Position numbers and translations under genes: made by a program
IMG/VR virus record: IMGVR_UViG_2690316028_000007
Direction: 5' to 3' (one strand)
DNA length: 21,361 bases
DNA from: a virus
Lineage: Duplodnaviria > Heunggongvirae > Uroviricota > Caudoviricetes
Part shown: positions 1 through 21,361 of the stretch, one piece after another
Layout of the letters: every line of letters starts with the position of its first letter
How positions within the stretch are numbered: the stretch's first letter is position 1
Notes under the pieces: generated by a model
What the model saw: only the letters and a program-made list of their open reading frames with translations
Database searches by the model: none
What the model was told of the DNA's origin: nothing

Positions 1-41
1 CCTCTGACTGAGAGTTTACTCACTTAGCCGCGTGTCCACTA

Positions 42-305
42 TTGCTGGGTAAGATCACATCACGTAAAAATCACACGAATGTGCTGATGCATATACAGGG
101 GTATTTTAGTAATTACTTAAGTACACGCCAGCGTAAAGAGTTGAGCGAGGTTATACTTAACTATCGCTTTGGCACATTGCCTCTTCTTGCGCCGTTGACT
201 CTGCTGAAGCATTATCTGGGTGAGTATCCTAATGATTACTTGCTTACACAGAATTACTTCGATCCCTATCCGGAAGAACTGGCTCTAAGACTGATGGTGA
301 ATTAA
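42..305 (+). CDS. Hypothetical small protein; C-terminal motif LPLLAPLTLLKHYLGEYPNDYLL...PYPEELALR recalls DUF1722/YbgA-like C-terminal domains (from memory, unverified)
   Basis: ORF opens after an in-frame TGA at 9-11; first start is TTG at 42, first ATG at 87. No clear Shine-Dalgarno. Possibly a gene fragment. Confidence 0.3.
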   Translation: MLGKITSRKNHTNVLMHIQGYFSNYLSTRQRKELSEVILNYRFGTLPLLAPLTLLKHYLGEYPNDYLLTQNYFDPYPEELALRLMVN

Positions 306-710
306 CTGTATGCGATATCATCTGAAAGTGATGAGTTCCTGTATGCAGGATATTTACAATCGTAAAAACTACGCTATGATGCCCATAGTGTCAGTTTGTA
401 TAAAAATCCTGTTCACGCTAAAGAAAACATTGAGATGCAATTTAATGTTGGTAAACATACCAGCCCAAAAGATTTTATTCAATCTGTTTTTATATGAAGA
501 TATTTCAAGTGAATATTAAGAGCATATAATATTATTATTGCACGCAGCTATTATAATATAACAGATTAGTTTAATGATTTGTTTTTTGTGAGTTAAACAC
601 ATGGTTTTATAGTTGTGATGCAATGAGATTTTCCTTATTGTTGAACTGGCGAATATTGATTTTCCACCTATACTTACCTGGTGTAACCCCAATGATATCA
701 GGTGGATAAT

Positions 711-1424
711 ATGCCATACATATGTTCTATCATTTTGGTGTTGAACTCGTTTGGTGTCCGAATTGGTAAAGAAGATATTTTGTTTAAAAAAGGAAATGCT
801 GTCCTCATTGAATACAATTTAAAAGATCTTTTTTCGTCAATTACAGATCATCTAATGATCGTAGATGTTGAGGAGAAAACAGTTAATGATTTCTTTAAAA
901 ACTACACACTCTCACCTTTTTCTGTAAGAAGGTTTTATCCGTCATACTTGATAGTAGAATGTGAAGATTTTTCATTGTTAAAGAACTTGGTTGCATGCTT
1001 GAATTGTGATAGCAAAACCGTGGATGTAGTTAGAAATCAAATATCACTTGCATGTCTTGCTGTCTTATCTTCAGAGAAAATAGTGCAAAGTTTTTTGTTC
1101 GGAAGTCTTAATAGCTTAGGTTGTAAAGTTAAGGCTATTATTCACTCGGATATCTCAGCGTCATGGAGACTTTGTGATATATCTTCAAGATTATATATGA
1201 GCGAGAGTTTGTTAAAAAGAAAATTAAAAGACGAAGGATTATCGTTTAGTAAATTAATTCTTGAAGAACGAATGATGATGGCGCAAAGATTATTGATCTA
1301 CAGTAACCATACTGTCGGCAAGGTGGCGGGAATATGCGGGTATGACAATGCATCATATTTTGTAAGTGTTTTTAGAGGATATTTTGGTGTGCCTCCGCAC
1401 CAATATTTATCAAGATTTTCTTAG
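711..1424 (+). CDS. AraC/XylS-family transcriptional regulator, AppY/EnvY-like prophage moron
   Basis: C-terminal AraC-type HTH (GYDNASYFVSVFRGYFGVPPHQYL; SESLLKRKLKDEGLSF resembles AppY as I recall it). ATG at 711 is 6 nt after AGGTGG. Very AT-rich gene and flanks, own terminator downstream. Confidence 0.85.
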   Translation: MPYICSIILVLNSFGVRIGKEDILFKKGNAVLIEYNLKDLFSSITDHLMIVDVEEKTVNDFFKNYTLSPFSVRRFYPSYLIVECEDFSLLKNLVACLNCDSKTVDVVRNQISLACLAVLSSEKIVQSFLFGSLNSLGCKVKAIIHSDISASWRLCDISSRLYMSESLLKRKLKDEGLSFSKLILEERMMMAQRLLIYSNHTVGKVAGICGYDNASYFVSVFRGYFGVPPHQYLSRFS

Positions 1425-1492
1425 AAGATATGATGTGATGGCATTTTATAAAGTTATTTTTTGAAGTGTAAGATTATACGATATTTTTAGCT

Positions 1493-1524
1493 ACGCCAGA
1501 ATAATTGCTGGCGTTTTTCTTTTT
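1493..1524 (+). terminator. Rho-independent terminator downstream of the AraC-like gene (may also act as a tR'-like late-operon terminator)
   Basis: ACGCCAG / CTGGCGT 7-bp stem with 8-nt loop, followed by TTTTTCTTTTT. Confidence 0.6.
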
Positions 1525-1614
1525 GAATAGATGTTCGGGCCTTACGCTAATGTAACTTCTTTCCTTCTTCGAACCAAACCGTGTACACCATCCGTTATCT
1601 GCGGAGGTGAGGCT

Positions 1615-1830
1615 ATGAAATCCATGGATAAGTTAACAACGGGCATCGCCTACAGCACCTCTGCAGGCAGTGCTGGCTACTGGTTTTTACAGTTGCTCGA
1701 TAAAGTCACGCCCTCACAGTGGGCGGCAATAGGTGTATTGGGTAGTCTGGTATTTGGCATGCTGACGTATCTGACAAACCTTTATTTCAAGATTAAAGAA
1801 GACAGGCGTAAGGTTGCGAGAAGAGAGTAA
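1615..1830 (+). CDS. essQ: Class II holin (phage 21 S-type pinholin), 71 aa, with dual-start motif Met1-Lys-Ser-Met4
   Basis: [28 protein letters not shown]...[17 protein letters not shown] closely matches the phage 21 S / EssD-EssQ holin as I recall it. Strong SD GGAGGTGAGG upstream of ATG 1615. Second in-frame ATG at 1624. Confidence 0.9.
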
Positions 1831-1834
1831 TCCA

Positions 1835-2386
1835 ATGACTCAAGACTATGAACTGGTTGTGAAAGGAGTTCGCAATTTTGAGAATAAAGTGGCGGTAACT
1901 GTAGCCTTACGGGACAAAAAACACTTTGACGGTGAAATTTTTGACCTGGACATCTCGCTGGACCGTGTTGAAGGTGCCGCGCTGGAGTTTTATGAGGCAG
2001 CAGCCAGAAGGAGCATCAGACAGGTCTTCCTGGATGTTGCTGCCGGGTTATGTGAAGGGGATGAGCAGTCGTCGGAAAAGCGCCCCATAATTTTAGAGGC
2101 GCAGAATGTGTGGATAACCTACAAAGGAAAGCTACCGGGAAGAATTACTGGTTCTCTGAAGACGCCACCGACGGCATTGCGGTCAGAAAAAGATGATATT
2201 GAATCGCCCATTGAAAAACTGGAGGGCAGCGTCGCTGATCTGAATAAAAAATTGTCGGTGCTGATTCCTTCTGAAGATGAAAAAAAACGCCGCGATGAGC
2301 AGTTTGCGGCGTTTTACGATTATTGCATTGAAGTTACTCGCAGGAATTTTGTGAAGATTTTTGAGGAGGGTAAATCTCTTCAGTAA
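1835..2386 (+). CDS. Hypothetical 183-aa protein inserted between holin and endolysin (possibly YdfR/DUF1327-like; unverified)
   Basis: ATG at 1835 lies 5 nt after the holin stop, preceded by AAGAGAG. Charged, non-membrane protein. Same strand as the lysis genes. Confidence 0.6.
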   Translation: MTQDYELVVKGVRNFENKVAVTVALRDKKHFDGEIFDLDISLDRVEGAALEFYEAAARRSIRQVFLDVAAGLCEGDEQSSEKRPIILEAQNVWITYKGKLPGRITGSLKTPPTALRSEKDDIESPIEKLEGSVADLNKKLSVLIPSEDEKKRRDEQFAAFYDYCIEVTRRNFVKIFEEGKSLQ

Positions 2387-2594
2387 GCTTATTGGCGGAC
2401 GCTGCAATTAATTCAGGAAGGTCCGCAAGGTCATCTGTCAGTGGATATGATGAAAAATCGGCGGCAGTTCTGTTAAGAAGCGCTTTAACTAATTCCTTTT
2501 CCTTCTCCGGCAACAAGTTGATTAGAGCTACGACTGCTTGCCTGAGTGCGATTAAATCAGCAAAAGTTTGTTTTGGTAGATTTGTGTAATCCAT
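2334..2594 (-). CDS. Hypothetical acidic 86-aa protein, antisense to the late operon; 3' end overlaps the preceding ORF by 53 bp
   Basis: ATG at 2594-2592 on the minus strand, preceded by AGG-containing CACAGAGGCGACT. Protein-like composition (LPEKEKELVKALLNRTAADF). No family recognised. Confidence 0.4.
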   Translation of the reverse strand: MDYTNLPKQTFADLIALRQAVVALINLLPEKEKELVKALLNRTAADFSSYPLTDDLADLPELIAASANKLTEEIYPPQKSSQNSCE

Positions 2595-2707
2595 AGTCGC
2601 CTCTGTGTTTATCAGATTGACATCCTCCTCCCGCCAGTGCCCATCACTGGTGAGGTAAGATTTAACATATCCGGGGATTTGAAGCCGATAAATCCTGATA
2701 AATATCC

Positions 2708-3735
<1,028 letters not shown>

Positions 3736-3986
3736 ATTAATATTAAATCGGATTATTTTTAGCGCTGAATGTGAAATTTAAATAAAAAGGACTCTTCCAT
3801 GAGTCAAAATCCTTGAAATCTTAAGGGTAAGATAAAAGGTCATTAGACAGAATGACACGTTTTATTAATAAATAAAGCTATTGTTTCATTCGTGTGTTTT
3901 TCTTTACAAAAGTAATCCTTGCTATGGTTGGTTAATCATGCGTTAATGGTGTTCTGGTTTGTTACAAAATTATCTGAAGCAGTCAT

Positions 3987-3995
3987 TGTTATAAT
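3987..3995 (+). promoter_or_regulatory. Candidate extended -10 element (TGtTATAAT) upstream of cspI
   Basis: TGTTATAAT read directly at 3987-3995, about 100 nt upstream of the cspI start. No good -35 found; csp genes usually have longer 5' UTRs, so the real promoter may lie further upstream. Confidence 0.3.
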
Positions 3996-4098
3996 TTTAT
4001 TATTTGTACCTCTTGAGATTTCCTTGTTGGTTTTTCTCTCTGATATTTTTTTTCGGACCATTCTGCCCAAGGGCTAACTTCTTCAAAAGGTAATAATG

Positions 4099-4311
4099 AT
4101 GTCTAACAAAATGACTGGTTTAGTGAAATGGTTTAACCCTGAAAAAGGTTTTGGTTTCATCACGCCGAAAGATGGTAGCAAAGATGTGTTTGTCCATTTC
4201 TCAGCTATTCAGAGCAACGATTTCAAAACGTTAACTGAGAATCAGGAAGTCGAATTTGGTATTGAGAACGGACCTAAAGGCCCCGCGGCTGTTCATGTTG
4301 TGGCACTTTGA
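4099..4311 (+). CDS. cspI: CspA-family cold-shock protein (70 aa)
   Basis: [38 protein letters not shown]... carries the canonical cold-shock RNP motifs. AAGG upstream. Tandem ATGs at 4096 and 4099. Long AT-rich leader. Adjacent to gnsB as in Qin. Confidence 0.9.
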
Positions 4312-4510
4312 GGTAGAAAATATTACAAACCATATTCACTTTAGATGCCCGTGTTGCCATGGTTCTCAGTATAGAACATCATCTTTTGATGTTTCTGACA
4401 GGAATCCTTTCGGGGCAAAATGTATCTTTTGTAAATCAATGATGATTACATTTGATAATATTTCACAATACTTAAATGTTAGCCGTCTGTCGTTAGATTT
4501 AAGAAAGTGA
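4295..4510 (+). CDS. Candidate zinc-ribbon small protein (CPCC...CIFC) between cspI and its terminator; start uncertain
   Basis: ORF contains [31 protein letters not shown] (CxxC-17-CxxC). The only in-frame ATG (4295) overlaps the cspI 3' end and has a poor SD. Lies upstream of the terminator at 4516-4538, so it would be co-transcribed with cspI. Confidence 0.3.
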
Positions 4511-4515
4511 AAATG

Positions 4516-4538
4516 AAGGCTCCTTCGGGAGCTTTTTT
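4516..4538 (+). terminator. Rho-independent terminator with UUCG tetraloop
   Basis: AAGGCTCC-TTCG-GGAGCTTT stem followed by TTTTTT. Confidence 0.65.
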
Positions 4539-4582
4539 GCTTAGTGTCTAGTCGATGGATACTCACATATTACGGTAACATT

Positions 4583-4813
4583 ATGAAAAAAATAATAGTT
4601 TTTTTTAACTCTGAACCAGCAATGGTAGTGCCAGTGATGACCGGAGTTAACACCATCATGCGTGAATATCCAAATGGCGAAACAACACACCTCACTGTAA
4701 TGGCTGCAGGGTTTCCATCTCTGACCGGAGATCATAAAGTCATTTATGTAGCAGCGGATCGACATGTAACTTCAGAAGAAATTCTGGAAGCAGCAATGAG
4801 ACTCTTGAATTGA
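4583..4813 (+). CDS. Hypothetical small protein (76 aa from ATG 4583; a GTG at 4544 is also possible)
   Basis: ORF MKKIIVFFNSEPAMVVPVMTGVNTIMREYPNGETTHLTVMAAG... Weak SD. Starts right after a terminator, so expression is uncertain. Could be the ynfN-like gene expected between cspI and gnsB. Confidence 0.35.
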   Translation: MKKIIVFFNSEPAMVVPVMTGVNTIMREYPNGETTHLTVMAAGFPSLTGDHKVIYVAADRHVTSEEILEAAMRLLN

Positions 4814-4985
4814 TTTGATTCTAATGCATTGATAATAAATGATAATCATCTTTATCTGTTTGTGTGAAATTTAGACCGTCGTATGTTGATTATTGCGATG
4901 TTTCATCTTATCTTTTATACGTTTGCTCCATATAATTGACACTACTGTGTACCAGGAAAGTCATAACAGACTAAAAGAGGAAATG

Positions 4986-5159
4986 ATGAACATTGAAGAG
5001 TTAAAAACAAAAACAGAAGCAGATATTTCTGAATATATAACAAAAAAAATCATTGAGCTTAAGAAAAAGACCGGGAAAGAAGTTACCAGTATCCAGTTTA
5101 CTGCACGGGAAAAAATGACTGGTCTTGAAAGCTATGATATCAAGATTGATTTAATCTAG
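4986..5159 (+). CDS. gnsB: GnsA/GnsB-family small protein (57 aa)
   Basis: MNIEELKTKTEADISEYITKKIIELKKKTGKEVTSIQFTAREKMTGLESYDIKIDLI closely resembles GnsA/GnsB as I recall them. Length 57 aa. An extra ATG at 4983 is possible. Confidence 0.85.
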   Translation: MNIEELKTKTEADISEYITKKIIELKKKTGKEVTSIQFTAREKMTGLESYDIKIDLI

Positions 5160-5224
5160 TCTGTTTATAGTATTAGCATCAATTTCTCATCAGATGCTAT
5201 TCAACAATACAAATTACCCATAAA

Positions 5225-5248
5225 CCTCGTTTTTACGGGGTTTTGTTA
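5225..5248 (+). terminator. Probable Rho-independent terminator downstream of gnsB
   Basis: CCTCG-TTTTTA-CGGGG (one G-U pair) followed by TTTTGTTATATTT. Confidence 0.45.
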
Positions 5249-5454
5249 TATTTAAACATTACCGAATAGGTATAAATCTCGATTGTCGATGGTATTGGTT
5301 GTGTGACAATACCTAATCTTTCCGGTATGCGTGAAGAGAATACAAACGACAGATTATGTAAGGGAAACGCGCTGAATCTTTCACTCTTTCATGCTGAGTG
5401 ATTTGACGTTATATTTTTAGCCGTAAGTGAAGAGCAAACGCATGGAGCGACAAA

Positions 5455-5661
5455 ATGCATAAAGATCAATACACTGATGCCCCCTCCCAGGAGCAGGTTC
5501 GTGTAAAAACTATGCTTAATAGCACCATTTCGATGGGTTACCCGGATGTTGTAATTGCATGTATAGAACATCAAGTGTCTCTGGAAGCATTCAGGGCAAT
5601 TGAGGCCGCGTTAGTAAAGCACGATAAGAATACGAAGGATTATTCCCTGGTGGTTGACTGA
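5455..5661 (+). CDS. Hypothetical 68-aa protein (position corresponds to ydfO/ynfO of Qin; possibly truncated)
   Basis: ATG at 5455 with GGAG 8 nt upstream. Stops in all three frames shortly after 5661, so it is not a simple frameshift of a longer gene. Confidence 0.5.
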
Positions 5662-5999
5662 TCACCATAACTGCTAACCATTCTGACCATTTCACAAGTG
5701 ACAGAGTCAATATCGTATTCTGTCACTGTCAGGCTAATACAGCAATGCAATTCAACTACAGCAATGCCTCGTATTTAGGTGAATTTACAATATCGTCCAG
5801 TTCGGATGCCGGCTGCATTTCTGAAGATAAGGCATTTCGGTTCTCGTATTTTCCCCTCATGCTCGTCAGTCCTGCGCGTAGTAAGAAACAGGACACTCAC
5901 ACTAATTTGTGTGGGCATGCAGTGATGTCCTTCTGAATTATCCCCATGCCATTATGTAAAGCTCTGTTACAGATGCTCGTCACGGTTGTCAGGCTGTCG

Positions 6000-6120
6000 G
6001 GTCCTCCCAGTGAGGGGCCCTGCCACGGGGCGGGAGCGTCGCGGAAAAAGGCTAGTTTTTGAAATTTTATTCGTCATCACCACTACTGTAATTGATTGGT
6101 ATTACAGTGGTTTTATTTTT
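6000..6120. other. Lambda-like cos site (cosN plus start of cosB) upstream of the Nu1-like gene
   Basis: ACG GGGCGGGAGCGT CGCGGAAAAAGG...GAAATTTTATTCGTCATCAC aligns with the remembered lambda end ACG GGGCGGCGACCT CGCGGGTTTTCG...GAAAATTTTCCG...TTCGTCATAAC. Lies about 190 bp upstream of the small terminase start, as in lambda. Confidence 0.55.
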
Positions 6121-6213
6121 ATGGTGTCGATTCTGATTGTTTTTTGTTCATCGCTAACACCGTTTGCCTAAAGTTGTTCGCAAGATGCATGTTTAAAACA
6201 TTCTGGAGCGGGT

Positions 6214-6708
6214 ATGGATCGAGAGTTAAAAAATCTGACGCTGAATATCAGTCAACTGGCGGCATTGTCAGGTGTACATCGCCAGACTGCTGCGGCAAGG
6301 CTGCAAAATCTACCCGTTGCAGGGGGGCATGAAAGCAACCTCAAGCTTTATCGGGTGGTTGATATTGTGTCGGCATTTCTGGCATTACCACCGCCGGTTG
6401 CAGAAGGCGAAATGGACGCGCATGAGCGCAAAGCCTGGTATCAGTCTGAACGTGAGCGTCTTAAGTTCGAACAGGAAACGGCACAACTCATTCCGGCCAG
6501 TGATGTCAGACGGGAGTTTGCCATCTGGGCAAAAGCGGTCGTGCAGGTGCTGGAGACATTACCGGATATTCTTGAACGTGACTGCGGTCTGCAGCCTGCC
6601 GCTGTGAGCCGTGTTCAGTCCATTATTGATGATCTGCGCGATCAGATAGCCCTGCGGGTGACTGAAGCAGGTGCGGATGATGAGGAGGAATTACAGCAGG
6701 AGGAGTAA
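6214..6708 (+). CDS. nohQ: Terminase small subunit (Nu1-like DNA-packaging protein)
   Basis: N-terminal HTH-like LTLNISQLAALSGVHRQTAAARLQ. GGAG 7 nt upstream. Stop overlaps the next start (TAATG). Position immediately after cos. Confidence 0.85.
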   Translation: MDRELKNLTLNISQLAALSGVHRQTAAARLQNLPVAGGHESNLKLYRVVDIVSAFLALPPPVAEGEMDAHERKAWYQSERERLKFEQETAQLIPASDVRREFAIWAKAVVQVLETLPDILERDCGLQPAAVSRVQSIIDDLRDQIALRVTEAGADDEEELQQEE

Positions 6709-7412
6709 TGCTGAATCAGGAAACCGCAAAGGCAGCACGAACCGATTCAGGTTATATCCTTCGCGCACCGAGACGAATGCGGGTTGCTGATGCCGTTGCT
6801 CAGTATATGCGGGTGCCCATGGGGGCAGGGAACTCAGTCCCGTGGGATCCGCTGGTGGCACCGTATGTTATTGAGCCTATGAACTGCCTGGCCTCGCGTG
6901 AATACGACGCAGTGATATTTGTTGGCCCGGCACGAACCGGCAAGACTATCGGCCTGATTGACGGCTGGGTGATTTACAACGTGATTTGCGATCCTGCGGA
7001 TATGCTGATCATTCAGATGACAGAGGAAAAAGCCCGCGAACACTCCAAAAAACGACTCGCCAGAACGTTTCGCGTCAGCCCGGAAGTGGTCAGTCGCCTG
7101 AGTCCGAACAAAAATGACAACAACGTTTATGACAGAACATTCCTTGCTGGCAACTACCTGAAAATCGGCTGGCCGTCAGTCAATATCATGTCCTCATCAG
7201 ATTATAAATGCGTCGCGCTGACGGATTATGACCGTTTTCCGGAAGATATTGATGGCGAGGGGGATGCCTTCTCTCTTGCCTCAAAACGTACCACCACATT
7301 TATGTCCAGCGGTATGACGCTGGTGGAGAGTTCCCCCGCTGGCCATGCAGATCCCGGCGTTTCGTCAGAAACTGAGCGACGGCTGGTACCAGGTACGCAT
7401 TGCCGGGCGTGA
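6708..7412 (+). pseudogene. Terminase large subunit, N-terminal ATPase fragment (Walker A GPARTGKT), truncated at a deletion junction near 7320-7345
   Basis: Translationally coupled to nohQ. P-loop motif VIFVGPARTGKT. The ORF runs into out-of-frame tail-gene sequence and ends after 234 codons, whereas intact large terminases are about 600-640 aa. Confidence 0.7.
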
Positions 7413-7857
7413 TGCAGGTGAAACCGAATTGTCTGCCCGTCTTAATGAGCCGCTGGCAAATGGTGCCGTGATCCACATCGTGCCGCGTCTGGCGGGAGCT
7501 AAAAGTGGCGGTGTGTTTCAGGTGGTGCTGGGGGCGGCGCTGATTGCGGTGGCATGGTGGAACCCTGTGGGCTGGCTGGGTGCCGCGGCTGTATCGGGCA
7601 TGTATGCGGCAGGGGCCAGTATGATCCTGGGCGGAGTGGCGCAGATGCTGGCACCGAAAGCCAGGACGCCCACGGCAGCAAGTACAGATAACGGCAAACA
7701 GAACACCTATTTCTCCTCACTGGATAACATGGTTGCCCAGGGCAATGTTCTGCCTGTTCTGTACGGGGAAATGCGCGTGGGGTCACGCGTGGTTTCTCAG
7801 GAGATCAGCACGGCAGACGAAGGGGACGGTGGTCAGGTTGTGGTGATTGGTCGCTGA
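7345..7857 (+). pseudogene. C-terminal fragment of lambda tail assembly protein I
   Basis: The tail ...LAPKARTP...DNGKQNTYFSSLDNMVAQGNVLPVLYGEMRVGSRVVSQEISTADEGDGGQVVVIGR matches the remembered lambda gpI C-terminus. Frame opens only at 7318, in a different frame from the terminase fragment. Confidence 0.75.
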
Positions 7858-7875
7858 TGCAAAATGTTTTATGTG

Positions 7876-7903
7876 AAACCGCCTGCGGGCGGTTTTGTCG
7901 TTT
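7876..7903 (+). terminator. Terminator-like hairpin between the I fragment and the tail-fibre gene
   Basis: AAACCGCC-TGCG-GGCGGTTTT followed by GTCGTTT. Confidence 0.45.
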
Positions 7904-7917
7904 ATGGAGCGTGAGGA

Positions 7918-10893
7918 ATGGGTAAAGGCAGCAGTAAGGGGCATACCCCGCGCGAAGCGAAGGACAACCTGAAATCCACGCAGCTGCTGAGTGTGATTGA
8001 TGCCATCAGCGAAGGGCCGGTTGAAGGTCCGGTGGATGGATTAAAAAGCGTGCTGCTGAACAGTACGCCGGTGCTGGACAGTGAGGGGAATACCAATATA
8101 TCCGGCGTCACGGTGGTGTTCCGGGCAGGTGAGCAGGAGCAGACTCCGCCGGAGGGGTTTGAATCCTCCGGCTCCGAGACGGTGCTGGGTACGGAAGTGA
8201 AATATGACACGCCGATCACCCGCACCATTACGTCGGCAAACATCGACCGTCTGCGCTTTACCTTCGGTGTACAGGCACTGGTGGAAACCACCTCAAAGGG
8301 TGACAGGAATCCGTCGGAAGTCCGCCTGCTGGTTCAGATACAGCGTAATGGTGGCTGGGTGACGGAAAAAGACATCACCATTAAGGGCAAAACCACCTCG
8401 CAGTATCTGGCCTCGGTGGTGGTGGATAACCTGCCACCGCGCCCGTTTAATATCCGGATGCGCAGAATGACGCCGGACAGCACCACAGACCAGCTGCAGA
8501 ACAAAACGCTCTGGTCGTCATACACCGAAATCATCGATGTGAAACAGAGCTACCCGAACACGGCACTGGTCGGCGTGCAGGTGGATTCGGAGCAGTTCGG
8601 CAGCCAGCAGGTGAGCCGTAATTATCATCTTCGCGGGCGTATTCTGCAGGTGCCGTCGAATTATAACCCGCAGACGCGGCAATACAGCGGTATCTGGGAC
8701 GGAACGTTTAAACCGGCATACAGCAACAACATGGCCTGGTGTCTGTGGGATATGCTGACCCATCCACGCTACGGCATGGGGAAACGTCTTGGTGCGGCGG
8801 ATGTGGACAAATGGGCGCTGTATGTCATCGGCCAGTACTGCGATCAGTCAGTACCGGACGGCTTTGGCGGCACGGAGCCGCGCATCACCTGTAATGCATA
8901 CCTGACCACACAGCGCAAGGCGTGGGATGTGCTCAGTGATTTCTGCTCGGCGATGCGCTGTATGCCGGTATGGAACGGGCAGACGCTGACGTTCGTGCAG
9001 GACCGACCGTCGGATAAGGTGTGGACCTATAACCGCAGTAATGTGGTGATGCCGGATGATGGCGCGCCGTTCCGCTACAGTTTCAGCGCCCTGAAAGACC
9101 GCCATAATGCCGTTGAGGTGAACTGGATTGACCCGGATAACGGCTGGGAGACGGCGACAGAGCTTGTTGAAGATACGCAGGCCATTGCCCGTTACGGTCG
9201 TAACGTCACGAAGATGGATGCCTTTGGCTGTACCAGCCGGGGGCAGGCGCACCGCGCCGGGCTGTGGCTGATTAAAACGGAACTGCTGGAAACGCAGACC
9301 GTGGACTTCAGCGTGGGTGCGGAAGGGCTTCGCCATGTACCGGGGGATGTCATTGAAATCTGCGATGATGACTATGCGGGTATCAGCACCGGCGGGCGCG
9401 TGCTGGCGGTGAACAGCCAGACCCGGACGCTGACGCTCGACCGTGAAATCACGCTGCCATCCTCCGGTACCACGCTGATAAGCCTGGTTGACGGTCAGGG
9501 TAATCCGGTCAGCGTGGAGGTCCAGTCCGTCACCGACGGCGTGAAGGTGAAAGTGAGCCGTGTTCCTGACGGCGTTGCAGAATACAGCGTGTGGGGGCTG
9601 AAGCTGCCGACGCTGCGCCAGCGCCTGTTCCGCTGCGTGAGTATCCGTGAGAACGATGACGGCACGTATGCCATCACCGCCGTGCAGCATGTACCTTCTG
9701 CCCGTAAGGTGAATGGTAAGGCGCTTTCAGCGGATATAACACTGACGCCGAAAGATATTGGTACGCTTAACTCAACAACAATGTCATTCAGCGGTGGTGC
9801 TGGTTGGTTCAAATTAGCAACGGTAACCATGCCACAGGCGAGTTCTGTTGTTTCAATTACGTTGATTGGTGGCGCGGGATTTAACGTGGGGTCACCTCAA
9901 CAGGCAGGTATATCTGAACTTGTTTTGCGTGCAGGTAATGGTAATCCGAAGGGGATTACTGGTGCTTTATGGCAGCGCACATCGACAGGGTTTACAAATT
10001 TTGCCTGGGTCAATACATCTGGTGATACTTACGATATTTACGTTGCAATCGGAAATTATGCGACTGGTGTAAATATTCAATGGGATTATACCAGTAATGC
10101 CAGCGTGACGATTCATACGTCACCAGCATATTCTGCTAATAAGCCGGAAGGGTTAACGGACGGTACAGTTTATTCACTCTATACGCCATCAGAGCAGTTT
10201 TATCCGCCTGGCGCACCAATCCCGTGGCCATCAGATACCGTTCCGTCTGGCTATGCCCTGATGCAGGGGCAGACTTTTGACAAATCTGCATACCCGAAAC
10301 TTGCAGCCGCTTATCCGTCAGCCGTGATCCCTGATATGCGTGGCTGGACGATTAAGGGCAAACCCGCCAGTGGTCGTGCCGTATTGTCTCAGGAACAGGA
10401 CGGCATTAAATCGCACACCCACAGCGCCAGCGCATCCAGTACGGATTTGGGGACGAAAAACACATCGTCGTTTGATTACGGAACCAAATCCACGAATAAC
10501 ACCGGGGCGCATACCCATAGTATTAGCGGGACTGCAAATAGTGCCGGTGCGCACCAACACAAGAGTTCCGGTGCATTTGGTGGCACGAACACGAGCATTT
10601 TCCCTAATGGTTATACCGCGATTTTAAATCTAAGCGCGGGGATTATGAGCACAACAAGCGGTAGTGGCCAGACTCGTAATGCAGGGAAGACATCATCAGA
10701 TGGTGCTCATACCCACTCGCTGTCCGGCACTGCTGCAAGCGCAGGCGCACATGCACATACTGTCGGTATTGGTGCTCATACGCACTCCGTTGCGATTGGT
10801 TCACATGGACACACCATCACCGTTAACGCTGCTGGTAACGCGGAAAACACCGTCAAAAACATCGCATTTAACTATATTGTGAGGCTTGCATAA
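7918..10893 (+). CDS. stfQ: Chimeric tail fibre: lambda J (host-specificity protein) N-terminal about 597 aa fused in frame to a side-tail-fibre C-terminus with tail-collar-like region and HxH repeats
   Basis: N-terminus [34 protein letters not shown]... matches lambda J as remembered, up to ...AITAVQHVP (about nt 9700). Thereafter the protein diverges and GC content drops. C-terminus has GAHTHS/GAHAHT/GSHGHT repeats and ends [25 protein letters not shown] upstream of the ATG. Confidence 0.85.
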
Positions 10894-11468
10894 TGGCATT
10901 CAGAATGAGTGAACAACCACAGACCATAAAAATTTATAATCTGCTGGCCGGAACTAATGAATTTATTGGTGAAGGTGACGCATATATTCCGCCTCATACA
11001 GGTCTGCCAGCAAACAGTACCGATATTGCACCGCCAGATATTCCGGCAGGCTTCGTGGCTGTTTTCAACAGTGATGAGGCATCGTGGCATCTCGTTGAAG
11101 ATCATCGGGGAAAAACCGTCTATGACGTGGCTTCCGGCGACGCGTTATTTATTTCTGAACTCGGTCCGTTACCGGAAAATGTTACCTGGTTATCGCCGGA
11201 AGGGGAGTTTCAGAAGTGGAACGGCACAGCCTGGGTGAAGGATACGGAAGCAGAAAAACTGTTCCGGATCCGGGAGGCGGAAGAAACAAAAAACAACCTG
11301 ATGCAGGTAGCCAGTGAGCATATTGCGCCGCTTCAGGATGCTGCAGATCTGGAAATTGCAACGGAGGAAGAAATCTCGTTGCTGGAAGCATGGAAAAAGT
11401 ATCGGGTATTGCTGAACCGTGTTGATACGTCAACTGCACAGGATATTGAATGGCCAGCACTGCCGTAG
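10893..11468 (+). CDS. tfaQ: Tail fibre assembly chaperone (lambda Tfa-like)
   Basis: [54 protein letters not shown]... is nearly identical to lambda Tfa as remembered. Start overlaps the stf stop (TAATG). Confidence 0.9.
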
Positions 11469-11565
11469 GGTAAAACATATAAATTCTATAATTAGATGTA
11501 TCTTTCCATTTACGGCAAGGAAGGGGGCTTGGAACACGTAAAGCATCTCACACCGAGATTATTTT

Positions 11566-12156
11566 TTATATGTCAGGTGTCTGAAGTTTTGCTTTGGCTC
11601 TTAAAATGGTTTGCCGCGAGGTTTTGAATTCCCGGGCAATGGCACTTATACTTACACCTGACTTAATTCGTTCGAATACCACCTGTTTCTGTTCTTCATT
11701 TAACACAGGTGGTCGACCAAAACGTTTCCCTGCGCCGCGGGCTCTTACTATCCCGGAATGAGTGCGTTCAAGTAAAAGGTCTCGTTCAAATTCAGCGACT
11801 GCTGAAATTACTTGCATCATCATTTTTCCTGTTGGACTGGTCAGGTCAATGCCACCCAATGCTAAGCAATGCACTCTGATACCTGTTTCGGTCAGTTGTT
11901 CCACTGTTTTCCTGATATCCATTGCATTACAACCAAGGCGATCCAGTTTTGTCACAATCAATTGATCACCACATTTCAGGCGAGCAAGCAACCGGTTAAA
12001 ACCAGGACGCTCACTGGTTGCTGCTGAGCCGCTAATGTGTTCTTCGATTATTTGCTGAGGTTTGATTTTAAAACCTGCACTTTCGATTTCCCGGCGTTGA
12101 TTTTCGGTGGTCTGATCCAGCGTTGATATCCGACAGTAAGCAAAAATTCGAGACAT
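11566..12156 (-). CDS. pinQ: Serine recombinase of the resolvase/invertase family (Pin-like DNA invertase)
   Basis: N-terminal catalytic motif [11 protein letters not shown]-terminal HTH. 196 aa. Position next to tfa as in Qin/Rac. Confidence 0.9.
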
Positions 12157-12473
12157 AGTGAGACTCTATTCGAAATTGGTGTTCATATCATAATGCATCT
12201 CAGAAAATAATTATGATTATTTTTGTGCATATTTGTATGTACACGTTCGAAAATAAACGAATGCGTATGCAACCCCGTAATTTTTGGTGAGACCCAAAAT
12301 CGATTTTGTGAAAAATGGCTTTAACTCGGTTTGTTTTTCGAGTTCCGGGCGGACTCAAGGAAGAAGAATAGTGTTGCGTGTTATTTTAACCAGATTTCAA
12401 GTTGTTTGGACGTGGAAAAGTGGAGCAAAATGTTGTTAAAGTGGAAAAATGATAAAAAAGTAAGTTTATTATA

Positions 12474-12707
12474 TTACATTTTACCATTTAAATTTTGGTT
12501 GTCTTTAAGAACTGATATCGCTGTTTGTAATAATTCTTTGTTATCCAGCCATGATTTTTTCTTTATGTTTCCTTCAATGTAATCAAGCAATGTTCTGGTA
12601 TTAATAGGTCTTCCCTGTTTTGCTACTTCCACTACAGCATCCCCTAGGATAATTCTTACTTCAGGAAGCTGCGCAGGGAACCACTTTAGGGTGTCTTTTG
12701 ATTTCAT
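12474..12707 (-). CDS. ydfK: YdfK/YnaE-family small prophage protein (77 aa), reported as cold-shock induced
   Basis: MKSKDTLKWFPAQLPEVRIILGDAVVEVAKQGRPINTRTLLDYIEGNIKKKSW... ATG at 12707 preceded by AAGGA. The longer 88-aa start has no SD. Long AT-rich upstream region. Confidence 0.85.
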   Translation of the reverse strand: MKSKDTLKWFPAQLPEVRIILGDAVVEVAKQGRPINTRTLLDYIEGNIKKKSWLDNKELLQTAISVLKDNQNLNGKM

Positions 12708-13207
12708 GAAGATATTCCTTAAAATATTATTGATTTTCATTGCGATATTGTATGTCTGATTCAGGATATGTTGACTTATACATCGGTTTTGTCTGGGTTA
12801 TTGGATATGCCAATCCCTAATTTTATTAGGGCATGACTAAAAATGCTGAATATGATAAGGAGAGAAGTGATTATCAGTATGCTGTTCATATAGCCTCGAA
12901 TTAGTAATGTGTTATATATGATATAGTTGACAATTTTTATCTTGGGTGTTTTTAAAGTTCGTAGATAAACATTGTCGTTTCAGGTATACAGGAATGCTAG
13001 CAGGTGGCAGCAAAAATCAGGCGGTTTATGGCGCAAGCTGAAGCGGCAACTGCAAACTATCTTATGCAGAGACTCTACACGGATTGGGTTTAAAAGTATA
13101 CATAGATAACAGTTTTTATCTGAAAAAGAAAAATATCAAGGTGATATAGCCTATATGCCTTTGATGCGGAGGAATGACTGTGATGGGAGTGATGTATCTG
13201 AATAGTT

Positions 13208-13247
13208 GAAAAACCGCAGACACGCCTTATGCAAGAACGTGCTGCGG
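13208..13247 (-). terminator. Candidate minus-strand Rho-independent terminator about 250 bp inside the prophage end (possible tI/sib analogue)
   Basis: CCGCAG(A)CACG ... CGTG-CTGCGG imperfect 10-bp stem with 13-nt loop, followed on the minus strand by TTTTTCAAC. Confidence 0.4.
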
Positions 13248-13492
13248 TTGGCTGGTAAATTTTTCGATAGTGTGAGTATTGAATGATTTCCAGCCGTTCT
13301 TGATTTTACGCATAAATCCATGAAAAAACTACTTATCTGTTGGGGAGTTTTTTTGGGGCATATATGGGACAGAAATAGGCCCCAGATAGACACTGAGATC
13401 GAACTTAGGATGCTTTTTAAAAAATGCAACTATCTGAAAAAACCTAGAAAACGCCAAGGAAACCACAGGATGGGAAAAAACACCTGTGAATT

Positions 13493-14776
13493 ATGGATTT
13501 CCAGTTATATTCGCTCGGCGCAGCGTTAGTGTTTCATGAAATATTTTTTCCTGAATCATCAACGGCAATGGCGTTAATTCTGGCAATGGGAACCTATGGT
13601 GCAGGTTATGTGGCGCGTATTGTCGGAGCATTTATTTTCGGCAAAATGGGCGACAGAATAGGGCGTAAAAAAGTGCTCTTTATTACCATCACCATGATGG
13701 GGATCTGTACCACCTTAATTGGAGTGTTACCGACCTATGCACAGATTGGTGTTTTTGCCCCCATCTTGCTGGTGACGCTGCGTATTATTCAGGGATTGGG
13801 TGCAGGTGCGGAAATTTCCGGTGCCGGTACGATGCTGGCGGAATATGCGCCAAAAGGTAAGCGCGGAATTATCTCCTCATTTGTGGCTATGGGAACTAAC
13901 TGCGGAACCTTAAGCGCAACGGCAATCTGGGCCTTTATGTTCTTCATTCTCAGTAAAGAGGAACTGCTGGCGTGGGGATGGCGTATACCGTTCCTGGCGA
14001 GCGTTGTCGTGATGGTCTTTGCTATCTGGTTACGTATGAATCTGAAAGAAAGCCCGGTCTTTGAGAAGGTTAACGACAGCAACCAACCGACAGCAAAACC
14101 TGCACCTGCTGGTAGCATGTTCCAGAGCAAATCCTTCTGGCTGGCAACAGGGCTGCGTTTTGGTCAGGCGGGTAACTCCGGTTTAATTCAGACTTTCCTT
14201 GCAGGCTATTTAGTACAGACGTTATTGTTTAACAAAGCAATTCCAACAGATGCATTGATGATCAGTTCGATTCTCGGCTTTATGACCATTCCGTTCCTTG
14301 GTTGGTTATCCGATAAAATTGGTCGCCGGATCCCGTATATTATTATGAATACCTCTGCGATTGTGCTGGCGTGGCCAATGCTTTCTATCATCGTAGATAA
14401 AAGCTATGCCCCGAGCACCATTATGGTTGCACTGATTGTGATTCATAACTGTGCGGTGCTGGGATTATTTGCTCTGGAAAACATTACCATGGCAGAAATG
14501 TTCGGCTGTAAAAACCGCTTTACCCGGATGGCTATTTCAAAAGAAATTGGTGGTCTTATCGCTTCCGGTTTTGGTCCTATCCTGGCGGGTATTTTCTGCA
14601 CCATGACGGAATCCTGGTATCCGATCGCCATTATGATCATGGCATATTCAGTAATTGGTTTAATCTCTGCGCTGAAAATGCCAGAGGTGAAAGACCGTGA
14701 TTTAAGTGCGCTGGAAGACGCTGCGGAAGATCAACCGCGTGTTGTAAGAGCTGCGCAACCTTCCAGAAGTCTGTAA
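13493..14776 (+). CDS. ydfJ: MFS transporter of the metabolite:H+ symporter family (ProP/ShiA-like); reading frame opens only at 13490, consistent with loss of about 40 N-terminal residues at the prophage junction
   Basis: 427-aa ORF with MFS signatures (GKMGDRIGRKKVL, 12-TM-like hydrophobic profile). An in-frame TGA sits immediately upstream at 13487-13489. Starts at a motif (DFQLY) that in relatives lies about 45 aa into the protein. Confidence 0.8.
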   Translation: MDFQLYSLGAALVFHEIFFPESSTAMALILAMGTYGAGYVARIVGAFIFGKMGDRIGRKKVLFITITMMGICTTLIGVLPTYAQIGVFAPILLVTLRIIQGLGAGAEISGAGTMLAEYAPKGKRGIISSFVAMGTNCGTLSATAIWAFMFFILSKEELLAWGWRIPFLASVVVMVFAIWLRMNLKESPVFEKVNDSNQPTAKPAPAGSMFQSKSFWLATGLRFGQAGNSGLIQTFLAGYLVQTLLFNKAIPTDALMISSILGFMTIPFLGWLSDKIGRRIPYIIMNTSAIVLAWPMLSIIVDKSYAPSTIMVALIVIHNCAVLGLFALENITMAEMFGCKNRFTRMAISKEIGGLIASGFGPILAGIFCTMTESWYPIAIMIMAYSVIGLISALKMPEVKDRDLSALEDAAEDQPRVVRAAQPSRSL

Positions 14777-14787
14777 ATCCTCAATCC

Positions 14788-14813
14788 CTTCTCTTACCGG
14801 AGAGGGGATTTTT
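14788..14813 (+). terminator. Probable Rho-independent terminator after ydfJ
   Basis: CCTTCTCT-TACCGG-AGAGGGG stem (with G-U pairs) followed by ATTTTTATT. Confidence 0.5.
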
Positions 14814-14864
14814 ATTCATATAACAAAACATATAGCTTGCCATATTTATATTTAAGGAATTGTT

Positions 14865-16325
14865 ATGGGAAATAATTTGTTATCAGCAAAAGCGACACTC
14901 CCTGTTTATGATCGTAATAACCTGGCCCCAAGAATTATTCATTTAGGCTTTGGTGCATTTCACCGTGCGCATCAGGGCGTGTATGCCGATATTCTTGCTA
15001 CAGAACATTTCAGTGACTGGGGATATTATGAGGTCAACTTAATCGGCGGCGAACAGCAAATTGCCGATTTACAACAGCAAGATAATCTTTATACCGTTGC
15101 GGAAATGTCGGCCGATGCGTGGACGGCTCGCGTCGTTGGCGTCGTTAAAAAAGCCTTGCACGTACAGATGGATGGCTTAGAAACCGTGTTGGCTGCGATG
15201 TGTGAACCGCAAATCGCGATTGTCTCTCTGACAATCACCGAAAAAGGGTATTTCCACTCTCCGGCGACCGGACAGTTAATGCTCGATCACCCGATGGTCG
15301 CTGCCGACGTGCAAAATCCCCACCAGCCGAAAACAGCAACAGGAGTGATTGTTGAGGCGCTGGCTCGCCGTAAAGCGGCAGGACTTCCCGCATTTACCGT
15401 CATGTCATGTGACAACATGCCAGAAAACGGTCATGTTATGCGTGACGTTGTCACTTCCTACGCGCAAGCCGTTGATGAAAAACTGGCACAATGGATCGAA
15501 GATAACGTGACTTTCCCATCAACAATGGTGGACCGTATTGTGCCCGCAGTGACAGAGGATACGCTGGCGAAAATCGAACAACTTACCGGTGTGCGCGATC
15601 CTGCGGGCGTTGCCTGTGAACCTTTCCGCCAGTGGGTAATAGAAGATAACTTTGTTGCCGGACGTCCGGAATGGGAAAAAGCGGGAGCCGAACTGGTTAG
15701 CGATGTGCTGCCTTATGAAGAGATGAAGTTGCGCATGCTCAACGGCAGTCATTCATTCCTGGCGTATCTGGGGTATCTTGCTGGATATCAGCACATTAAT
15801 GACTGCATGGAAGATGAACATTATCGTTATGCGGCGTATGGCTTGATGTTGCAGGAACAAGCGCCGACGCTGAAAGTGCAGGGCGTTGATTTGCAAGATT
15901 ACGCTAACCGATTAATTGAACGCTATAGCAACCCGGCGTTACGCCATCGAACCTGGCAGATTGCGATGGATGGCAGCCAGAAATTGCCACAGCGGATGTT
16001 GGATTCTGTTCGCTGGCATCTGGCGCATGACAGCAAGTTCGAGCTGCTGGCACTGGGCGTCGCGGGTTGGATGCGTTATGTCGGTGGTGTTGATGAACAG
16101 GGAAATCCGATTGAAATCAGTGACCCACTGTTACCTGTTATTCAGAAGGCTGTACAAAGTAGTGCCGAAGGGAAAGCGCGCGTCCAGTCATTGCTGGCGA
16201 TTAAGGCGATTTTTGGTGATGATTTGCCAGATAATAGCTTGTTTACTGCAAAAGTGACGGAAGCGTACTTGTCTTTATTAGCGCATGGTGCGAAAGCGAC
16301 CGTGGCGAAATATTCCGTGAATTAA
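14865..16325 (+). CDS. ydfI: Mannitol-dehydrogenase-family oxidoreductase (D-mannonate/fructuronate oxidoreductase-like)
   Basis: 486 aa. N-terminal Rossmann motif [15 protein letters not shown] typical of the long-chain mannitol dehydrogenase family. AAGGA SD. Synteny with ydfJ and ydfZ. Confidence 0.9.
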
Positions 16326-16352
16326 AAAAGCAATGCCGCCATCGGCGGCATT
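16326..16352 (-). terminator. Rho-independent terminator for ydfZ (A-tract on the plus side, T-tract on the minus side)
   Basis: AATGCCGCC-ATC-GGCGGCATT 9-bp stem; on the minus strand followed by GCTTTTTTAAT. Confidence 0.55.
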
Positions 16353-16359
16353 CACACGC

Positions 16360-16563
16360 TTAGTTCATGCCGAGACGAATCAGGTCCAGAGGTGCCAGTT
16401 TCTCTTCACAACCTTCAACAACTACGGTTTTTCCGCGGCGGATTTGCTCAGCGGTCAGACCTTCAGTATCAATCGACAGGATCTTGCCAGTGTGACCGGT
16501 GCCGCTAACCATAACACGGCTGCCAGTGGTGATTGCGTTACGGTTACGATCGTAGGTCGTCAT
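16360..16563 (-). CDS. ydfZ: YdfZ-family small protein (putative selenium-binding protein), 67 aa
   Basis: [54 protein letters not shown]... AAGGAG SD upstream. Synteny. Confidence 0.85.
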
Positions 16564-16644
16564 AGGTGTTTTCTCCTTTCTGATTTACAGTCGAAGCCCA
16601 CGTAACGGGCGCAATATAAATACTCCTGTCGAGTGAAATATTTT

Positions 16645-16658
16645 TTGTTTTTGATCAA
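16645..16658 (-). promoter_or_regulatory. Candidate FNR/CRP-type site (TTGAT-N4-AACAA on the minus strand) upstream of ydfZ
   Basis: Plus strand reads TTGTT-tttg-ATCAA, about 85-100 bp upstream of the ydfZ start. Consensus TTGAT-N4-ATCAA matched 9/10. TATTTATATT -10-like sequence downstream on the minus strand. Confidence 0.35.
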
Positions 16659-16699
16659 GCTCACATCTTTTTTGATGCATGCATGAGCCGTAAGGCGGG

Positions 16700-16732
16700 G
16701 GGAAAAGCCTCTCATCCCGGATGGGATGAGAG
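16700..16732 (-). terminator. Rho-independent terminator for ydfH
   Basis: CCTCTCATCCC-GGAT-GGGATGAGAG 10-bp stem; on the minus strand followed by CTTTTCCCCCC. Confidence 0.6.
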
Positions 16733-16740
16733 TAAATGAA

Positions 16741-17427
16741 TTACTCTTCGCTAAACCAGTCGCTGTTTTCCTGGCGGATCTGGCGCACGGATTCGCTGAT
16801 TTCCTGCAAATGTTGCGTCATTGCACGTTCTACCGCATCGCCATCACGTTTTTGCAGGGCAGAGAAAATATCAAGATGCTGGCGTAACAGCATTTCTGGT
16901 GGAGAAACATGGTCGAAACTCATATAGCGCACGCGATCAACGGTCGCTTTCAGGTTCTCAATGGTATCCCACGCCAGTTGACAGTCGGCAATCTGCGTCA
17001 GGAGTTGATGGAAGTTGTCATCAAGTTCAAAAAAATCATCCAGTTGCTTGCGCTCAATGGCAATGCGTTGCTGGTGAAGATTTTGTTCCAGTTGGTAGCA
17101 CTGGCTTTCGGTAATCATGCTCGCCGCCCGACGCGCCACCGCGCACTCAATGGCCTGACGGATAAAACTGCCGTTTCGCACCTGGGCCATGGAAATTTTG
17201 TTGACGTAGCTGCCACGCTGCGGACGAATTTGAATCAGGCCGTTTTCCGCCAGTTTAATAAAGGCTTCACGAACCGGCTGGCGTGACACATTGAAACGAA
17301 CAGAAACTTCTTTTTCCGACAACGGTGTGCCTGGAGCAATCAGGCAATGGACAATGTCGCGACGAAGGATACGATAAATTTGCTGATTGACAGGCTGTGT
17401 GGGATTAAGTTGCGTTTCGACGGTCAT
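16741..17427 (-). CDS. ydfH: GntR/FadR-family transcriptional regulator
   Basis: 228 aa. N-terminal GntR-type winged HTH ([38 protein letters not shown]), C-terminal FadR-like helical domain. Synteny with ydfG and dcp. Confidence 0.9.
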
Positions 17428-17489
17428 TCGTTCTTGCTTGTGAGTGAGTTAACTGCATGAGTCTACCACTTTTTTGTGACAAGCAATAA

Positions 17490-17507
17490 CCCGGCAGTTA
17501 CGCCGGG
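17490..17507 (-). terminator. Candidate terminator hairpin just downstream of ydfG
   Basis: CCCGGC-AGTTAC-GCCGGG stem; on the minus strand followed by TTATTGCTTG. Confidence 0.4.
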
Positions 17508-17515
17508 TATAAAAA

Positions 17516-18262
17516 TTACTGACGGTGGACATTCAGTCCGGCATAGCTTTGGGTAACCGGCATCATTTCCAGGGTATTGATATTGACGTGAGCAGGCAGC
17601 GTTGACACCCACCAAACGGCTTCGCTGACATCTTCTGGCGTCAATGCAACGGTATTTTGATAGGTTTTTTCCGCTTTACCGTCATCGCCTTTAAAGCGGA
17701 CATTGGAAAACTCGGTGCCACCCACCAGACCCGGTTCGATGTCGGTGACGCGCACCGCCGTACCATGCAGGTCCGTACGCAGATTCAGGCTAAACTGACG
17801 AACAAACGCTTTCGTCGCACCGTAAACGTTACCACCGGCATACGGCCAGCTACCTGCCGTTGAGCCAATGTTAATAATATGACCATGATTACGTTCAACC
17901 ATACCCGGTAAGACGGCGCGCGTCATATATACCAGGCCTTTGTTGTTGGTATCAATCATCGTTTCCCAGTCTTCAACGCTGGCTTTATGCGCAGGCTCCA
18001 TGCCCAACGCCAGGCCGGCATTATTTACCAGGATATCAATATTGCACCACTCGGCAGGAAGCGATGCCAGCATCTCTTCAATAGCGGCGCGGTTGCGAAC
18101 GTCCAGTTGGGCGATATACAGATTATCTCCCAGTTCGTCTTTTAACTCCTGCAACCGCTCCTGGCGACGGCCAGTGGCGATAACTTTATGCCCTTGTTGA
18201 ATAAAACGACGAGTAATGCATTCACCAAAACCTGCCGTTGCTCCAGTTACTAAAACGATCAT
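17516..18262 (-). CDS. ydfG: Short-chain dehydrogenase/reductase (NADP-dependent 3-hydroxy acid dehydrogenase / malonic semialdehyde reductase type)
   Basis: 248 aa from ATG 18262 (the track start at 18277 is a TTG). SDR motifs TGATAGFG and YGATKAF. Synteny. Confidence 0.9.
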   Translation of the reverse strand: MIVLVTGATAGFGECITRRFIQQGHKVIATGRRQERLQELKDELGDNLYIAQLDVRNRAAIEEMLASLPAEWCNIDILVNNAGLALGMEPAHKASVEDWETMIDTNNKGLVYMTRAVLPGMVERNHGHIINIGSTAGSWPYAGGNVYGATKAFVRQFSLNLRTDLHGTAVRVTDIEPGLVGGTEFSNVRFKGDDGKAEKTYQNTVALTPEDVSEAVWWVSTLPAHVNINTLEMMPVTQSYAGLNVHRQ

Positions 18263-18398
18263 CTCACTGTTCCTCAACGCTTTTGTGTGTCAATAACATA
18301 GCACGTGATGCTTAAGAGCGGGTAATACTGGTTTGCAAGATTGCACTCCGTTATCAGTAAGCCTACGCTATGGAACATCTCGCGTTCAGGAGAAGAAA

Positions 18399-20444
18399 AT
18401 GACAACAATGAATCCTTTCCTTGTGCAAAGCACACTACCGTATCTGGCTCCCCATTTTGATCAAATTGCCAATCATCACTATCGCCCGGCATTCGATGAG
18501 GGAATGCAGCAAAAGCGGGCAGAAATTGCTGCCATCGCGCTTAACCCGCAAACGCCTGATTTCAACAATACTATTCTGGCACTGGAACAAAGCGGAGAAT
18601 TACTTACCCGCGTTACCAGCGTCTTTTTTGCGATGACTGCGGCGCATACCAATGATGAATTACAGCGTCTTGATGAACAGTTTTCCGCTGAACTGGCGGA
18701 ACTGGCTAATGATATCTATCTGAACGGTGAATTATTCGCGCGGGTAGATGCTGTCTGGCAGAGCCGTGAATCCCTGGGGCTTGATAGTGAATCCATCCGC
18801 CTGGTGGAGGTGATTCATCAACGTTTTGTCCTTGCCGGAGCCAAACTTGCGCAAGCTGATAAAGCAAAATTAAAAGTACTGAATACAGAAGCTGCGACCC
18901 TGACCAGCCAGTTTAACCAGCGATTACTGGCAGCAAATAAATCCGGCGGTCTGGTTGTGAACGATATCGCGCAGTTGGCAGGAATGAGTGAGCAAGAGAT
19001 TGCGCTGGCGGCAGAGGCGGCTCGCGAGAAAGGTCTGGATAACAAATGGCTGATTCCGCTGCTGAATACCACCCAACAACCGGCGCTTGCCGAGATGCGC
19101 GATCGTGTGACGCGTGAAAAACTGTTTATTGCGGGCTGGACGCGAGCGGAAAAAAATGATGCCAATGATACCCGCGCTATCATTCAACGTCTGGTAGAGA
19201 TCCGTGCACAACAGGCAACACTACTTGGTTTTCCTCATTATGCCGCATGGAAAATCGCCGATCAGATGGCAAAAACGCCAGAAGCAGCACTCAACTTTAT
19301 GCGGGAAATTGTTCCAGCGGCGCGTCAACGTGCGAGCGATGAATTAGCCTCCATACAGGCGGTTATCGATAAGCAGCAGGGCGGGTTTAGCGCGCAGCCG
19401 TGGGACTGGGCATTTTATGCGGAACAGGTACGGCGGGAGAAATTTGATCTTGATGAGGCGCAGCTCAAGCCATATTTTGAATTATACACGGTGTTAAATG
19501 AAGGTGTATTCTGGACCGCGAATCAGCTCTTCGGTATTAAGTTTGTCGAACGTTTTGATATTCCTGTCTACCATCCTGACGTTCGTGTGTGGGAAATTTT
19601 TGATCATAATGGCGTGGGACTGGCGTTATTTTACGGTGATTTCTTCGCCCGTGATTCAAAAAGCGGCGGTGCATGGATGGGCAATTTTGTTGAGCAATCA
19701 ACGCTTAATGAAACGCATCCGGTAATTTATAACGTCTGCAATTATCAGAAACCCGCTGCCGGTGAGCCTGCGTTGTTACTCTGGGATGATGTAATAACCT
19801 TATTCCATGAATTTGGTCATACGCTGCACGGCCTTTTTGCCCGCCAGCGTTATGCCACGCTTTCCGGCACCAACACGCCGCGTGATTTTGTCGAATTTCC
19901 GTCGCAAATCAACGAACACTGGGCAACGCATCCGCAGGTATTCGCTCGCTACGCCCGGCATTATCAGAGCGGGGCAGCAATGCCTGACGAACTGCAACAG
20001 AAAATGCGTAATGCCAGCCTGTTCAACAAAGGGTATGAGATGAGCGAACTGCTTAGCGCCGCACTTCTCGATATGCGCTGGCATTGCCTGGAAGAAAACG
20101 AAGCAATGCAGGATGTCGATGATTTTGAATTGCGGGCGCTGGTGGCGGAAAATATGGATCTTCCTGCTATACCGCCACGCTATCGCAGCAGTTATTTCGC
20201 CCATATTTTTGGTGGCGGATATGCTGCAGGTTATTACGCTTATCTGTGGACGCAAATGTTGGCCGATGATGGTTATCAGTGGTTTGTTGAGCAGGGCGGA
20301 TTAACGCGTGAAAATGGGCTGCGTTTTCGCGAGGCGATCCTTTCCAGAGGTAACAGCGAAGATCTGGAACGCCTGTATCGACAATGGCGCGGTAAGGCAC
20401 CTAAGATTATGCCGATGCTGCAACATCGTGGCTTGAACATATAA
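18399..20444 (+). CDS. dcp: Peptidyl-dipeptidase Dcp (M3-family zinc metallopeptidase)
   Basis: 681 aa from ATG 18399 with AGGAG 8 nt upstream. HEFGH zinc-binding motif. N-terminus MTTMNPFLVQSTLPYLAPHFDQI. Confidence 0.95.
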   Translation: MTTMNPFLVQSTLPYLAPHFDQIANHHYRPAFDEGMQQKRAEIAAIALNPQTPDFNNTILALEQSGELLTRVTSVFFAMTAAHTNDELQRLDEQFSAELAELANDIYLNGELFARVDAVWQSRESLGLDSESIRLVEVIHQRFVLAGAKLAQADKAKLKVLNTEAATLTSQFNQRLLAANKSGGLVVNDIAQLAGMSEQEIALAAEAAREKGLDNKWLIPLLNTTQQPALAEMRDRVTREKLFIAGWTRAEKNDANDTRAIIQRLVEIRAQQATLLGFPHYAAWKIADQMAKTPEAALNFMREIVPAARQRASDELASIQAVIDKQQGGFSAQPWDWAFYAEQVRREKFDLDEAQLKPYFELYTVLNEGVFWTANQLFGIKFVERFDIPVYHPDVRVWEIFDHNGVGLALFYGDFFARDSKSGGAWMGNFVEQSTLNETHPVIYNVCNYQKPAAGEPALLLWDDVITLFHEFGHTLHGLFARQRYATLSGTNTPRDFVEFPSQINEHWATHPQVFARYARHYQSGAAMPDELQQKMRNASLFNKGYEMSELLSAALLDMRWHCLEENEAMQDVDDFELRALVAENMDLPAIPPRYRSSYFAHIFGGGYAAGYYAYLWTQMLADDGYQWFVEQGGLTRENGLRFREAILSRGNSEDLERLYRQWRGKAPKIMPMLQHRGLNI

Positions 20445-20455
20445 ACACCACCAAT

Positions 20456-20485
20456 GGCTGGCCTGGAGATATCGCCAGGCCAGCC
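20456..20485. terminator. Strong hairpin between convergent dcp and ydeJ (likely bidirectional terminator; no strong U-tract)
   Basis: GCTGGCCTGG-AGATATCG-CCAGGCCAGC, 10-11 bp perfect stem. Confidence 0.45.
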
Positions 20486-20488
20486 TGG

Positions 20489-21007
20489 TTATAGCAGTAA
20501 TTGCAGCAGCTGGACGAGGGCAAACCTCACCGCTAAAGCTAATACCGTTTCGCAGTCGCCAGCAAAATGCATAACCGCAGTGTAGGTCTGGCCTTTAATA
20601 TGCCACGCGAACCAGACGGTACCCGCTGGCGTACCATCTTCACCGCCCTCCGGTCCGCCGTAGCCGGTAATGGCAATACTGACATCAGCATCCGCACGCT
20701 CTATGGCACCTGTTGCCATTTCTGCTGCCACTTTCTCACTCACCGCAGAATATCGTTCAAGAGATTGCTGGCTTACGCTGAGGATTTTCATCTTTGCCTG
20801 ATCGGTGAAAGTAACAAAGCCTGCACCGTAAAATTTGGGTGTATCTTCAGCTGCACACAGGGCGCTAGCCAACTTACCGCCGGTGCATGATTCGGCGGTA
20901 GTTAAGCGTAATTGATCCGCGATAAGTCTTTGACTCAACGCGGATGTCAGGTTTTCAATAGTGTCGGTATCTGCGAGTTGTACAATTTTATCTTTATTAA
21001 TGTTCAC
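20489..21007 (-). CDS. ydeJ: CinA-family (C-terminal domain, PncC-like) protein
   Basis: 172 aa. Motifs TTAESCTGGKLASAL and ITGYGGPEG typical of the CinA C-terminal domain. Convergent with dcp as in K-12. Confidence 0.85.
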   Translation of the reverse strand: MNINKDKIVQLADTDTIENLTSALSQRLIADQLRLTTAESCTGGKLASALCAAEDTPKFYGAGFVTFTDQAKMKILSVSQQSLERYSAVSEKVAAEMATGAIERADADVSIAITGYGGPEGGEDGTPAGTVWFAWHIKGQTYTAVMHFAGDCETVLALAVRFALVQLLQLLL

Positions 21008-21282
21008 TGTTTTTTGTCCACGCTATTATATGTAAAGGTGATTTGCTTTTTCTGTATGCTCGTCCAATATAATAATTTTCAAACATATAAATCCGATTAT
21101 TCTGAAAATATGTTTAAGACTCTTCAATCTTCTTAACTTTAGTGAGTTAAATTCTCTGAATATTTGACAGCTAGTGGGCTGATTTTAAATGCCTTATAAC
21201 AATTGGCAGTATTCTTATTTGGCAATTATAAAAATAGCAACCAGACTTAATAAGTCAAACCAAACGCAATTAAGGAGTTAGT

Positions 21283-21307
21283 ATGAAATTTCAGGCCATT
21301 GTATTAG
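21283..21307 (+). pseudogene. First 8 codons (MKFQAIVL) of a secreted small protein, probably ydeI, interrupted by IS5
   Basis: ATG at 21283 with AAGGAG 5 nt upstream. Reading frame runs straight into the IS5 terminal repeat at 21308. Confidence 0.45.
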
Positions 21308-21361
21308 GGAAGGTGCGAACAAGTTCCTGATATGAGATCATCATATTCATCCGGAGCGCAT
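21308..21361 (-). mobile_element. Terminal 54 bp of an IS5-family insertion sequence (inverted-repeat end), continuing beyond the window
   Basis: GGAAGGTGCGAACAAG followed by TTCCTGATATGAGATCAT matches the remembered IS5 terminal inverted repeat and adjacent sequence. Preceded by TTAG, which fits the IS5 YTAR target. Confidence 0.8.

Follow-up and report, generated by a model that had tools for sequence, protein, structure and literature searches.

Does the AT-rich gene that lies just ahead of the lysis genes in a Qin-type prophage encode an intact transcriptional regulator, and do its targets lie in the phage or in the chromosome of the host? The question was raised by an earlier note on a stretch of 21,361 nucleotides of viral DNA (IMGVR_UViG_2690316028_000007; hereafter the window, to whose first base all coordinates refer). 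The gene was described there as a moron that encodes a 237-aa, AppY-like regulator of the AraC/XylS family, possesses its own promoter region and terminator and may act on chromosomal genes. In the literature library searched, by WP accessions and context words, no paper on the regulator or its cassette was found.

The gene, its protein and its relatives

An uninterrupted open reading frame on the plus strand runs from an ATG at 711 to a stop codon ending at 1424 and encodes 237 amino acids. A Shine-Dalgarno sequence, AGGTGG, can be read at 700–705 (+), 5 nt ahead of the ATG; the alternative in-frame GTG start at 702 falls within it. RefSeq places the same 237-aa frame, with the same ATG start, in the identical DNA of E. 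coli B REL606. The REL606 copy (WP_001146314.1) differs from the window protein by one residue and is labelled solely as "helix-turn-helix domain-containing protein". The assignment of the coding sequence (711–1424, +) to an AraC/XylS-family regulator draws on Pfam, PHROG 1450, the identity to PatE, an AlphaFold2 model and dN/dS ratios. The protein consists of an N-terminal regulatory domain (aa 1–134, nucleotides 711–1112, +) and a C-terminal DNA-binding domain of about 100 residues with two helix-turn-helix motifs (aa 135–237, nucleotides 1113–1421, +). Over residues 158–234 the Pfam models HTH_18 and HTH_AraC score 59.9 and 42.8 bits (cutoffs 33.6 and 26.6), and the match to PHROG 1450 spans residues 1–237 (E = 4.8e-96). 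PHROG 1450 itself carries the label "unknown function".

The earlier note was prepared to abandon its reading if no AraC-type helix-turn-helix were detected, or if the gene proved to be a fragment of a larger, disrupted frame in related genomes. Both Pfam domains lie above their cutoffs, as just described, so that the family and length given in the note stand. The idea of a fragment was rejected since the database homologues are 237–247 aa long, which makes the regulator full-length. Entries of 306–308 aa do occur in the databases; these belong to PatE and are variants whose N- or C-terminus has been altered. The window allele stops 6 residues before the 243-aa alleles, at a point past the DNA-binding domain.

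Comparison with AppY, EnvY and the prophage regulators of EHEC, proposed in the same note, revealed that the EHEC proteins are the nearest. With PatE, encoded on O-island 8 of O157:H7, all 237 residues align at an identity of 47.7% (E = 7e-76). For PsrA (Sakai ECs1087), translated from the upstream start MVVVCSV, the full-length value is 37%, and the C-terminal 160 aa taken alone give 46.9%. Full-length identities to GadW, AppY and YdeO are 33%, 30% and 29%, respectively; EnvY shares 31%, and GadX 41% in the DNA-binding domain only. The description "AppY-like" thus holds for the clade and is too loose below it, AppY standing at 30% against 48% for PatE and 37% for PsrA. Orthology to AppY, YdeO, GadX or GadW was rejected on the basis of these identities of 29–33% and of the NCBIfam equivalog models, none of which was satisfied by the window protein; the best score, 112.5 bits for YdeO, compares with a cutoff of 348, and that for GadX, 89.9 bits, with a cutoff of 500.

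The similarity is distributed unevenly between the two domains. In the DNA-binding domain the identity to PatE and PsrA amounts to 65% and 54%, in the N-terminal domain to 34% and 24%. The first recognition helix, SESLLKRKLKD, is the same as in PatE at 10 of 11 positions, and the lysine aligned with Lys170 of AppY is invariant in all eight proteins compared. In AppY the K170E change abolishes DNA binding (PMC10057817). The homologues of 237–247 aa have an N-terminal M1/C5 signature in common with GadW, YdeO and AppY. By this homology we place the regulator in the GadW/YdeO/AppY clade, in a phage-borne branch together with PatE, PsrA and PsrB of O157:H7. The homology to PHROG 1450, PatE and PsrA is full-length and includes the N-terminal domain, and the gene is carried by Escherichia phages and prophages, typically in the interval between Q and the lysis genes. 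The window protein is almost certainly an intact AraC-type regulator moron of this PatE/Psr branch. It is a previously uncharacterised, unsurprising addition to a known class, and no new kind of mechanism is involved.

The AlphaFold2 model, built from 11 homologues, has a pLDDT of 88.7 and a pTM of 0.82. Its C-terminal domain superimposes on the DNA-binding domain of GadX (3mkl) with 1.1 Å at 40% identity, and the best full-length Foldseek matches are CsvR, Rns and ToxT (E = 4e-11 to 5e-7). These three share the two-domain architecture of the model, but at 17–20% identity, with a TM-score of about 0.45 and a different orientation of the domains. Regulators of the Rns/ToxT type have a fatty-acid pocket, and in Rns it is H20 and R75 that bind the carboxylate. 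In a profile alignment with CsvR and Rns, the window protein begins at about residue 27 of Rns and is devoid of the counterparts of I14, I17 and H20, while R75 is aligned with Asp52; over the N-terminal domain, confidence in this alignment is low. A pocket of the Rns/ToxT type was rejected since its residues are not conserved, a judgement that shares the low confidence of the N-terminal alignment. The idea had been attractive because of the lipocalin gene that accompanies the regulator.

The transcription unit and its prophage setting

Many E. coli chromosomes, among them that of REL606, match the region with 99.6–99.8% identity. The far end of the window enters ydfJ, ydfI and dcp, which form the attachment region of Qin, and we assign the window to a Qin-type defective prophage at ydfJ. 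In REL606 the order of genes is Q antiterminator, lipocalin (minus strand), an IS3-interrupted DUF523/YbgA gene, the regulator, the essD holin, ydfR, rrrQ, rzpQ and cspI. The window opens with the terminal 57 bp of IS3 (1–57), which match the ends of the two IS3 copies at the REL606 locus with 100% identity, and most related genomes align with the window only from base 58 on. The IS3 end is followed at 58–305 (+) by the 3′ remnant of a YbgA-family (DUF523/DUF1722) gene. This remnant is 99.6% identical to REL606 (L001:11759-12021) and corresponds to positions 234–319 of the 319 positions of PHROG 3275. The junction of IS3 and YbgA in the window lies about 570 bp further downstream than that of REL606, and the last 82 codons are left. 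An intact 319-aa gene of this family was found in five other loci (L007-L011). The YbgA-family gene is the usual upstream neighbour of the regulator in the cassette and has been truncated here by IS3.

Downstream, the regulator ends about 190 bp ahead of a holin gene of the essQ/essD type at 1615–1830 (+), the first of the lysis genes, identified through PHROG holin families and through RefSeq on identical DNA. The position just upstream of lysis genes given in the earlier note is therefore right, and so is its statement that cold-shock genes occupy this place in K-12 Qin, where the interval from quuQ (ydfT) to essQ contains cspF and cspB. In DLP12 the Q-to-holin slot holds nmpC, and Stx phages carry stx there. 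In other lambdoid prophages the regulator occurs either together with the lipocalin and YbgA genes or without them.

The base composition sets the unit apart. The open reading frame has a GC content of 33.5% (GC3 30.7%) and the unit as a whole (306–1524) of 32.3%, to be compared with 43.0% in bases 1–305, 47.3% in the lysis genes (1525–3735) and 46.5% in the window. The contrast with the flanks noticed earlier was confirmed by this calculation (32–34% vs 43–47%). A second AT-rich island of similar kind extends over 3600–5400, around cspI. The high-affinity H-NS motif TCGATAAATT is not enriched in the window (22 matches vs 28.5 expected), and one of its matches lies in the unit. With its distinct composition, its replacement by other genes in K-12 Qin and DLP12 and a predicted terminator of its own, the feature is a moron: an AT-rich, terminator-bounded unit between the Q antiterminator and the holin, the promoter of which is at the level of a candidate.

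The promoter evidence of the earlier note, several TATAAT hexamers at 520–560, was only partly upheld. The hexamers exist, at 525–530 and 552–557 on the plus strand, with a further one on the minus strand at 550. They were rejected as promoter evidence because they occur at chance frequency (17 in the window vs 12.9 expected) and are missing from one class of alleles: the segment that contains them is present in the allele of 89% identity and absent from that of 82% (L009, lambda-like phages). Promoter-like sites in general number 7 in the interval 250–1700, where shuffled sequences give 6.3. The best sigma-70-like match of this interval, TTTACA-N16-TATGAT at 353–380 (+), agrees with the consensus at 10 of 12 positions. 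Both of its hexamers are invariant in an upstream alignment of four loci (the window, L007, L009 and L010), in which the adjoining bases vary. The same alignment shows a private 53-nt insertion in the window at about 469–521.

The second candidate, CTGGCG-N17-TATACT at 646–674 (+), was passed over by the promoter scan in the window since its −35 hexamer agrees at just 3 of 6 positions. Its TATACT and the spacing to a TTGGCA-like hexamer are nevertheless kept in the 82% allele, in the relatives of 60% and 50% identity, in PatE and in phage mEp332. The leaders of the relatives follow a common pattern, in which a TTGGCA-like hexamer, 17–18 nt, TATACT, about 25 nt and GGTGGAT precede the ATG. Leaders of the PatE type read TTGGCA-N18-TATACT, of which the window sequence is a weaker version. 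We consider 646–674 most likely to be the promoter of the family and 353–380 a possible second one, both of them candidates identified in the DNA; transcription would accordingly begin near 681 and near 387, respectively. The four-locus alignment further revealed a conserved leader block at 661–707, extending from TTTCCACCTATACTTAC to CAGGTGGAT, and the CAGGTGGAT block at the Shine-Dalgarno sequence is invariant among the alleles. A hairpin that would sequester the Shine-Dalgarno sequence, by pairing of TCCACCT (663–669) with AGGTGGA (700–706), was rejected with z-scores of only −0.3 to −0.9. It is predicted for the window, the 82% allele and PatE (with a different 5′ arm), and is absent from the 60% relative. 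Its 5′ arm would lie upstream of the transcription start expected from the proximal TATACT.

The claim that the unit has its own terminator has fared better. An intrinsic terminator is predicted at 1493–1524 (+), 69 nt beyond the stop codon, with a hairpin at 1493–1514 whose 7-bp stem contains 5 GC pairs and is followed by the T-run TTTTTCTTTTT. The folding energy is −11.3 kcal/mol (z = −2.5 vs shuffles). The hairpin is invariant in all four aligned cassette loci, the window included, which represent three allele classes with nucleotide identities in the gene as low as 82%, and a similar hairpin with T-run follows the 50% relative. This conservation supports the idea that the terminator insulates the holin from transcription in the lysogen.

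Distribution, exchange and selection

Of the 5,426 complete E. coli genomes covered by a sensitive nucleotide search, about 1,030 (~19%) carry an allele with a nucleotide identity of 80% or more, and in 330 of these the identity is 99% or more. Another 575 gave partial matches only, of 60–80% identity; those listed come from O157:H7-type genomes and match at ~72%, and the one that was inspected is patE. In a scan with one genome per species, relatives of more than 45% identity were confined to E. coli-type sequence, a match in a "Nanosynbacter" MAG being evident contamination by E. coli, and other genera gave just relatives at the level of GadW or AppY (28–34%). The regulator is carried by commensal, ExPEC-type and laboratory E. 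coli B strains and also by viable lambdoid phages.

The alleles form three classes of about 100%, 85% and 76% protein identity. Around the 85% and 76% alleles the order is Q, lipocalin (−), YbgA (+), regulator (+) and holin, and their prophages occupy other sites, for example next to ybhC; DLP12-like prophages with iss/bor are among them. Phage IdasGreatGrand carries an allele of 86% protein identity between Q and holin, and the lambda-like phages "Lambda_ev", 1H12 and Lambda_2G7a carry the 76% allele in the same interval. The relatives of 60% (L014) and 50% (L015) follow directly after different Q types, without lipocalin or YbgA. In L015 a holin comes next; the contig of L014 ends within an uncalled essD-type frame (MKSMDK...). 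In Sakai prophage Sp4, PsrA is encoded past Q and ahead of the region with the tRNA and lysis genes. On this distribution we regard the regulator as an independently mobile cargo of the Q-to-holin slot in Escherichia lambdoid phages.

Substitution rates were compared between the allele classes. The dN/dS of the regulator is 0.20–0.27 and that of the neighbouring Q, lipocalin, YbgA and holin genes 0.01–0.20, both ranges leaving out near-identical pairs, for which the ratios derive from very few substitutions. These values indicate that the regulator is functional and under purifying selection, though with a looser constraint than the neighbouring genes. The dN of the regulator (0.07–0.13) is about 5–7 times that of the upstream cassette genes. 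Its dS (0.32–0.60 vs 0.06–0.30) is likewise unlike that of the neighbours, which suggests that the regulator has been exchanged independently of them. IS1-disrupted and shortened copies occur in some genomes (H45, H51; P0012, P0014, P0016).

Proposed function and comparison with known systems

Several relatives have been studied experimentally. In the review PMC10877973, PatE is described as an activator of gadE, gadBC and hdeAB, with the site of hdeA activation mapped to −132 to −45. According to the same review, PsrB activates gadE and hdeAB and binds directly to the gadE promoter and to the −132 to −45 region of hdeA, and PsrA and PsrB repress type III secretion via raised GadE and YhiF. 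AppY binds gadY and slp and, directly, P3 of gadE; the acid resistance that it confers depends on gadE (PMC10057817). The expression of psrA is measurably regulated in vivo and responds to relief of silencing by H-NS/Hha (PMC13502914).

By analogy with these systems, the following course can be proposed. In the lysogen the regulator would be weakly transcribed from its own promoter, for which 646–674 and/or 353–380 are the candidates, and H-NS would probably silence the unit, judging from its AT content. The terminator would keep this transcription out of the lysis genes. The protein would bind AT-rich DNA ahead of gadE and hdeAB, within the acid-fitness island of the host, as PatE, PsrB and AppY do, with the outcome that GadE and glutamate-dependent acid resistance rise; in LEE-positive hosts, type III secretion would be lowered indirectly. 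Upon induction of the prophage, Q-modified RNA polymerase would pass the terminator and the regulator would be co-transcribed with the late genes. An activator of the acid-fitness island is proposed because the DNA-binding domain is 65% identical to that of PatE and the recognition helix is near-identical. As a whole, the reading of the protein as an intact AraC moron of the PatE/Psr branch that activates gadE/hdeAB appears reasonably probable. The naming of gadE/hdeAB as the specific target, made by analogy, is tentative and close to evenly balanced. The targets or signals may differ from those of PatE, to judge from an identity of 48% overall and 34% in the N-terminal domain.

A regulator in this position might instead serve its own neighbourhood or the phage. 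AraC-family proteins often control adjacent genes, and the block of Q, lipocalin (−), YbgA (+), AraC-like gene (+) and holin is conserved in several prophages and viable phages, as would suit a local regulator of the divergent, Blc-like lipocalin gene and the YbgA-family (DUF523/DUF1722) gene that leaves chromosomal genes alone. We find such a role quite unlikely. The 60% and 50% relatives and PsrA follow Q without either gene; patE is found elsewhere, near a tail-fibre/pin region; and IS3 has destroyed the YbgA gene in the window with the regulator still intact. The divergence in dS, suggesting independent exchange, points in the same direction. A part in the phage life cycle, whether in the tuning of late or lysis genes, in the lysis-lysogeny decision or in superinfection exclusion, would agree with the retention of the gene by plaque-forming lambdoid phages and with its location directly ahead of the holin in the late operon, where it would be co-transcribed after Q has acted. 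The slot, however, is dispensable cargo space, as the csp genes of K-12 Qin and nmpC of DLP12 illustrate, defective prophages keep the regulator under purifying selection, and the characterised relatives act on host genes; taken together, these observations make a life-cycle role very unlikely.

The regulator could also be silent in this host, its prophage being defective and IS3 lying at 1–57. An intact-looking frame that persists in a decaying prophage as a relic, never usefully expressed in this host, would be in keeping with the IS-ridden state of the prophage, with AT-rich DNA of the kind typically bound by H-NS, with the degenerate proximal −35 hexamer of the window allele and with the IS1-disrupted and shortened copies in some genomes. 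We nonetheless hold this to be improbable in view of a dN/dS of 0.20–0.27 across the allele classes, the conservation of the Shine-Dalgarno sequence, the leader block and the terminator alike, the presence of alleles with a nucleotide identity of 80% or more in about 1,030 of the 5,426 complete genomes and the measurable in vivo regulation of the relative psrA (PMC13502914). A further possibility, which we likewise deem unlikely, is a separate phage-borne AraC branch whose N-terminal domain senses another signal than that of PatE and the Psr proteins and whose regulon is other, or wider, than GAD. The case of AppY indicates that members of the clade can have wider regulons than GAD. AppY acts in addition on hya, app and nhaR and has effects on RpoS. 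The separate branch was conceived with the fast-evolving N-terminal domain in view, its wider regulon being likened to the hya/app, biofilm and RpoS functions of AppY, and a possible joint action with the lipocalin and YbgA (TudS-like) genes that accompany the regulator was considered along with it.

The acid-fitness-island reading, which we prefer, would bear on strain biology. AppY, PatE, PsrA and PsrB constitute a recognised phage route into the acid-resistance and virulence circuitry of E. coli, and the known set of regulators is extended here to a family of common alleles, labelled in databases only as "helix-turn-helix domain-containing protein" or "unknown function". Should the activation of gadE be true, the regulator would be a hidden variable in the differences of acid resistance between strains, including hosts of the REL606 type, and one more phage regulator convergently wired onto a single host hub. 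Should the separate branch be true, the carriage of phages would be tied to a host regulon other, or wider, than GAD, with roughly a fifth of E. coli genomes, the laboratory B lineage (REL606) among them, having a member of the branch.

Among the known systems, AppY, GadW and YdeO belong to the same AraC subclade, and the N-terminal MxxxCS signature is common to all of them and the window protein. The N-terminus of GadX is different and longer, and only the Cys of this signature is kept there. A dual helix-turn-helix domain and a lysine at the position of K170 are present in all four and in the window protein, and the four converge on gadE and the acid-fitness island. The gene appY adjoins ompT at the far end of DLP12, outside the Q-to-holin slot. 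PsrA and PsrB (Z1789/Z2104; Sakai ECs1087) are members of the same family, with a length of ~237 aa from the start MVVVCSV. Like the window gene, psrA occupies the slot of a lambdoid prophage that follows Q and precedes the lysis genes. The psr genes are, however, linked to effector loci, pch regulators and tRNA genes, whereas the neighbours of the window gene are the lipocalin and YbgA-family genes, and the psr leader differs from that of the window. PatE (Z0321 of EDL933) is the closest characterised protein, prophage-borne like the window protein and 247 aa long in comparison with 237. Its leader also has the TATACT block and the GGTGGAT Shine-Dalgarno region, but patE is situated in another prophage, close to its tail-fibre/pin end, whereas the window gene lies between Q and holin. 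For PatE the activation of gadE and hdeAB is experimental, as given in PMC10877973, while for the window protein it is proposed by analogy.

Cargo between Q and the holin

A conserved block of three cargo genes was found between Q and the holin, consisting of a minus-strand gene for a Blc-like lipocalin, a TudS/YbgA-like gene of the DUF523/DUF1722 type (319 aa) and the AraC-like gene. The block is carried by prophages at differing chromosomal sites as well as by viable lambdoid phages, and it was located in four of the comparison loci with an intact cassette (L007:2440-6136, L009:2472-6115, L010:2440-6137 and L011:2472-6115), where it includes the genes lying upstream of the window's start. 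In the window itself, only the terminal 57 bp of an IS3 element come first (1-57), and they run straight into the 3′-most 248 bp of a gene of the YbgA family (DUF523/DUF1722; 58-305). The same gene is also broken by IS3 in REL606, but the window copy lacks ~570 bp more of it. This additional loss looks like the result of an IS3-adjacent deletion.

Leader and relatives of the regulator

Upstream of the regulator, a 53-nt intergenic segment (~469-521) is confined to the window/REL606-type allele, the 89% and 82% alleles both lacking it. Nearer to the gene, AGGTGGA (700-706), which includes the Shine-Dalgarno sequence, is able to pair with TCCACCT (663-669) in a predicted hairpin. Both arms are invariant among the alleles while the loop between them diverges. 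Folding z-scores for this leader hairpin (663-706) were −0.3 to −0.9 and not significant, and the Shine-Dalgarno-pairing hairpin is absent from the leader of the 60% relative. An analogous hairpin is possible in the leader of PatE, though its 5′ arm differs from that of the window.

In the case of psrA of Sakai (ECs1087, L006:28677-29390), the RefSeq start is an internal Met, and the annotated product has 195 aa. If translation is read from a start further upstream in the same frame, the protein has 237 aa and begins with MVVVCSV, in agreement with the conserved N-terminus of the family.

A MAG named 'Candidatus Nanosynbacter sp.' contains E. coli sequence on contigs JARKOR010000151.1 and JARKOR010000108.1 (L016 and L031); L016 encodes the 85% allele of the regulator and L031 a relative with just 29% identity. 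The E. coli sequence in this MAG is almost certainly binning contamination, and the same is probably true of L023, a contig of a 'Planococcaceae' MAG.

RNA elements and the lysis region

Two Rfam families were matched further downstream. The small RNA family IS009 gave a full-length match on the plus strand at 11236-11434 (220.9 bits, gathering score 117), located in the 3′ part of ORF 10893-11468, presumably a tail-fibre assembly gene, and adjoining the pin-type invertase gene. The cspA thermoregulator was matched at 3941-4357 (109.8 bits, gathering score 78), which is the 5′ leader of cspI, a cold-shock gene of the prophage. This match lies within a second AT-rich island (~3600-5400, GC 0.29-0.40) downstream of the lysis genes, the cargo of which is cspI, ynfN and gnsB.

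Directly after the holin, a YdfR-like ORF (1835-2386; 183 aa from ATG) has a full-length match to PHROG 2091. The encoded protein is far longer than YdfR of K-12 (103 aa) and than the truncated copy of REL606.

Follow-up and report, generated by a model that had tools for sequence, protein, structure and literature searches.

Phage morons are self-contained units of promoter, gene and terminator that have been inserted into late operons, and such cargo is the usual place of lysogenic-conversion, exclusion and anti-defense functions. The moron bor of phage lambda adjoins the lysis cassette and is read in the direction opposite to that of the late genes. In the operons of pore-forming colicins, the colicin and lysis genes flank an immunity gene of opposite orientation. 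The lysis cassettes of Qin/Stx-type prophages usually contain ydfR (DUF1327) between the holin gene (S) and the endolysin gene (R); this S-ydfR-R arrangement is common, with essQ-ydfR-rrrQ in Escherichia coli K-12 and a like order in the O157 loci, so that the premise of the initial annotation of the locus analyzed here, namely, that the holin is normally followed directly by the endolysin, does not apply to this group. [quoted passage not shown]

The locus lies within the window (the whole stretch of 21,361 nucleotides analyzed here) and is the S-to-R interval of an E. coli Qin-type prophage. A class II (phage 21 S type), EssQ-like holin (1615..1830, plus strand; PF04971, E = 3.3e-34; essQ in the E. 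coli HS annotation), a SAR-type phage lysozyme (2708..3241, plus strand; PF00959, E = 2.6e-24; rrrQ in the same annotation) and a PF10721 (DUF2514) protein in the spanin position follow in this order on one strand, which is the composition of a phage 21-type lysis cassette. The S stop codon and the R start at 2708 are 877 bp apart, and two convergent genes occupy this space. ORF183 (1835..2386, plus strand), on the late strand, opens with an ATG at 1835, 4 nt past the holin stop, and closes with TAA at 2384-2386; ORF86 (2334..2594, minus strand) runs from an ATG at 2594-2592 to a stop codon at 2336-2334, and the 3' ends overlap by 53 bp (2334-2386). The coordinates, the convergence, the overlap, the coupling of ORF183 to the holin stop and, within rounding, the gap (~880 bp) are as the initial annotation had described them. 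Its statement that neither product is a recognizable lysis protein stands as well. Between S and R, no canonical plus-strand terminator was found, only a weak hairpin with U4 at 2280-2315, in agreement with the claim that any late transcript reaching R has to cross ORF86 in antisense; an Rfam scan of 1400-3400 yielded zero family matches. The ORF183/ORF86 cassette is present in the phage isolates PhiR63_1, PhiR12_1, PhiR5_1 and 2H10.

The reading that we favor, with a probability of roughly 0.6 for the whole, is that the interval consists of a resident ydfR gene and a spliced-in reverse cargo cassette that encodes ORF86 within its own minus-strand unit. Under this interpretation, a cassette of ~490 bp (roughly 2173-2664) would have been spliced into the 3' part of ydfR, and the minus-strand unit would comprise, in order, a promoter adjoining the R start codon, a leader hairpin, a Shine-Dalgarno site, ORF86 and a terminator at 2315-2280. 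The ‘two extra genes' would then be the resident ydfR and a reverse moron, and the 53-bp overlap would be a by-product of the embedded terminator and gene end.

By sequence comparison, ORF183 is the resident ydfR gene in a long form and not an extra gene. The PF07041 match (E = 2.6e-42; 143.4 bits against a gathering cut-off of 25) covers aa 1-112 and profile positions 1-92 of 93, phrog_2091 aligns over 183/183 positions, homologues of 183, 176, 171 and 211 aa carry the YdfR family name, and the gene lies between a class II holin and a lysozyme exactly as in K-12 and O157. The DUF1327 N-terminal region (1835..2170, plus strand), which aligns with the YdfR proteins of both K-12 and O157, comprises a folded core (aa 1-69) and a linker (aa 70-112), and the identity to K-12 YdfR over aa 1-72 is ~85% by a hand count on the alignment. 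In the AlphaFold2 (AF2) model, the N domain alone is confident, with three strands and a helix in aa 1-69 (pLDDT 66-81), and aa 70-125 are disordered. The frame is intact in 70 of the 74 assessable loci. The PGAP records are inconsistent in that ydfR is flagged as incomplete, with the C-terminus missing, in HS, CFT073 and others, but the same proteins of 183, 176 and 211 aa are called YdfR family elsewhere; the ORF being intact, the pseudogene label in HS and CFT073 appears to be an annotation error.

What sets ORF183 apart is the C-terminal extension (CE; aa 113-183, 2171..2386, plus strand), delineated by an indel relative to the short O157 locus L006, which lacks 2173-2664. In the alignment, the 71-aa CE and ORF86 together make up a block of ~490 bp that is absent from the short-YdfR loci. 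The description of the locus as containing two extra ORFs therefore stands for ORF86 but not for ORF183, to which the inserted block contributes no more than the final 71 aa. Relative to other long YdfR forms, the breakpoint is at ~2330, at the ORF86 stop. The length variants of ORF183 step in frame (-7, -12 and +28 aa) and fall in the predicted helical part of the CE, where helices are modeled at 126-141 and 147-181 with low confidence (AF2 pLDDT ~50).

ORF86, for its part, is a genuine protein gene, as judged from its evolutionary pattern. The phrog_2572 profile matches it over 86/86 positions. Conservation at the protein level in homologous loci, which the initial annotation had named as a check, is indeed observed: the homologues P0139, P0141, P0143 and P0145, from E. 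coli, Salmonella and metagenomes, share 38-55% identity, with dN/dS of 0.30-0.41 at dS of 0.9-1.4, and the ORF86 frame is the only one that is open across all homologues, the other frames containing stops in the distant ones. The dN/dS among close variants is based on just 13-16 substitutions; in-frame length variants exist. Among 80 IMG/VR loci, ORF86 is intact in 72, with the ATG changed to ACG in seven and a stop in one; this disruption rate (8/80) is somewhat higher than that of the neighboring genes (1/78 for the lysozyme). The protein is acidic (pI 4.57; GRAVY -0.20), in keeping with the original description, and is modeled by AF2 as three amphipathic helices (8-26, 30-48 and 56-74; pLDDT 75) without a hydrophobic span. 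No transmembrane segment, signal peptide or known domain was detected in ORF86, and searches of Pfam, NCBIfam and PADLOC returned no significant match for either ORF86 or the CE, and in particular, no toxin, antitoxin or defense domain. Some phage records use a DUF1823 label, which falls short of significance (E = 0.13). A plus-strand ORF of 65 aa (2392-2589) was considered and rejected as a real gene: it is a wobble-matched antisense frame with a TTG start in the window and is interrupted by stops in distant homologues, even if it is also open among close E. coli variants.

The sequence around ORF86 looks like that of an autonomous reverse transcription unit, or moron, and of the three possibilities raised in the initial annotation, an antisense-controlled moron fits best, given the conserved promoter-like element, the own-strand terminator, the presence-absence pattern and the other reverse ORFs at the site. 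Nothing was found in favor of another of these possibilities, a lysis regulator, and phage isolates with the pair exist. The candidate sigma-70-type promoter (2664..2692, minus strand) consists of a -35 hexamer TTTATC (2692-2687), a 17-nt spacer and a -10 hexamer TATGTT (2669-2664), with a predicted transcript start near 2657. Its hexamers are weak (3/6 and 4/6), and a generic promoter scan did not call the site. The E. coli and Salmonella versions share both the hexamers and the 17-nt spacing and differ in the spacer sequence; the -10 hexamer is found 17-18 nt past TTTATC in 97/97 distinct cargo-bearing platform sequences, compared with 6/32 of those without recognized cargo. The -35 element lies within the immediate upstream region of R, and its conservation could serve the expression of R or reflect a recombination junction. 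Downstream, the predicted 5' untranslated region contains a leader hairpin, CCAGUG-AUGGG-CACUGG (2634..2650, minus strand; leader folding z of -2.6), that is common to loci with other cargo (phage 86, Perceval and Stx1_14040), and the start signal that had been attributed to ORF86 can be read directly as a Shine-Dalgarno GAGG (2600..2603, minus strand) located 5 nt upstream of the ATG, with TAAGGA at the equivalent position in the distant homologues.

Directly downstream, ORF86 has its own intrinsic terminator (2280..2315, minus strand), which consists of AAAACGCCGC, a 12-nt loop, GCGGCGUUUU and a run of U, 8 in total, and is embedded in the ydfR codons for KKRRDEQFAAF. Its 10-bp stem with U8 has a predicted dG of -14.6 kcal/mol (z of -3.7), and 0 of 200 shuffles fold as well. 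Both the Salmonella type and the c type have a hairpin at this position, albeit with weaker U-tracts. One stem pair of the c-type hairpin has changed on both sides, from G-C to A-U, and in the late-strand frame, the substitution in each arm is non-synonymous. This frame runs through both the terminator and the final 17 codons of ORF86; as a result, ydfR gains a tail of 71 aa that is specific to the cassette, and its stop codon falls 53 bp inside ORF86, which makes the overlap a structural consequence of the cassette design. Between collinear phages, ORF86 is present or absent at the same site: it is missing in O157 and K-12, and other ORFs take its place in phage 86, Perceval and others. A scan of genome contigs returned a single E. 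coli locus.

The insertion site is not specific to ORF86. At least six unrelated families of small reverse ORFs (phrog_2572, 2411, 1853, 18136, 25324 and 21218) are found behind the same promoter-leader platform, encode proteins of 79-104 aa and each have their own Shine-Dalgarno site and ATG. In five of the six families, a terminator-like hairpin with a U-rich tract is located just past the stop; F1a, F4 and F5 have canonical hairpins and F2 and F6 weaker ones, while the case of F3 is ambiguous. F2, which is the cargo found most often at the site, comes without a YdfR extension, the O157 short loci retain the platform without any ORF, and a U-run follows the leader hairpin in some related loci, such as phage 86, where the arrangement resembles an attenuator. 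The products ORF86, ORF79 and ORF104 show no mutual BLASTP similarity, and hhalign comparisons among the cargo families, run with shallow profiles, gave E-values of 0.07-0.55; an LLP-x-(V/I)K motif that was noticed by eye across the families has no statistical support. With at least five unrelated families of small reverse ORFs besides that of ORF86 at this site and platform, the site qualifies as a cargo hot spot. A literature search found no description of the cassette or the hot spot, the report on YdfR and RNase E alone being relevant.

Under the favored reading, the ORF86 promoter would be active in the lysogen and in the early phase of infection. Once the prophage is induced, Q-modified polymerase coming from the late promoter would ignore the hairpin and read through S, ydfR, antisense ORF86, R and Rz, and this late transcription may shut ORF86 off through collision and full-length antisense pairing. 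The most likely role of the ORF86 protein is to bind another protein and thereby serve as a factor for lysogen benefit, exclusion or anti-defense. If this is correct, the ORF86 cassette itself remains an ordinary example of a familiar kind, the broader implication being a recurrent insertion site with a shared platform and at least six uncharacterized families in prophages of E. coli, Shigella and Salmonella, including Stx phages. The isolates PhiR63_1 and PhiR12_1, which bear the cassette, would provide a tractable experimental system. A bolder version, which we put forward only tentatively and consider improbable as a whole, is that the ydfR-R junction is a previously undescribed hot spot where the platform drives interchangeable reverse genes for inhibitors expressed in the lysogen or early (anti-defense, superinfection exclusion or immunity-like), and ORF86 specifically neutralizes, or is specifically matched to, the tail that the cassette adds to YdfR, the late protein that binds RNase E, forming a late-effector/neutralizer pair with a colicin-immunity-like topology.

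The pairing component of this version can also be taken on its own, that is, the CE, either free or fused to DUF1327, could be a late effector or toxin, and ORF86 its constitutive neutralizer from the opposite strand, which would shield the lysogen against leakage from the late genes or keep out related phages that superinfect it. We regard this possibility as rather unlikely, notwithstanding several suggestive observations. In every ORF86-family gene found, whether of the E. coli a type, the Salmonella type (located after Rz) or the c type, a late-strand ORF ends 53 or 59 bp inside the gene, in the same phase. The partner comes in three forms: a DUF1327 fusion (183 or 243 aa), a free-standing, Rz-coupled 73-aa gene in Salmonella and a 144-aa protein without DUF1327. 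The Salmonella 73-aa partner, used as a query against the phage collection, had no match. Thus, the pair does travel together across three sequence types and three fusion contexts, as the initial annotation had suggested to check, but this co-occurrence is forced by the physical overlap and accordingly is confounded, because the partner ORF contains the 3' end of ORF86 and its terminator; it therefore speaks neither for nor against a toxin/immunity pair. In the late-strand protein of the c type, a region of ~110 aa is conserved whether DUF1327 is present or not; the in-frame length variants map to the predicted helical part of the CE, and the pN/pS of this part, calculated from only 12 variable sites, is 0.51, close to the 0.44 of the N domain. 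The reported binding of K-12 YdfR, via its N domain, to the RNase E catalytic domain (PMC13232886) further suggests an effector-like late protein. Nevertheless, we do not put the CE forward as a conserved protein domain because the similarity between types is restricted to the part constrained by the terminator and the overlapping tail of ORF86: in BLASTP, type a matches type b over aa 37-63 only (E = 2e-4), a against c gives E = 0.25 and b against c nothing. In the c type, the compensatory change in the stem replaces two CE residues (R to H and A to V), so that the hairpin, rather than the peptide, would be what is under selection, and over its first 25 codons, the free-standing Salmonella ORF shows 24% divergence, mostly by non-synonymous changes. 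The absence of any YdfR extension with F2, the lack of toxin, antitoxin or defense domains in both partners, the acidity of both proteins and the low confidence of the CE structure model also weigh against a dedicated pair.

Another alternative is that the functional product is the RNA, with the ORF being secondary: an antisense regulator could damp leaky expression of ydfR, S and R in the lysogen or set the timing of lysis via RNase III cleavage of the duplex. The minus-strand unit is wholly antisense to the late transcript, its structured leader and terminator are conserved, and both the attenuator-like arrangement in phage 86 and the ORF-less platform of the O157 short loci speak for this reading. 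Nonetheless, this explanation seems quite improbable given that the ORF86 protein is under purifying selection, being kept at 40-55% identity while the synonymous sites are saturated, and that six unrelated ORF families of similar size, each with a Shine-Dalgarno site and an ATG, occupy the slot; furthermore, the unit terminates before S, and therefore, antisense coverage of the holin gene is not expected. Finally, the possibility that nothing here is functional, with ORF183 a decayed ydfR pseudogene fused to junk and ORF86 a chance ORF in a cryptic prophage, is highly improbable: it draws on the PGAP flags, the decay of the Qin-type host element in HS, the start-codon and stop mutations in ORF86 and the openness of the antisense 65-aa frame among close variants, but is opposed by the presence of the pair in phage isolates and already largely refuted by the intact 183-aa frame with its end-to-end phrog_2091 match, the YdfR naming of the 183-, 176- and 211-aa proteins and the retention of the ORF86 frame in distant homologues (dN/dS ~0.35) in which the antisense frame gains stops.

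Compared with described systems, ORF183 shares with the YdfR proteins of K-12 and O157 the N-terminal domain, the strand, the slot between a class II holin and a lysozyme, and the tight coupling to the holin stop. It differs in length, 183 aa against 103 aa in K-12 and 114 aa in O157, owing to the predicted helical tail of 71 aa contributed by the inserted block that also bears the reverse gene. For ORF86, the top specific match, both in a profile search of PDB sequences and in Foldseek, is AcrIIC4, an anti-CRISPR protein of 88 aa from a Haemophilus prophage that is similarly small and all-helical. The alignment is collinear and nearly full-length, including an LLP-x4-E-x-(V/I)K-x-L motif and an FSS motif, but the similarity is not significant (E of 0.12-0.14 in the profile search; E of 4.5 and TM of 0.33 in Foldseek), and type II-C CRISPR-Cas is not known from E. 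coli; we treat the resemblance as a lead only. The likeness to colicin operons is one of layout only: an induced gene comes first, followed by a small reverse gene under a promoter of its own (here, a candidate) and then by a lysis gene. In contrast to those operons, ORF183 has no colicin domains and ORF86 no transmembrane helices, so that ORF86, with its GRAVY and pI values and no hydrophobic span, is not an integral inner-membrane protein of the colicin-immunity type.

The closest parallel is with morons such as lambda bor. Like these, ORF86 is a small reverse gene in or next to the lysis genes, has a promoter-like element and an intrinsic terminator, is present or absent between similar phages and is plausibly expressed from the prophage, although, unlike Bor, its product is neither a lipoprotein nor a membrane protein. 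The unit further departs from the typical moron in that it is not intergenic, its 3' end and terminator being located inside the coding sequence of the neighboring late gene, the C-terminus of which is rewritten by each cargo, and in that a constant promoter-leader platform at the R start is common to unrelated cargo.

The window, 99.8% identical to E. coli HS across positions 1500-3300, is a lambdoid E. coli prophage of the Qin type. Re-derivation reproduced all coordinates of the initial annotation for the phage 21-type class II holin (S; 1615-1830, + strand), the 183-aa ORF183 that starts 4 nt past the holin stop codon (1835-2386, +), the 86-aa ORF86 on the opposite strand with GAGG 5 nt upstream of its ATG (2594-2334, -), the 53-bp overlap between the 3' ends of the two ORFs (2334-2386) and the SAR-type lysozyme (R; from 2708, +), beyond which a DUF2514 (rzpQ) gene occupies the spanin position. 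The accompanying premise, that R normally follows S directly, is invalid for the Qin/Stx-type subgroup, where S and R usually have ydfR between them; the order is essQ-ydfR(103 aa)-rrrQ in K-12 Qin and holin-YdfR(114 aa)-lysozyme in O157 prophages. Just upstream of the holin, there is an AraC-family HTH gene (702-1424) and, past it, ~100 nt ahead of the holin start, a strong terminator-like hairpin (1493-1514, +); in E. coli HS, the stretch from Q to S contains the AraC-family gene together with genes for lipocalin and YbgA, and late transcription must therefore cross several inserted genes and the hairpin. In several strains (e.g. NZ_CP091026 and NZ_AP027783), the 1500-3300 region is interrupted by IS2 or IS3 and matches in two pieces that span ~3.1 kb.

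The best-supported account of the S-to-R interval combines a resident late gene, ydfR, with a reverse moron that encodes a small acidic helical protein, the overlap between the two being one that would have been made by embedding the terminator and the 3' end of the moron within ydfR. Shown directly are the identity of each gene, the conservation of ORF86 at the protein level, the organisation of the site as an indel and a hot spot, the terminator hairpin and the conserved platform.

ORF183 is the long form of the resident gene ydfR: its first 112 amino acids match DUF1327/PF07041 (E 2.6e-42), and phrog_2091 matches it over 183/183 positions. The YdfR proteins are modular, joining a shared N-terminal part to alternative C-termini (72 to 296 aa). 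The AF2 model of ORF183 is confident for a small beta-sheet-plus-helix core (aa 1-69), disordered over a linker (aa 70-125) and of low confidence for two helices (aa 126-181). By hand count on the nine-locus alignment, aa 1-72 are ~85% identical to K-12 YdfR, residues 1-72 of which bind the catalytic N-terminal half of RNase E, and RNA co-purifies with the K-12 protein (PMC13232886); our literature search found no functional information on YdfR beyond this work. In HS, CFT073 and others, PGAP labels ydfR a pseudogene ('incomplete, missing C-terminus') of only 336 bp (6336-6671 in locus L001 and 2036-2371 in locus L009), which looks like an annotation artefact due to the modular YdfR C-terminus. 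The 183-aa frame is intact in the window and in 70/74 IMG/VR loci (the lysozyme in 77/78), and other records carry proteins of identical length under the name 'YdfR family'.

ORF86 is a genuine protein-coding gene. It is matched end to end by phrog_2572, encodes an acidic product (pI 4.57), occurs in about 294 of the 5426 complete E. coli genomes and is carried by the phage isolates PhiR63_1, 2H10, PhiR12_1/2/5 and PhiR5_1. The close variants, with 13-16 substitutions, pN/pS of 0.4-0.7 and 9, 9 and 15 variable sites at codon positions 1, 2 and 3, respectively, are weakly informative. An exhaustive phmmer search and one with a profile identified distant homologues with 38-55% identity (P0139, P0141, P0143 and P0145, from E. 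coli, Salmonella and metagenomes), for which dS is 0.9-1.4 and dN/dS is 0.30-0.41; the ORF86 frame alone is open throughout these relatives, and the antisense frame that matches it by wobble, open over 65 aa in the window, gains stops. ORF86 is intact in 72/80 IMG/VR loci, the start codon being changed from ATG to ACG in seven (L041, L045, L060, L072, L078, L080 and L081) and a premature stop, Q19*, being present in one (L085), so that disruption is slightly commoner in ORF86 than in its neighbours. In L046, L053, L061 and L075, two extra base pairs at the stop of ORF86 frameshift the end of ydfR as well. The AF2 model of the protein contains three helices (pLDDT 75) and a disordered tail, which corresponds to the 53-bp overlap. 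Domain, profile-versus-PDB and Foldseek searches gave nothing significant at the level of domain, PDB sequence or fold; the top specific match, in both the profile-versus-PDB (E 0.12-0.14; collinear over ~62 residues) and the Foldseek (E 4.5) searches, was AcrIIC4 (7f7p, 8hns, 7msl and 7xvo), a resemblance that is non-significant by either method and, curious as the agreement is, serves as a lead only.

An intrinsic terminator hairpin is located 18 nt past the ORF86 stop on the same strand (2315-2280, -), with AAAACGCCGC, a 12-nt loop and GCGGCGUUUU, a total U run of 8, dG of -14.6 and a z-score of -3.7; owing to this loop, it escaped a generic scan. This hairpin is encoded within the ydfR codons KKRRDEQFAAF, and the Salmonella type and a third ('c') type have a hairpin at the equivalent place. 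In the c type, one stem pair is altered on both arms and both late-strand residues are changed, which argues for conservation of the hairpin, not the peptide. On the + strand, the hairpin is trailed by only four U, and no canonical + strand terminator was found between S and R, so that Q-modified late transcription should read antisense through ORF86 to reach R, in agreement with the initial annotation.

Upstream, adjoining the R start codon, all ORF86-family genes have GGATATTTATCAGGATTTATCGG followed, after 17 nt, by TATGTT (TATTGT in Salmonella); the spacer is variable in sequence and fixed in length, and the element persists even in loci with a neighbour other than R (L102/L105 and, after Rz, Salmonella). 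Among distinct IMG/VR platform sequences, which are non-independent samples, a -10-like hexamer 17-18 nt past TTTATC is present in 97/97 cargo-bearing sequences versus 6/32 without recognised cargo. The hexamers are weak (3/6 and 4/6), and the ORF86 promoter at the conserved element is a putative one; the predicted minus-strand transcript would run from ~2657 to ~2281. An imperfect inverted repeat (TATCAGGATT ... AATCCCCGGATA) within 2661-2705 spans the putative -35 to -10, with a direct repeat, ATTTATC-N3-ATTTATC, just upstream; these repeats could bind a regulator or could belong to the region where translation of R is initiated, R lacking an obvious Shine-Dalgarno sequence.

The same platform, that is, the R start, -35, spacer, -10 and leader hairpin, precedes unrelated reverse ORFs (cargo) in other phages. 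By hand tallies among 120 matched stretches, the commonest family, F2 (90 aa, phrog_2411; ~35/120), accompanies a 114-aa YdfR that lacks an extension and overlaps it by 35 bp, and the ORF86 family, F1 (86-93 aa; ~20/120), accompanies the 183-aa YdfR and variants with an overlap of 53 or 59 bp. The others are F3 (104 aa, phrog_1853, Stx2 phage 86 gp06; YdfR of 268 aa, 9-bp gap), F4 (87 aa, phrog_18136, 4/120; YdfR of 176 aa, 68-bp overlap), F5 (98 aa, phrog_25324, 2/120; YdfR truncated to 72 aa, 24-bp gap) and F6 (79 aa, phrog_21218, phage Perceval; YdfR of 104 aa, 4-bp overlap); ~31/120 platform stretches carry no cargo. BLASTP on ORF86, ORF79 and ORF104 and hhalign on shallow profiles detected no homology among the families. 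An own-strand hairpin with a U-rich tract follows the cargo in five of the six; it is canonical for F1a (the E. coli type), F4 and F5 and weaker for F2 and F6, F3 being the ambiguous case. A second terminator-like hairpin in the window (2074-2102, -; GCGCCUC, 9-nt loop, GGGGCGC, then UUUU), embedded in the conserved ydfR codons EKRPIILEA, corresponds to an element close past the cargo stop in F2 and F6 loci and may be the terminator for both. In some cargo types, as in Stx2 phage 86 (~2209-2336 of L011) and other platform loci, the shared leader hairpin (GCCAGCGGTAGGACACTGGCG) runs directly into UUUUU before the cargo ORF, an arrangement that resembles an attenuator or terminator in the leader.

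Each cargo gives ydfR a different C-terminus. In the nine-locus alignment of the S-to-R interval, ~2173-2664 behaves as an indel when compared with the short form of O157 and contains the last 71 ORF183 codons, the whole of ORF86 and the upstream leader; the breakpoint between the ORF183 C-terminus and other C-termini, at ~2330, coincides exactly with the stop codon of ORF86. In K-12, a remnant of the reverse platform (CATCATAAATATCTATGA; L005 6055-6110, at the ydfR/rrrQ junction) encodes the final YdfR residues, HHKYL*, so that the K-12 gene has the look of a deletion derivative; its source would be a longer form of the c type, such as that of L103, with the cargo and the -35/-10 lost. The 211-aa YdfR of PhiR5_1 (L004 2378-3013) has a 28-aa insert matching the C-extension that accompanies the F4 cargo (KSTPTKNEVLAADEMKETIL...) and thus appears to keep a piece of one cassette beside another, suggestive of repeated recombination at the site. 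In Stx1_14040 (L010 1618-2319), a 263-aa YdfR variant shares its last ~250 bp with a 233-aa ORF on the minus strand.

That the ORF183 tail and ORF86 form a functional pair is a live but minority reading, which we consider unlikely. In every ORF86-family gene, a late-strand ORF ends 53 or 59 bp inside, in the same phase, whether fused to DUF1327 (183 and 243 aa), free-standing (73 aa, Rz-coupled, in Salmonella) or joined to another N-terminus (144 aa), and the c-type late-strand protein has a conserved ~110-aa region in fused and unfused forms alike. However, such co-occurrence is unavoidable given the overlap, and the three tail types resemble one another only where the ORF86 terminator and tail fix the sequence (E 2e-4, 0.25 and none). 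Furthermore, the free-standing Salmonella ORF evolves fast over its N-terminal third, mostly by non-synonymous change, and the commonest cargo, F2, comes without a YdfR extension.

Under the preferred reading, a reverse moron within a resident late gene, we infer that the ORF86 promoter would be active on the minus strand and that ORF86 would be expressed in lysogeny and shut off by late antisense transcription; any function of its protein is put forward on the same footing. The searchable literature yielded no description of the cargo families, the shared platform or the insertion site, all of which appear to be undescribed, and a moron in a late operon is, as such, of a familiar kind.

Follow-up and report, generated by a model that had tools for sequence, protein, structure and literature searches.

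ynfQ, a four-cysteine gene of the YmcF family with an ATT start, as the likely second cistron of the cspI cold-shock unit in a Qin-type prophage

The cspI transcription unit and its genes

We analysed a stretch of 21,361 nucleotides (IMG/VR record IMGVR_UViG_2690316028_000007, hereafter the window) and focused on the interval that starts with the leader of the cold-shock gene cspI. The window is chromosomal E. coli DNA, the Qin-type defective prophage adjoining ydfJ-ydfI-dcp. The gene order is that of K-12 Qin and of phage Tritos, with ynfQ directly after cspI and before ynfR, ynfN and gnsB, among prophage lysis genes. The following features, all on the plus strand, were assigned:

3941-4098, plus strand: 5′ untranslated leader of cspI, a cspA-type cold-shock thermoregulator RNA, marking the approximate start of the transcription unit
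4099-4311, plus strand: cspI coding sequence, 70 aa, stop TGA at 4309-4311 (RefSeq WP_000066495.1 in identical genomes)
4310-4313, plus strand: Shine-Dalgarno-like GAGG of ynfQ, overlapping the cspI stop (TGAGG), 8 nt before the ATT at 4322
4322-4510, plus strand: ynfQ coding sequence, 62 aa, ATT start, stop TGA at 4508-4510, with C9-x2-C12 ... C34-x2-C37 (RefSeq WP_071528545.1)
4513-4551, plus strand: truncated ynfR, 12 codons (MKAPSGAFLLSV, then a stop), overlapping the terminator hairpin; a PGAP pseudo-CDS flagged 'too short'
4515-4538, plus strand: intrinsic-terminator-like hairpin and U-run directly after ynfQ
4583-4813, plus strand: ynfN, 76-aa long form, the next gene downstream (RefSeq WP_000720960.1; phrog_3425 over the full length)

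The leader was identified by a match to the Rfam cspA thermoregulator (RF01766) at 3941-4357 (+), which scored 109.8 bits (gathering score 78). The cspI product matched the Pfam CSD family with E = 1.7e-31, and the NCBIfam CspG/CspA models also matched. The gene opens with a tandem ATG ATG at 4096-4101; a mechanical ORF runs from 4096 (71 aa), and the RefSeq protein starts at 4099 (70 aa, MSNKMTG...). At the distal end, the hairpin GAAGGCUCC-UUCG-GGAGCUUUU at 4515-4536 has a 9-bp stem and a UUCG loop, with a UUUUUU run at 4533-4538, and folding of 4500-4550 gave -15.4 kcal/mol (z -2.66). A promoter/terminator consensus scan listed the hairpin for the minus strand alone, while folding confirmed the plus-strand terminator.

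The initial annotation had ended cspI at 4311 and placed about 200 nt, with a second reading frame carrying cysteine pairs, between that stop and the terminator. We read the same stop, the same interval and an open frame at 4256-4510 (+). Several of its details had to be corrected: cspI had been started at 4096 instead of the annotated 4099, the two CxxC pairs are separated by 21 and not 17 residues (C9PCC12 ... C34IFC37), and the ATG at 4295, taken as the only one in the frame, is joined by two more, at 4439 and 4442, that follow the motif.

Downstream of ynfQ, a gap of 2 nt separates the stop codon from the ynfR frame, which extends across the terminator hairpin. This frame is cut short by a TAT to TAG change at codon 13 and also carries G11S, the K-12 gene (b4749) encoding 21 aa. 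In ynfN, a run of T at 4599-4606 has 8 T in the window and 7 T in K-12, which keeps only the 51-aa C-terminal part, and the K-12 reference ynfN looks like a frameshifted allele on this comparison. The gnsB gene follows ynfN, within 4893-5159 of the window (annotated 4986-5159, +). Raoultella, Citrobacter and Scandinavium also have a ynfN homologue behind ymcF; of 80 ymcF-like loci, 26 have a ynfN-like gene downstream and 23 have a gns gene there. Upstream of the unit, between rzpQ and the cspI promoter, a weak rseX-like Rfam match was found at 3782-3871 (-), with 27.2 bits, below the gathering score of 50, and E = 0.88, beside a minus-strand terminator-like hairpin at 3805-3790; it is probably a chance match.

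The YmcF/YnfQ family and its cysteine site

A gene behind cspI is real but ordinary in this setting, and it has already been annotated and named in the K-12 reference annotation, RefSeq and Pfam. By megablast, the region 4050-4600 was contained in 2,146 of 5,426 complete E. coli genomes, and all of the best 30 of these 2,146 records carry cspI, ynfQ/ymcF ('cold shock small protein YmcF'), a 'hypothetical protein' and ynfN under the match. The coding sequence of WP_071528545.1 corresponds exactly to 4322-4510 in the RefSeq records of REL606, HUE1 and 027_SK3, whose sequences do not differ from the window at this place. In K-12 MG1655, ynfQ is b4724 and the paralogue ymcF is b4723, lying 10 nt after cspI and cspG, respectively.

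The K-12 Qin gene (YP_009518790.1) is the closest counterpart, sharing the locus and the order rrrQ-rzpQ-cspI-ynfQ-ynfR-ynfN-gnsB, the ATT start, the spacing after cspI and the length of 62 aa. The two proteins are 95% identical, with three substitutions (R27M, V54A and R61K in K-12). The loci differ in that the window cspI has GTT and not GTA, which opens the frame upstream to the ATG at 4295, and in that the window ynfR is truncated while its ynfN is full length. YmcF of K-12 belongs to the paralogous cassette cspG-ymcF-ymcE-gnsA, to be compared with cspI-ynfQ-ynfN-gnsB, and likewise has an ATT start, the 10-nt gap, 62 aa, the CPCC-21-CIFC motif and a terminator-like hairpin 3′ of the gene. 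In contrast to YnfQ, however, YmcF is chromosomal and not prophage-borne, ymcE overlaps the 3′ end of ymcF, and the two proteins share only about 65-68% identity, with unlike C-terminal tails.

YnfQ matched PF23641 ('YmcF-like') with 113.2 bits against a gathering cut-off of 27 (E = 6.3e-33), and when translation is started from the ATT at 4322, residues 1-61 align to positions 1-61 of the 62-position profile. Conserved homologues with the CxxC pairs, which the initial annotation had proposed to look for, were recovered in a search of 5.8 billion proteins: all 132 homologue clusters carry PF23641 and all are Enterobacterales-like. The region is coding and not 3′ UTR. A profile search of 1.84 billion representatives returned only 42 matches; the genuine ones are all about 50-90 residues long and of the same family, and no link to a wider superfamily emerged from it. 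Two long repeat proteins among the candidates (P0146 and P0155) were rejected as spurious, matching through AKCIFSKS. The family is thus small and narrow. PHROGs v4 has no family for YnfQ. The sole NCBIfam match was to the ECs_2282 family putative zinc-binding protein (NF047912), at 17.6 bits against a cut-off of 37, and YnfQ is not a member; the likeness is that of another small prophage-associated CxxC protein, with weak similarity over residues 5-49.

Codons 2-44 of ynfQ are under strong purifying selection. Compared with the other loci, they gave a pN of 0.10 and a pS of 0.84 (pN/pS 0.12), with synonymous sites near saturation, and the C-terminal tail was looser (pN/pS 0.57). C9, C12, C34 and C37 are invariant both in the alignment and in distant members (CPxC-21-CxxC); F7, P10, G14, Q16, R18, S20, D23, N28, P29, G31, A32, K33, I35, F36, K38 and M41 are also invariant in the alignment. 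C11 and H13 vary in distant representatives (CPAC, CPTC, CPRCQ...), indicating that the predicted metal site is of the classical type with four cysteines. We infer a zinc-ribbon fold in which these cysteines coordinate a single metal ion, most likely Zn.

The AlphaFold2 model of the core (pLDDT 87-91) consists of two short hairpins that bear the CxxC pairs. TFIIE-alpha, ribosomal eL43 and the IleRS zinc domain ranked at the top of both structure searches, in which no solved relative was significant. The predicted YnfQ resembles these zinc ribbons of nucleic-acid machinery in having two CxxC knuckles on short hairpins, and a 2026 review models it as rubredoxin-like with a metal site (PMC13348028). 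A search of PDB chains with the profile of the family yielded nothing but local matches below threshold, to Rieske box II and to the zinc fingers of UvrA. A Rieske [2Fe-2S] site, which combines box I CxH with box II CxxH, was rejected: the local CP(C)CHGSQY likeness concerns box II only (E = 0.04-1), the second knuckle, CIFC, has no His, and C11 and H13 are not conserved in distant members. As for function, YnfQ may work beside the Csp RNA chaperone, with either RNA or an RNA-associated partner as its target, a suggestion that we put forward as doubtful.

The start codon and the alternative readings

To define the N-terminus, we read the codon homologous to position 4322 in 80 species-level loci encoding a YnfQ homologue (locus position 1501, L004-L083). 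Most loci have ATT (58), and the remainder have ATG (18) or ATC (4). In Klebsiella, Raoultella, Silvania and Leclercia, ATG occupies exactly the position of the ATT, which fixes the N-terminus of YnfQ. In the window, this ATT stands 10 nt after the cspI stop, and b4724 of K-12 likewise starts with ATT. A T(A/G)AGG junction with a gap of 9-10 nt is kept in 51 of the 80 loci, and the csp stop always lies inside the T(A/G)AGG there. It is this rare start codon, 10 bases beyond the stop, that prevented ynfQ from being delimited in the initial annotation.

The reading proposed there began at the ATG at 4295, overlapping the last 17 nt of cspI and giving a 71-residue product. The frame from this ATG is indeed open in the present allele, an open ATG at -27 occurs in 16 of the 80 loci, and several 71-aa entries exist in the databases (P0007, P0008, P0011, P0014, P0033 and P0070). 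However, 34 of the 80 loci have an in-frame stop no more than 27 nt upstream of the start position, and K-12 and other Qin-type loci (L004-L008) have a stop straight after the ATG in question: in K-12 it is a TAG, and the window frame was opened by the synonymous GTT for GTA in cspI. The codons at 4295 are imposed by His-Val of CspI (CAT GTN), so that this ATG is a by-product kept by the cspI frame, and the 71-aa entries are the output of gene callers that accept only ATG, or only ATG, GTG and TTG. Moreover, no Shine-Dalgarno sequence precedes 4295, while GAGG lies 8 nt before 4322; the 18 loci with ATG at the ATT position and the Pfam profile, which begins at residue 1 of the 62-aa form, speak against the longer product as well. 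We therefore regard a start at 4295 as improbable.

Still less probable is a decaying remnant, that is, a pseudogene of the cryptic prophage whose start codon was lost, which the initial annotation had offered as the other option. It would account for the lack of a canonical start at the N-terminus and for the position of the frame within the defective Qin prophage, among truncated genes. Against this, the product has 62 aa in almost all species with the constraint on codons 2-44 described above, the start lies at the same position in the chromosomal, non-prophage ymcF (ATT) and across Citrobacter, Salmonella (ATC), Kosakonia and Scandinavium, and the gene is intact in complete lambdoid phage genomes. 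Given that the start position is conserved as ATT, ATG or ATC, that K-12 has a TAG after the upstream ATG and that codons 2-44 are under purifying selection, ynfQ is neither an overlapping gene nor a remnant. What stands from the earlier proposal is a co-transcribed, zinc-ribbon-like Cys4 gene, as borne out by the RefSeq annotation (ynfQ/ymcF) and by RNA-seq (PMC11228462), but not its overlap with cspI.

Two further readings can hardly be maintained. If the region were non-coding 3′ UTR of cspI, for instance part of the cspA-type thermoregulator RNA, with the cysteine frame arising by chance, one could point to the Rfam cspA match, which continues to 4357, 46 nt beyond the cspI stop. This 3′ end of the alignment, however, corresponds to the terminator positions of cspA and is poorly aligned and uninformative, and the Pfam E value together with the conservation of amino acids over saturated synonymous sites is decisive against it. 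Alternatively, the real gene could be the antisense ORF of 66 codons at 4366-4566 (-), since a 66-aa frame with a GTG start is present on the minus strand and a CDS is annotated there in phage HannyBb (PP925841.1); yet it is the plus-strand frame that agrees with the profile of the family, with the conserved cysteines and with the pattern of substitutions, and RefSeq and phage Tritos annotate the plus strand. We conclude, with a probability of about 0.88, that 4322-4510 (+) is the ymcF-family member of the Qin prophage, ynfQ. On this reading, the gene is intact and conserved, encodes 62 residues with the four-cysteine site CPxC-21-CxxC, and stands second in the cold-shock transcription unit headed by cspI.

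The choice of start codon varied with the neighbourhood of the gene. Where a csp stop lies 9-10 nt upstream (51 loci), the codon is ATT in 46, ATC in 4 and ATG in 1; in the 29 loci with no adjacent csp, it is ATG in 17 and ATT in 12, and 3 of these 12 (Atlantibacter) have ATG as codon 2. Within ymcF-like loci, then, the start codon seems to track csp adjacency, a pattern that is suggestive only, as it comes from few independent clades. It is the only mildly new item here, ynfQ itself being already known. The lone ATG locus with an adjacent csp is that of Citrobacter sedlakii (NBRC 105722, L011, 1297-1689), where csp and ymcF are joined in one ORF of 130 codons, apparently via a frameshift near the csp 3′ end; either a genuine fusion or a mistake in sequencing may underlie this.

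Expression, possible coupling to cspI, and phage copies

Published expression data place ynfQ together with its neighbours. The RNA-seq fold changes of cspI, ynfQ and ynfN were reported as nearly equal in three conditions (6.5/5.9/5.8, 4.3/4.0/9.9 and 38/42/51), and ynfQ was described there as 'cold shock induced' (PMC11228462). In butanol, cspG, cspH, cspI, ymcF and ynfQ went down together (PMC11728337), and a YnfR-SPA fusion in K-12, encoded immediately after ynfQ, rose strongly after cold shock (PMC6001520). Together with the cspA-type leader upstream, the co-regulation with cspI and the response of YnfR point indirectly to cold induction of ynfQ. A survey of the y-ome counts ynfQ among the uncharacterized genes (PMC11551758), and we found in the searchable literature no direct experiment on the YnfQ or YmcF protein (tag, mass spectrometry, initiation-site profiling) or on its function. 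The two genes belong one to each of the two cold-shock cassettes, csp-ymcF/ynfQ-ymcE/ynfN-gnsA/B.

The occurrence of ATT or ATC with a csp stop 9-10 nt upstream suggests translational coupling. Ribosomes that finish cspI at UGA 4309-4311 would sit on the GAGG overlapping that stop, and could start again at the weak AUU codon 10 nt further on to produce YnfQ. In this way, the output of YnfQ would be a small and constant fraction of that of the very abundant CspI, and the protein would appear only while the cspI mRNA is being translated, i.e. in the cold. We give roughly even odds to such termination-reinitiation coupling from cspI to ynfQ, by which a weakly initiated second cistron would be metered against Csp and synthesized only in the cold. 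The terminator after ynfQ is probably leaky, so that ynfR and ynfN would be co-expressed. The RNA around the cspI-ynfQ junction showed no unusual structure that translation of cspI might open (folding against shuffles, z -0.12), and the AUU can work with its own Shine-Dalgarno sequence, because 12 loci keep ATT without an adjacent csp.

It also speaks against coupling that mRNAs with AUU are translated poorly in vitro, especially in the cold, although the proofreading of AUU by IF3 is weaker there as well (PMC5499595). One could imagine, though we hold this to be rather unlikely, that the AUU/AUC start and the stop inside the Shine-Dalgarno sequence form a conserved coupling device, in which YmcF/YnfQ synthesis would depend on Csp termination and possibly on cold-weakened IF3 proofreading of the start codon, the csp-less lineages having mostly switched to AUG. 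If such a device exists, the cold-shock RNA chaperones would have in YmcF/YnfQ a zinc-ribbon partner whose amount is metered stoichiometrically. Among the E. coli genes that start with AUU, the classic example, infC, which encodes IF3, resembles ynfQ in its rare initiation codon and in being cold-inducible, and IF3 discriminates against AUU less well in the cold (PMC5499595). They differ in that the AUU of infC serves autoregulation by its own product, whereas that of ynfQ sits 10 nt after an upstream stop codon. We know of no autoregulatory loop for ynfQ. The association of start codon and csp adjacency offers a cheap and testable hypothesis on how the expression of ynfQ and ymcF is set.

The cassette rrr-rzp-cspI-ynfQ-ynfN-gnsB was also found in the complete genomes of the lambdoid phages Tritos, 2H10, mEp460, HannyBb, PhiR63_1 and PhiR42_1. 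In five of seven E. coli phage records encoding YnfQ, nothing is annotated at this position; HannyBb has the antisense ORF of 66 codons, and only Tritos annotates the gene. Because of its ATT start, ynfQ is invisible to standard gene callers, and non-canonical start codons of this kind cause genuine genes to be missed in ORF-based reading and in the annotation of phages. The name itself has been used twice: the 'ynfQ' of VanOrsdel et al. 2018, a gene of 37 aa between ydfJ and ydfK, is today's ynfT and not the zinc-ribbon gene beside cspI.

Follow-up and report, generated by a model that had tools for sequence, protein, structure and literature searches.

The window, by which we mean the whole analysed stretch of 21,361 nucleotides from a virus record (IMGVR_UViG_2690316028_000007), carries near position 6000 a G+C-rich segment followed by AT-rich DNA, in a prophage devoid of head genes. 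A sequence-only reading of this stretch suggested a retained lambda-like cos site with an altered cohesive end. Is this segment indeed a cos, to which packaging lineage does it belong, and could any phage still use it? We conclude that positions 5999–6213 very probably constitute an essentially intact cos of the mEp460/cdtI/Tritos group of lambdoid phages, left in a gutted prophage.

The region directly precedes the genes of the two terminase subunits and is oriented as they are (Table 1). The G+C content is 81% over 5998–6044 and 35% over 6045–6213, the AT-rich cosB being about 175 bp long. From the start of the 12-mer to the small-terminase (TerS) start codon, ATG at 6214, there are 186 nt, the corresponding distances in lambda and phage 21 being 190 and 188 nt. 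The motif pointed out in the sequence-only reading, ACG-GGGCGGGAGCGT-CGCGG followed by AT-rich DNA, is present, as part of CACG-GGGCGGGAGCGT-CGCGG at 6024–6044; the span assigned there to the site, 6000–6120, includes cosQ, cosN and about half of cosB, but not the full region.

Table 1. Features of the cos region and of the adjacent terminase genes (window coordinates)
Feature	Position	Strand	Remarks
Complete cos region (cosQ, cosN and cosB)	5999–6213	+	
cosQ-like heptamer GGGTCCT	5999–6005	+	equals the annotated cosQ of phage 21
cosN, CACG-GGGCGGGAGCGT-CGCGG	6024–6044	+	matches the record ends of cdtI and Tritos
Predicted nicks	after 6027 (top), after 6039 (bottom)		from lambda homology and deposited record ends
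Putative 12-nt 5' cohesive end GGGCGGGAGCGT	6028–6039		
A5/T5 tract AAAAAGGCTAGTTTTT	6045–6060	+	adjoins cosN on the right; end of the core common to the three cosB classes
cosB-like region	6061–6213	+	specific to the small-terminase class of the window
Candidate binding block TCGTCATCACCAC	6071–6083		cross-phage conservation
Candidate binding block GTGTCGATTCTGATTG	6122–6137		cross-phage conservation
Candidate binding block TTTTGTTCATCGC	6143–6155		cross-phage conservation
IHF-like site TACCAATCAATTA	6089–6101	-	one mismatch to the consensus WATCAANNNNTTR; +62 to +74 from the nick
Inverted repeat ACTACTGTAAT / ATTACAGTGGT, then T-run; terminator-like hairpin	6082–6111	+	overlaps the IHF-like site
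Small terminase subunit, intact, 164 aa, DUF1441 (PF07278) / phrog_141	6214–6708	+	
Truncated large terminase	6708–7412	+	residues 1–210 of about 700, then out-of-context sequence
Deletion junction	7337/7338		joins mEp460 ~1149 to ~14363, 13.2 kb lost (blastn vs mEp460)

Homology to the ends of phage genomes

The similarity to the lambda cos, taken by itself, is marginally above chance. When 250 nt surrounding the site are aligned locally with the lambda cos junction, the score is 24, compared with 17.8 ± 2.4 for shuffled sequences (z about 2.6), and 54 of the 2000 shuffles reach this score. When the 60-nt lambda cos core is compared without gaps with both strands of the window, the best position is 5993 with 32 matches out of 60, the runner-up having 29. 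The cosN 21-mer occurs in the window only once even if up to three mismatches are allowed, and none of 100 shuffles contains a match. It has rotational symmetry in 6 of 11 base pairs, compared with 5 of 11 in lambda.

The decisive evidence for a cos, at the level of sequence comparison, is the homology to the ends of phage genomes, identified by BLAST against the phage collection. The record of phage cdtI (AB285204) starts at GGGCGGGAGCGT, which corresponds to window position 6028. The linear record of Tritos (OV696610) starts with the same 12-mer and ends with ...CTGCCACG, corresponding to position 6027. The joined ends of cdtI and Tritos, ...CCTGCCACG-GGGCGGGAGCGT-CGCGGAAAAAGGCTAGTTTTT..., are identical to window 6019–6060 at 42 of 42 nucleotides, and the same core is seen in the cos of mEp460_ev081 and PhiR40_1.

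If the sites are anchored at the nick, the 12-mers form a series: GGGCGGCGACCT in lambda, 21 and phi80, GGGCGGCGTCCG in N15, and GGGCGGGAGCGT in the group of the window, with an intermediate variant GGGCGGCGCGCT, found in mEp043 and in Klebsiella phage Kp4865-4, bridging the latter to lambda. The heptamer GGGTCCT is situated 29–30 nt to the left of the nick in lambda, 21, phi80, N15, the window group and the intermediates, that is, in all lambda-type and mEp460-type cos of the alignment; the distance from its start to the predicted top-strand nick is 29 nt in the window and 30 nt in lambda and phage 21. Since the identity to phage ends, the nick-anchored alignment, and the cosQ and TerS spacing all agree, the site is a true cos homologue, with cosQ, cosN and cosB in a lambda-like geometry, as the sequence-only reading had supposed. 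Of the comparison with lambda, 21, phi80 and N15 proposed there, the nick-anchored line-up shows the cosQ in each of these phages; the score against lambda alone is marginal.

These data bear on two alternative explanations. One is a chance resemblance, with a G+C-rich stretch that happens to precede an unrelated gene, and the lambda alignment (z about 2.6, with 54 of 2000 shuffles as high) would be compatible with it. However, the 42 nt identical to the junctions of phage genome ends, the location ahead of terminase genes, retained in more than 100 loci, and the correct distance to cosQ refute this explanation, whose probability we regard as negligible.

The other is a lambda-type cos in decay, the four differences in the 12-mer being mutations that have altered or abolished recognition in a dead prophage. 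Indeed, the 12-mer departs from that of lambda at positions 7, 8, 9 and 11, and the prophage is plainly degraded. However, the same 12-mer with the same flanks is shared by phages that form plaques or can be induced and by at least 119 contigs of IMG/VR, the accompanying terminase genes are of a non-lambda lineage, and the true lambda-type cos at the Qin locus, that of E. coli K-12, is identical to lambda over 105 nt with the exception of one base. A decayed lambda cos is thus refuted by a 12-mer that is wild-type in other phages and belongs to a core conserved over 114 loci, and we consider it very improbable. The sequence-only reading was correct in that there are several differences from lambda in the cohesive end, but they do not represent a changed lambda specificity: they are the wild-type state of an abundant lineage of its own, with a large terminase (TerL) only 25% identical to gpA of lambda (E=6e-19).

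The likeness to lambda is that of a related system. The order and spacing of the subsites follow the lambda cos (cosQ, cosN, and cosB formed by R3-I1-R2-R1), the cosQ heptamer is the same, CG directly precedes both predicted nicks on the 5' side, and the predicted 12-nt 5' overhang begins with GGGCGG. Unlike lambda, the window has four different bases among the twelve of the cohesive end, including G at position 11, an unrelated cosB sequence, and a small subunit of the DUF1441 family instead of Nu1. In lambda, the cosN mutation C11G impairs nicking. As the 12-mer is not GGGCGGCGACCT and the small subunit does not belong to PF07471, the window falls outside the lambda/21/phi80 cohesive-end group.

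The deposited ends deserve some caution, as those of cdtI and Tritos may have been placed by the depositors from lambda homology. Tritos forms virions and plaques, and the paper describing it gives no account of how the ends were determined (PMC9928086). For phage Ayreon, cos packaging is only predicted (PMC5764929). The assembly of mEp460_4F5 is opened 5 nt to the left of the predicted nick and its 12-mer is short of 3 nt, and the mEp460 reference record has G at position 12 of the 12-mer; these differences may reflect either end-sequencing problems or real variation. The full-text literature search with the 12-mer and its reverse complement yielded no phage paper, and in the papers found on the Qin cos, nohA and mEp460 this cos type is not described, the cos of DLP12 being the only one discussed.

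Conserved core and exchangeable cosB

The core is widespread. Of the 5426 complete E. coli genomes, 2035 contain the 68-nt segment 5995–6062, a single genome having as many as seven copies. The exact cosN 21-mer is present in at least 119 contigs of IMG/VR, and over 114 such loci the conservation is about 100% from −29 (cosQ) to +33 (the end of AAAAAGGCTAGTTTTT) and falls on both sides, being interrupted by a variable patch between cosQ and cosN. The bases of the cosQ heptamer are conserved in 80–100% of these loci, and the AAAAAGGCTAGTTTTT tract is the same in cdtI, Tritos, PhiR40_1 and mEp460_ev081. The exact E. coli-type 21-mer is also seen in metagenome-assembled genomes under the names Veillonella parvula and "Bacillota bacterium"; most likely, these are mis-binned enterobacterial prophage contigs.

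Beyond +33, the 114 loci are divided into three cosB classes: the window/mEp460 type, the cdtI/Tritos type, and the PhiR40_1 type. Each class is accompanied by its own class of small terminase: this holds for 54 of 54 loci of the window type, for 16 loci of the PhiR40_1 type, and for 39 of 43 loci of the cdtI type, the remaining four having no recognisable small-terminase gene. The small terminases of the cdtI and window types are 38% identical. Their TerL proteins are 88% identical overall, and from about residue 380, that is, in the nuclease part, nearly every position shown is identical; cosN is common to both lineages. Judging from these comparisons, the arrangement matches the logic known for lambda and phage 21, with a shared cosN and nuclease and exchangeable cassettes of cosB and the small subunit. 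It may serve as a natural example of this principle, in which one cosQ–cosN core and nuclease domain are combined with three interchangeable cassettes.

Hence the relatives of the window differ in what they share with it. The cosQ–cosN core and the 12-mer are the same in cdtI (AB285204), Tritos (OV696610) and the mEp460-type phages (NC_019716, LR595868, LR597641). The mEp460-type phages have in addition the same cosB class and small terminase, the nucleotide identity to ev081, 4F5 and phi458 being 97–98%; compared with them, the window copy is a remnant without the nuclease and head genes and with one substitution in the core of the IHF-like site. On the other hand, cdtI and Tritos share with the window the core only, their cosB and small terminase being of another class.

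Within cosB, the blocks TCGTCATCACCAC, GTGTCGAT.. and TTTTGTTCATC.. are retained across DUF1441-type phages with diverged cosB, and the candidate blocks are retained in 50 distinct sequences of the cosB class of the window. They are candidate binding sites of the small terminase. As the repeat search detected no family of direct repeats in the window cosB, sites resembling the lambda R sites are proposed here from cross-phage conservation only. Of the two elements that the sequence-only reading suggested to look for, IHF sites and Nu1-binding repeats, the former is represented by one site with a single mismatch, whereas direct repeats are not seen. At the end of the mEp460_ev081 record (LR597641), a segment of cosB from GGCTAGTTTTT to TTTTTTGT is tandemly duplicated over 98 nt; this could be an artefact of end assembly or a real doubling of the small-terminase binding region.

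A perfect IHF consensus is absent from the window cosB, and the IHF-like site emerged when one mismatch was allowed and the relatives were compared. In the cosB class of the window, the consensus is perfect at +62 to +74 in 54 of 56 loci, the N positions alone being variable. The cdtI-class cosB, of unrelated sequence, has a perfect IHF site at +64 in all 44 loci. In the window, the conserved T, seen in more than 90% of the relatives, is replaced by C (G at 6099 on the plus strand), yielding TACCAA instead of TATCAA; the same is observed in strain QDFD216 and in two of the 56 related loci. Both in the window and in lambda and phage 21, the interval separating cosN from the small-terminase gene contains an IHF-type site on the same strand, and the large terminase is of the gpA family. 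The annotated I1 site of phage 21, at 74–86, has the same strand and a similar distance. The lambda/21-type I1 sequence AAACATTAAGTTA, taken from the phage 21 annotation, has by count two mismatches to the same simple consensus.

The substitution of T by C might weaken the IHF-like site, and it is the only hint, seen in the sequence, of possible erosion of this cos. One may suggest that the region, while homologous to cos, is a dead fossil in which this substitution, with or without other small differences, blocks assembly of the terminase. This would agree with the restriction of TACCAA, in place of the otherwise invariant TATCAA, to the window, QDFD216 and two of 56 loci; moreover, Smith and Feiss in 1993 are said to have found that packaging of phage 21 depends on IHF. 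However, cosQ, cosN and all other conserved blocks of cosB fit the consensus, and real IHF sites tolerate mismatches, as demonstrated by the two in AAACATTAAGTTA. Lambda packages its DNA even without IHF, although with a reduced yield. On balance, we consider a dead site unlikely.

The hairpin overlapping the IHF-like site has an 11-bp stem with three G–C pairs, followed by a T-run. It was the only terminator-like site observed in the scan, compared with 1.0 expected by chance. Its arms are partly conserved in the relatives, the 3' arm not being conserved. If it served to terminate or attenuate transcription between the lysis and packaging genes, the cos could be incidental to a transcriptional role, and the scan match with its stem and T-run is what one would expect in that case. 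However, chance alone would provide one such site in the region, and the part conserved inside the hairpin is the IHF consensus. Hence a role in transcription, which would anyway be compatible with a cos, is quite improbable as the explanation of this region.

Terminase genes, the deletion and the Qin locus

The small terminase gene is intact. Its product has strong matches to Pfam PF07278 (E=2.7e-41) and to the PHROG "terminase small subunit" (E=7e-74), and it is identical at 163 of 164 residues to the protein of the sequenced phage isolate mEp460_4F5. The protein identity of 21% to the mEp460 small terminase is spurious, since a 1-nt indel in that record disturbs the reading frame; the nucleotide identity is 99.2%. 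No BLASTP similarity to lambda Nu1 was observed. The gene next to the site had been called an intact nohQ in the sequence-only reading; it is intact, but as a small subunit of the DUF1441/phrog_141 family rather than Nu1, it deserves this label by position only.

The large terminase open reading frame is identical to residues 1–211 of the TerL of PhiR40_1, a functional homologue of 700 aa, at 210 of 211 positions, and then diverges. In full-length relatives, the GpA_ATPase domain (PF05876) occupies residues 41–304 and the GpA_nuclease domain (PF20454) residues 326–644; thus the window protein retains a part of the former and lacks the latter. The reason is a deletion. Window 6189–7338 matches mEp460 1–1149 at 99.2% identity, and the next match is mEp460 14363–16721 at 95.8%. 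The 13.2-kb deletion extends from about codon 211 of the large terminase into a tail-assembly gene, so that the remainder of TerL, the portal, protease/capsid, tail shaft and tape-measure genes are lost, that is, all head genes and most tail genes; hence the prophage is headless, as the sequence-only reading had it. The junction is absent from the 5426 complete E. coli genomes and from the GTDB species representatives. In the related strain QDFD216, which shares this cos and small terminase, the large terminase is full-length and the pattern of decay is another.

On the far side of the junction, the open reading frame 7345–7857 (plus strand) contains the C-terminal part of the lambda tail-assembly protein I domain (PF06805, profile positions 38–83). 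It is followed at 7918–10893 (plus strand) by a 991-aa open reading frame that is a chimera of the N-terminus of the tail-tip protein gpJ and the C-terminus of a side tail fibre. The N-terminal part has the FNIII-A_GpJ and Phage-tail_3 domains and matches mEp460 gp18 up to about window position 9695, whereas the C-terminal part has a Collar domain and matches K-12 stfQ from about 10196. Such a structure indicates a second internal deletion or recombination.

The prophage is situated at the Qin locus, on the ydfJ side. Window 10196–15778 is 98.7% identical to K-12, covering the 3' end of stfQ, tfaQ, pinQ, ydfK, ydfJ and ydfI, and for the region of the lysis genes, cspI and gnsB, the identity to the K-12 Qin is about 91%. 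Between them, window 5297–10195 has no blastn match in the K-12 Qin (reverse strand). The Qin cos of K-12 is of the lambda type, its single difference, GGCATTTCCG instead of GGCGTTTCCG of lambda, falling in the R3 region, and the adjacent nohA encodes a Phage_Nu1 protein (PF07471, E=3e-101); the window has a mEp460-type cos and a DUF1441 small terminase. Sequence comparison thus indicates that the same locus harbours non-homologous packaging modules in K-12 and in the window, and hence the names nohA and nohQ, derived from K-12, are misleading here.

The closest complete genome, that of QDFD216, has a 1.3-kb IS3-family element at a position corresponding to about 5483–5487, some 540 nt to the left of the cos. 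The element is absent from the window, and the 5-nt overlap of the two alignment blocks is what one would expect from a target-site duplication. Further to the left, immediately upstream of the holin gene, the window encodes at 702–1424 (plus strand) a 240-aa AraC-family regulator (HTH_18 / HTH_AraC). Located in the late region of the prophage, it looks like a moron gene.

Possible use of the site in trans

Phages of the mEp460/cdtI/Tritos group package their DNA with a large terminase of the gpA family and a small terminase of the DUF1441 type. By analogy with lambda, binding of the small terminase and IHF to cosB, which adjoins cosN on the side of TerS, would bring the large terminase into place; the latter would introduce the two nicks listed in Table 1 and produce the 12-nt end GGGCGGGAGCGT. 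Packaging would then proceed rightward through the terminase genes, with cosQ serving for termination.

The resident prophage is unable to cut its own cos, since the deletion has removed the nuclease domain of the large terminase, and therefore the activity must be supplied in trans by a phage of the same class of cosB and small terminase, that is, of the mEp460 type. Such a phage, infecting or co-resident, could cut the window cos. The cut would create a recombination hotspot to the left of the cos and could initiate packaging of the DNA to the right of it: the tail-fibre genes, pin, ydfJ and ydfI. To be completed, this packaging would require another matching cos one genome length downstream; otherwise it would be abortive. 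No second cos is seen within the window in the 15 kb to the right of the site, so completed packaging of a defined unit cannot be deduced.

Cutting and packaging by a matching helper is plausible by analogy with published cases. Retention of the cos and of the small-terminase gene after the loss of the head genes is observed in the window and in the K-12 Qin, and has been reported for DLP12; O157 Sakai Sp4 shows the same, although DLP12, Qin of K-12 and Sp4 have lambda/Nu1-type modules, unlike the window. Sp4 of O157 is packaged although it has no intact terminase of its own, probably via the Sp14 terminase and an identical cos (PMC2669165). The cos of DLP12 is a recombination hotspot upon lambda infection, with half of the junctions adjoining it (PMC3945230).

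Not every helper would be suitable. The site is not expected to be used by lambda, 21 or phi80, because it belongs to a separate terminase lineage with a non-Nu1 small subunit. Phages of the cdtI/Tritos type share with the window cosN but not cosB, and lambda differs from it in cosB and in a part of cosN.

One could go further and suppose that the combination of a retained cos, an intact TerS and a TerL stub is not accidental, and that the remnant acts in trans as a decoy or as a packaging launch site. In the former version, it could titrate or poison the terminase of matching incoming phages and thus provide defence; in the latter, a helper could package chromosomal DNA rightward, resulting in cos-initiated lateral transduction of the genes on the ydfJ side. 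We find such a dedicated function highly improbable. In the preferred reading, that of an ordinary, essentially intact cos stranded in a gutted prophage, the site marks the packaging origin, and a likely entry point for recombination and packaging, of a very common E. coli prophage module. In all likelihood, it is the standard cos of another common lambdoid packaging lineage. This is a sound but ordinary finding, which contains nothing surprising for a specialist in lambda packaging and makes no open question newly testable; its practical value is mainly in annotation.

An arrangement with more than one cos is found elsewhere. The 12-kb contig IMGVR_UViG_2574179916_000005 contains the exact cosN 21-mer at 92–112 and at 8227–8247, in direct orientation and 8.1 kb apart. 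Each copy is followed by a different cosB and terminase, and a third, diverged cos-like region is situated near 10737. A helper terminase needs two cos sites in the same orientation to excise a packageable unit, although 8 kb would be too short for a head of the lambda size. In its sequence, this contig looks like a set of stacked prophage remnants.

Follow-up and report, generated by a model that had tools for sequence, protein, structure and literature searches.

A terminase fragment joined to tail gene I in a Qin-site prophage of Escherichia coli: a probable single deletion upstream of a recurrent TA-centred site in stf

How can a terminase gene run directly into a tail assembly gene, as it does in the prophage DNA analysed here (IMGVR_UViG_2690316028_000007, 21,361 nucleotides, the whole of which is called the window below)? 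A first-pass annotation, made from the letters alone, had read this arrangement as the scar of a deletion between the large terminase gene and the lambda-type gene I, and it is asked here whether this is so, where the ends of the deletion lie, and by what kind of recombination they might have been joined. Judging from its flanks and gene order, the window represents a lambdoid prophage that interrupts ydfJ, the Qin site of the E. coli chromosome. The locus was placed by whole-window and local searches of 5,426 complete E. coli genomes. ydfJ is interrupted by the prophage and is followed by ydfI, ydfZ, rspR, ydfG and dcp; in addition to this ydfJ site beside ydfI-ydfG-dcp, both the essQ-ydfR-rrrQ-rzpQ-cspI-gnsB block and the tfaQ-pinQ-ydfK-ynfT right arm, which mark the Qin locus, are present. 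Two strains, MB53 (NZ_CP073939.1) and KE58 (NZ_CP141075.1), have intact prophages at the same locus and with the same gene order, which match the flanks of the scar at 99.3-100% identity. They keep the 13,215 bp that the window lacks, including 14 complete head and tail genes, a 700-aa terminase and a 215-aa gpI, and, unlike the window, they also keep full J, lom and stf. Survival of the late region at the Qin site varies greatly between strains: the head and tail module is complete in MB53 and KE58, part of the tail genes is missing in MS10495, everything from portal to stf has been lost in association with an IS in QDFD216, which has ISEc31 at its own junction, and the small terminase gene is joined straight to stf in strain I4.

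What is left of the terminase genes on the left side of the junction? The gene for the small terminase subunit, which is of the DUF1441 type, is intact (6214-6708, plus strand, 164 aa; Pfam DUF1441, E 3e-41; PHROG 141, terminase small subunit, E 7e-74) and has no nucleotide difference from that of MB53 over 495 nt. The following gene is the 5′ remnant of a large terminase gene of the gpA type. Its ORF spans 6708-7412 in the ORF list and would encode 234 aa; 6708-7338 on the plus strand comprises codons 1-210 and one nucleotide of a 700-codon gene, and 7339-7412 is an out-of-frame tail, 24 codons read from gene I DNA up to a TGA at 7410-7412. Residues 1-210 match PHROG 15 (terminase large subunit) and the match stops at 210, while residues 41-223 match positions 2-186 of the 247 in Pfam GpA_ATPase (E 1e-52), a match which reaches beyond the end of the PHROG match to include junction-adjacent residues. 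The Walker A motif, GPARTGKT at residues 73-80, aligns with KSARVGYS of lambda gpA, and a Walker B-like VALTDYD is retained as well; the ORF list, Pfam and PHROG together bear out the earlier description of a terminase frame of 234 codons with Walker A. The fragment is without the final third of the ATPase domain and without the entire nuclease domain: no Pfam match to GpA_nuclease is found in the window ORF, whereas the full-length homologue of 700 aa has GpA_ATPase at 41-304 and GpA_nuclease at 326-644. Might the ORF instead encode a naturally short terminase-like protein, an outcome that had been named beforehand as fatal to the deletion reading? This is excluded, since many E. coli genomes have full-length terminase genes of 2,103 nt whose initial 631 nt agree with the DNA of 6708-7338 at 99.9% identity, and these full-length relatives carry both ATPase and nuclease domains. 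Compared with MB53, the fragment has one synonymous difference in 630 nt. As far as domain content tells, the terminase gene of the window is a fragment of a member of the gpA-type family and not a functional member. Its likeness to lambda itself is distant: the fragment can be aligned to gpA over residues 22-200, Walker A among them, at 26% identity, and the small subunit with which it is paired is of the DUF1441 type, in place of lambda Nu1.

On the right side, a second frame, which is closed by a TGA at 7315-7317 and open from 7318, carries the 3′ remnant of tail assembly gene I (7339-7857, plus strand, codons 43-215 of 215). If an ATG start is required, the longest ORF in it is 7345-7857 (170 aa), and this ATG at 7345 corresponds to the internal Met46 of gpI. 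That this ORF really comes from gene I, a second point on which the deletion reading could have failed, is evident from its 73% identity to lambda gpI residues 47-223 (E 7e-92) and from the DNA of the remnant, which is 100% identical, with 0 nucleotide differences, to the 3′ 518 nt of the I gene in MB53. The remnant covers positions 38-83 of the 83 in Pfam Lambda_tail_I (PF06805), that is, the second half only, and positions 37-202 of the 203 in PHROG 32 (E 3e-67); the first 42 codons, and with them about half of the PF06805 domain, are absent. The overlapping frame open at 7318 had been said to encode the C-terminus of lambda I. Both the frame and the match were right, but the remnant is larger than a mere C-terminus: 173 of the 215 residues are kept, namely the C-terminal 80%.

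Where exactly do the two parental sequences meet? Alignment to the intact Qin-site prophage of MB53 equates window 3815-7338 with MB53 5372-8895 (99.3%) and window 7337-9695 with MB53 22109-24467 (99.7%), so that 13,215 bp are absent from the window; KE58 coordinates give the identical figure. In the three-way alignment, the breakpoint lies at 7337/7338, where a 2-bp CG is common to both parents. At the base level, the terminase parent runs to ...GTTCCCCCG and the gene I parent begins CGCTGGCCATG..., and beyond the CG the two parental sites have no similarity to each other. The left endpoint falls after codon 210 plus one nucleotide of the 700-codon terminase gene and the right endpoint within codon 43 of the 215-codon I gene; the frames of the two remnants differ by one, so that they are out of frame at the junction. 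Alignment at the DNA level to a complete lambdoid prophage has thus located the exact breakpoint and its CG microhomology, inside the bracket of 7318-7345 which had been proposed for it. The size of the gap, once put at about 15 kb, was close but too large: 13,215 bp are missing here, and on the lambda map the corresponding interval is about 13.6 kb long. According to the ORF list, the reading frames and a motif search, neither a transposase or IS remnant nor a repeat nor an invertase-type site is present at the scar junction. A scan of 5600-8100 for promoters and terminators returned sites no more numerous than in shuffled controls.

The deleted interval in MB53 contains 14 whole head and tail genes, for a W-like connector, the portal, a ClpP-protease/capsid fusion, a DUF2190 protein, a 91-aa head completion protein, Z-, U- and V-like proteins, G, T, the tape measure, M, L and K. 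By function, head-tail connector, head completion, tail tube and chaperone genes are among them. The remaining part of the terminase gene, including the nuclease domain, and the first 42 codons of I are deleted together with these 14 genes. All the genes which had been listed as missing (the C-terminal part of the terminase, portal, protease/capsid, tail tube, tape measure, L and K) are indeed found in the 13.2 kb of MB53. It is to be noted that the head module of the parental phage is of the ClpP-protease/capsid fusion type and differs from the C/Nu3/E module of lambda. What remains in the cryptic element is the lysis cassette, the csp and gns genes, the small terminase gene, a J-Stf remnant, the tail fibre assembly gene tfaQ (10893-11468, plus strand, assigned by gene calls and Pfam Caudo_TAP on identical contigs and by annotation of homologous loci) and pinQ. 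Probably, an ancestor like the prophages of MB53 and KE58 lost the 13,215 bp in one internal deletion, upon which the terminase ORF came to run 24 codons into gene I and stop, and I was left as a 5′-truncated fragment. Such a prophage could neither cut and package DNA nor build heads and tails, and would be fixed in the chromosome as a cryptic element; the gene content suggests in the same way that formation of virus particles has been lost. That prophages turn cryptic through internal deletions, which strand them, is textbook knowledge.

How widely is this junction distributed? A 121-bp query across it found no place covering at least 80% of its length in the 5,426 complete E. coli genomes, and exact-junction scans of GTDB species representatives and of JGI metagenome contigs gave no match. 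In an exact-protein index, the exact 234-aa fusion ORF is listed in 131 blocks of public assemblies, and it was read on at least 25 independent contigs from NCBI, ENA and Logan; scar-bearing contigs are up to 126 kb long and have chromosomal flanks, and the carriers include the isolates behind GCA_037022425.1 and ERR13324414. All five carrier contigs that were aligned have the identical junction and, further deletions aside, are 99.96-100% identical to the window over 7-13 kb. The junction is genuine and is carried by one closely related lineage. Since the remnants are undecayed, with 0-1 nucleotide differences over 495, 630 and 518 nt, the event seems to be recent. Do its endpoints recur elsewhere? 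Each flank was scanned in IMG/VR, with counts that include other loci examined as well. The right flank in gene I is preceded by normal I sequence in all but 6 of its 127 copies, and the left flank in the terminase gene continues as terminase in all but 6 of its 129 copies; in both cases the six belong to the window lineage, which provides the sole non-canonical partners in these 127 and 129 copies, and no recurrence of either endpoint is seen.

Very probably, a single illegitimate, that is, homology-independent, recombination joined terminase codon 210/211 to codon 43 of I and gave rise to the cryptic prophage. The features expected of such a deletion are all found: the parental sequences are contiguous in an intact relative and overlap by 2 bp only, the junction is free of IS elements, repeats and recombinase sites, and the endpoints do not recur. 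It is the lack of an IS, a repeat or a hotspot at either endpoint that gives the event the appearance of an isolated illegitimate one, and deletion mediated by an IS is excluded, no IS being found at or near 7338. Either replication slippage or end joining assisted by microhomology may have operated; the 2-bp overlap, which is near the chance expectation for any blunt joining, is too short to tell the mechanism. Must the 13.2 kb have been lost at once? Several successive nested deletions, of which the last left the junction now seen, are conceivable, as the same clonal lineage lost further late-region segments later, on contigs otherwise 99.96-100% identical (in window coordinates, 9384-10764 in L007-L009 and 7925-11305 in L011), and other strains show many different partial deletions at the Qin locus. 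However, no intermediate state was found, the five aligned carriers share one junction, the IMG/VR sampling contains no other non-canonical partner for either flank, and one event is more parsimonious. A stepwise origin of the gap is therefore regarded as unlikely, though it deserves mention before all other alternatives to a single deletion.

A further junction, of quite another character, follows 2.3 kb downstream of the scar. J and stf are fused in frame there, giving an ORF for 991 aa (7918-10893, plus strand) which consists of J codons 1-592 and the last 399 codons of Stf; the junction is GTACC at 9691-9695, and 4,135 bp including lom are missing. Its right endpoint is a recurrent hotspot centred on TA, stf site 1 (...GGTCGGG-TA-CCTTCTGCCCGTAAGG...). 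In IMG/VR and complete genomes, this site is joined to 21 unrelated upstream sequences, 20 of them with TA and one with CA, and the partners that could be mapped lie in the tape measure gene, K, J, lom, stf, the W-like gene, the capsid gene and the DUF1441 gene. The parental partners mostly have TA themselves; two TG became TA, and one CA stayed CA. One of the site-1 events is an inversion; the metagenome that contains it also contains its exact reciprocal junction, and between the two not a single base has been added or removed (L048 and L137). When the scan was reversed, the canonical right half followed the left flank of site 1 in 108 of 109 copies, the exception being this reciprocal inversion junction. 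A second site in stf has the same left motif (...GGTCGGG-TA-(A/G)CCGCGCTGAC...) and occurs in another 13 partner contexts; TA is present in each of these, and the nohA-stfQ junction of K-12 Qin is among them. Among the 34 pooled partner sites a weak C-G-G consensus is seen at positions -4 to -2, which echoes the primary CGGG-TA, and the nested deletions in the window lineage join CGGG-TA-T to TCGG-TA-T and GGG-TA-A to AGG-TA-G.

By these sequence features, the hotspot pattern looks like conservative site-specific recombination: a strict 2-bp overlap with tolerance of one mismatch, which may be resolved either way, the occurrence of deletions together with a precise reciprocal inversion, and a weak consensus at the partners are what would be expected if a serine recombinase used one primary site together with quasi-sites. 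Quasi-sites of Cin offer a precedent, in the form in which they are cited in PMC4134206 (Iida and Hiestand-Nauer, 1986, 1987). No description of the hotspot was found in the literature searched, the coverage of which is incomplete; a search with the motif GGTCGGGTA returned unrelated primer sequences only, and a search for invertases and side-tail-fibre deletions returned classical Din-type inversion systems only.

Which enzyme could act at such sites? The obvious candidate is PinQ/PinR, encoded just downstream. In the window, PinQ is a small serine recombinase of 196 aa (11566-12156, minus strand), a candidate for the TA-type junctions and not for the terminase-I scar. It shares 38% identity with PinE, the invertases of phages 2H10, mEp460_ev081 and Tritos have exactly its sequence (100% identity), and its best solved relatives, Gin invertase and gamma-delta resolvase, are about equally distant from it. 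PinQ was reported to be active in trans on the P segment of e14 (Kirigo et al., 2025, PMC12529663). A pinQ-type gene is found within 5 kb in 11 of 15 rearranged copies versus 28 of 83 canonical ones (Fisher p = 0.008, ignoring shared ancestry). Against PinQ/PinR, functional phages with an identical PinQ carry a single stf-tfa set, and the stf hotspot site is unlike Din-type crossover sites, whose consensus is 26 bp with an AAACC-NN-GGTTT core (hix/gix/cix/pix; PMC4134206). The pix sequence of e14 was derived for comparison with the junctions. A search of the window with AAACCNNGGTTT gave one match, with one mismatch, at 5222-5233, which is a chance-level number and lies at no junction; a Din-type (pix) site at the junctions is excluded, neither junction of the window resembling a Din crossover site. 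When inverted repeats were sought between the stf site and the spacer from tfaQ to pinQ, the score did not exceed that of the forward control, and none of the loci examined contained a second, inverted copy of the stf site.

Could the reaction behind the J-stf junction have made the terminase-I junction as well, with PinQ/PinR as the candidate enzyme and with quasi-sites that have CG in place of TA? Conservative TA-centred recombination is seen in these very prophages, pinQ lies in cis 4.2 kb downstream of the scar, and CG is palindromic like TA and present in both parents. The hotspot junctions, however, have TA in 33 of 34 cases, CA in one and CG in none; the GGTCGGG-TA motif is in neither parental site of the scar, neither scar endpoint recurs in other genomes, and other plain deletions at such loci, with ATC or AA microhomology, are equally unspecific. 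It is very improbable that this reaction made the junction, and the broader proposition, in which a recombinase, with PinQ/PinR as candidate, would actively dismantle Qin/Rac-type prophages by the GGTCGGG-TA reaction, and the nohA-stfQ junction of K-12 and, through CG quasi-sites, the scar would be among its products, has hardly a better chance. Lastly, the absence of the junction from the complete E. coli genomes, the GTDB representatives and the JGI contigs might raise a suspicion of an assembly or chimera artefact, or of a native mosaic that never held the missing genes, but the identical junction stands on independent NCBI, ENA and Logan contigs with chromosomal flanks, both flanks are near-identical to one intact prophage at the same locus, and both remnants are broken off in mid-domain, so that this suspicion can practically be dismissed.

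Is the single deletion preferred here shared with the best-known prophage of the locus? Qin of K-12 MG1655 (b1543-b1579 region) occupies the same site, with ydfJ interrupted and flanks from ydfI to dcp. Its lysis/csp/gns block is 87-93% identical to window 1586-5157, its right arm (stf 3′ end, tfaQ, pinQ, ydfK and ynfT) is 98.8% identical to window 10196-20780, and head and tail genes have been lost in both prophages. For packaging, however, it has a cos-nu1 (nohA) module of the lambda type (97.9% identity to lambda 57-719) and no DUF1441/gpA genes, and its deletion leads from the third codon of gene A to stfQ, with no terminase ATPase fragment and no remnant of I or J. The K-12 junction is of the TA-hotspot type (GAATA-TA-ACCGCG), whereas the terminase-I junction of the window is not. 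The first-pass annotation had left it to this comparison whether the deletion endpoints are shared or independent, and they turn out to be independent, since packaging module and breakpoints both differ; for the same reason a common origin of the scar with the nohA-stfQ junction is excluded. Independent fusions of terminase N-terminal fragments are also found in other strains, to I in EC21Z-137 and to K in W13-16; in the PGAP annotation, both are partial pseudogenes. The breakpoint is at terminase nt 459 in EC21Z-137 and CT29, with a TACC-like microhomology, and at nt 823 in W13-16 and ETEC strains, where the terminase gene is joined to K with an ATC microhomology, as compared with nt 631 in the window. 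These prophages are more diverged from the window (95-96%), that of W13-16 being at another locus, and the likeness of their deletions to the one in the window is largely a matter of ascertainment, because the query selected for them.

What does the scar tell us, then? In itself it is of minor importance, a case of ordinary prophage decay. It is an exact marker of one lineage, not found in the 5,426 complete genomes and common to a set of near-identical contigs, and with the later nested deletions it anchors a series in which stepwise decay is visible. It also serves as an internal negative control, its endpoints being unique, against the highly recurrent TA-centred site downstream. This hotspot is more interesting than the scar and merits a follow-up of its own: if confirmed, it would indicate that a small serine recombinase has a recombination site not hitherto recognised, and it would explain the loss of late genes from many Rac/Qin-type prophages, including Qin of K-12.

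Besides the terminase-I junction, a second deletion scar is found in the window. An open reading frame at 7918-10893 joins codons 1-592 of J in frame to the last 399 codons of the side tail fibre gene stf, so as to encode a J-Stf fusion product of 991 aa. The junction lies at 9691-9695, with a TA at 9692-9693, and 4,135 bp are missing there, lom being among the losses. It is to be noted that the right endpoint of this scar, stf GGTCGGG-TA-CCTTCTGCC, is a recurrent hotspot: in IMG/VR and complete genomes, 21 partners, all different and unrelated, are found attached to it, and the TA is present in 20 of these 21 junctions. Such a pattern looks like that of a conservative, site-specific recombination in which the overlap is 2 bp. 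A Din-type pix site was considered for this hotspot and rejected, as the stf site does not match it.

A second site of this kind is seen in stf through the nohA-stfQ junction of the Qin prophage in K-12 MG1655 (NC_000913.3, about 1,635,800), which reads GAGTGAATA-TA-ACCGCGCTGAC. Its left side is codon 3 of a lambda-type gene A, and its right side is the second stf site, AAAGGTCGGG-TA-ACCGCGCTGAC, for which 13 partner contexts are found, that of K-12 itself and 12 others, with the TA in all of them. Among the partner sites of the hotspots, a weak CGG consensus stands immediately to the left of the TA.

How exact can the exchange be? In one case, both products of a single event are available. 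Two contigs of the same IMG metagenome (3300029469), L048 and L137, preserve at 4159-4177 and 62-80, respectively, both junctions, reciprocal to each other, of one inversion, whose parents are the TA site in stf and a TA on the opposite strand in the portal region (11635-11636 of L006, the locus with the intact Qin-site prophage of E. coli MB53). The exchange is exact to the single base, and no other sign points as strongly to conservative recombination, and not break repair, as the nature of the reaction at the hotspot.

A candidate enzyme for the TA-type junctions is PinQ, a small serine recombinase encoded at 11566-12156 on the minus strand. The invertases of 2H10, mEp460_ev081, Tritos and HannyBb, which are isolated lambdoid phages and presumably functional, share 100% identity with it. 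In these four phages with the identical PinQ, its gene sits after a single stf-tfa pair, and no alternative inverted tail fibre cassette is present. A pinQ-type gene is more common in cis with rearranged than with canonical stf copies (p = 0.008, uncorrected).

Further losses are nested in this region among public contigs of the window lineage: L007-L009 are devoid of window 9384-10764, and L011 of 7925-11305. All of them share the terminase-I junction and are 99.96-100% identical outside the nested deletions, whose microhomologies, GGTAT and GGTA, lie at CGG(G)-TA-like sites. The nested losses represent decay by steps inside a single lineage. Elsewhere in the window, about 660 bp at the 3' end of ydfR (2035-2697) are missing from both K-12 and MB53; this segment lengthens YdfR to about 183-190 aa, and contains on the reverse strand an 86-aa open reading frame (2334-2594) matching PHROG 2572, whose function is unknown.

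Fusions are also seen in other strains. In E. coli W13-16, a truncated lom runs into a gene for a head spike fibre domain, TTCAGCTA|ACAGCGCAC; the junction (L001, 12170-12200) closes with CTA directly before the unrelated fibre sequence, and may be an additional TA-type site. In E. coli JKHS016, PGAP labels the product of L013 3214-6222 (1,002 aa) as 'terminase gpA endonuclease subunit' and takes it to be intact. In reality, about 600 aa of a lambda-type terminase are followed in frame by the last ~403 aa of Stf, and the join falls at the TA hotspot. Such a chimera is a trap for annotation, passing as an intact gene in PGAP.

Follow-up and report, generated by a model that had tools for sequence, protein, structure and literature searches.

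Sequence comparison and analysis of the genomic context revealed that the 991-aa protein encoded in the window (the whole stretch of viral DNA analysed, 21,361 nt) is the scar of an accidental in-frame deletion, and not a designed protein, and that its junction falls on a TA dinucleotide of the side-tail-fibre gene stf at which numerous other rearrangements also end. The chimera by itself is ordinary, a fused pseudogene-like ORF within a cryptic prophage, and the recurrent breakpoint matters more than the chimera. The overall reading that we favour, and regard as reasonably probable, combines a chance in-frame deletion scar in Qin with recurrent conservative exchange at the TA of this stf site, most likely of the serine-recombinase type.

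The chimeric ORF (7918..10893, plus strand; WP_060617316.1), found on 9 contigs and in Qin context in every one of them, consists of lambda J residues 1-592 followed in frame by the C-terminal 399 residues of Stf, and the J::Stf fusion put forward in the original prediction is therefore real. The J-derived part (7918..9693, plus strand) contains tail-tip hub domains only (FNIII-A_GpJ, aa 86-207, and Phage-tail_3, aa 330-498) and stops in a linker, 17 aa ahead of the first Ig/FNIII domain of J. The Stf-derived part (9694..10893, plus strand; aa 593-991) equals aa 589-986 of an intact 986-aa Stf (locus L002) and comprises the Collar domain together with a His-rich tip like that of T4 gp37. When the two halves were matched separately, the matches to J ended and the stf homology started at the same TA: in megablast searches all phage J gene matches stop at ORF nt 1775-1778 (window 9692-9695), and homology of the intact stf to the ORF begins at approximately 9688-9692. 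This TA (9692..9693), which falls within the codon of V592, is present in both parents (CATG-TA-CCGG in J and TCGGG-TA-CCTT in stf). The resulting junction reads CAGCATG-TA-CCTTCTGCCCGT, a hybrid site (9680..9705) whose left half is that of the J592 secondary site and whose right half (CCTTCTGCCCGT) stems from the primary site of stf. Approximately 4 kb are gone at the junction, comprising the C-terminus of J, lom, and the N-terminus of stf (first 588 codons). The stretch AITAVQHVP, up to which the protein had been said to follow J, occupies aa 585-593 (nt 9670-9696); the interval 9690-9720 proposed for the junction does include the break, but the latter lies between residues 592 and 593, and not 597 and 598, because P593 is the first Stf-derived codon and V-P is found there in both parents. 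The noted drop in GC content was confirmed: the final 500 nt of the J part have a GC fraction of 0.618, and the 500 nt that open the stf part one of 0.454. What had been described as a strong RBS is no more than the native translation start of J. Comparison with PDB structures matched aa 1-598 with lambda J (8iyk chain J) and aa 748-991 with the fibre tip of T4 gp37 (2xgf, E = 6e-82), and Pfam placed the Collar domain at aa 765-812, in agreement with two unrelated parents.

The window is the Qin cryptic prophage of E. coli, adjoining ydfJ, and the locus is recognised as Qin because the chromosomal genes ydfJ and ydfI flank it (13493..16325, plus strand). The chimera is followed by an intact tfa gene, encoding a tail-fibre assembly chaperone by domain match (Caudo_TAP; 10893..11468, plus strand), and by a gene for a pinQ-type small serine recombinase of 196 aa with Resolvase and HTH_7 domains (11566..12156, minus strand), our candidate enzyme (PMC12529663). 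Upstream lie a remnant of the terminase large subunit gpA, reduced to the ATPase domain according to domain match (6708..7338, plus strand), and a remnant of the tail assembly gene I (7339..7857, plus strand; aa 44-223 of lambda I), the two having been brought together in a distinct deletion whose junction is non-TA. Genes H, M, L, and K, the head genes and lom are all missing from the prophage, gpA and I occur only as fragments, and the prophage cannot build tails. The chimera itself is devoid of both parts needed for virion use, namely the attachment domain of Stf and the FNIII/shaft/receptor-binding region of J. While the N-terminal hub domains of J are present, the rest of the protein from aa 610 is missing (Ig_J 610-714, Ig_J_second 716-818, Phage_Tail_Tip 845-972, and Ig_GpJ_C 1001-1132), i.e., two Ig/FNIII domains, the shaft/tail-tip fibre region and the C-terminal receptor-binding domain. 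On the Stf side, the Collar, the gp37-like His-rich tip and, after them, the cognate tfa are all present, and Pfam detected in the 991-aa protein neither the N-terminal attachment domain (phage_tail_N, PF08400) nor the Phage_fiber_2 repeats, which in the intact Stf are located at aa 1-134 and around aa 462-502, respectively (domain roles of J and Stf according to PMC11101478 and PMC12617516).

The original prediction also held that the ORF has been kept open, and this is where it found no support. Of 34 junction classes at the same stf site, approximately 9 keep the reading frame, no departure from the chance expectation of 1/3 (P = 0.47). Moreover, in seven complete genomes and one further locus (L358) the same J592 end is joined 265 bp deeper in stf, at a secondary TA site (GGGAT-TA-CTGGTGC, 9952..9965; strain H3 and relatives), yielding a 265-bp shorter, out-of-frame version annotated as a pseudogene. 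Because the sister junctions are in frame at about the chance level, a sister lineage has lost the frame, nearly all tail and head genes are gone and the virion parts are missing, selection for an open frame is not indicated, and the sister junctions suggest that chance kept the frame open. That the chimera functions as a receptor-binding or adhesin-like protein, held open by selection for use by a helper phage or for a StfE2-like surface role, is a highly improbable reading, even though several observations speak in its favour. The ORF is intact, with the native J start and the cognate Tfa chaperone gene directly 3' of it, and its product could fold, since the J break lies in an inter-domain linker and the gp37-like tip is complete. 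In-frame J::Stf chimeras are numerous, the junction of this one recurs in another prophage, whose flanks are 94% identical (P0004, L232), and the chimeric Stf of e14 blocks T2 adsorption (PMC12529663). Against these observations stand, besides the frame statistics, the frame loss in the sister lineage, the missing Stf attachment domain and J fibre and closing domains, and the inability of the prophage to make tails, the rarity of the allele, limited to the 9 contigs and found in 0 of 5,426 complete genomes. A natural collinear family of J-like proteins, normally bearing an Stf-like C-terminus and having no breakpoint, is barely credible. J-family hub proteins do vary at the C-terminus, F-pyocin and other J-like structures aligning only with aa 4-594, but the idea is already contradicted by the parent sequences, both of which exist in intact form, with 97-100% DNA identity to the left and right of the single TA. 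No collinear single-family alignment extends across the junction (intact J covers approximately 60-63% of the query), and the other full-length matches are themselves J::stf deletion fusions, each a different one with a junction of its own.

The stf endpoint, GGTCGGG-TA, marks the constant/variable boundary of Stf: it directly follows the final Phage_fiber_2 repeat, and at this point the constant N-terminal part gives way to interchangeable receptor-binding C-terminal modules. About 34-35 different partners, which include nu1, A, W, B, D, E, FII, V, H, L, J, lom, and stf, are joined at exactly this TA. Some 24 distinct left partners are joined at one TA to stfC of allele 1, and ten more at the homologous TA of the unrelated allele 2, with GGTCGGGTA as the sole sequence common to both alleles; the nohA/stfQ junction of Qin in K-12 MG1655 is one of the allele 2 TA junctions. 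All 21 junction classes found by patterns or searches without TA (21/21) still carry this dinucleotide, which accounts for only 4% of dinucleotides in this DNA. Throughout IMG/VR the base before CC is always A at the junctions, and one junction has CA. Native partner sites were recovered in 29 cases, with TA in 24 and a one-base difference in 5 (CA, CA, TG, TG, and TT). For the four one-mismatch partners of allele 1, the product has TA in three and the partner's CA in the fourth (L215), as expected of a 2-bp heteroduplex. As a hotspot control, the 311 nt of stfC extending from the TA to an independent anchor were inspected and contain only about four other illegitimate junction classes, all at separate positions. 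A protein search for in-frame J::Stf chimeras gave 12 classes, nine of them with TA at the junction; the remaining three have non-TA junctions (GCGA, CA, and TG), which indicates that ordinary microhomology deletions also happen here. Another J::Stf chimera (P0022) uses a secondary TA site of stf (TCAGA-TA-CCGTTCC, 10231..10244), joined to J aa 601. In a scan of GTDB species representatives the stf site was found only in a Shigella flexneri genome, which points to its confinement to E. coli/Shigella prophages, and no description of the site was found in the literature searched. Two other ideas were discarded or weakened: the end of K-12 homology at window position 10196, considered as the end of the K-12 deletion, is merely an allele boundary, the real nohA/stfQ TA junction lying further upstream; and progressive erosion via a persisting right half-site lost weight, because alleles with different right halves are alike and their common element is the left half GGTCGGGTA.

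The exchanges at this site can be precise to the base. Two loci from one metagenome, organised as stfN-TA-Xright (L176) and Xleft-TA-stfC (L200), have inverted flanks, and assembling Xleft, TA, and Xright restores an intact portal gene over 630/630 columns, gap-free and with no base gained or lost, this reciprocity being established for one inversion pair only. Deletions run leftward from the stf site in many cases and also rightward (L346). The partner sites bear a weak resemblance to the stf site: within GGG-TA-CCT they agree with it at 2.93 of the six inner positions, compared with 1.68 for background TA sites, a value that none of 100,000 resamples reached, and a significant excess was likewise obtained over 24 positions (P = 0.003). 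Taken together, the half-sites give an approximately palindromic profile (C-S-G-R-TA).

The fixed endpoint, the 2-bp core and the base-perfect inversion fit a serine-recombinase-type recombination with a 2-bp core and secondary sites, and the recurrence of the TA endpoint suggests an unrecognised site-specific recombination activity. The sequences show that a lambdoid prophage at the Qin site lost the approximately 4 kb through an exchange at the TA common to J and stf, and that the stf site exchanges DNA conservatively with many weakly similar TA sites elsewhere in the late operon, directly aligned sites giving deletions and opposed sites giving inversions. The likeliest chemistry would be a double-strand cut of the serine-recombinase type with a 2-bp stagger, followed by half-site exchange and religation, probably as a natural counterpart of the 'quasi-site' recombination of P1 Cin. 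The PinQ/PinR-type recombinase encoded next to tfa might be the obvious suspect. To our knowledge, no crossover site has been described for this class beside its own gene. A pin gene occurs in cis in 10 of 18 rearranged loci versus 16 of 71 intact loci (Fisher P = 0.009, the sampling not being independent), and cis linkage to pin, considered as an argument, is only partial; phage 2H10 possesses stf-tfa-pin and has no stf site. Near pin, neither an inverted nor a second direct copy of the stf site was found. A consensus scan detected no 26-bp Hin/Gin/Cin/Pin crossover site in the window or in four loci near stf, tfa, and pin; the best match to TTNTCNNAAACC-NN-GGTTTNNGANAA in the window has 5/18 mismatches and is located at 14042, outside the prophage, and the stf site is itself unlike this consensus. 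More tentatively, the stf genes of E. coli lambdoids may bear a dedicated site, GGTCGGG-TA, for a conservative recombinase, possibly of the PinQ/PinR class, which would combine this site with nearly any TA in G/C-rich flanks and would thereby be a main cause of prophage decay, of in-frame fusions like the present J::Stf and of the K-12 nohA/stfQ junction; we consider this wider proposal plausible, though short of probable.

Several other candidates were tried and rejected. A 'cassette' suggested by CCGTAGGGTA at the tfa stop codon is just a 7/9 match and is not conserved. CCTTCTGCC looks like the repeat of the e14 P segment, CCTTCTCCCAAACCAA, but the parallel fails, as the e14 repeat is on the opposite strand with respect to the fibre frame and its crossover is 14 nt off. 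GGTCGGGTACCT matches 9/12 positions of GGGCGGCGACCT, which we take to be the lambda cohesive-end sequence, a likeness treated as chance because the terminase nicks do not fall on the TA and no more than 7/12 positions agree in allele 2. Finally, IS-mediated adjacent deletion, tyrosine recombinases, with their 6-8 bp overlap, gyrase, with its 4-bp stagger at GRYC, and RusA, which cuts 5' of CC, were dismissed as a misfit with a 2-bp TA overlap at which no element is left.

Two rival mechanisms for the breakpoint itself have to be weighed. A site-directed endonuclease, either a free-standing GIY-YIG homing enzyme or a restriction-like one, could cut stf and, at relaxed specificity, its partner sites to a 2-nt TA overhang and leave the host ligase to misjoin the ends. 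GIY-YIG homing enzymes leave 2-nt overhangs, and with a palindromic TA overhang all four ends are compatible, which explains both the deletions and the base-perfect inversion and also accounts for the weak palindromic preference in the flanks; in two loci a GIY-YIG (LEM-3) gene lies directly 3' of tfa. Nevertheless, we find this explanation unlikely, since each of approximately 35 events would require both sites to be cut at once and the ends to evade RecBCD, the one-mismatch cores (CA, TG, and TT) would be harder to ligate than to form in a recombinase synapse, and a GIY-YIG gene is present in few loci only. Ordinary microhomology-mediated illegitimate deletion, by slippage or end joining, with the hotspot as an apparent product of sampling, agrees with the 5-8 nt that some junctions have in common with the stf site (L211, L203, and L196), with the three J::Stf chimeras joined at non-TA microhomologies and with the gpA'::I' junction in the window, which is of the same kind. 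As an account of the recurrent TA it is very improbable: about 34 independent partners meet at one phosphodiester position in two alleles, against about four classes in the adjacent 311 nt, approximately half of the partner sites have just the 2-bp TA in common with stf at the junction, TA occurs in every unforced case against its low background, and slippage does not produce a reciprocal inversion. The scattered, varied and non-reciprocal endpoints typical of microhomology were not what was found here. Conservative exchange of the serine-recombinase type thus remains the reading that we prefer.

If this holds, much of the erosion of E. coli lambdoid prophages is channelled via one tail-fibre site and is not random deletion. 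The stf site then provides PinQ/PinR-type recombinases with a candidate cognate substrate that lends itself to testing, accounts for a junction of the K-12 reference genome, and illustrates from nature Arber's idea of gene fusions arising through relaxed site-specific recombination. For annotators, it implies that 'phage tail protein' ORFs of approximately 750-1400 aa with J N-termini are deletion products.

One of the closest parallels is recombination by P1 Cin at secondary ('quasi') crossover sites, on which Iida and Hiestand-Nauer (cited in PMC4134206) reportedly worked in 1986 and 1987. As in that system, one proper site pairs with many weakly similar ones, the central dinucleotides have to agree, cores with a mismatch undergo conversion, and inversions and deletions fuse tail-fibre coding sequence to unrelated genes. 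Here, by contrast, the rearrangements occurred naturally and have become fixed in genomes, TA forms a palindromic core, and GGTCGGG-TA resembles none of cix, hix, gix, and pix and is without a partner primary site or an invertible segment. Lambda Int is said to promote deletions with one end fixed at att (Parkinson and Davis, in 1971), and these share with ours the nested arrangement, with one fixed site-specific end and variable second ends at secondary sites, whereas our fixed end lies in stf and not in att, and the overlap is 2 bp and not 7 bp. IS607-family serine transposases likewise join one specific site to almost any target having the core dinucleotide; however, those sites are the ends of transposons with their own transposase, and no such element is present here.

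The Din-family switches (Mu G, P1 C, e14 P, and EC958 prophages; PMC4134206, PMC12529663) likewise cross over between the Phage_fiber_2 repeat part and a Collar-bearing C-terminal module, with tfa and a small serine recombinase gene adjoining the crossover (here the pinQ-type gene at 11566..12156), but our locus has no 26-bp consensus site, inverted site pair or alternative C-terminal cassette; it contains one tfa only, and neither a second stfC nor an inverted copy of the site was found at it. PinQ proved as far from Gin (1e-29) as from gamma-delta resolvase (1e-22), and few positions of its HTH region are identical to Gin in the alignment. A further close relative is the nohA/stfQ junction of Qin in K-12: although its left partner is nu1 and not J, its stf allele differs and it is out of frame, it belongs to the same prophage and the same class of event, with codon 176 of nu1 joined at TA to a homologous stfQ-type site.

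The 991-aa J::Stf open reading frame (7918..10893, plus strand) is the product of a nucleotide-precise TA hotspot at the constant/variable border of Stf, the side tail fibre, with about 35 independent events, one of them in K-12; no description of this hotspot was found in the searchable literature, and it deserves experimental follow-up. Megablast against 50,697 phage records returned 262 records matching the ORF; the top-scoring matches were genes for J, the lambda tail-tip host-specificity protein (~97% identity), all ending at ORF nucleotides 1775-1778 (window 9692-9695), and the remaining 1.2 kb matched stf genes. PDB and Pfam comparisons assigned residues 1-598 to the J hub domains and residues 748-991 to a Collar domain and a T4 gp37-like tip (2xgf, E=6e-82). 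The stf sequence of an intact J-lom-stf-tfa locus (strain 2013C-3277) reads ...AATGGTCAGG-TA-CCTTCTGCCCGTAAGG, J genes of other loci read ...GTGCAGCATG-TA-CCGGAGAAAG, and the window junction reads ...GTGCAGCATG-TA-CCTTCTGCCCGTAAGG; comparison of the three places the exchange point at the TA at 9692-9693, within the V592 codon of the AITAVQHVP motif (residues 585-593, nt 9670-9696, plus strand). GC content falls from 0.618 immediately left of the junction to 0.454 immediately right of it. The original prediction of a switch from J to Stf with a drop in GC was thus essentially correct and the chimera is real, the break lying at residues 592/593 and not, as proposed, at 597/598.

The right flank of the window consists of ydfJ and ydfI, and K-12 MG1655 aligns with positions 10196 to 15778 at 98.7%, identifying the window as the cryptic prophage Qin from an E. 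coli strain other than MG1655. It runs from lysis genes through the small terminase, a gpA fragment reduced to its ATPase domain, an I fragment, J::stf and tfa to pinQ (minus strand), ydfK, ynfT and ydfJ, with all head genes and H, M, L, K and lom absent. The identical protein WP_060617316.1 was found on nine contigs, all in the same Qin context, while the exact junction of J residue 592 (J592) to stfC, the part of stf right of the TA, occurred in none of 5,426 complete genomes. At 7338/7339 a second, independent deletion has fused the ATPase domain of gpA with tail gene I at codon 44; its parental sequences (...TTCCCCCG/GCAGGG and ...CCGGGCG/CTGGCC) share a CG microhomology, not TA, and therefore ordinary illegitimate deletions also shaped this prophage. 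The slot 3' of tfa is occupied in different prophages by pinQ or by genes for a SAM methyltransferase, a GIY-YIG (LEM-3) nuclease or a reverse-transcriptase/TIR protein (cargo genes at L222 4401-5174, L224 4400-5173 and L223 4271-5685, all minus strand), and thus appears to be a variable cargo or defence region.

The first other partners noticed at the same stf nucleotide were gpA residue 598 (JKHS016, in frame) and J residue 155 (Z217-2, out of frame). The former, a 1002-aa gpA(aa 1-598)::Stf fusion (L003, E. coli JKHS016, 2214-5222), is annotated as 'terminase gpA endonuclease subunit', a label that is an annotation artefact of the same hotspot. Scanning of metagenome contigs, with a pattern beginning after the TA, and of IMG/VR yielded ~175 loci with the native stf context and ~24 distinct non-native partners of allele 1, the stf type of the window, all joined at exactly the same TA. 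These comprise nu1 (aa 78), gpA (aa 349 and other types), J (aa 155, 592 and about 1101), stf itself (aa 93 and 385), L, H, lom, a W-like gene and several unassigned sequences. Among the IMG/VR junctions, none had a base other than A before CC and one had CA in place of TA. When loci were gathered independently of the site, by an anchor lying 311 nt inside stfC, the anchor-to-TA interval held only about four further classes of illegitimate junction, each at its own position, against ~24 at the TA. Within the J part, the conserved left half-site occurs twice more in near-perfect form on the minus strand, as GTTCGGGTA at 8551-8559 and GGTCAGGTA at 8899-8907; judged by sequence, these copies could be inverted secondary sites.

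Ten more partners are joined at the homologous TA of the K-12-type stfQ allele (...GRV/TALTDNTQ...), for which the search pattern did not include TA. The native contexts of this allele, CTTCAAAAGGTCGGG-TA-ACCGCGCTGAC, and of the first, GCGAATGGTCGGG-TA-CCTTCTGCCCGT, have only GGTCGGGTA (codons G-R-V) in common. The partners are nu1 (at aa 176), J (aa 592), gpA (aa 81), E (aa 284), V (aa 235) and B (aa 358), together with D, FII, an H-like gene and one unassigned gene. The nu1 partner is the nohA/stfQ junction in Qin of the K-12 MG1655 reference genome (NC_000913.3, about 1,635,840), where nu1 codon 176 is joined to TA-ACCGCGCTGAC (lambda-type nu1, GAATA-TA-TCGAAC; K-12, GAATA-TA-ACCGCG). As a separate observation, GGTCGGGTACCT, present at window 9685-9696 and at the native stf site, matches the lambda cohesive-end sequence GGGCGGCGACCT at 9/12 positions; this likeness is probably due to chance, since the terminase nicks fall elsewhere than at the TA and in the second allele the match drops to 7/12 positions.

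A protein search with the 991-aa query detected many other in-frame J::Stf chimeras of 750-1370 aa. DNA was recovered for eleven of them, giving twelve classes with the window, nine of which have TA at the junction; one class shows TA against CA, and three classes have other microhomologies (GCGA, CA and TG). The J sites used are aa 488, 518, 592, 601 and 879. On the stf side, CTGGC-TA-ACGGG, a site in the Phage_fiber_2 repeat, is used three times, and TCAGA-TA-CCGTTCC, AT-TA-CCGGAGC and the two main sites also occur. The chimeras P0003, P0005, P0007, P0008, P0018, P0022, P0026, P0027, P0029 and P0033 (loci L222-L231) are annotated as 'phage tail protein', some of their prophages keep L, K and I upstream, and P0005 shares its name with a UniRef cluster of 136 members. 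P0004 (990 aa, 94% identical; L232, GCA_049842975.1, 6001-8973) has the J592-TA-stfC junction of the window but belongs to another prophage, located at the ompT site, with Nu1-A-FI-FII-K-I upstream and without pin, the pinQ-type recombinase gene, and its His-rich tip holds a different variable insert; its junction may have formed independently or been acquired through homologous recombination.

The proposal that the ORF has been kept open, as a receptor-binding or adhesin-like product, found no support. About 9 of the 34 junction classes at the same stf site are in frame, which is not different from one third (P=0.47). The J592 end is also joined 265 bp deeper in stf, at GGGAT-TA-CTGGTGC (window 9952-9965), in seven complete genomes (strain H3 and others; 7990-8010 in L001, E. 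coli H3, DLP12/ompT site) and in L358. This version, which may have arisen independently or by secondary deletion from a junction of the window type, lacks an open frame across the join and carries the annotation of two pseudogenes. Neither the junction-class frames nor this sister version gives any sign of selection on the open frame. Relative to an intact prophage, ~4 kb has been lost: J from aa 593 onward, lom, and the first 588 residues of Stf. The protein has neither PF08400, the N-terminal domain of Stf by which side fibres are attached to the tail (PMC12617516), nor the FNIII domains, shaft and receptor-binding domain of J, by which the tail tip is closed and LamB is bound (PMC11101478). 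The product could fold, as the J breakpoint falls within a linker, 17 residues ahead of the first Ig domain. The ORF is a chance in-frame outcome, one among the products of a rearrangement process that recurs.

The native partner site was recovered for 29 classes and carries TA in 24 and a dinucleotide one base off in five (CA, CA, TG, TG and TT), TA accounting for only 4% of dinucleotides in this DNA. In the four one-mismatch cases of allele 1, the product has TA in three and the partner's CA in one (L215), as predicted by a 2-bp heteroduplex resolved by replication. Compared with random TA sites from late-gene DNA, partner sites are closer to the stf site, above all over the six inner positions GGG-TA-CCT (2.93 versus 1.68 matches; 0/100,000 resamples reached the observed mean), and the combined half-site profile is roughly palindromic (C-S-G-R-TA); the flipped J592 site matches the stf site at 13/24 positions, within the top 0.7% of TA sites. 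Two loci of one metagenome (3300029469) are reciprocal: L176 (IMGVR_UViG_3300029469_000044) reads stfN, the part of stf left of the TA, then TA and the right half of a partner gene, after which comes gpA in minus-strand orientation. L200 (IMGVR_UViG_3300029469_000071) reads the left partner half, TA and stfC, and ahead of these stand Z and U, also in minus-strand orientation. The reunited partner halves align with an intact portal gene over 630/630 columns with zero gaps; the pair thus represents an inversion between the stf TA and a portal-gene TA with no base gained or lost. In L346, the left half of the stf site is kept and joined at TA to the interior of tfa.

Simple slippage or end joining does not explain this nucleotide precision, nor the inversion. 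The fixed site, identical 2-bp core, conservative reciprocal products, both orientations, weak palindromic partner likeness and conversion at mismatched cores are the signature of a serine recombinase, and an exchange of this type between the primary stf site and secondary sites would most likely account for these features, the main rival being a nuclease leaving TA overhangs followed by a ligase. Stf exchange among phages has been ascribed to stf-associated invertases (De Paepe et al., PMC3945230), and PinQ, which inverts the e14 P segment (PMC12529663) and whose gene lies 0.1 kb past tfa in the window, is a candidate enzyme. However, a pin gene is present in cis in only 10/18 rearranged loci, versus 16/71 intact loci, and phage 2H10 has stf-tfa-pin without the stf TA site. 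Nor is the 26-bp Din consensus recognisable in the stf site, and no second copy of this site was found near pin. PinQ is roughly equidistant from Gin and gamma-delta resolvase, with few identities to Gin in the HTH region, so its cognate site is not predictable.

Such primary-by-secondary-site exchange is described in the laboratory for P1 Cin, which, in work by Iida and Hiestand-Nauer from 1986 and 1987 (cited in PMC4134206), reportedly recombined at 'quasi sites'. In Din-type invertible fibre genes, the crossover lies between the Phage_fiber_2 repeats and the Collar-containing module (PMC4134206), the same place as the stf TA.

What the first reader, a model, noticed from the sequence alone, without database searches (positions are those of the whole stretch)
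10410..10815. Seven to eight tandem HxH motifs (GAHTHS-like) in the tail-fibre C-terminus
The C-terminal about 130 residues contain repeated H-T-H, H-Q-H, H-A-H and H-G-H motifs spaced by Gly/Ser/Ala-rich linkers, preceded by a tail-collar-like segment ([34 protein letters not shown]). HxH repeats coordinate iron in the T4 long-tail-fibre tip. Their presence suggests a metal-stabilised trimeric needle. At DNA level these are near-repeats that could promote slippage or recombination.
Basis: partly seen in the sequence, partly recalled or inferred. Interest (0 to 1): 0.45.

Follow-up and report, generated by a model that had tools for sequence, protein, structure and literature searches.

The report
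Known iron-binding tail-fibre tip, prophage remnant
The seven His-x-His motifs are real and match one-for-one the seven iron-binding sites of the solved phage T4 gp37 / lambda Stf tail-fibre tip, so this is an ordinary, well-known receptor-binding module that here sits in a deletion-scarred, defective Qin-like prophage of E. coli.

Summary
ORF 7918-10893 (+, 991 aa) has exactly seven HxH motifs (aa 833-965, nt 10414-10812) and none elsewhere; shuffles never give seven. The last 244 residues align to the crystallised T4 gp37 tip (PDB 2XGF, E = 4.5e-82). All seven HxH fall on gp37's seven HxH, with no gaps in either needle arm. A Pfam Collar domain precedes them and a Tfa chaperone gene follows. 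Variation among homologues is confined to the roughly 45 residues between HxH3 and HxH4, the receptor-binding head. The gp37/lambda Stf kinship and the HxH-iron needle are textbook knowledge, so novelty is nil.

The DNA-repeat claim is weak: TRF finds nothing, the longest exact repeat is 12 nt, and 115 of 120 close homologues keep seven motifs.

New context: the ORF is not an intact fibre gene. A 4.1-kb deletion at a 5-nt microhomology fused J (aa 1-593) in frame to the Stf C-terminus, in a prophage that has lost its head and tail-shaft genes.

A side result concerns more distant homologues. Needle units are gained and lost in matched pairs on the two arms, which fits a fold-back needle.

The parts
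7918..10893 (+). 991-aa ORF, an in-frame fusion of the lambda-J-type N-terminus (aa 1-593) with the Stf-type C-terminus (aa 594-991)
   Evidence: ORF list. Pfam FNIII-A_GpJ aa 86-207, Phage-tail_3 aa 330-498 and Collar aa 765-812. The first 1778 nt are 96-98% identical to J genes of lambdoid phages and the match stops there. The exact protein is seen on 9 public contigs, and the three places shown have the same gene context.
9691..9695 (+). Deletion junction: 5-nt microhomology GTACC joining J codon ~593 to stf codon ~589
   Evidence: Comparison with the intact J-lom-stf-tfaQ-pinQ locus of E. coli ECNB21-M121 (L006). Window 8328-9695 matches L006 1-1368, and window 9691-12200 matches L006 5500-8009 at 99.96%. 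About 4136 bp are missing.
9696..10209 (+). Remaining distal shaft segment of Stf (aa 594-764)
   Evidence: Collinear with the Stf of L006 and with N-terminally shorter E. coli homologues such as P0017.
10210..10353 (+). Collar domain (aa 765-812)
   Evidence: Pfam PF07484, E = 1.5e-11. 82% identical to the gp37 collar over aa 762-832.
10414..10560 (+). Ascending needle arm (aa 833-881): HxH1, two DxGTKxTxxx decapeptides, HxH2, a 14-aa unit, HxH3
   Evidence: 73% identical to gp37 883-931 with no gaps. HxH at nt 10414-10422, 10510-10518 and 10552-10560. There is a weak Pfam Phage_fiber (PF03335) match at aa 860-873.
10561..10707 (+). Head (tip) domain, the hypervariable presumed receptor-binding part (aa 882-930; variable core aa 882-926)
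   Evidence: Only 18% identical to gp37, with indels. Mean identity to 29 close homologues is 0.24 here, against 0.86-0.97 in the flanks. In E. coli genomes and phages many matches split into two pieces that skip this part.
10708..10890 (+). Descending needle arm (aa 931-991): HxH4, a 14-aa unit, HxH5, then HxH6 and HxH7 at 9-aa spacing, then the conserved C-terminus ...[11 protein letters not shown]
   Evidence: 77% identical to gp37 966-1026 with no gaps. HxH at nt 10708-10716, 10750-10758, 10777-10785 and 10804-10812.
10893..11468 (+). Tail fibre assembly protein (TfaQ-type chaperone), 191 aa, start overlapping the stf stop codon
   Evidence: Pfam Caudo_TAP PF02413, E = 3.6e-43. Annotated tfaQ in matching E. 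coli genomes.
11566..12156 (-). PinQ-type serine recombinase (context only; no invertible segment detected)
   Evidence: Pfam Resolvase plus HTH_7. Annotated pinQ. No inverted repeat of 16 nt or more brackets stf/tfa.

Best explanation
Nt 10414-10812 encode the needle of a T4-gp37 / lambda-Stf-type receptor-binding tip.

By homology with the solved gp37 tip, three chains run from the collar domain up an ascending arm (HxH1-3). They form a small variable head that contacts the receptor (OmpC/LPS for T4 and lambda; unknown for this allele). They then run back down a descending arm (HxH4-7), giving a six-stranded antiparallel needle.

Each HxH, taken three times around the axis, supplies six imidazoles that coordinate one buried metal ion octahedrally. 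In gp37 that ion is iron. Seven ions would therefore be stacked along the axis, keeping the three chains in register and stiffening the needle.

Folding needs the Tfa chaperone encoded immediately downstream.

What is shown here: the motifs, the homology, the conservation, the position of variability and the chaperone gene. What is inferred from gp37: trimer geometry, metal identity and receptor binding.

In this genome the module is a relic. A 4.1-kb microhomology deletion fused it in frame to the N-terminal 593 residues of J, in a Qin-like prophage that has lost its head and tail-shaft genes. It most likely makes no working fibre and persists as a nearly undamaged cassette.
For: 1. Homology to 2XGF at E = 4.5e-82, with all seven HxH in register and no indels in either arm.
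2. Literature on gp37. It has seven Fe atoms along the needle, and H929 and H931, which correspond to H879 and H881 here, are essential (PMC6957217). The HxH sites in 2XGF, P2 gpV and pyocin fibres are octahedral Fe sites (PMC6116203). The needle is six-stranded and antiparallel with a head domain, and about 215 C-terminal residues are shared by more than 200 phages (PMC9659904). The Ur-lambda Stf distal domain is structurally homologous to gp37 (PMC12617516). The T4 g37/g38 3' part derives from lambda-like sequence (PMC3157838).
3. Histidine conservation. 115 of 120 close homologues have seven HxH. In a 30-sequence alignment of the window and 29 close homologues, nine of the 14 needle histidines are invariant and the other five are conserved in at least 90%.
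4. Variability is confined to the segment between HxH3 and HxH4.
5. Arm-to-arm covariation across 176 distinct modules. The HxH1-HxH2 spacing of 22/32/42/52/62 goes with 1/2/3/4/5 trailing 9-aa spacings in 169 cases, plus two that are off by one residue (41 with 3). The 14-aa units occur in equal numbers on the two arms: 112 with one on each, 57 with none, 1 with two on each. This is what a fold-back needle requires.
6. A Collar domain lies upstream and Caudo_TAP downstream.
7. Relic status. terL N-fragment, I C-fragment, J N-fragment, and no head or tail-tube genes. The deletion junction is mapped against an intact locus. Many other Stf C-termini are fused to terminase, portal, Lom or J fragments at different junctions.
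Against: No direct structural or metal evidence exists for this protein. The AF2 monomer model was uninformative (pLDDT 45) and a trimer could not be modelled. Metal identity cannot be read from sequence: T4 gp12's HxH site was crystallised with Zn (PMC6116203). The head domain differs from gp37's (18% identity, 49 against 34 residues), so receptor specificity is unknown. The ORF is intact, and its Stf part differs at 1 of 2510 nt from an intact prophage's copy, so loss of function of the module itself is not demonstrated, only loss of its virion context.
Confidence: 0.9

Rival explanations
1. The HxH units matter mainly at the DNA level. As near-repeats they would drive slippage or unequal recombination that changes unit number and host range.
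For: Unit number does vary in the wider family, from 4 to 10 HxH. Lambda-type P0118 has one extra decapeptide plus one extra GIGAHQHPV unit. The title of Tetart et al. 1996, cited in PMC6957217 and PMC3157838, reports that duplications of a small gp37 domain expand T4 host range. The conserved needle arms flank the variable head like recombination handles.
Against: TRF finds no tandem repeat. The longest exact direct repeat is 12 nt and the best imperfect one is 18 nt. Codon usage differs between units, whose 21-nt cores are 43-81% identical. Among 120 close homologues 115 keep seven motifs, and the exceptions are two point losses (P0076, P0084), one partial sequence that ends just after HxH7 (P0021), one non-unit deletion (P0026) and the lambda-type allele. 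The repeats are therefore a protein-level feature, and unit changes are rare evolutionary events rather than a strain-level hot spot.
Confidence: 0.1
2. The J(1-593)::Stf(589-987) chimera is a working protein: a J hub carrying a gp37-like needle in place of the LamB-binding central fibre, usable by a helper lambdoid phage.
For: The fusion is in frame and the ORF is intact. Both parents are trimers according to the literature. tfa is intact. The same protein occurs on 9 contigs.
Against: The prophage lacks head, tail-tube, tape-measure and other tip genes. The junction is a 5-nt microhomology deletion scar. Other J::Stf fusions have unrelated junctions and often truncated J pieces, alongside fusions to terminase, portal and Lom, which is the pattern of random decay. 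An in-frame outcome is expected by chance in one of three deletions.
Confidence: 0.04
3. The histidine pairs are a compositional accident of a low-complexity Gly/Ser/Ala/His-rich tail and have no structural role.
For: The segment is compositionally biased.
Against: Seven HxH were never reached in 20,000 shuffles. Each motif is conserved in position across lambdoid, P2-like and T4-like fibres and matches crystallographic Fe ligands.
Confidence: 0.01

Closest known systems
T4 gp37 long-tail-fibre receptor-binding tip (PDB 2XGF, residues 785-1026)
   Same: Collar domain, ascending arm with three HxH, head, and descending arm with four HxH ending ...[11 protein letters not shown]. The collar is 82% identical and the needle arms 73% and 77%, with no gaps and all seven HxH in register. 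A chaperone gene follows the fibre gene.
   Different: The head domain is unrelated in sequence (18% identity) and longer, 49 against 34 residues. The chaperone is a lambda-type Tfa (Caudo_TAP). Here the module is attached to a J fragment, not to a gp37 shaft.
Lambda (Ur-lambda) side tail fibre Stf with Tfa, and E. coli K-12 Qin prophage stfQ-tfaQ-pinQ
   Same: Same family and same gene order, stf-tfa-pin-ydfK-ydfJ. K-12-derived laboratory strains carry the same head allele at 97.7% DNA identity over 698 nt, annotated as a partial 'phage tail protein' next to tfaQ and pinQ. An intact prophage at the same chromosomal site has J-lom-stf-tfaQ-pinQ, with its stf 3' end, tfaQ and pinQ 99.96% identical to the window.
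   Different: Lambda-type Stf (P0118-like) has eight HxH, with one extra decapeptide plus one extra nonapeptide unit, and a different head. In K-12 the stf remnant has no J part. Here the 5' partner is J.
Single-site HxH iron centres of P2 gpV / phi92 / R2-pyocin central spikes and R-type pyocin fibre shafts
   Same: The same HxH-times-three octahedral Fe site on a trimer axis (PMC6116203).
   Different: Those proteins carry one site in an unrelated fold. Here seven sites are stacked in a fold-back needle. No sequence homology to them was found in the PDB search.

Membership tests
T4 gp37 / lambda Stf receptor-binding tip family | Significant sequence homology to the crystallised gp37 tip over collar, needle and C-terminus | tested here: met
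   phmmer against PDB: 2xgf_A, E = 4.5e-82, query 154-397 aligned to chain 15-242.
T4 gp37 / lambda Stf receptor-binding tip family | HxH motifs in register with the seven iron-coordinating HxH of gp37 | tested here: met
   One-to-one correspondence of 7 of 7 motifs with no indels in the arms. H879/H881 correspond to gp37 H929/H931, named as Fe ligands in PMC6957217.
T4 gp37 / lambda Stf receptor-binding tip family | Collar domain immediately N-terminal to the needle | tested here: met
   Pfam PF07484, aa 765-812, 44.5 bits against a cut-off of 24.
T4 gp37 / lambda Stf receptor-binding tip family | Hypervariable head between the two needle arms, with conserved arms | tested here: met
   Mean identity to homologues is 0.24 in aa 882-926, against 0.86-0.97 in the flanks. 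DNA matches split in two around it.
T4 gp37 / lambda Stf receptor-binding tip family | Cognate assembly chaperone gene (Tfa / gp38 type) directly downstream | tested here: met
   ORF 10893-11468, Caudo_TAP, E = 3.6e-43.
T4 gp37 / lambda Stf receptor-binding tip family | Homotrimer with metal ions on the three-fold axis | not testable with these tools
   Only monomer AF2 was available and it gave pLDDT 45. Indirect support comes from matched unit numbers on the two arms across the family.
Complete lambdoid side tail fibre gene (stf) | N-terminal virion-attachment domain and full shaft | tested here: not met
   The first ~588 codons of stf are deleted and replaced by J codons 1-593. Intact Stf proteins start MAVKISGVLKDG....
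Lambda gpJ tip attachment / host specificity protein | Full-length J with C-terminal central fibre and receptor-binding domain | tested here: not met
   J similarity stops at nt 1778 of the ORF, and only the N-terminal Pfam domains are present.
Invertible tail-fibre host-range switch (Mu Gin / P1 Cin / e14 Pin type) | Inverted crossover sites bracketing alternative fibre C-termini next to the invertase gene | tested here: not met
   A resolvase-family recombinase is adjacent. The only inverted repeat of 16 nt or more in 9600-13500 is a 20-nt, 80% pair between pin and ydfK, and there is no second stf/tfa copy in the window.

The most novel reading that the evidence does not exclude
The in-frame J(1-593)::Stf(589-987) protein could be a usable chimeric central fibre. 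When a lambdoid phage superinfects or a resident one is induced, the protein might be built into that phage's tail tip, with TfaQ folding the needle. That would give particles a gp37-like, metal-stacked needle in place of the LamB-binding J fibre. A milder novel reading is that the paired-unit rule seen across the family (decapeptide on the way up matched with an HxH nonapeptide on the way down; 14-aa units in matched pairs) is an undescribed length ruler for these needles.
Probability: 0.05. Interest if true: 0.45.

Novelty: already known. Interest (0 to 1): 0.1.

Why it matters
It matters little as a discovery. The gp37/Stf HxH needle has been structurally solved, and its spread across lambdoid, P2-like and T4-like phages is well documented. 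The practical value is in annotation. The 991-aa ORF should not be read as a tail fibre or as a host-specificity protein J, because it is a J'::'stf deletion fusion in a defective Qin-like prophage. The nearly undamaged tip-plus-tfa cassette is the kind of sequence that infecting phages could pick up by recombination. The matched-pair rule for needle units could also guide the design of chimeric fibres of altered length.

Tried and rejected
- AF2 prediction of the C-terminal 233 aa with a 30-sequence alignment gave pLDDT 45 and pTM 0.17. This is useless for an obligate intertwined trimer, so no fold search was run, and a trimer could not be submitted.
- The primary structure paper (Bartual et al. 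2010, PMC2996694) is not held. Its content is cited second-hand from PMC6957217, PMC6116203 and PMC9659904.
- A literature search for 'GXHXH' with 'tail fiber' found nothing, and 'His box' did not occur in any listed paper of that search. The recombination role of His boxes therefore rests on paper titles and my own recollection.
- Tandem Repeats Finder found no array.
- A search for an invertible segment around stf/tfa next to the pin-like gene found none.
- I considered that J::Stf fusions form a functional class. I rejected this because the junctions differ, many J pieces are truncated, and Stf tips are equally found fused to terminase, portal and Lom fragments.
- I considered that the window lies outside E. 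coli, because only 8 of 5426 complete genomes cover 80% or more of the fusion ORF. The flanking genes and near-identical segments place it at the E. coli Qin site.
Full report
**1. What is in the sequence**

The flagged stretch lies at the 3' end of ORF 7918-10893 (+), 991 aa. A regular-expression scan finds exactly seven HxH motifs and none elsewhere in the protein:

| Motif | Sequence | Residues (His-x-His) | Nucleotides |
|---|---|---|---|
| HxH1 | SHTHS | 833-835 | 10414-10422 |
| HxH2 | GAHTHS | 865-867 | 10510-10518 |
| HxH3 | GAHQHK | 879-881 | 10552-10560 |
| HxH4 | GAHTHS | 931-933 | 10708-10716 |
| HxH5 | GAHAHT | 945-947 | 10750-10758 |
| HxH6 | GAHTHS | 954-956 | 10777-10785 |
| HxH7 | GSHGHT | 963-965 | 10804-10812 |

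All 14 histidines of the last 165 residues belong to these motifs. Shuffling that segment 20,000 times gave a mean of 1.1 motifs and never seven. "Seven to eight" is seven. The preceding [12 protein letters not shown]... segment is a genuine Pfam Collar domain (PF07484, aa 765-812, E = 1.5e-11).

**2. What it is**

A phmmer search of the last 397 residues against all PDB sequences hits one structure overwhelmingly. [quoted passage not shown]

I renumbered the alignment to gp37 coordinates:

- The seven HxH fall exactly on gp37 H883/885, H915/917, H929/931, H966/968, H980/982, H989/991 and H998/1000.
- The collar is 82% identical.
- The arm from HxH1 to HxH3 is 73% identical with no gaps.
- The arm from HxH4 to the C-terminus is 77% identical with no gaps.
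- The segment between HxH3 and HxH4 is only 18% identical and differs in length.

The literature held in the library agrees with this reading:

- PMC6957217 states that seven coordinated iron atoms lie along the gp37 needle, and that H929 and H931 are iron-binding histidines whose alanine substitution abolishes plaque formation.
- PMC6116203 describes the octahedral six-histidine Fe site made by HxH from three chains in 2XGF and in several spike and fibre proteins.
- PMC9659904 describes the six-stranded antiparallel needle with a head that holds the receptor-binding region, and a family of about 215 C-terminal residues shared by more than 200 phages, including Ur-lambda.
- PMC12617516 finds the Ur-lambda Stf distal domain structurally homologous to gp37.
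- PMC3157838 recalls that the 3' part of T4 g37 and g38 came from lambda-like sequence, a kinship noticed in 1983.

The gene that follows, 10893-11468, is a Caudo_TAP tail fibre assembly protein (E = 3.6e-43). That is the chaperone class this family needs.

**3. Conservation test**

- Of 120 close homologues (71-100% identity), 115 have seven HxH.
- The five exceptions are as follows. P0076 has AHTY and P0084 has ANTH, both point losses. P0021 is a partial sequence that ends just after HxH7. P0026 has an internal deletion that removes HxH2 and HxH3. P0118 is a lambda-type allele with eight motifs.
- In a 30-sequence alignment of the window and 29 close homologues, nine of the 14 needle histidines are invariant and the other five are conserved in at least 90%.
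- The per-column profile shows mean identity to the window of 0.94 (collar), 0.86 (ascending arm), 0.24 (aa 882-926) and 0.97 (descending arm).

Variation is therefore confined to the head, as expected for a receptor-binding tip on a conserved scaffold.

At the DNA level the same picture appears:

- 3907 of 5426 complete E. coli genomes have a match, and 994 cover 80% or more of the query.
- In the rows listed, most of the remaining matches are in two pieces that skip the head.
- Phage matches include lambdoid, P2-like (Peduovirus), T4-like (Tequatrovirus) and FelixO1-like genomes.

**4. Unit-number variation and an arm-to-arm rule**

An exhaustive HMMER search of 1.84 billion cluster representatives gave 1746 hits at E <= 0.001. 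I analysed 176 distinct complete C-terminal modules from the two searches. The HxH count ranges from 4 to 10, but in a quantised way.

*Decapeptide and nonapeptide units.* The spacing between HxH1 and HxH2 steps by one DxGTKxTxxx decapeptide at a time. It goes together with the number of 9-residue HxH spacings at the C-terminal end:

| HxH1-HxH2 spacing (aa) | Trailing 9-aa spacings |
|---|---|
| 22 | 1 |
| 32 | 2 |
| 42 | 3 |
| 52 | 4 |
| 62 | 5 |

169 of the 176 modules fit this table exactly, and two more are off by one residue (spacing 41 with three trailing 9-aa spacings). The five remaining exceptions have other spacings, which may reflect point-mutated motifs; these were not checked individually.

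*14-residue units.* The 14-residue HxH units (the Pfam PF03335 repeat) occur in equal numbers before and after the head. There are 112 modules with one on each side, 57 with none, and 1 with two on each side.

The window has two decapeptides, two trailing 9-aa spacings and one 14-aa unit on each arm. Matched gain and loss on the two arms is what a chain that runs up to a head and folds back in register must do. I take it as independent sequence-level support for the fold-back needle across the family, since no trimer could be modelled. The sequences are not phylogenetically independent, and I could not establish whether this rule has been described before.

**5. The DNA-repeat idea**

- Tandem Repeats Finder reports nothing in 10200-10950.
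- The best direct repeat is 18 nt with one mismatch, 10701-10718 against 10770-10787.
- The longest exact repeat is 12 nt.
- The 21-nt cores of the seven units are 43-81% identical because codon choice differs.

Together with the stability of the count among close relatives, this argues that the repeats are a protein-level feature. Unit gain or loss is then a rare evolutionary event rather than a strain-level hot spot. There is a literature precedent for duplications in gp37 that expand host range (Tetart et al. 1996, known to me only by title), so the idea is not absurd. It is simply not supported for this locus.

**6. Context: a deletion scar in a dead prophage**

The N-terminal 593 residues are lambda-J-type. 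They carry Pfam FNIII-A_GpJ and Phage-tail_3 and are 96-98% identical in DNA to J of many lambdoid phages over nt 1-1778 of the ORF, where the match stops.

The window carries the following:

- an AraC-like gene, holin, DUF1327, lysozyme and Rz-like genes, a cold-shock gene and gnsB;
- a small terminase-like DUF1441 gene;
- a 234-aa N-terminal fragment of the large terminase;
- a C-terminal fragment of tail protein I;
- the J::Stf ORF, tfa, a pinQ-type recombinase and ydfK;
- the chromosomal gene ydfJ, followed by ORFs whose sizes match ydfI, ydfH, ydfG and dcp; this naming of the last four rests on size and gene order, with ydfI also annotated at the same place in L006.

No head, tail-tube or tape-measure genes remain.

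E. coli strain ECNB21-M121 has, at the same chromosomal site, an intact J-lom-stf (987 aa)-tfaQ-pinQ-ydfK-ynfT-ydfJ arrangement. Window 9691-12200 is 99.96% identical to its stf 3' part, tfaQ and pinQ. Window 8328-9695 matches its J.

The two matches overlap by the pentanucleotide GTACC, which is present in both parents. A deletion of about 4136 bp at this microhomology therefore joined J codon ~593 to stf codon ~589 in frame.

The exact 991-aa protein is on nine public contigs, and the three places shown have the same gene context. Only 8 of 5426 complete genomes cover 80% or more of the fusion ORF, and in strain H3 the two halves are annotated pseudogenes.

Many other Stf tips in the protein databases are fused to terminase, portal, Lom, tape-measure or differently truncated J fragments. 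This is the signature of random decay. K-12-derived laboratory strains carry the same head allele (97.7% over 698 nt) as a partial gene next to tfaQ and pinQ. No invertible segment accompanies the recombinase.

**7. Mechanism, with basis marked**

*Shown here:* seven conserved HxH in register with gp37, a collar before them, a variable head between the arms, a chaperone gene after them, and matched arm units across the family.

*Inferred from the gp37 structure and the cited papers:*

- Three chains form a six-stranded needle.
- Each HxH triplet cages one Fe ion octahedrally, giving seven ions per fibre tip. These register and stiffen the chains.
- The head binds an outer-membrane receptor.

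*Unknown:* the metal actually bound (Zn was seen in T4 gp12's HxH site), the receptor of this head allele, and whether the fusion ORF is expressed.

**8. Verdict**

The feature is a textbook one, and this allele is essentially that of the K-12 Qin remnant, so novelty is "already known" and interest is low. The useful corrections are three:

- There are seven motifs, not eight.
- The DNA-repeat claim is weak.
- The "tail fibre" is a J'::'stf deletion fusion in a defective prophage.

Noticed in passing
window 9691-9695 (junction) within ORF 7918-10893: The 991-aa ORF is an in-frame J(1-593)::Stf(589-987) fusion. It was made by a ~4136-bp deletion at a 5-nt GTACC microhomology, relative to an intact J-lom-stf locus at the same chromosomal site in E. 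coli ECNB21-M121.
   Followed up: yes
window 6708-7857: A 234-aa N-terminal fragment of the large terminase (GpA_ATPase profile positions 2-186 of 247) overlaps an ORF that begins inside tail protein I (Lambda_tail_I positions 38-83 of 83). This looks like a second large deletion that removed all head and tail-shaft genes. The junction was not mapped.
   Followed up: partly
homologues P0121-P0264 and P0001-P0120; window aa 833-965: Across 176 distinct gp37/Stf-type tips, needle units change in matched pairs. N DxGTKxTxxx decapeptides on the ascending arm go with N 9-aa HxH spacings on the descending arm (169 exact fits plus two off by one residue). The 14-aa HxH units occur in equal number on both arms. 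Whether this has been published could not be checked.
   Followed up: partly
window 11566-12156 (-): A PinQ-type serine recombinase sits next to stf-tfa, but no inverted crossover sites or alternative fibre C-termini are present. It is an orphan invertase homologue, as at the K-12 Qin locus.
   Followed up: partly
protein search results: Stf C-terminal tips in E. coli are found fused to fragments of terminase large and small subunits, portal, Lom, and J at many different junctions. Some sources name such proteins 'terminase' or 'portal protein', which is an annotation hazard created by prophage decay.
   Followed up: partly
window 702-1424 (+): A 240-aa AraC-family regulator ORF (HTH_18 / HTH_AraC) lies just upstream of the holin-lysozyme-Rz block of the prophage remnant. 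It may be a cargo gene.
   Followed up: no
window 3900-6200: About 2.3 kb of short ORFs lie between the lysis genes and the small terminase-like gene. They include a CspI-like cold-shock protein (4096-4311) and small-protein genes such as gnsB, with the same gene order as K-12 Qin.
   Followed up: no

Follow-up and report, generated by a model that had tools for sequence, protein, structure and literature searches.

Among the closest described counterparts of the locus studied here is the tI/sib region of phage lambda, a hairpin followed by a U run, which is separated from int by attP and is read on the same strand as int. In a lambda-type sib, RNA that reads through the site becomes a substrate of RNase III and the int mRNA is then decayed in 3′-to-5′ direction, while terminated transcripts escape. 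Terminators that close the so-called morons of lambdoid phages are reported to have been described by Juhala and co-workers in 2000 (cited in PMC4104026). Another group of related elements are small RNAs (sRNAs) derived from 3′-untranslated regions or encoded in prophages, such as DicF in the Qin prophage and AgvB and AsxR (PMC4104026).

In this study, we analyzed a stretch of DNA of 21,361 nucleotides from a virus of the class Caudoviricetes (IMG/VR record IMGVR_UViG_2690316028_000007), in the following called the window, with the focus on positions 12708–13490. In an initial annotation made from the sequence, this region had been described as AT-rich and non-coding, with a palindrome upstream of ydfK and a minus-strand hairpin interpreted as a candidate tI/sib-like terminator. 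As a whole, this observation was partly confirmed by the present analysis, and its interpretation was partly supported. Lambdoid phages share a conserved RNA element of about 100 nt with two hairpins (13314–13206 in the window, minus strand), and the hairpin of the initial annotation, here termed hairpin 2, is probably its terminal stem-loop. Outside this element, the 780-bp region is ordinary and contains ynfT, an att arm and a probable promoter of ynfT-ydfK followed by an unstructured leader.

Materials and methods

Coordinates of Escherichia coli K-12 were obtained as 1645779 minus the window coordinate, which is valid up to approximately position 13418; beyond this position, the coordinates are offset by one further nucleotide owing to an indel of 1 nt. 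The attachment site was determined in a three-way alignment with the window as attR, the active phages HannyBb and Tritos as attP, and the uninterrupted ydfJ of an ST131 strain as attB. To collect copies of the element, IMG/VR was searched by two exact-pattern scans with anchors located upstream of the hairpin or in the hairpin loop, each resulting in at least about 120 loci. From the loci among the matches listed, an alignment of 100 distinct copies (A5) was obtained.

The tail-fiber end of a Qin-type prophage

The window covers the tail-fiber end of a prophage of the Qin type that has integrated into ydfJ of E. coli. Positions 12400–13600 showed 99.8% identity with many E. coli chromosomes, and at least 80% of this section is carried by 2012 of 5426 complete genomes. 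RefSeq annotation on near-identical genomes places ydfK, ynfT and a truncated ydfJ in this section, and the gene order in the annotated strain 042 and in K-12 MG1655 is tail-fiber genes (plus strand), pinQ, ydfK and ynfT (minus strand), the Qin end, and ydfJ′ (plus strand). The prophage ends with the att core GAATTATGGATTTC (13488–13501), which has phage sequence to its left and host sequence to its right in the three-way alignment; the K-12 Qin boundary at 1632277 corresponds to window position 13501 and agrees with this alignment. The host transporter gene truncated by the insertion, ydfJ′, is located at 13493–14776 (plus strand; ORF list and RefSeq), and its annotated ATG falls in the att core; intact ydfJ codes for 455 aa (L012). 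Adjacent to the core, the att-proximal arm (13341–13487) is specific to phages integrating into ydfJ. It is common to HannyBb, Tritos and the ESBL 15 prophage, is not shared with Rac, and comprises the att arm together with the first bases of a DinI-like gene annotated in the ESBL 15 prophage. A repeat search of this arm for arm-type Int sites gave only short A-rich repeats.

With 36.9% GC compared to 46.5% in the whole window, the stretch 12708–13490 is indeed AT-rich, and the hairpin, which had been placed about 250 bp inside the prophage boundary, was found 252 bp from the end at 13501. The description as non-coding and poor in ORFs has to be given up, since ynfT is annotated at 12776–12889 on the minus strand (RefSeq), coding for a small hydrophobic protein of 37 aa. 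The product belongs to the YnaM/YnfT family according to its matches with Pfam PF23676 (YnaM; 96.2 bits, cut-off 27) and NCBIfam NF041477 (YnaM/YnfT; 63.9 bits, cut-off 35). The identical 37-aa product of K-12, then named ynfQ, has been detected by chromosomal SPA tagging (VanOrsdel et al., PMC6001520), as has YnaM, the Rac twin of YnfT (PMC6001520).

The palindrome CCCTAAT-TTT-ATTAGGG is present at 12815–12831, 108 bp upstream of the ydfK start codon (12707). It lies inside the ynfT coding sequence, where it spans the codons H-A-L-I-K-L-G. For perfect repeats with 7-bp arms and a spacer of 3–10 nt, 0.58 occurrences are expected per 783 bp of this composition (probability of at least one, 0.38), and 29 of them are contained in the whole window. 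In Rac and in phage 2H10, a synonymous change from GCC to GCT in one arm breaks the symmetry of the DNA. Its location inside ynfT, its chance frequency and the broken symmetry thus speak against the palindrome as a regulatory site of ydfK. At the RNA level, the repeat forms a local hairpin of −14 kcal/mol (z = −3.5).

The cold-shock protein gene ydfK (12474–12707, minus strand; RefSeq on near-identical genomes and ORF list) codes for 77 aa, and YdfK is strongly cold-induced (PMC10654059). By consensus scanning, a candidate promoter-like site TCAACA-16-TACAAT with 9/12 matches was found in the spacer between ynfT and ydfK (12747–12774, minus strand), which is identical in Rac and phage 2H10. 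A further candidate, TTCAGA-18-TATACT (13095–13124, minus strand), is the best candidate for a ynfT-ydfK promoter, with a predicted start near 13088 and a putative leader of about 198 nt. Across Qin, Rac and 2H10, no part of the 320 bp separating the hairpin from ynfT is better conserved than the block containing this site. Published peaks of RNA polymerase binding in vitro, assigned to the ydfI/ydfK spacer, lie over it when they are placed on the window by a conversion of the old coordinates estimated in this analysis. An orphan RNA 3′ end at K-12 position 1632744 (Adams et al. 2021, supplementary file 1) is located inside the putative ynfT leader (13035, minus strand), and therefore the minus strand is transcribed there. 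Folding of the putative leader of about 198 nt gave no higher stability than that of shuffled sequences (z = −0.46), and the cspA thermoregulator model of Rfam (RF01766) had no match in 12300–13700 at E values up to 10. On the basis of these two results, a cspA-type leader upstream of ydfK was rejected. Elsewhere in the window, at 3941–4357, the RF01766 model does match.

A conserved two-hairpin RNA element

The minus-strand hairpin with a T-run, which had been assigned to 13208–13247, was recovered at 13249–13209. In the RNA, AACCGCAGCACG (13249–13238) pairs with CGUG-U-CUGCGGUU (13224–13212), followed by UUUUU (13213–13209). The fold has an energy of −20.7 kcal/mol (z = −4.1), and none of 200 shuffled sequences was as stable. 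With its G+C-rich stem of 12–13 bp followed by U5, hairpin 2 has the features of an intrinsic terminator; it was missed by a simple terminator scan because of its bulge and long loop. The U5 tract is short for a terminator.

Across the loci, the minus-strand RNA of the element consists of a heptamer TAnAATC, stem 1 and hairpin 2, the latter directly after stem 1. In the window, the heptamer is TAAAATC (13297–13303, minus strand), which contains the −10-like motif TAnAAT and lies 6 nt upstream of stem 1 (13250–13290, minus strand). In stem 1, GGCUGG pairs with CCAGCC around a conserved loop of 29 nt, AAAUCAUUCAAUACUCACACUAUCGAAAAAUUUA. The stem-1 loop has a length of about 29–33 nt across loci (AAAUCAUUCAAUACUCGCACUAUCGAAAGUUCA), the loop of hairpin 2 across loci is UUCUUGCAUACGA, and the element loop sequence is UCAUUCAAUACUCGCACUAUCG. 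With the covariance model R1, the whole element of the window (13206–13314) scored 111.3 bits on the minus strand (E = 4e-30) compared to 11.9 bits on the plus strand. The whole window copy folds at −34.3 kcal/mol (z = −6.0).

Both stems are maintained by compensatory substitutions and are under selection. Among the 100 copies, compensatory changes were found in 15 of 19 pairs, with 10 of the 12 pairs of hairpin 2 and 5 of the 7 pairs of stem 1 affected, e.g. GACUGG/CCAGUC and GGCUGAU/AUCAGCC. There were 148 double-change cells compared to 37.5 ± 7.5 in shuffles, none of 500 of which reached this value, and to 15–40 in controls with slid partners; the relatedness of the copies is ignored by the shuffle control and not by the slid control. 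The proportion of paired cells was 89.6%, and 27–58% with the partners slid. Hairpin 2 was independently recovered by RNAalifold, with 8 of 9 pairs compensated. Owing to G·U pairs, the canonical pairs of hairpin 2 amount to 92.0% on the minus strand compared to 85.8% on the plus strand.

The near-invariance of the stem-1 loop arises partly by construction, since half of the alignment was gathered with an anchor inside this loop. In the second, independent anchor set, just 1–4 changes were present in the loop, together with compensated stem variants such as GGCUGAU/AUCAGCC. For the heptamer, the column frequencies in the 100 copies were T92, A94, N, A94, A90, T99 and C95, with variable flanks. 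Upstream of TAnAAT, the mean number of −35 matches was 2.64 compared to 2.45 in the background, and about 30% of the contexts had a 4/6 match to a −35 region at the right spacing compared to about 12% in the background. In the promoter scan of the window, no promoter was called at the TAAAATC heptamer, the window's own copy having 7/12 matches. Many copies of the element, including that of lambda, have no U tract directly after hairpin 2; therefore, termination cannot be the sole conserved function. A plain terminator also leaves the conservation of the stem-1 loop, of the hairpin 2 loop and of the TAnAATC heptamer unexplained.

Termination at hairpin 2 and position relative to int

In Term-seq data of MG1655, an "orphan" 3′ end is listed at 1632571 on the plus strand with 3283 reads for cells grown in LB to an OD of 0.4 (Adams et al. 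2021, supplementary file 1), and a later sheet contains a 3′ end at 1632574 on the plus strand with 2150 reads. These positions correspond to 13208 and 13205, respectively, on the minus strand of the window. According to the printed sequences, one end is on the C right after U5 and the other 3 nt further. The counts at hairpin 2 are modest (2,000–3,300). In the Term-seq tables searched, there were no ends on the opposite strand at hairpin 2 and none at the Rac copy, which is devoid of the upstream half of the element. With RNA 3′ ends mapped at its U tract, the proposed terminator is borne out, and hairpin 2 is a genuine minus-strand terminator in K-12, whereby Term-seq alone cannot tell termination from processing. 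In the K-12 prophage, int is not located upstream of hairpin 2, and therefore the observed 3′ ends do not originate from int transcripts. For 5′ ends of the K-12 transcript ending at hairpin 2, the text of the Cappable-seq supplements contained no entries in either coordinate system.

The 606 bp from ynfT to the att core occur as a whole, with 98–99% identity, in the middle of the genomes of mEp460_ev081, HannyBb, Tritos and PhiR42_1. In the active relatives HannyBb and Tritos, int, attP and the element are all on one strand; the int stop codon is located 37 nt before the att core and the element about 180 nt beyond the core, so that the U run of hairpin 2 lies about 325 nt downstream of the int stop, across attP. 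Between the int stop and hairpin 2, we found a single weak terminator-like match and no convincing terminator. The suggested analogy to the position of lambda tI could thus be substantiated in both phages, where hairpin 2 is the first strong terminator after int, across attP and on the int strand. From the int stop to the stem, the distance is about 290 nt, compared to about 230 nt in lambda.

There is no sequence similarity between hairpin 2 and lambda tI/sib. When folded here, lambda sib showed six extra pairs running through the U tract, so that only read-through RNA completes the long duplex, whereas both flanks of hairpin 2 were unpaired in folds of 68, 93 and 191 nt. Unlike lambda sib, hairpin 2 therefore offers no evident RNase III substrate specific to read-through RNA. 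Phage HK97, which has the int and att of lambda, carries an annotated sib (21042–21091), and its homologue of the element starts at the very next bases and folds as two further hairpins separate from sib. Since sib and the element occur side by side in HK97, they are different elements, and the sib-like part of the original interpretation is not supported.

Distribution, association with DinI-family genes and mosaic junctions

A BLAST search with the hairpin region alone found lambda, HK97, phi80, HK106, mEp460, phiP27 and Stx2a phages with 83–94% identity and differing flanks. Lambda contains a full copy of the element at approximately 24154–24261, after ea31, and a diverged copy of hairpin 2 at 22565–22663, after ea47. 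In species-representative genomes, exact copies of the loop were present in Escherichia coli, E. albertii and E. ruysiae, Shigella and Citrobacter, and also in Salmonella enterica subsp. arizonae, Trabulsiella and Pantoea stewartii, with up to four loop copies per genome. These copies scored 83–128 bits with the model, with the exception of one from Citrobacter braakii (L237; 40 bits). Loop matches in a Bacillota MAG and in a Chryseobacterium assembly look like contamination.

Between the att/int region and the tail-fiber genes, the element usually marks the 3′ end of an accessory gene transcribed leftward, most often one of the DinI family. Of the listed loci, 152 extend far enough upstream to be judged, and in 68 of these the loop-1 motif CATTCAA is preceded, at a distance of 19–53 nt, by the end of a complete DinI-family gene on the same strand. 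The DinI domain PF06183 was matched by genes of 2H10, of phi80 and of the ESBL 15 prophage; in the first two, the element comes after this gene, and int is distant or on the opposite strand. Within one DinI subtype, the variation of dinI and of the element is too small for comparison, and therefore different subtypes were compared: DinL of phi80 and DinI of 2H10 share 27% amino-acid and 41% nucleotide identity, while the elements that follow are 83% identical. In K-12, the chromosomal dinI ends in an ordinary terminator and is not followed by the element.

In the ESBL 15 prophage, which occupies the same ydfJ site, a DinI-like gene lies between the att arm and the element. By alignment with this prophage and with 2H10, no intact DinI coding sequence was found upstream of the element in the window, where the flanks alone remain. 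Among these, 13305–13340 (minus strand) is a degenerate remnant of a DinI-family gene's 3′ end, and this remnant accompanies the element in other contexts as well. As the Qin lineage lacks the DinI-family coding sequence, about 180 bp separate the element from the att core. Qin and Rac integrate at different att sites; their sequences agree to about 98% between the tail-fiber genes and hairpin 2 and are unrelated beyond it, so that the hairpin also marks a mosaic junction.

The element appears to be undescribed as a widespread, covarying RNA element of lambdoid phages. In Rfam 15, no family reached its gathering score on the element's strand, neither in the window nor in six diverse copies. 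The last approximately 35 positions of the CssrB model (RF02799) are the reverse complement of hairpin 2, which gave the sole Rfam signal, a match of 25 bits (gathering score 76) on the opposite (plus) strand, with the rest of the model unmatched and stem 1 uncovered. An identity with CssrB was rejected, as this weak opposite-strand match is caused by hairpin 2 alone. The loop and hairpin sequences were not found in the searchable literature, literature on ynfT, ydfK and dinI in combination with sRNA contained nothing on the element, and the records of phi80, HK97 and lambda carry no annotation at the element.

Possible functions of the element

The element probably serves as an end-of-operon terminator for leftward transcription, which would be that of int reaching it across attP in the Qin lineage and that of dinI elsewhere. 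After excision, int transcripts that run over attP, and perhaps PL transcripts as well, would be stopped by it. Whether the phage is excised or integrated, the element would shield the separately promoted ynfT-ydfK unit from incoming transcription and block antisense transcription into the convergent tail-fiber genes.

A role beyond termination is conceivable, and a tentative alternative is that the element is the gene of a stable sRNA of about 85–100 nt, which would either have its own promoter (TAnAAT) or be cut from an upstream mRNA such as that of a dinI-type gene. In this case, the stem-1 loop would act in trans, as a seed or as a protein platform, on a host or phage target, and the terminator would be the 3′ module. 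Such an sRNA is compatible with the role as terminator. It would account for the orphan 3′ end in K-12, which occurs though no gene is annotated upstream on that strand, and for the missing 3′ end at the Rac copy devoid of the upstream half. The conserved heptamer with its variable third position and flanks and the excess of 4/6 −35 matches at the right spacing (about 30% compared to about 12%) also point in this direction, as do the typical sRNA shape of two hairpins, the last one being a terminator, and the retention of the element where the DinI gene was lost, with far higher conservation than in the neighboring coding sequence. However, overall there is no consistent −35 region (mean 2.64 compared to 2.45 matches), the window's own promoter copy with 7/12 matches was not called by the scan, no 5′ ends were found in the Cappable-seq supplement text, and the Term-seq counts are modest. 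Also, a search for complementary targets in 2.1 Mb of phage DNA had no hit, as either loop matched the element's own antisense alone. By contrast, it is improbable that the element is a linker at the DNA level, kept by module exchange between lambdoid phages, with an incidental RNA structure. The mosaic junction of Qin and Rac exactly at hairpin 2, the end of several phage matches at window position 13263 and the widely varying contexts up- and downstream of the element would fit such a linker, but recombination alone explains neither that 15 of 19 pairs carry compensatory double substitutions nor that the G·U pairs are strand-specific, and RNA 3′ ends map to the element.

Two regulatory functions considered for this region have very little probability. 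For hairpin 2 as a lambda-type sib, in which read-through RNA would be cut by RNase III and int mRNA degraded from there, the position and strand relative to int and attP do fit, but the stem is not extended by its flanks in longer folds as lambda sib is by six further pairs, and annotated sib and element coexist in HK97. Furthermore, the element occurs behind dinI in phi80 and 2H10, two phages whose int is distant or lies on the opposite strand, and behind ea31 in lambda, at a distance of 3.3 kb from att. The label sib should not be applied here. Hardly any weight can likewise be given to the repeat at 12815–12831 as an operator or regulatory hairpin of ydfK within a long structured cold-shock leader. 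The local RNA hairpin (−14 kcal/mol, z = −3.5), in which the C-to-U change of Rac and 2H10 would keep a G·U pair, the cold induction of ydfK (PMC10654059) and the RNA 3′ end at 13035, which demonstrates transcription far upstream of ydfK, are in favor of it. Against it stand the location of the repeat within the ynfT coding sequence at chance frequency, the loss of its DNA symmetry in the paralogues, the leader fold (z = −0.46) and the cspA thermoregulator model without a match even at E values up to 10. The region needs no exotic explanation, and the terminal stem-loop of a conserved two-hairpin element remains the probable identity of hairpin 2.

Comparison with known systems

An RNA element of about 100 nt with covarying stems is common to lambda, HK97, phi80, Stx phages and many prophages, and it is far better conserved than the surrounding genes. 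If it is more than a terminator, it would be a widespread prophage RNA, of which a single E. coli or Shigella genome has several copies. K-12, in which a 3′ end has already been mapped, allows this to be tested directly.

With respect to the lambda system, the element corresponds to tI in position, but it is not homologous to sib and is not its mechanistic counterpart. With 3′-UTR-derived and prophage sRNAs such as DicF in Qin or AgvB and AsxR (PMC4104026), it has in common the size, the two hairpins ending in a terminator, the location in a prophage and a mapped 3′ end. AgvB and AsxR are located at the PR′ moron site (PMC4104026), whereas the element occupies a different position in the prophage. 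The terminators of lambdoid morons resemble it in that a factor-independent terminator ends an accessory gene, here of the DinI family, between the tail-fiber genes and att. Unlike these terminators, the element includes a conserved heptamer and a second covarying stem with a large conserved loop. Its conservation far exceeds that of the genes before it, and it persists where the gene has been lost.

Copies of the element in lambda and Rac

Two copies of the two-hairpin RNA element were found in phage lambda, one of them full and the other a diverged hairpin 2. The full copy (L007, the lambda locus, 1655-1762, corresponding to lambda 24154-24261) follows ea31; its stem 1 is weakened and it lacks a U tract. 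The diverged hairpin-2 copy (L007 66-164, lambda 22565-22663) follows ea47, at the point where the tail-fibre assembly gene adjoins. In the Rac prophage of E. coli K-12 (L003 4224-4306), hairpin 2 alone is retained (46 bits), and the published Term-seq table of K-12 MG1655 RNA 3′ ends (Adams et al. 2021) contains no 3′ end at this copy. On its att-proximal side, the Rac copy is flanked by unrelated sequence with repeated TTTTGCCCC motifs, possible arm-type integrase sites.

Transcript ends and sequence context

The same Term-seq table lists a second orphan 3′ end at window position 13035 on the minus strand (K-12 1632744), with read counts of 1026 and 2065. It lies downstream of the predicted start of ynfT-ydfK transcription, at a distance of about 53 nt, and could reflect either RNA processing at this site or a short leader RNA.

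In the attP region of phage HannyBb, a promoter-like site rated as good (TTAACA-18-CATAAT, 10/12; L004 4101-4130) straddles the att core and is directed toward the element. Its −35 hexamer lies on the int side of the core; therefore, the site is present in the excised phage only and is split by integration.

At the ydfJ end, the currently annotated start ATG (window 13493) falls within the att core (13488-13501). Intact ydfJ encodes 455 amino acids (L012), and the annotated ATG appears to be an internal in-frame codon thereof, codon 29 by length arithmetic, so that the 427-aa "gene" is the truncated remainder. The same ydfJ site in E. coli ESBL 15 is occupied by a different prophage (L011 1-2510), in which genes for type III effectors (NleC and a HECT-type E3 ligase) adjoin a DinI-like gene and replace the pinQ-ydfK-ynfT module.

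Rfam matches

Elsewhere in the window, a full-length IS009 match (221 bits) was obtained at 11236-11434 on the plus strand within the tail-fibre assembly gene tfaQ; phage 2H10 has the same match (L010 555-753). Also on the plus strand, a cspA thermoregulator match (110 bits; 3941-4357) presumably marks the leader of a csp-family cold-shock gene of Qin.

On the strand opposite the element, a match to CssrB, a Shigella small-RNA model, was obtained below the Rfam threshold (13109-13246, plus strand). The 3′ hairpin of the CssrB model and hairpin 2 are reverse complements of each other, a hint that in Shigella an opposite-strand RNA may end at hairpins related to hairpin 2.

Follow-up and report, generated by a model that had tools for sequence, protein, structure and literature searches.

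Ramisetty and Sudhakari reported site-specific integration of the Qin prophage at the ydfJ 5' end, whereby the promoter and the 28 N-terminal codons of the gene are lost, and Qin was found in 48% of 638 strains (PMC6379469). According to Archer et al. (PMC3032704), Qin also sits in ydfJ in strains W, K-12, B, and Crooks, and Nakamura et al. (2021) determined the attP of a ydfJ prophage by PCR and defined its att sequence as 18- or 19-bp (PMC8112680). The DNA analyzed here is a stretch of 21,361 nt from a Caudoviricetes record (IMGVR_UViG_2690316028_000007), referred to as the window, in which the original prediction had placed a prophage/chromosome junction inside ydfJ. Our data indicated that window positions 13487-13504 are almost certainly the attR of a defective Qin-type lambdoid prophage ("PPydfJ") integrated in ydfJ. 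The Qin-type junction in ydfJ is real and ordinary, and it is already known from published work.

In the prophage-free strains LR-17-1 and 2015C-3121, ydfJ encodes 455 aa, starts 57 nt past rspB, and lies in the gene order rspA-rspB-ydfJ-ydfI-ydfZ-rspR-ydfG-dcp. Intact YdfJ begins with the 28 residues MTIEKHERSTKDLVKAAVSGWLGTALEF and continues with MDFQLYSL..., which is the start of an open reading frame at the right side of the window (13493-14776, + strand; taken from the ORF list and its translation). This frame was assigned to ydfJ', the 3' remnant (codons 29-455) of an MHS-family MFS transporter gene. Alignment of the window with the intact allele, anchored on the Met29 codon, revealed 1271 identical positions out of 1286 (98.8%) over 13491-14776, with 15 synonymous and no non-synonymous differences in ydfJ', and identity dropped to 31/100 in the 100 nt left of 13491 (about 30%, the random level). 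Twenty-eight codons are missing from ydfJ in the window; ATG 13493, which lies inside the att core, corresponds to Met29 of the native gene and is not a new start. The original prediction had positioned this start motif about 45 residues into the protein, a value that the intact 455-aa YdfJ corrects to 28. Its claim of integration into the 5' part of ydfJ was borne out, as identity to the intact allele switches at 13487/13491 and phage genes lie to the left. In a megablast search with window positions 12900-14900, all 5426 complete E. coli genomes were matched, and the match classes started at window 12900, 13214, 13228, 13354, or 13487; in genomes without the prophage, matches began exactly at 13487. 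The 5' fragment of ydfJ was not found inside the window.

The att sequence of attR, delimited by alignments of attB, attL, and attR and by the megablast breakpoints at 13487, is TGAATTATGGATTTCCAG (13487-13504, + strand), a phage-type copy of 18 bp that includes the frame-closing TGA. In bacterial attB, the copy TGAATTTATGGATTTCCAG has 19 bp, the phage-type copy being one T shorter. With this 1-nt indel, the stretch common to all copies is TGAATT(T)ATGGATTTCCAG (18/19 bp), and the exact common core in the alignment of the three sites is the 11-bp TTATGGATTTC (13491-13501, + strand), which contains ATG 13493 and within which strand exchange must fall. The two half-matches of a query spanning attB overlapped by 16-19 nt, consistent with an 18/19-bp shared att sequence. 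In length, the 18 bp in the window and the 19 bp in attB agree with the "18- or 19-bp" of PMC8112680. The TGA closes the frame because the phage-derived half of att has one T fewer than attB, so that ..CTT GAA TTT ATG.. in the intact gene becomes ..CTG TGA ATT ATG.. at the junction.

The reciprocal junction was observed in a strain with a closely related prophage, 027_SK3. There, rspB is followed by ydfJ codons 1-28 with the core (position 5314 of the 027_SK3 locus, L003), adjoining an integrase gene whose product has an Arm-DNA-binding domain, and by an excisionase gene. The order then continues with ydfD, dicB, ydfU, Q, the lysis genes, cspI, gnsB, tfaQ, pinQ, ydfK, ynfT, and finally ydfJ'. 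The two ydfJ pieces, 5' fragment and 3' remnant, overlap by the att core and together restore the intact gene exactly. The missing N-terminal piece was accordingly located where the original prediction had expected it, at the int end and outside the window, lying in 027_SK3 beside rspB, int, and xis; the anticipated att core repeat of 10-20 bp was also present at both ends, measuring 11 bp as an exact match or 18/19 bp when a 1-nt indel is allowed. The attL partner is known from related genomes only. Since the window contains no 5' fragment and only a single copy of the core, the int end of its own prophage lies past the left edge.

Immediately left of the core, the window contains phage DNA (13353-13490, + strand) that is kept among otherwise different ydfJ prophages and represents the P arm of the att site. 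A four-way alignment of the window, K-12 Qin, the NleG-carrying prophage of EHEC strain 106, and the prophage of strain MB1 revealed that the four sequences can be aligned between GGGGCATATATGGGACA and the core (the last ~140 bp) and are divergent further left, and that the P-arm block TGGGGCATATATGGGACA is invariant across prophage types. Judged from sequence conservation, the ~140 bp are what would be expected of a functional P arm working with one shared integrase. The motif TGGGGCA occurs in three P-arm copies in the window (13340-13371, + strand), namely, TTGGGGAG (13340), TTGGGGCA (13353), and TATGGGAC (13364), spaced 11-13 bp apart. Two further tandem copies, 10 bp apart, were found in the P' arm of 027_SK3 at core +70/+80 (L003 5384-5401), inside the 3' end of int. 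Across three prophage types, the motif does not vary. We propose these TGGGGCA repeats as candidate arm-type integrase-binding sites. A 69-aa ORF (13320-13529, + strand; MKKLLICWGVFLG...) begins in the P arm and crosses the att core into ydfJ'. It was considered as a phage-host fusion and rejected, as its start region was unconserved in other ydfJ prophages and it reads ydfJ out of frame; this ORF is probably spurious.

The window sequence at 13480-13499 is acacctgTGAattATGgatt, in which TGA 13487-13489 and ATG 13493-13495 lie in one frame. Sequence, translation, and SD check agreed with the earlier description of a frame closed by the TGA and reopened at ATG 13493 without an SD: none of GGAG, GAGG, AGGA, or AAGG was present in the 25 nt before the ATG. 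Several stops close the ydfJ' frame upstream of this codon, so ydfJ' is not fused to a phage ORF. The ORF (13493-14776) encodes 427 aa with Pfam matches to MFS_1 (2.6e-37) and Sugar_tr. The MFS_1 match begins at profile position 2 in intact YdfJ and at position 33 in the remnant, where the first ~31 positions are absent. The 28 lost codons, whose product ends in ...SGWLGTALEF directly before MDF, encode a positively charged cytoplasmic N-terminus (K5, R8, K11, and K15) and the start of helix 1. A full MFS fold was not recovered for the remnant, as helix 1 and the N-terminal G-x-x-x-E-x-x-D-F-type segment are incomplete. The window sequence is a YdfJ fragment and not a complete member of the MHS family of MFS transporters, and in K-12 and further strains the corresponding 1284 nt carry the RefSeq label "incomplete; missing N-terminus." A PDB sequence search with intact YdfJ, aimed at placing helix 1, returned nothing at E<=1e-5, and a Kyte-Doolittle hydropathy profile with a 19-residue window left helix 1 unresolved; the loss of the first part of helix 1 was placed by Pfam profile coordinates instead of hydropathy or structure.

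The ydfJ prophage junction was found in 3169 of the 5426 complete E. coli genomes (58%) with a 280-nt query across the junction (at least 80% covered), and the uninterrupted rspB-ydfJ junction in 2011 of them (37%) with a 601-nt query across that site (at least 80% covered). This occupancy indicates that ydfJ is a major lambdoid integration hot spot. Three otherwise different prophages, K-12 Qin and those of EHEC strain 106 and MB1, have the breakpoint and the last ~140 bp in common. In the EHEC strain 106 prophage, three NleG/DUF1076 effector genes and a DinI-like gene adjoin attR (L005 1927-3927). NleG effector genes are thus present at the ydfJ attR of EHEC-type genomes, which makes this att site an entry point for T3SS effector cargo.

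These data also bear on two other explanations of the discontinuity. If ydfJ naturally encoded 427 aa from ATG 13493 onward, the discontinuity would be a variable intergenic region with no gene disrupted, and the ORF would be expected, as observed, to be open from Met29 to the native stop with a product identical to the matching part of intact alleles. Against this, the 455-aa gene is present in 2011 genomes with the extra 28 codons in frame and contiguous with rspB, the same 28 codons lie at the other prophage end in lysogens, and the MFS_1 match begins at position 2 in the long form versus position 33 in the short form, which is without an SD. The prophage-free orthologues to which the original prediction proposed to align the gene are 455 aa long in both LR-17-1 and 2015C-3121, ruling out a naturally 427-aa gene and leaving this explanation with practically no probability. 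Truncation by illegitimate deletion or IS-mediated rearrangement at the edge of a prophage integrated elsewhere is just as improbable, a chance so small as to be negligible. The prophage of the window is indeed heavily rearranged inside (a truncated terminase and a gpJ/tail-fibre chimera), and IS elements are present in related copies, but no ydfJ sequence has been lost, the two fragments rebuilding the gene without a gap. Moreover, a nucleotide-identical breakpoint is used by different prophages in 3169 genomes, and the 5' fragment directly adjoins int and xis, as in lambda attL. Site-specific integration into ydfJ is the reading that these observations favor.

The expression of the remnant was assessed on several lines. 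A sigma-70 promoter/terminator scan of 12500-13700 yielded no more sites than shuffled sequences, and no + strand promoter-like site was found within about 750 nt upstream of ydfJ'; an SD was likewise absent from the 600 nt before the remnant. A gSELEX study put two "constitutive" RpoD promoters in the K-12 ydfI/ydfK spacer (PMC3946193). The predicted ydfI promoter (ATGCCA-17-TTTAAG) maps at 14678-14706 (+ strand), inside the 3' end of ydfJ', and the second at 13895-13868 (- strand), antisense within ydfJ' and facing ydfK. Both were considered as promoters of ydfJ' and rejected; lying inside ydfJ', they have no bearing on its expression. The position of the first one suggests that ydfI, which encodes a mannitol-dehydrogenase-family oxidoreductase downstream of ydfJ' (14865-16325, + strand; Pfam Mannitol_dh and Mannitol_dh_C, and RefSeq annotation of homologous loci), may still be expressed. 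In K-12 RNA-seq, ydfJ was among the differentially expressed genes after DicC induction (PMC11430063), which implies that some ydfJ transcript exists.

This change in transcript level would fit continued production of the remnant as a transporter with a shortened N-terminus, the gene having been rewired and not killed; so would the frame that is open in all six truncated alleles examined (6/6), with very few amino-acid changes. Such a scenario, with a phage-side or internal promoter and either leaderless-like translation or a downstream Met start, is improbable in our view. When related lineages are compared (L003 and L004 versus L001; K-12 versus L001), the truncated copy is separated from the intact one by 0-1 nt, a distance that leaves no time for decay and implies that allele divergence predates insertion and that insertions are recent or recurrent. 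For the same reason, the 15/0 count of synonymous to non-synonymous differences was rejected as a sign of maintenance. Among eight alleles compared, there were four singleton amino-acid changes, three of them on truncated copies, including L289P, which also speaks against a maintained protein. No upstream promoter-like site or SD is available, the phage neighbours ydfK and ynfT face the opposite way, and the protein has lost its positively charged N-terminus together with the initial portion of MFS helix 1. Collectively, the evidence points to the 427-codon frame being a promoterless, SD-less pseudogene remnant that is probably non-functional, and the frame appears to have stayed open because the insertion happened recently compared with the divergence of the alleles, rather than through maintenance.

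A defective prophage occupies the left 13.5 kb of the window. Its parts comprise an AraC-family cargo gene, P21-type holin, lysozyme, and Rz (DUF2514) genes, cspI with a thermoregulator leader, the tail-fibre assembly gene tfaQ, the serine invertase gene pinQ, ydfK, ynfT, and the P arm of attP; Pfam domains on the phage side include Caudo_TAP and Resolvase as well as tail, lysis, and terminase domains. The genes tfaQ-pinQ-ydfK-ynfT adjoin ydfJ' and are colinear with annotated K-12 Qin and related loci (98-99% identity). The cold-shock-induced prophage gene ydfK (12474-12740, - strand; assigned by colinearity with K-12 Qin and related prophages and the ORF list) and ynfT just to its right are the final prophage genes before the junction and point away from ydfJ'. 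The whole window was not matched by any complete E. coli genome, the best coverage being 85%.

The region 6214-10893 contains a DUF1441 (NohA-like) gene and, after it, a 234-aa terminase gpA fragment with the ATPase domain only (6708-7412), a tail protein I fragment (7345-7857), and a 991-aa ORF (7918-10893) that joins the N-terminal domains of gpJ to a tail-fibre collar domain. Head genes and most tail genes are absent, a deletion pattern unlike that of K-12 Qin. The pinQ-type serine invertase gene is intact (Resolvase and HTH_7; 11566-12156, - strand). No convincing inverted-repeat crossover sites were found around a tail-fibre segment (7800-12300), the only pairs obtained being one of 22 nt (82% complementarity) and one of 16 nt (81%). 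With no invertible substrate in evidence, the invertase appears to be an orphan. Two gathering-level Rfam matches were obtained on the + strand: a cspA thermoregulator leader (109.8 bits; 3941-4357) ahead of the prophage cold-shock gene cspI, and the sRNA candidate family IS009 (220.9 bits; 11236-11434) inside the 3' part of tfaQ. The AraC-family regulator gene (702-1424, + strand; HTH_18/HTH_AraC, 240 aa) is uninterrupted prophage cargo in the window, whereas an IS3 element interrupts it in the nearest complete genomes (027_SK3 and I4).

The proposed mechanism is site-specific recombination by a tyrosine integrase into an 18/19-bp attB within ydfJ codons 26-32, the catalysis of integration by the integrase being inferred. 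Window positions 1-13490 are prophage, and the chromosome extends from the core rightward with ydfJ codons 29-455, ydfI, ydfZ, rspR, ydfG, and dcp. Integration shifts the first 28 ydfJ codons to the integrase end, beside rspB, so that the int-end junction in the source genome is expected to consist of ydfJ codons 1-28 ending in ...GCGCTTGAATTTATGGATTTC after rspB; it also closes the frame one codon before Met29 through the phage att copy. Excision would restore attB, GCGCTTGAATTTATGGATTTCCAG, and give a circular attP, CACCTGTGAATTATGGATTTCAAGAG. The spacing of 57 nt between rspB and ydfJ suggests that ydfJ-ydfI are probably co-transcribed with rspAB in intact strains, where rspAB-ydfJ-ydfI probably form one transcription unit. 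Integration parts ydfJ'-ydfI from rspAB and from the rspAB promoter, which lie directly upstream in uninterrupted strains.

For annotation, the 427-aa ORF should be recorded as a pseudogene remnant comprising ydfJ codons 29-455, and the attR of a Qin-type prophage should be marked at 13487-13504. The junction sets 13490 as the right-hand prophage boundary in the window and explains the detachment of ydfJ'-ydfI from rspAB. Beyond correct annotation, it has little significance of its own, apart from placing ydfJ among the busiest lambdoid integration hot spots of E. coli, which bears on EHEC effector-carrying prophages and inter-prophage recombination. A more far-reaching view is that the ydfJ att site is a widespread reversible switch of a putative rspAB-ydfJ-ydfI unit for sugar-acid uptake and catabolism, or that the remnant is expressed with residual or altered transport. 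We regard this as unlikely, though with a small share of probability; if true, integration and excision of PPydfJ would switch the rspAB-ydfJ-ydfI unit between an off and an on state. The literature was also searched for a defined substrate of RspA, YdfJ, or YdfI (gulonate/mannonate), without a usable result.

Among known systems, K-12 Qin (Kim) is like the window in its nucleotide-identical junction, its 98.8% identity over 12900-14900, and its loss of 28 codons, and its flank has the same order of tail-fibre remnant, tfaQ, pinQ, ydfK, ynfT, ydfJ', and ydfI. The two differ in that the window carries the 234-aa terminase fragment, the gpI fragment, and the 991-aa chimera of gpJ N-terminus and tail fibre, whereas K-12 has nohA and a short tail-protein remnant; in addition, the ydfJ' allele of the window differs at 16 synonymous sites, and its AraC-family cargo gene is uninterrupted. 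The EHEC/EPEC PPydfJ prophages (lambda-like, with nleG/nleC; PMC8112680) have attB, core, and breakpoint as in the window, with the last ~140 bp of the P arm ~89% identical. The attR flank of EHEC strain 106 carries NleG-family effectors and a DinI-like gene, whereas that of the window instead carries pinQ, ydfK, and ynfT, without T3SS effector genes.

The arrangement also resembles that of lambda, with int and xis beside attL (B-O-P') and the tail-fibre/accessory end beside attR (P-O-B'), a short core flanked by a ~140-bp conserved P arm, a motif repeated in both arms, and a P' arm that enters the 3' end of int. In contrast to lambda, the core and arm sequences are different, and the target in ydfJ lies within coding sequence whereas that of lambda lies between gal and bio. 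Site-specific integration inside a host gene is likewise found in K-12 for Rac in ttcA and e14 in icd (PMC6379469). Both of these phages bring a substitute gene end, which keeps the icd product complete in the case of e14 and leaves the ttcA product altered only at its N-terminus in the case of Rac. Unlike e14 and Rac, the ydfJ phages supply no replacement 5' end, and their att copy brings an in-frame TGA.

Follow-up and report, generated by a model that had tools for sequence, protein, structure and literature searches.

An ISKpn26 end within ydeI at the edge of an Escherichia coli draft contig and its probable consequence for the gene

The product of ydeI is a small protein of the periplasm with an OB fold (BOF family). 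At the end of the stretch of DNA analyzed here (the window, 21,361 nt in total), a gene starting with MKFQAIVL breaks off and is continued by the end of an insertion sequence. This raises the questions of which gene is interrupted, what entered it and in which way, and whether the gene is lost in this strain. A first-pass annotation had described the site as an IS5-family insertion after codon 8 of a ydeI-like gene and as a probable, strain-specific knockout. The window and draft contig LLYK01000109.1 of assembly GCA_001484375.1 are identical from end to end; contig L021 equals positions 1 to 20893 of the window. The window represents E. coli chromosome, in which a Qin-like defective prophage is followed by ydfJ, ydfI, ydfZ, rspR, ydfG, dcp, ydeJ, and the start of ydeI.

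The gene order ydfG-dcp-ydeJ-ydeI' of the window is the same as in strains K-12, ATCC 8739, AH04, B379, and I4, and the interrupted gene is located downstream of dcp and divergently from ydeJ. In K-12, ATCC 8739, and many other strains, a ydeI gene of 393 nt is found at an equal distance after ydeJ, and dgcZ lies 254 nt past ydeI. The intact product has 130 aa, contains the Pfam domain BOF (PF04076; bacterial OB-fold), and is named "YdeI family stress tolerance OB fold protein" in RefSeq. Judged by the dcp-ydeJ-ydeI synteny and by PF04076 in the intact product, the "ydeI-like" gene is ydeI itself. The ydeJ-ydeI intergenic region (21008 to 21282, plus strand), where the ydeI promoter is expected, has a GC content of 26 to 32% and is identical to that of K-12 at 270 of 275 nt. 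A simple sigma-70 scan of this spacer revealed no plus-strand match.

As read directly from the window, the Shine-Dalgarno sequence AAGGAG (21272 to 21277, plus strand) is positioned five bases before the ydeI start codon ATG at 21283. The 5' remnant of the gene (21283 to 21307, plus strand) comprises the eight codons MKFQAIVL and base 1 of codon 9 (ATGAAATTTCAGGCCATTGTATTAG), while GGAAGGTGCGAACAAGTTCC starts at 21308. All 25 coding bases are identical to ydeI of K-12 and ATCC 8739; the comparison with the K-12 locus, which the first-pass annotation had recommended, thus shows agreement in coding sequence, upstream spacer, and synteny. In megablast matches to thousands of E. coli genomes (query 1 to 346, corresponding to window positions 20962 to 21307), the ydeI homology stops at window base 21307. 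The uninterrupted gene reads ...GTA TTA GCA AGT TTT..., and the break is located one base beyond codon 8, within TTAG. Codon 8 is indeed retained, as described earlier, but the break is not directly behind it: base 1 of codon 9 is also retained, and the TTAG corresponds to ydeI nt 22 to 25.

The frame starting at the ydeI ATG continues into the inserted sequence and is translated as MKFQAIVLGKVRTSS, 15 codons followed by a TGA at 21328 to 21330 (residual fusion ORF at 21283 to 21330, plus strand; the stop codon corresponds to element nt 21 to 23). In intact orthologues, PF04076 is present at this position, whereas the window product has eight native residues only and the BOF domain is absent from it. 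Due to this, ydeI in the window is a disrupted remnant and not a functional member of the family.

The sequence from 21308 to 21361 (GGAAGGTGCGAACAAGTTCCTGATATGAGATCATCATATTCATCCGGAGCGCAT) begins with the 16-bp terminal inverted repeat GGAAGGTGCGAAYAAG, which is an exact match and lies precisely at the element boundary (21308 to 21323, plus strand). The 16-nt motif GGAAGGTGCGAACAAG occurs a single time in the window and was not found in 100 shuffles. Over its entire length, the 54-nt tail is identical to the ISKpn26 copies annotated in AH04 and B379 (54/54), whereas it matches K-12 IS5A at 44 of 54 positions and the opposite end of either element at only 27 of 54. The AH04 and B379 copies are annotated as "IS5-like element ISKpn26 family transposase." According to this comparison, the IS5-family element noticed initially is ISKpn26, a more precise assignment than IS5 proper, and the visible part is nt 1 to 54 of its left, transposase-proximal end (21308 to 21361, plus strand). 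ISKpn26 and IS5 share 94.8% identity over 1,195 bp, with no difference in the last 183 nt.

A complete ISKpn26 was defined as an element of approximately 1,195 bp with a DDE transposase gene (326 aa). The reference copies have a length of 1,195 bp and are flanked by 4-bp duplications (AH04, TTAA; B379, TTAG). In the window, the transposase gene is codirectional with ydeI, and its start at element nt 69 lies past the contig end. If the target site was duplicated as expected, the TTAG at 21304 to 21307 (plus strand) is the left of the two 4-bp copies. It fits Py-T-A-Pu (YTAR), the target consensus of IS5, for which TTAG itself has been listed (PMC5493358). The ribosome binding site, the MKFQAIVL start, the IS5-type inverted repeat, and the TTAG at the junction were therefore all recognized correctly in the first-pass annotation.

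We consider it very probable that a full-length ISKpn26 transposed into the ydeI TTAG and duplicated this tetranucleotide, resulting in a ydeI null allele. Simple transposition is based on the left junction as observed, on the element end with its identity and orientation, on the TTAG, on the truncation of the reading frame, and on the absence of this junction from complete genomes (see below). From these observations we infer that the element is of full length, that a duplicated TTAG and the continuation of ydeI follow on its far side, and that gene function is lost. The event would have taken place in the lineage of E. coli GCA_001484375.1, with an ISKpn26 of approximately 1,195 bp entering the TTAG at ydeI nt 22 to 25, its transposase gene oriented like ydeI, and TTAG being duplicated on insertion. 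The right end of ISKpn26 would then continue into TTAG and CAAGTTTTCTTGTC (ydeI nt 22 onward); in a simple insertion, this right end would be followed by TTAGCAAGTTTTC and then by dgcZ.

The native ribosome binding site would yield a 15-residue peptide, and the ydeI 3' part would be cut off from the promoter, the ribosome binding site, and the signal peptide, a separation that would make the allele null. When the complete insertion allele was modelled, the ydeI frame was closed 39 nt inside the right end of the IS, and the start candidates for the remainder of ydeI were Met14, which has no Shine-Dalgarno sequence, and a TTG four codons further. Of the signal peptide MKFQAIVLASFLVMPYALA, the predicted Met14 product lacks the charged N-region and the greater part of the hydrophobic core. 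Gene callers report a 117-aa Met14 product in disrupted ydeI alleles. Judged from these sequence features, the ydeI allele of the window is most likely null; a start at Met14 without a Shine-Dalgarno sequence and without most of the signal peptide is in line with the knockout that had been proposed as probable.

Two isolate assemblies carry insertions at the same position. In OZ039380.1 (GCA_964043265.1; L034, 288 to 1482), a full 1,195-bp IS5 with 99.7% identity to K-12 IS5A is inserted at the identical ydeI TTAG, in an orientation opposite to that in the window and flanked on either side by TTAG. In GCA_051893495.1 (L019, 2874 to 2982), a 109-nt IS5-type MITE occupies the same TTAG; this element, too, is flanked by two copies of TTAG, and ydeJ is intact upstream of it. 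A truncated 117-aa Met14 product is called downstream in both cases. Since TTAG is duplicated in both assemblies, the tetranucleotide is a proven IS5-group target that gives the canonical duplication. The 4-bp duplication predicted by the first-pass annotation is thus documented by these other genomes only, because the contig of the window ends before the remainder of ISKpn26 and the far-side TTAG can be read. Both insertions resemble the one in the window in using ydeI nt 22 to 25 as a target, but differ from it in being an IS5 of opposite orientation and a nonautonomous 109-nt element, respectively. As the elements differ, we conclude that they represent independent events and not one allele.

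ISKpn26 was also detected elsewhere at this locus. In AH04 (L001, 3588 to 4782; also in AH02 and CT01), it is inserted at approximately codon 88 of ydeI with a TTAA duplication, and in B379 (L002, 3758 to 4952), it is located 40 nt past the ydeI stop codon with a TTAG duplication, leaving ydeI intact. These copies share the element, its orientation, and the locus with the window, but their insertion points are different.

Additional lesions were observed in the 5' end of ydeI of other assemblies (L011 to L016, L018, L028 to L033, and L035 to L037). They include IS1 at four different positions within the first 14 codons (L018, L028, L030, and L037), start-codon mutations (L012 and L015; ATG to ATA among the lesions), nonsense mutations (L016 and L031; stop codons at Q4 and L8), and single-base indels, some of which are perhaps sequencing errors. 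The many independent 5' lesions suggest that ydeI is frequently lost, in a sample that is biased towards such alleles. In GCA_045581885.1 (L008), an IS903-like end (GGCTTTGTTGAATAAATCAG, approximately from position 7024 onward) interrupts ydeI near codon 49 and is followed by a UTRA-domain gene, eamA, and an inverted ydeE, while dgcZ is absent. This altered gene order indicates an IS-associated rearrangement.

We also searched other genomes for the two junctions. The left ydeI-ISKpn26 junction was found in 0 of 5,426 complete E. coli genomes, and the same was true for the predicted right junction, supporting the view that the insertion is strain specific. The right junction was predicted as CTTATTCGCACCTTCC-TTAG-CAAGTTTTC, also given as TTATTCGCACCTTCC-TTAG-CAAGTTTTCTTGTC. 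In exact-pattern scans, GTDB species representatives contained neither junction; in metagenome contigs, the left junction was not detected, and the right junction was detected once, in L006. In total, the predicted right junction is present in two metagenome contigs, L006 (ERZ834769) and L017 (JGI 3300029253).

In both of these contigs, an IS5 variant (L017, 1788 to 2982; L006, 798 to 1980) adjoins TTAG and the ydeI 3' part, and the two variants have common private changes relative to IS5A at element positions 54, 647, 889, and 1170. The other flank of the IS is the cspH/gfc region in L017 (CTAA) and an ISAs1-type transposase gene in L006 (CAAG). The left ends of both elements are IS5-type and not ISKpn26-type, and L006 is a low-coverage IS5/ISKpn26 mosaic. 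These junctions could have arisen by a large IS5-mediated inversion or deletion or by chimeric metagenome assembly. They speak against simple transposition to the extent that they show one of the two, IS-IS recombination or chimeric assembly, to take place at this locus. We do not take L006 and L017 to prove the duplication in the window, in view of their unrelated left flanks, their IS5-type left ends, and the identical last 183 nt; since IS5 and ISKpn26 do not differ over this length, a right junction cannot tell which of them abuts ydeI. The two contigs show only that the arrangement of an IS5-group right end, TTAG, and ydeI nt 26 onward occurs in nature.

The same contigs bear on a different history of the locus, in which ISKpn26 inserted at ydeI but later recombined with another IS5-group copy by inversion or deletion, so that its far end no longer meets the rest of ydeI and dgcZ. 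We regard this as unlikely. L017, which links the cspH/gfc region (CTAA) via a full IS5 to TTAG and the ydeI 3' part, the foreign left flank in L006, and the IS903-associated rearrangement at ydeI in L008 would be compatible with it, and the contig breaks imply multiple IS copies in the genome. However, L017 and L006 are metagenome contigs that run through a 1.2-kb repeat, for which chimeric assembly is at least as likely, and the two isolate assemblies in which both flanks are visible (L019 and L034) are simple insertions with target-site duplication.

For the simple transposition of ISKpn26, the way in which the contig terminates is also informative. The contig breaks off after 54 nt of ISKpn26 on one side and after 57 nt of an IS3 on the other. 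Both ends thus are assembly breaks approximately 55 nt into IS termini, a signature typical of multicopy repeats in short-read assemblies, and the contig-end analysis shows both as caused by insertion sequences. Breaks of this kind at both ends are an argument that ydeI contains an ordinary, repeated IS and not an isolated piece of one. That only a fragment of an IS5-family element is present, for example a solo end or a derivative that is MITE-like or has lost internal sequence, is very unlikely: although only 54 nt are visible and the 109-nt MITE occupies the same site in another strain, nt 17 to 54 of the tail match the ISKpn26 interior exactly and do not match the MITE, and a short single-copy piece would not normally break a short-read assembly. 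The MITE diverges from the window tail after the 16-nt inverted repeat, having AATAAG and not AACAAG. Finally, an assembly or library artefact, with ydeI being intact in the organism, is hardly credible in spite of the position at the extreme end of a draft contig, because a canonical YTAR target is followed, exactly at the break, by base 1 of the terminal repeat of the IS, a coincidence that a random chimera would not give, and because the identical contig sequence is recorded in two samples. At the opposite contig end, window positions 1 to 57 are the left terminus of an IS3, identical to that in strain I4 (57/57), and this IS3 interrupts a YbgA-family gene of the Qin-like prophage.

The repeated use of the ydeI TTAG raises the possibility that it is a structural hot spot for IS5-group transposases and that the orientation in the window places the transposase promoter and gene under the envelope-stress-responsive ydeI promoter, with read-through towards dgcZ. 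To this combined proposal we assign a small though appreciable probability. Besides the insertion in the window, the TTAG received the MITE in L019 and an IS5 in L034, and probably, in L017 and L006, also an IS5 of the orientation opposite to that in L034; it is the sole YTAR in ydeI nt 1 to 39. An AT-rich context, like that near the ydeI TTAG, was proposed to favour IS5 insertion (PMC5493358). The searches targeted the junction or the Met14 product, by which only events in ydeI nt 1 to 39 are detectable; because of this bias towards the site, the repeated use of TTAG is unquantified. These cases come from a collection with an enormous number of E. coli assemblies, and among the 5,426 complete E. 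coli genomes, none had an IS5-group element at this TTAG. A hot spot at this position is an unproven possibility; the reuse of TTAG together with the unannotated MITE may be of interest for IS5 target choice, for which an unbiased count is needed before claims are made.

Regarding read-through, it was described that when the left inverted repeat (IRL) of IS5 faces upstream host sequence, its weak transposase promoter can be converted to an active fusion promoter, from which transcripts cross the element and drive genes downstream (PMC11894529). The first-pass annotation had remarked that IS5 ends can also create outward promoters; the mechanism documented for IS5 in the orientation of the window is a fusion promoter at the IRL with transcription through the element, rather than transcription outward from the far end (PMC11894529). 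Similar to the activation of fucAO by IS5 (and also of glpFK, bglGFB, and flhDC), the IRL and the transposase promoter in the window are directed towards the upstream promoter region, the downstream genes (ydeI' and dgcZ) are codirectional, and the YTAR used as the target borders an AT-rich intergenic region. In contrast to operon activation, the element in the window is inside a coding sequence and the gene is destroyed; only the orientation is compatible with read-through. By analogy, one may speculate that transcription from the ydeI promoter would enter at the IRL in the transposase sense, with effects on the transposase and the ydeI remnant and perhaps on dgcZ.

The terminal repeats of the 109-nt MITE are IS5-type (GGAAGGTGCGAATAAG...CTTATTCGCACCTTCC), and its interior is not related to IS5. 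Of the 5,426 complete E. coli genomes, 32 contain the element, at 134 places in all and in up to 31 copies each. The copies are located on chromosomes and plasmids, are at least 99% identical, and are mostly unannotated. Three of four further copies inspected (L024 to L027) have matching 4-bp YTAR duplications (CTAA, TTAA, and TTAG), and the fourth (L024) has nonmatching flanks, AAAG and TTAG. Our literature searches yielded no paper describing an IS5-type 109-nt MITE of E. coli.

The insertion in ydeI, a nonessential envelope-stress gene, is a routine event of a well-known kind, and its sequence is already public (LLYK01000109.1). Literature searches on ydeI in combination with IS5 yielded gene lists only. 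A comparable case is mgrB of Klebsiella pneumoniae, where the same element disrupts the coding sequence of a small envelope-related gene; there, ISKpn26 was described as an IS5-family element of approximately 1.2 kb with a 4-bp YTAR duplication, the direct repeat being TTAA (PMC10569121). In Salmonella, YdeI (OmdA) is periplasmic, associated with OmpD, and important in antimicrobial peptide resistance (Pilonieta et al. 2009, as cited in PMC6370654). While loss of mgrB leads to colistin resistance, loss of ydeI would by analogy, if anything, lower the tolerance to antimicrobial peptides, an expectation that derives from the Salmonella work to the extent that it is cited in PMC6370654. The strain is thereby flagged as a putative natural ydeI null, which would be relevant to antimicrobial peptide and oxidative stress phenotypes.

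The prophage part of the window contains a further peculiarity. A 991-aa ORF at 7918 to 10893 combines GpJ-type tail-tip and tail-fibre Collar domains (Pfam FNIII-A_GpJ, Phage-tail_3, and Collar). It forms a singleton in 90% clustering, is found on a handful of contigs, and looks like a deletion-generated fusion in a decayed Qin-like prophage; it served well as a marker of the lineage. This rare tail protein is also encoded on a 28.9-kb metagenome contig (L022), which extends beyond ydeI.
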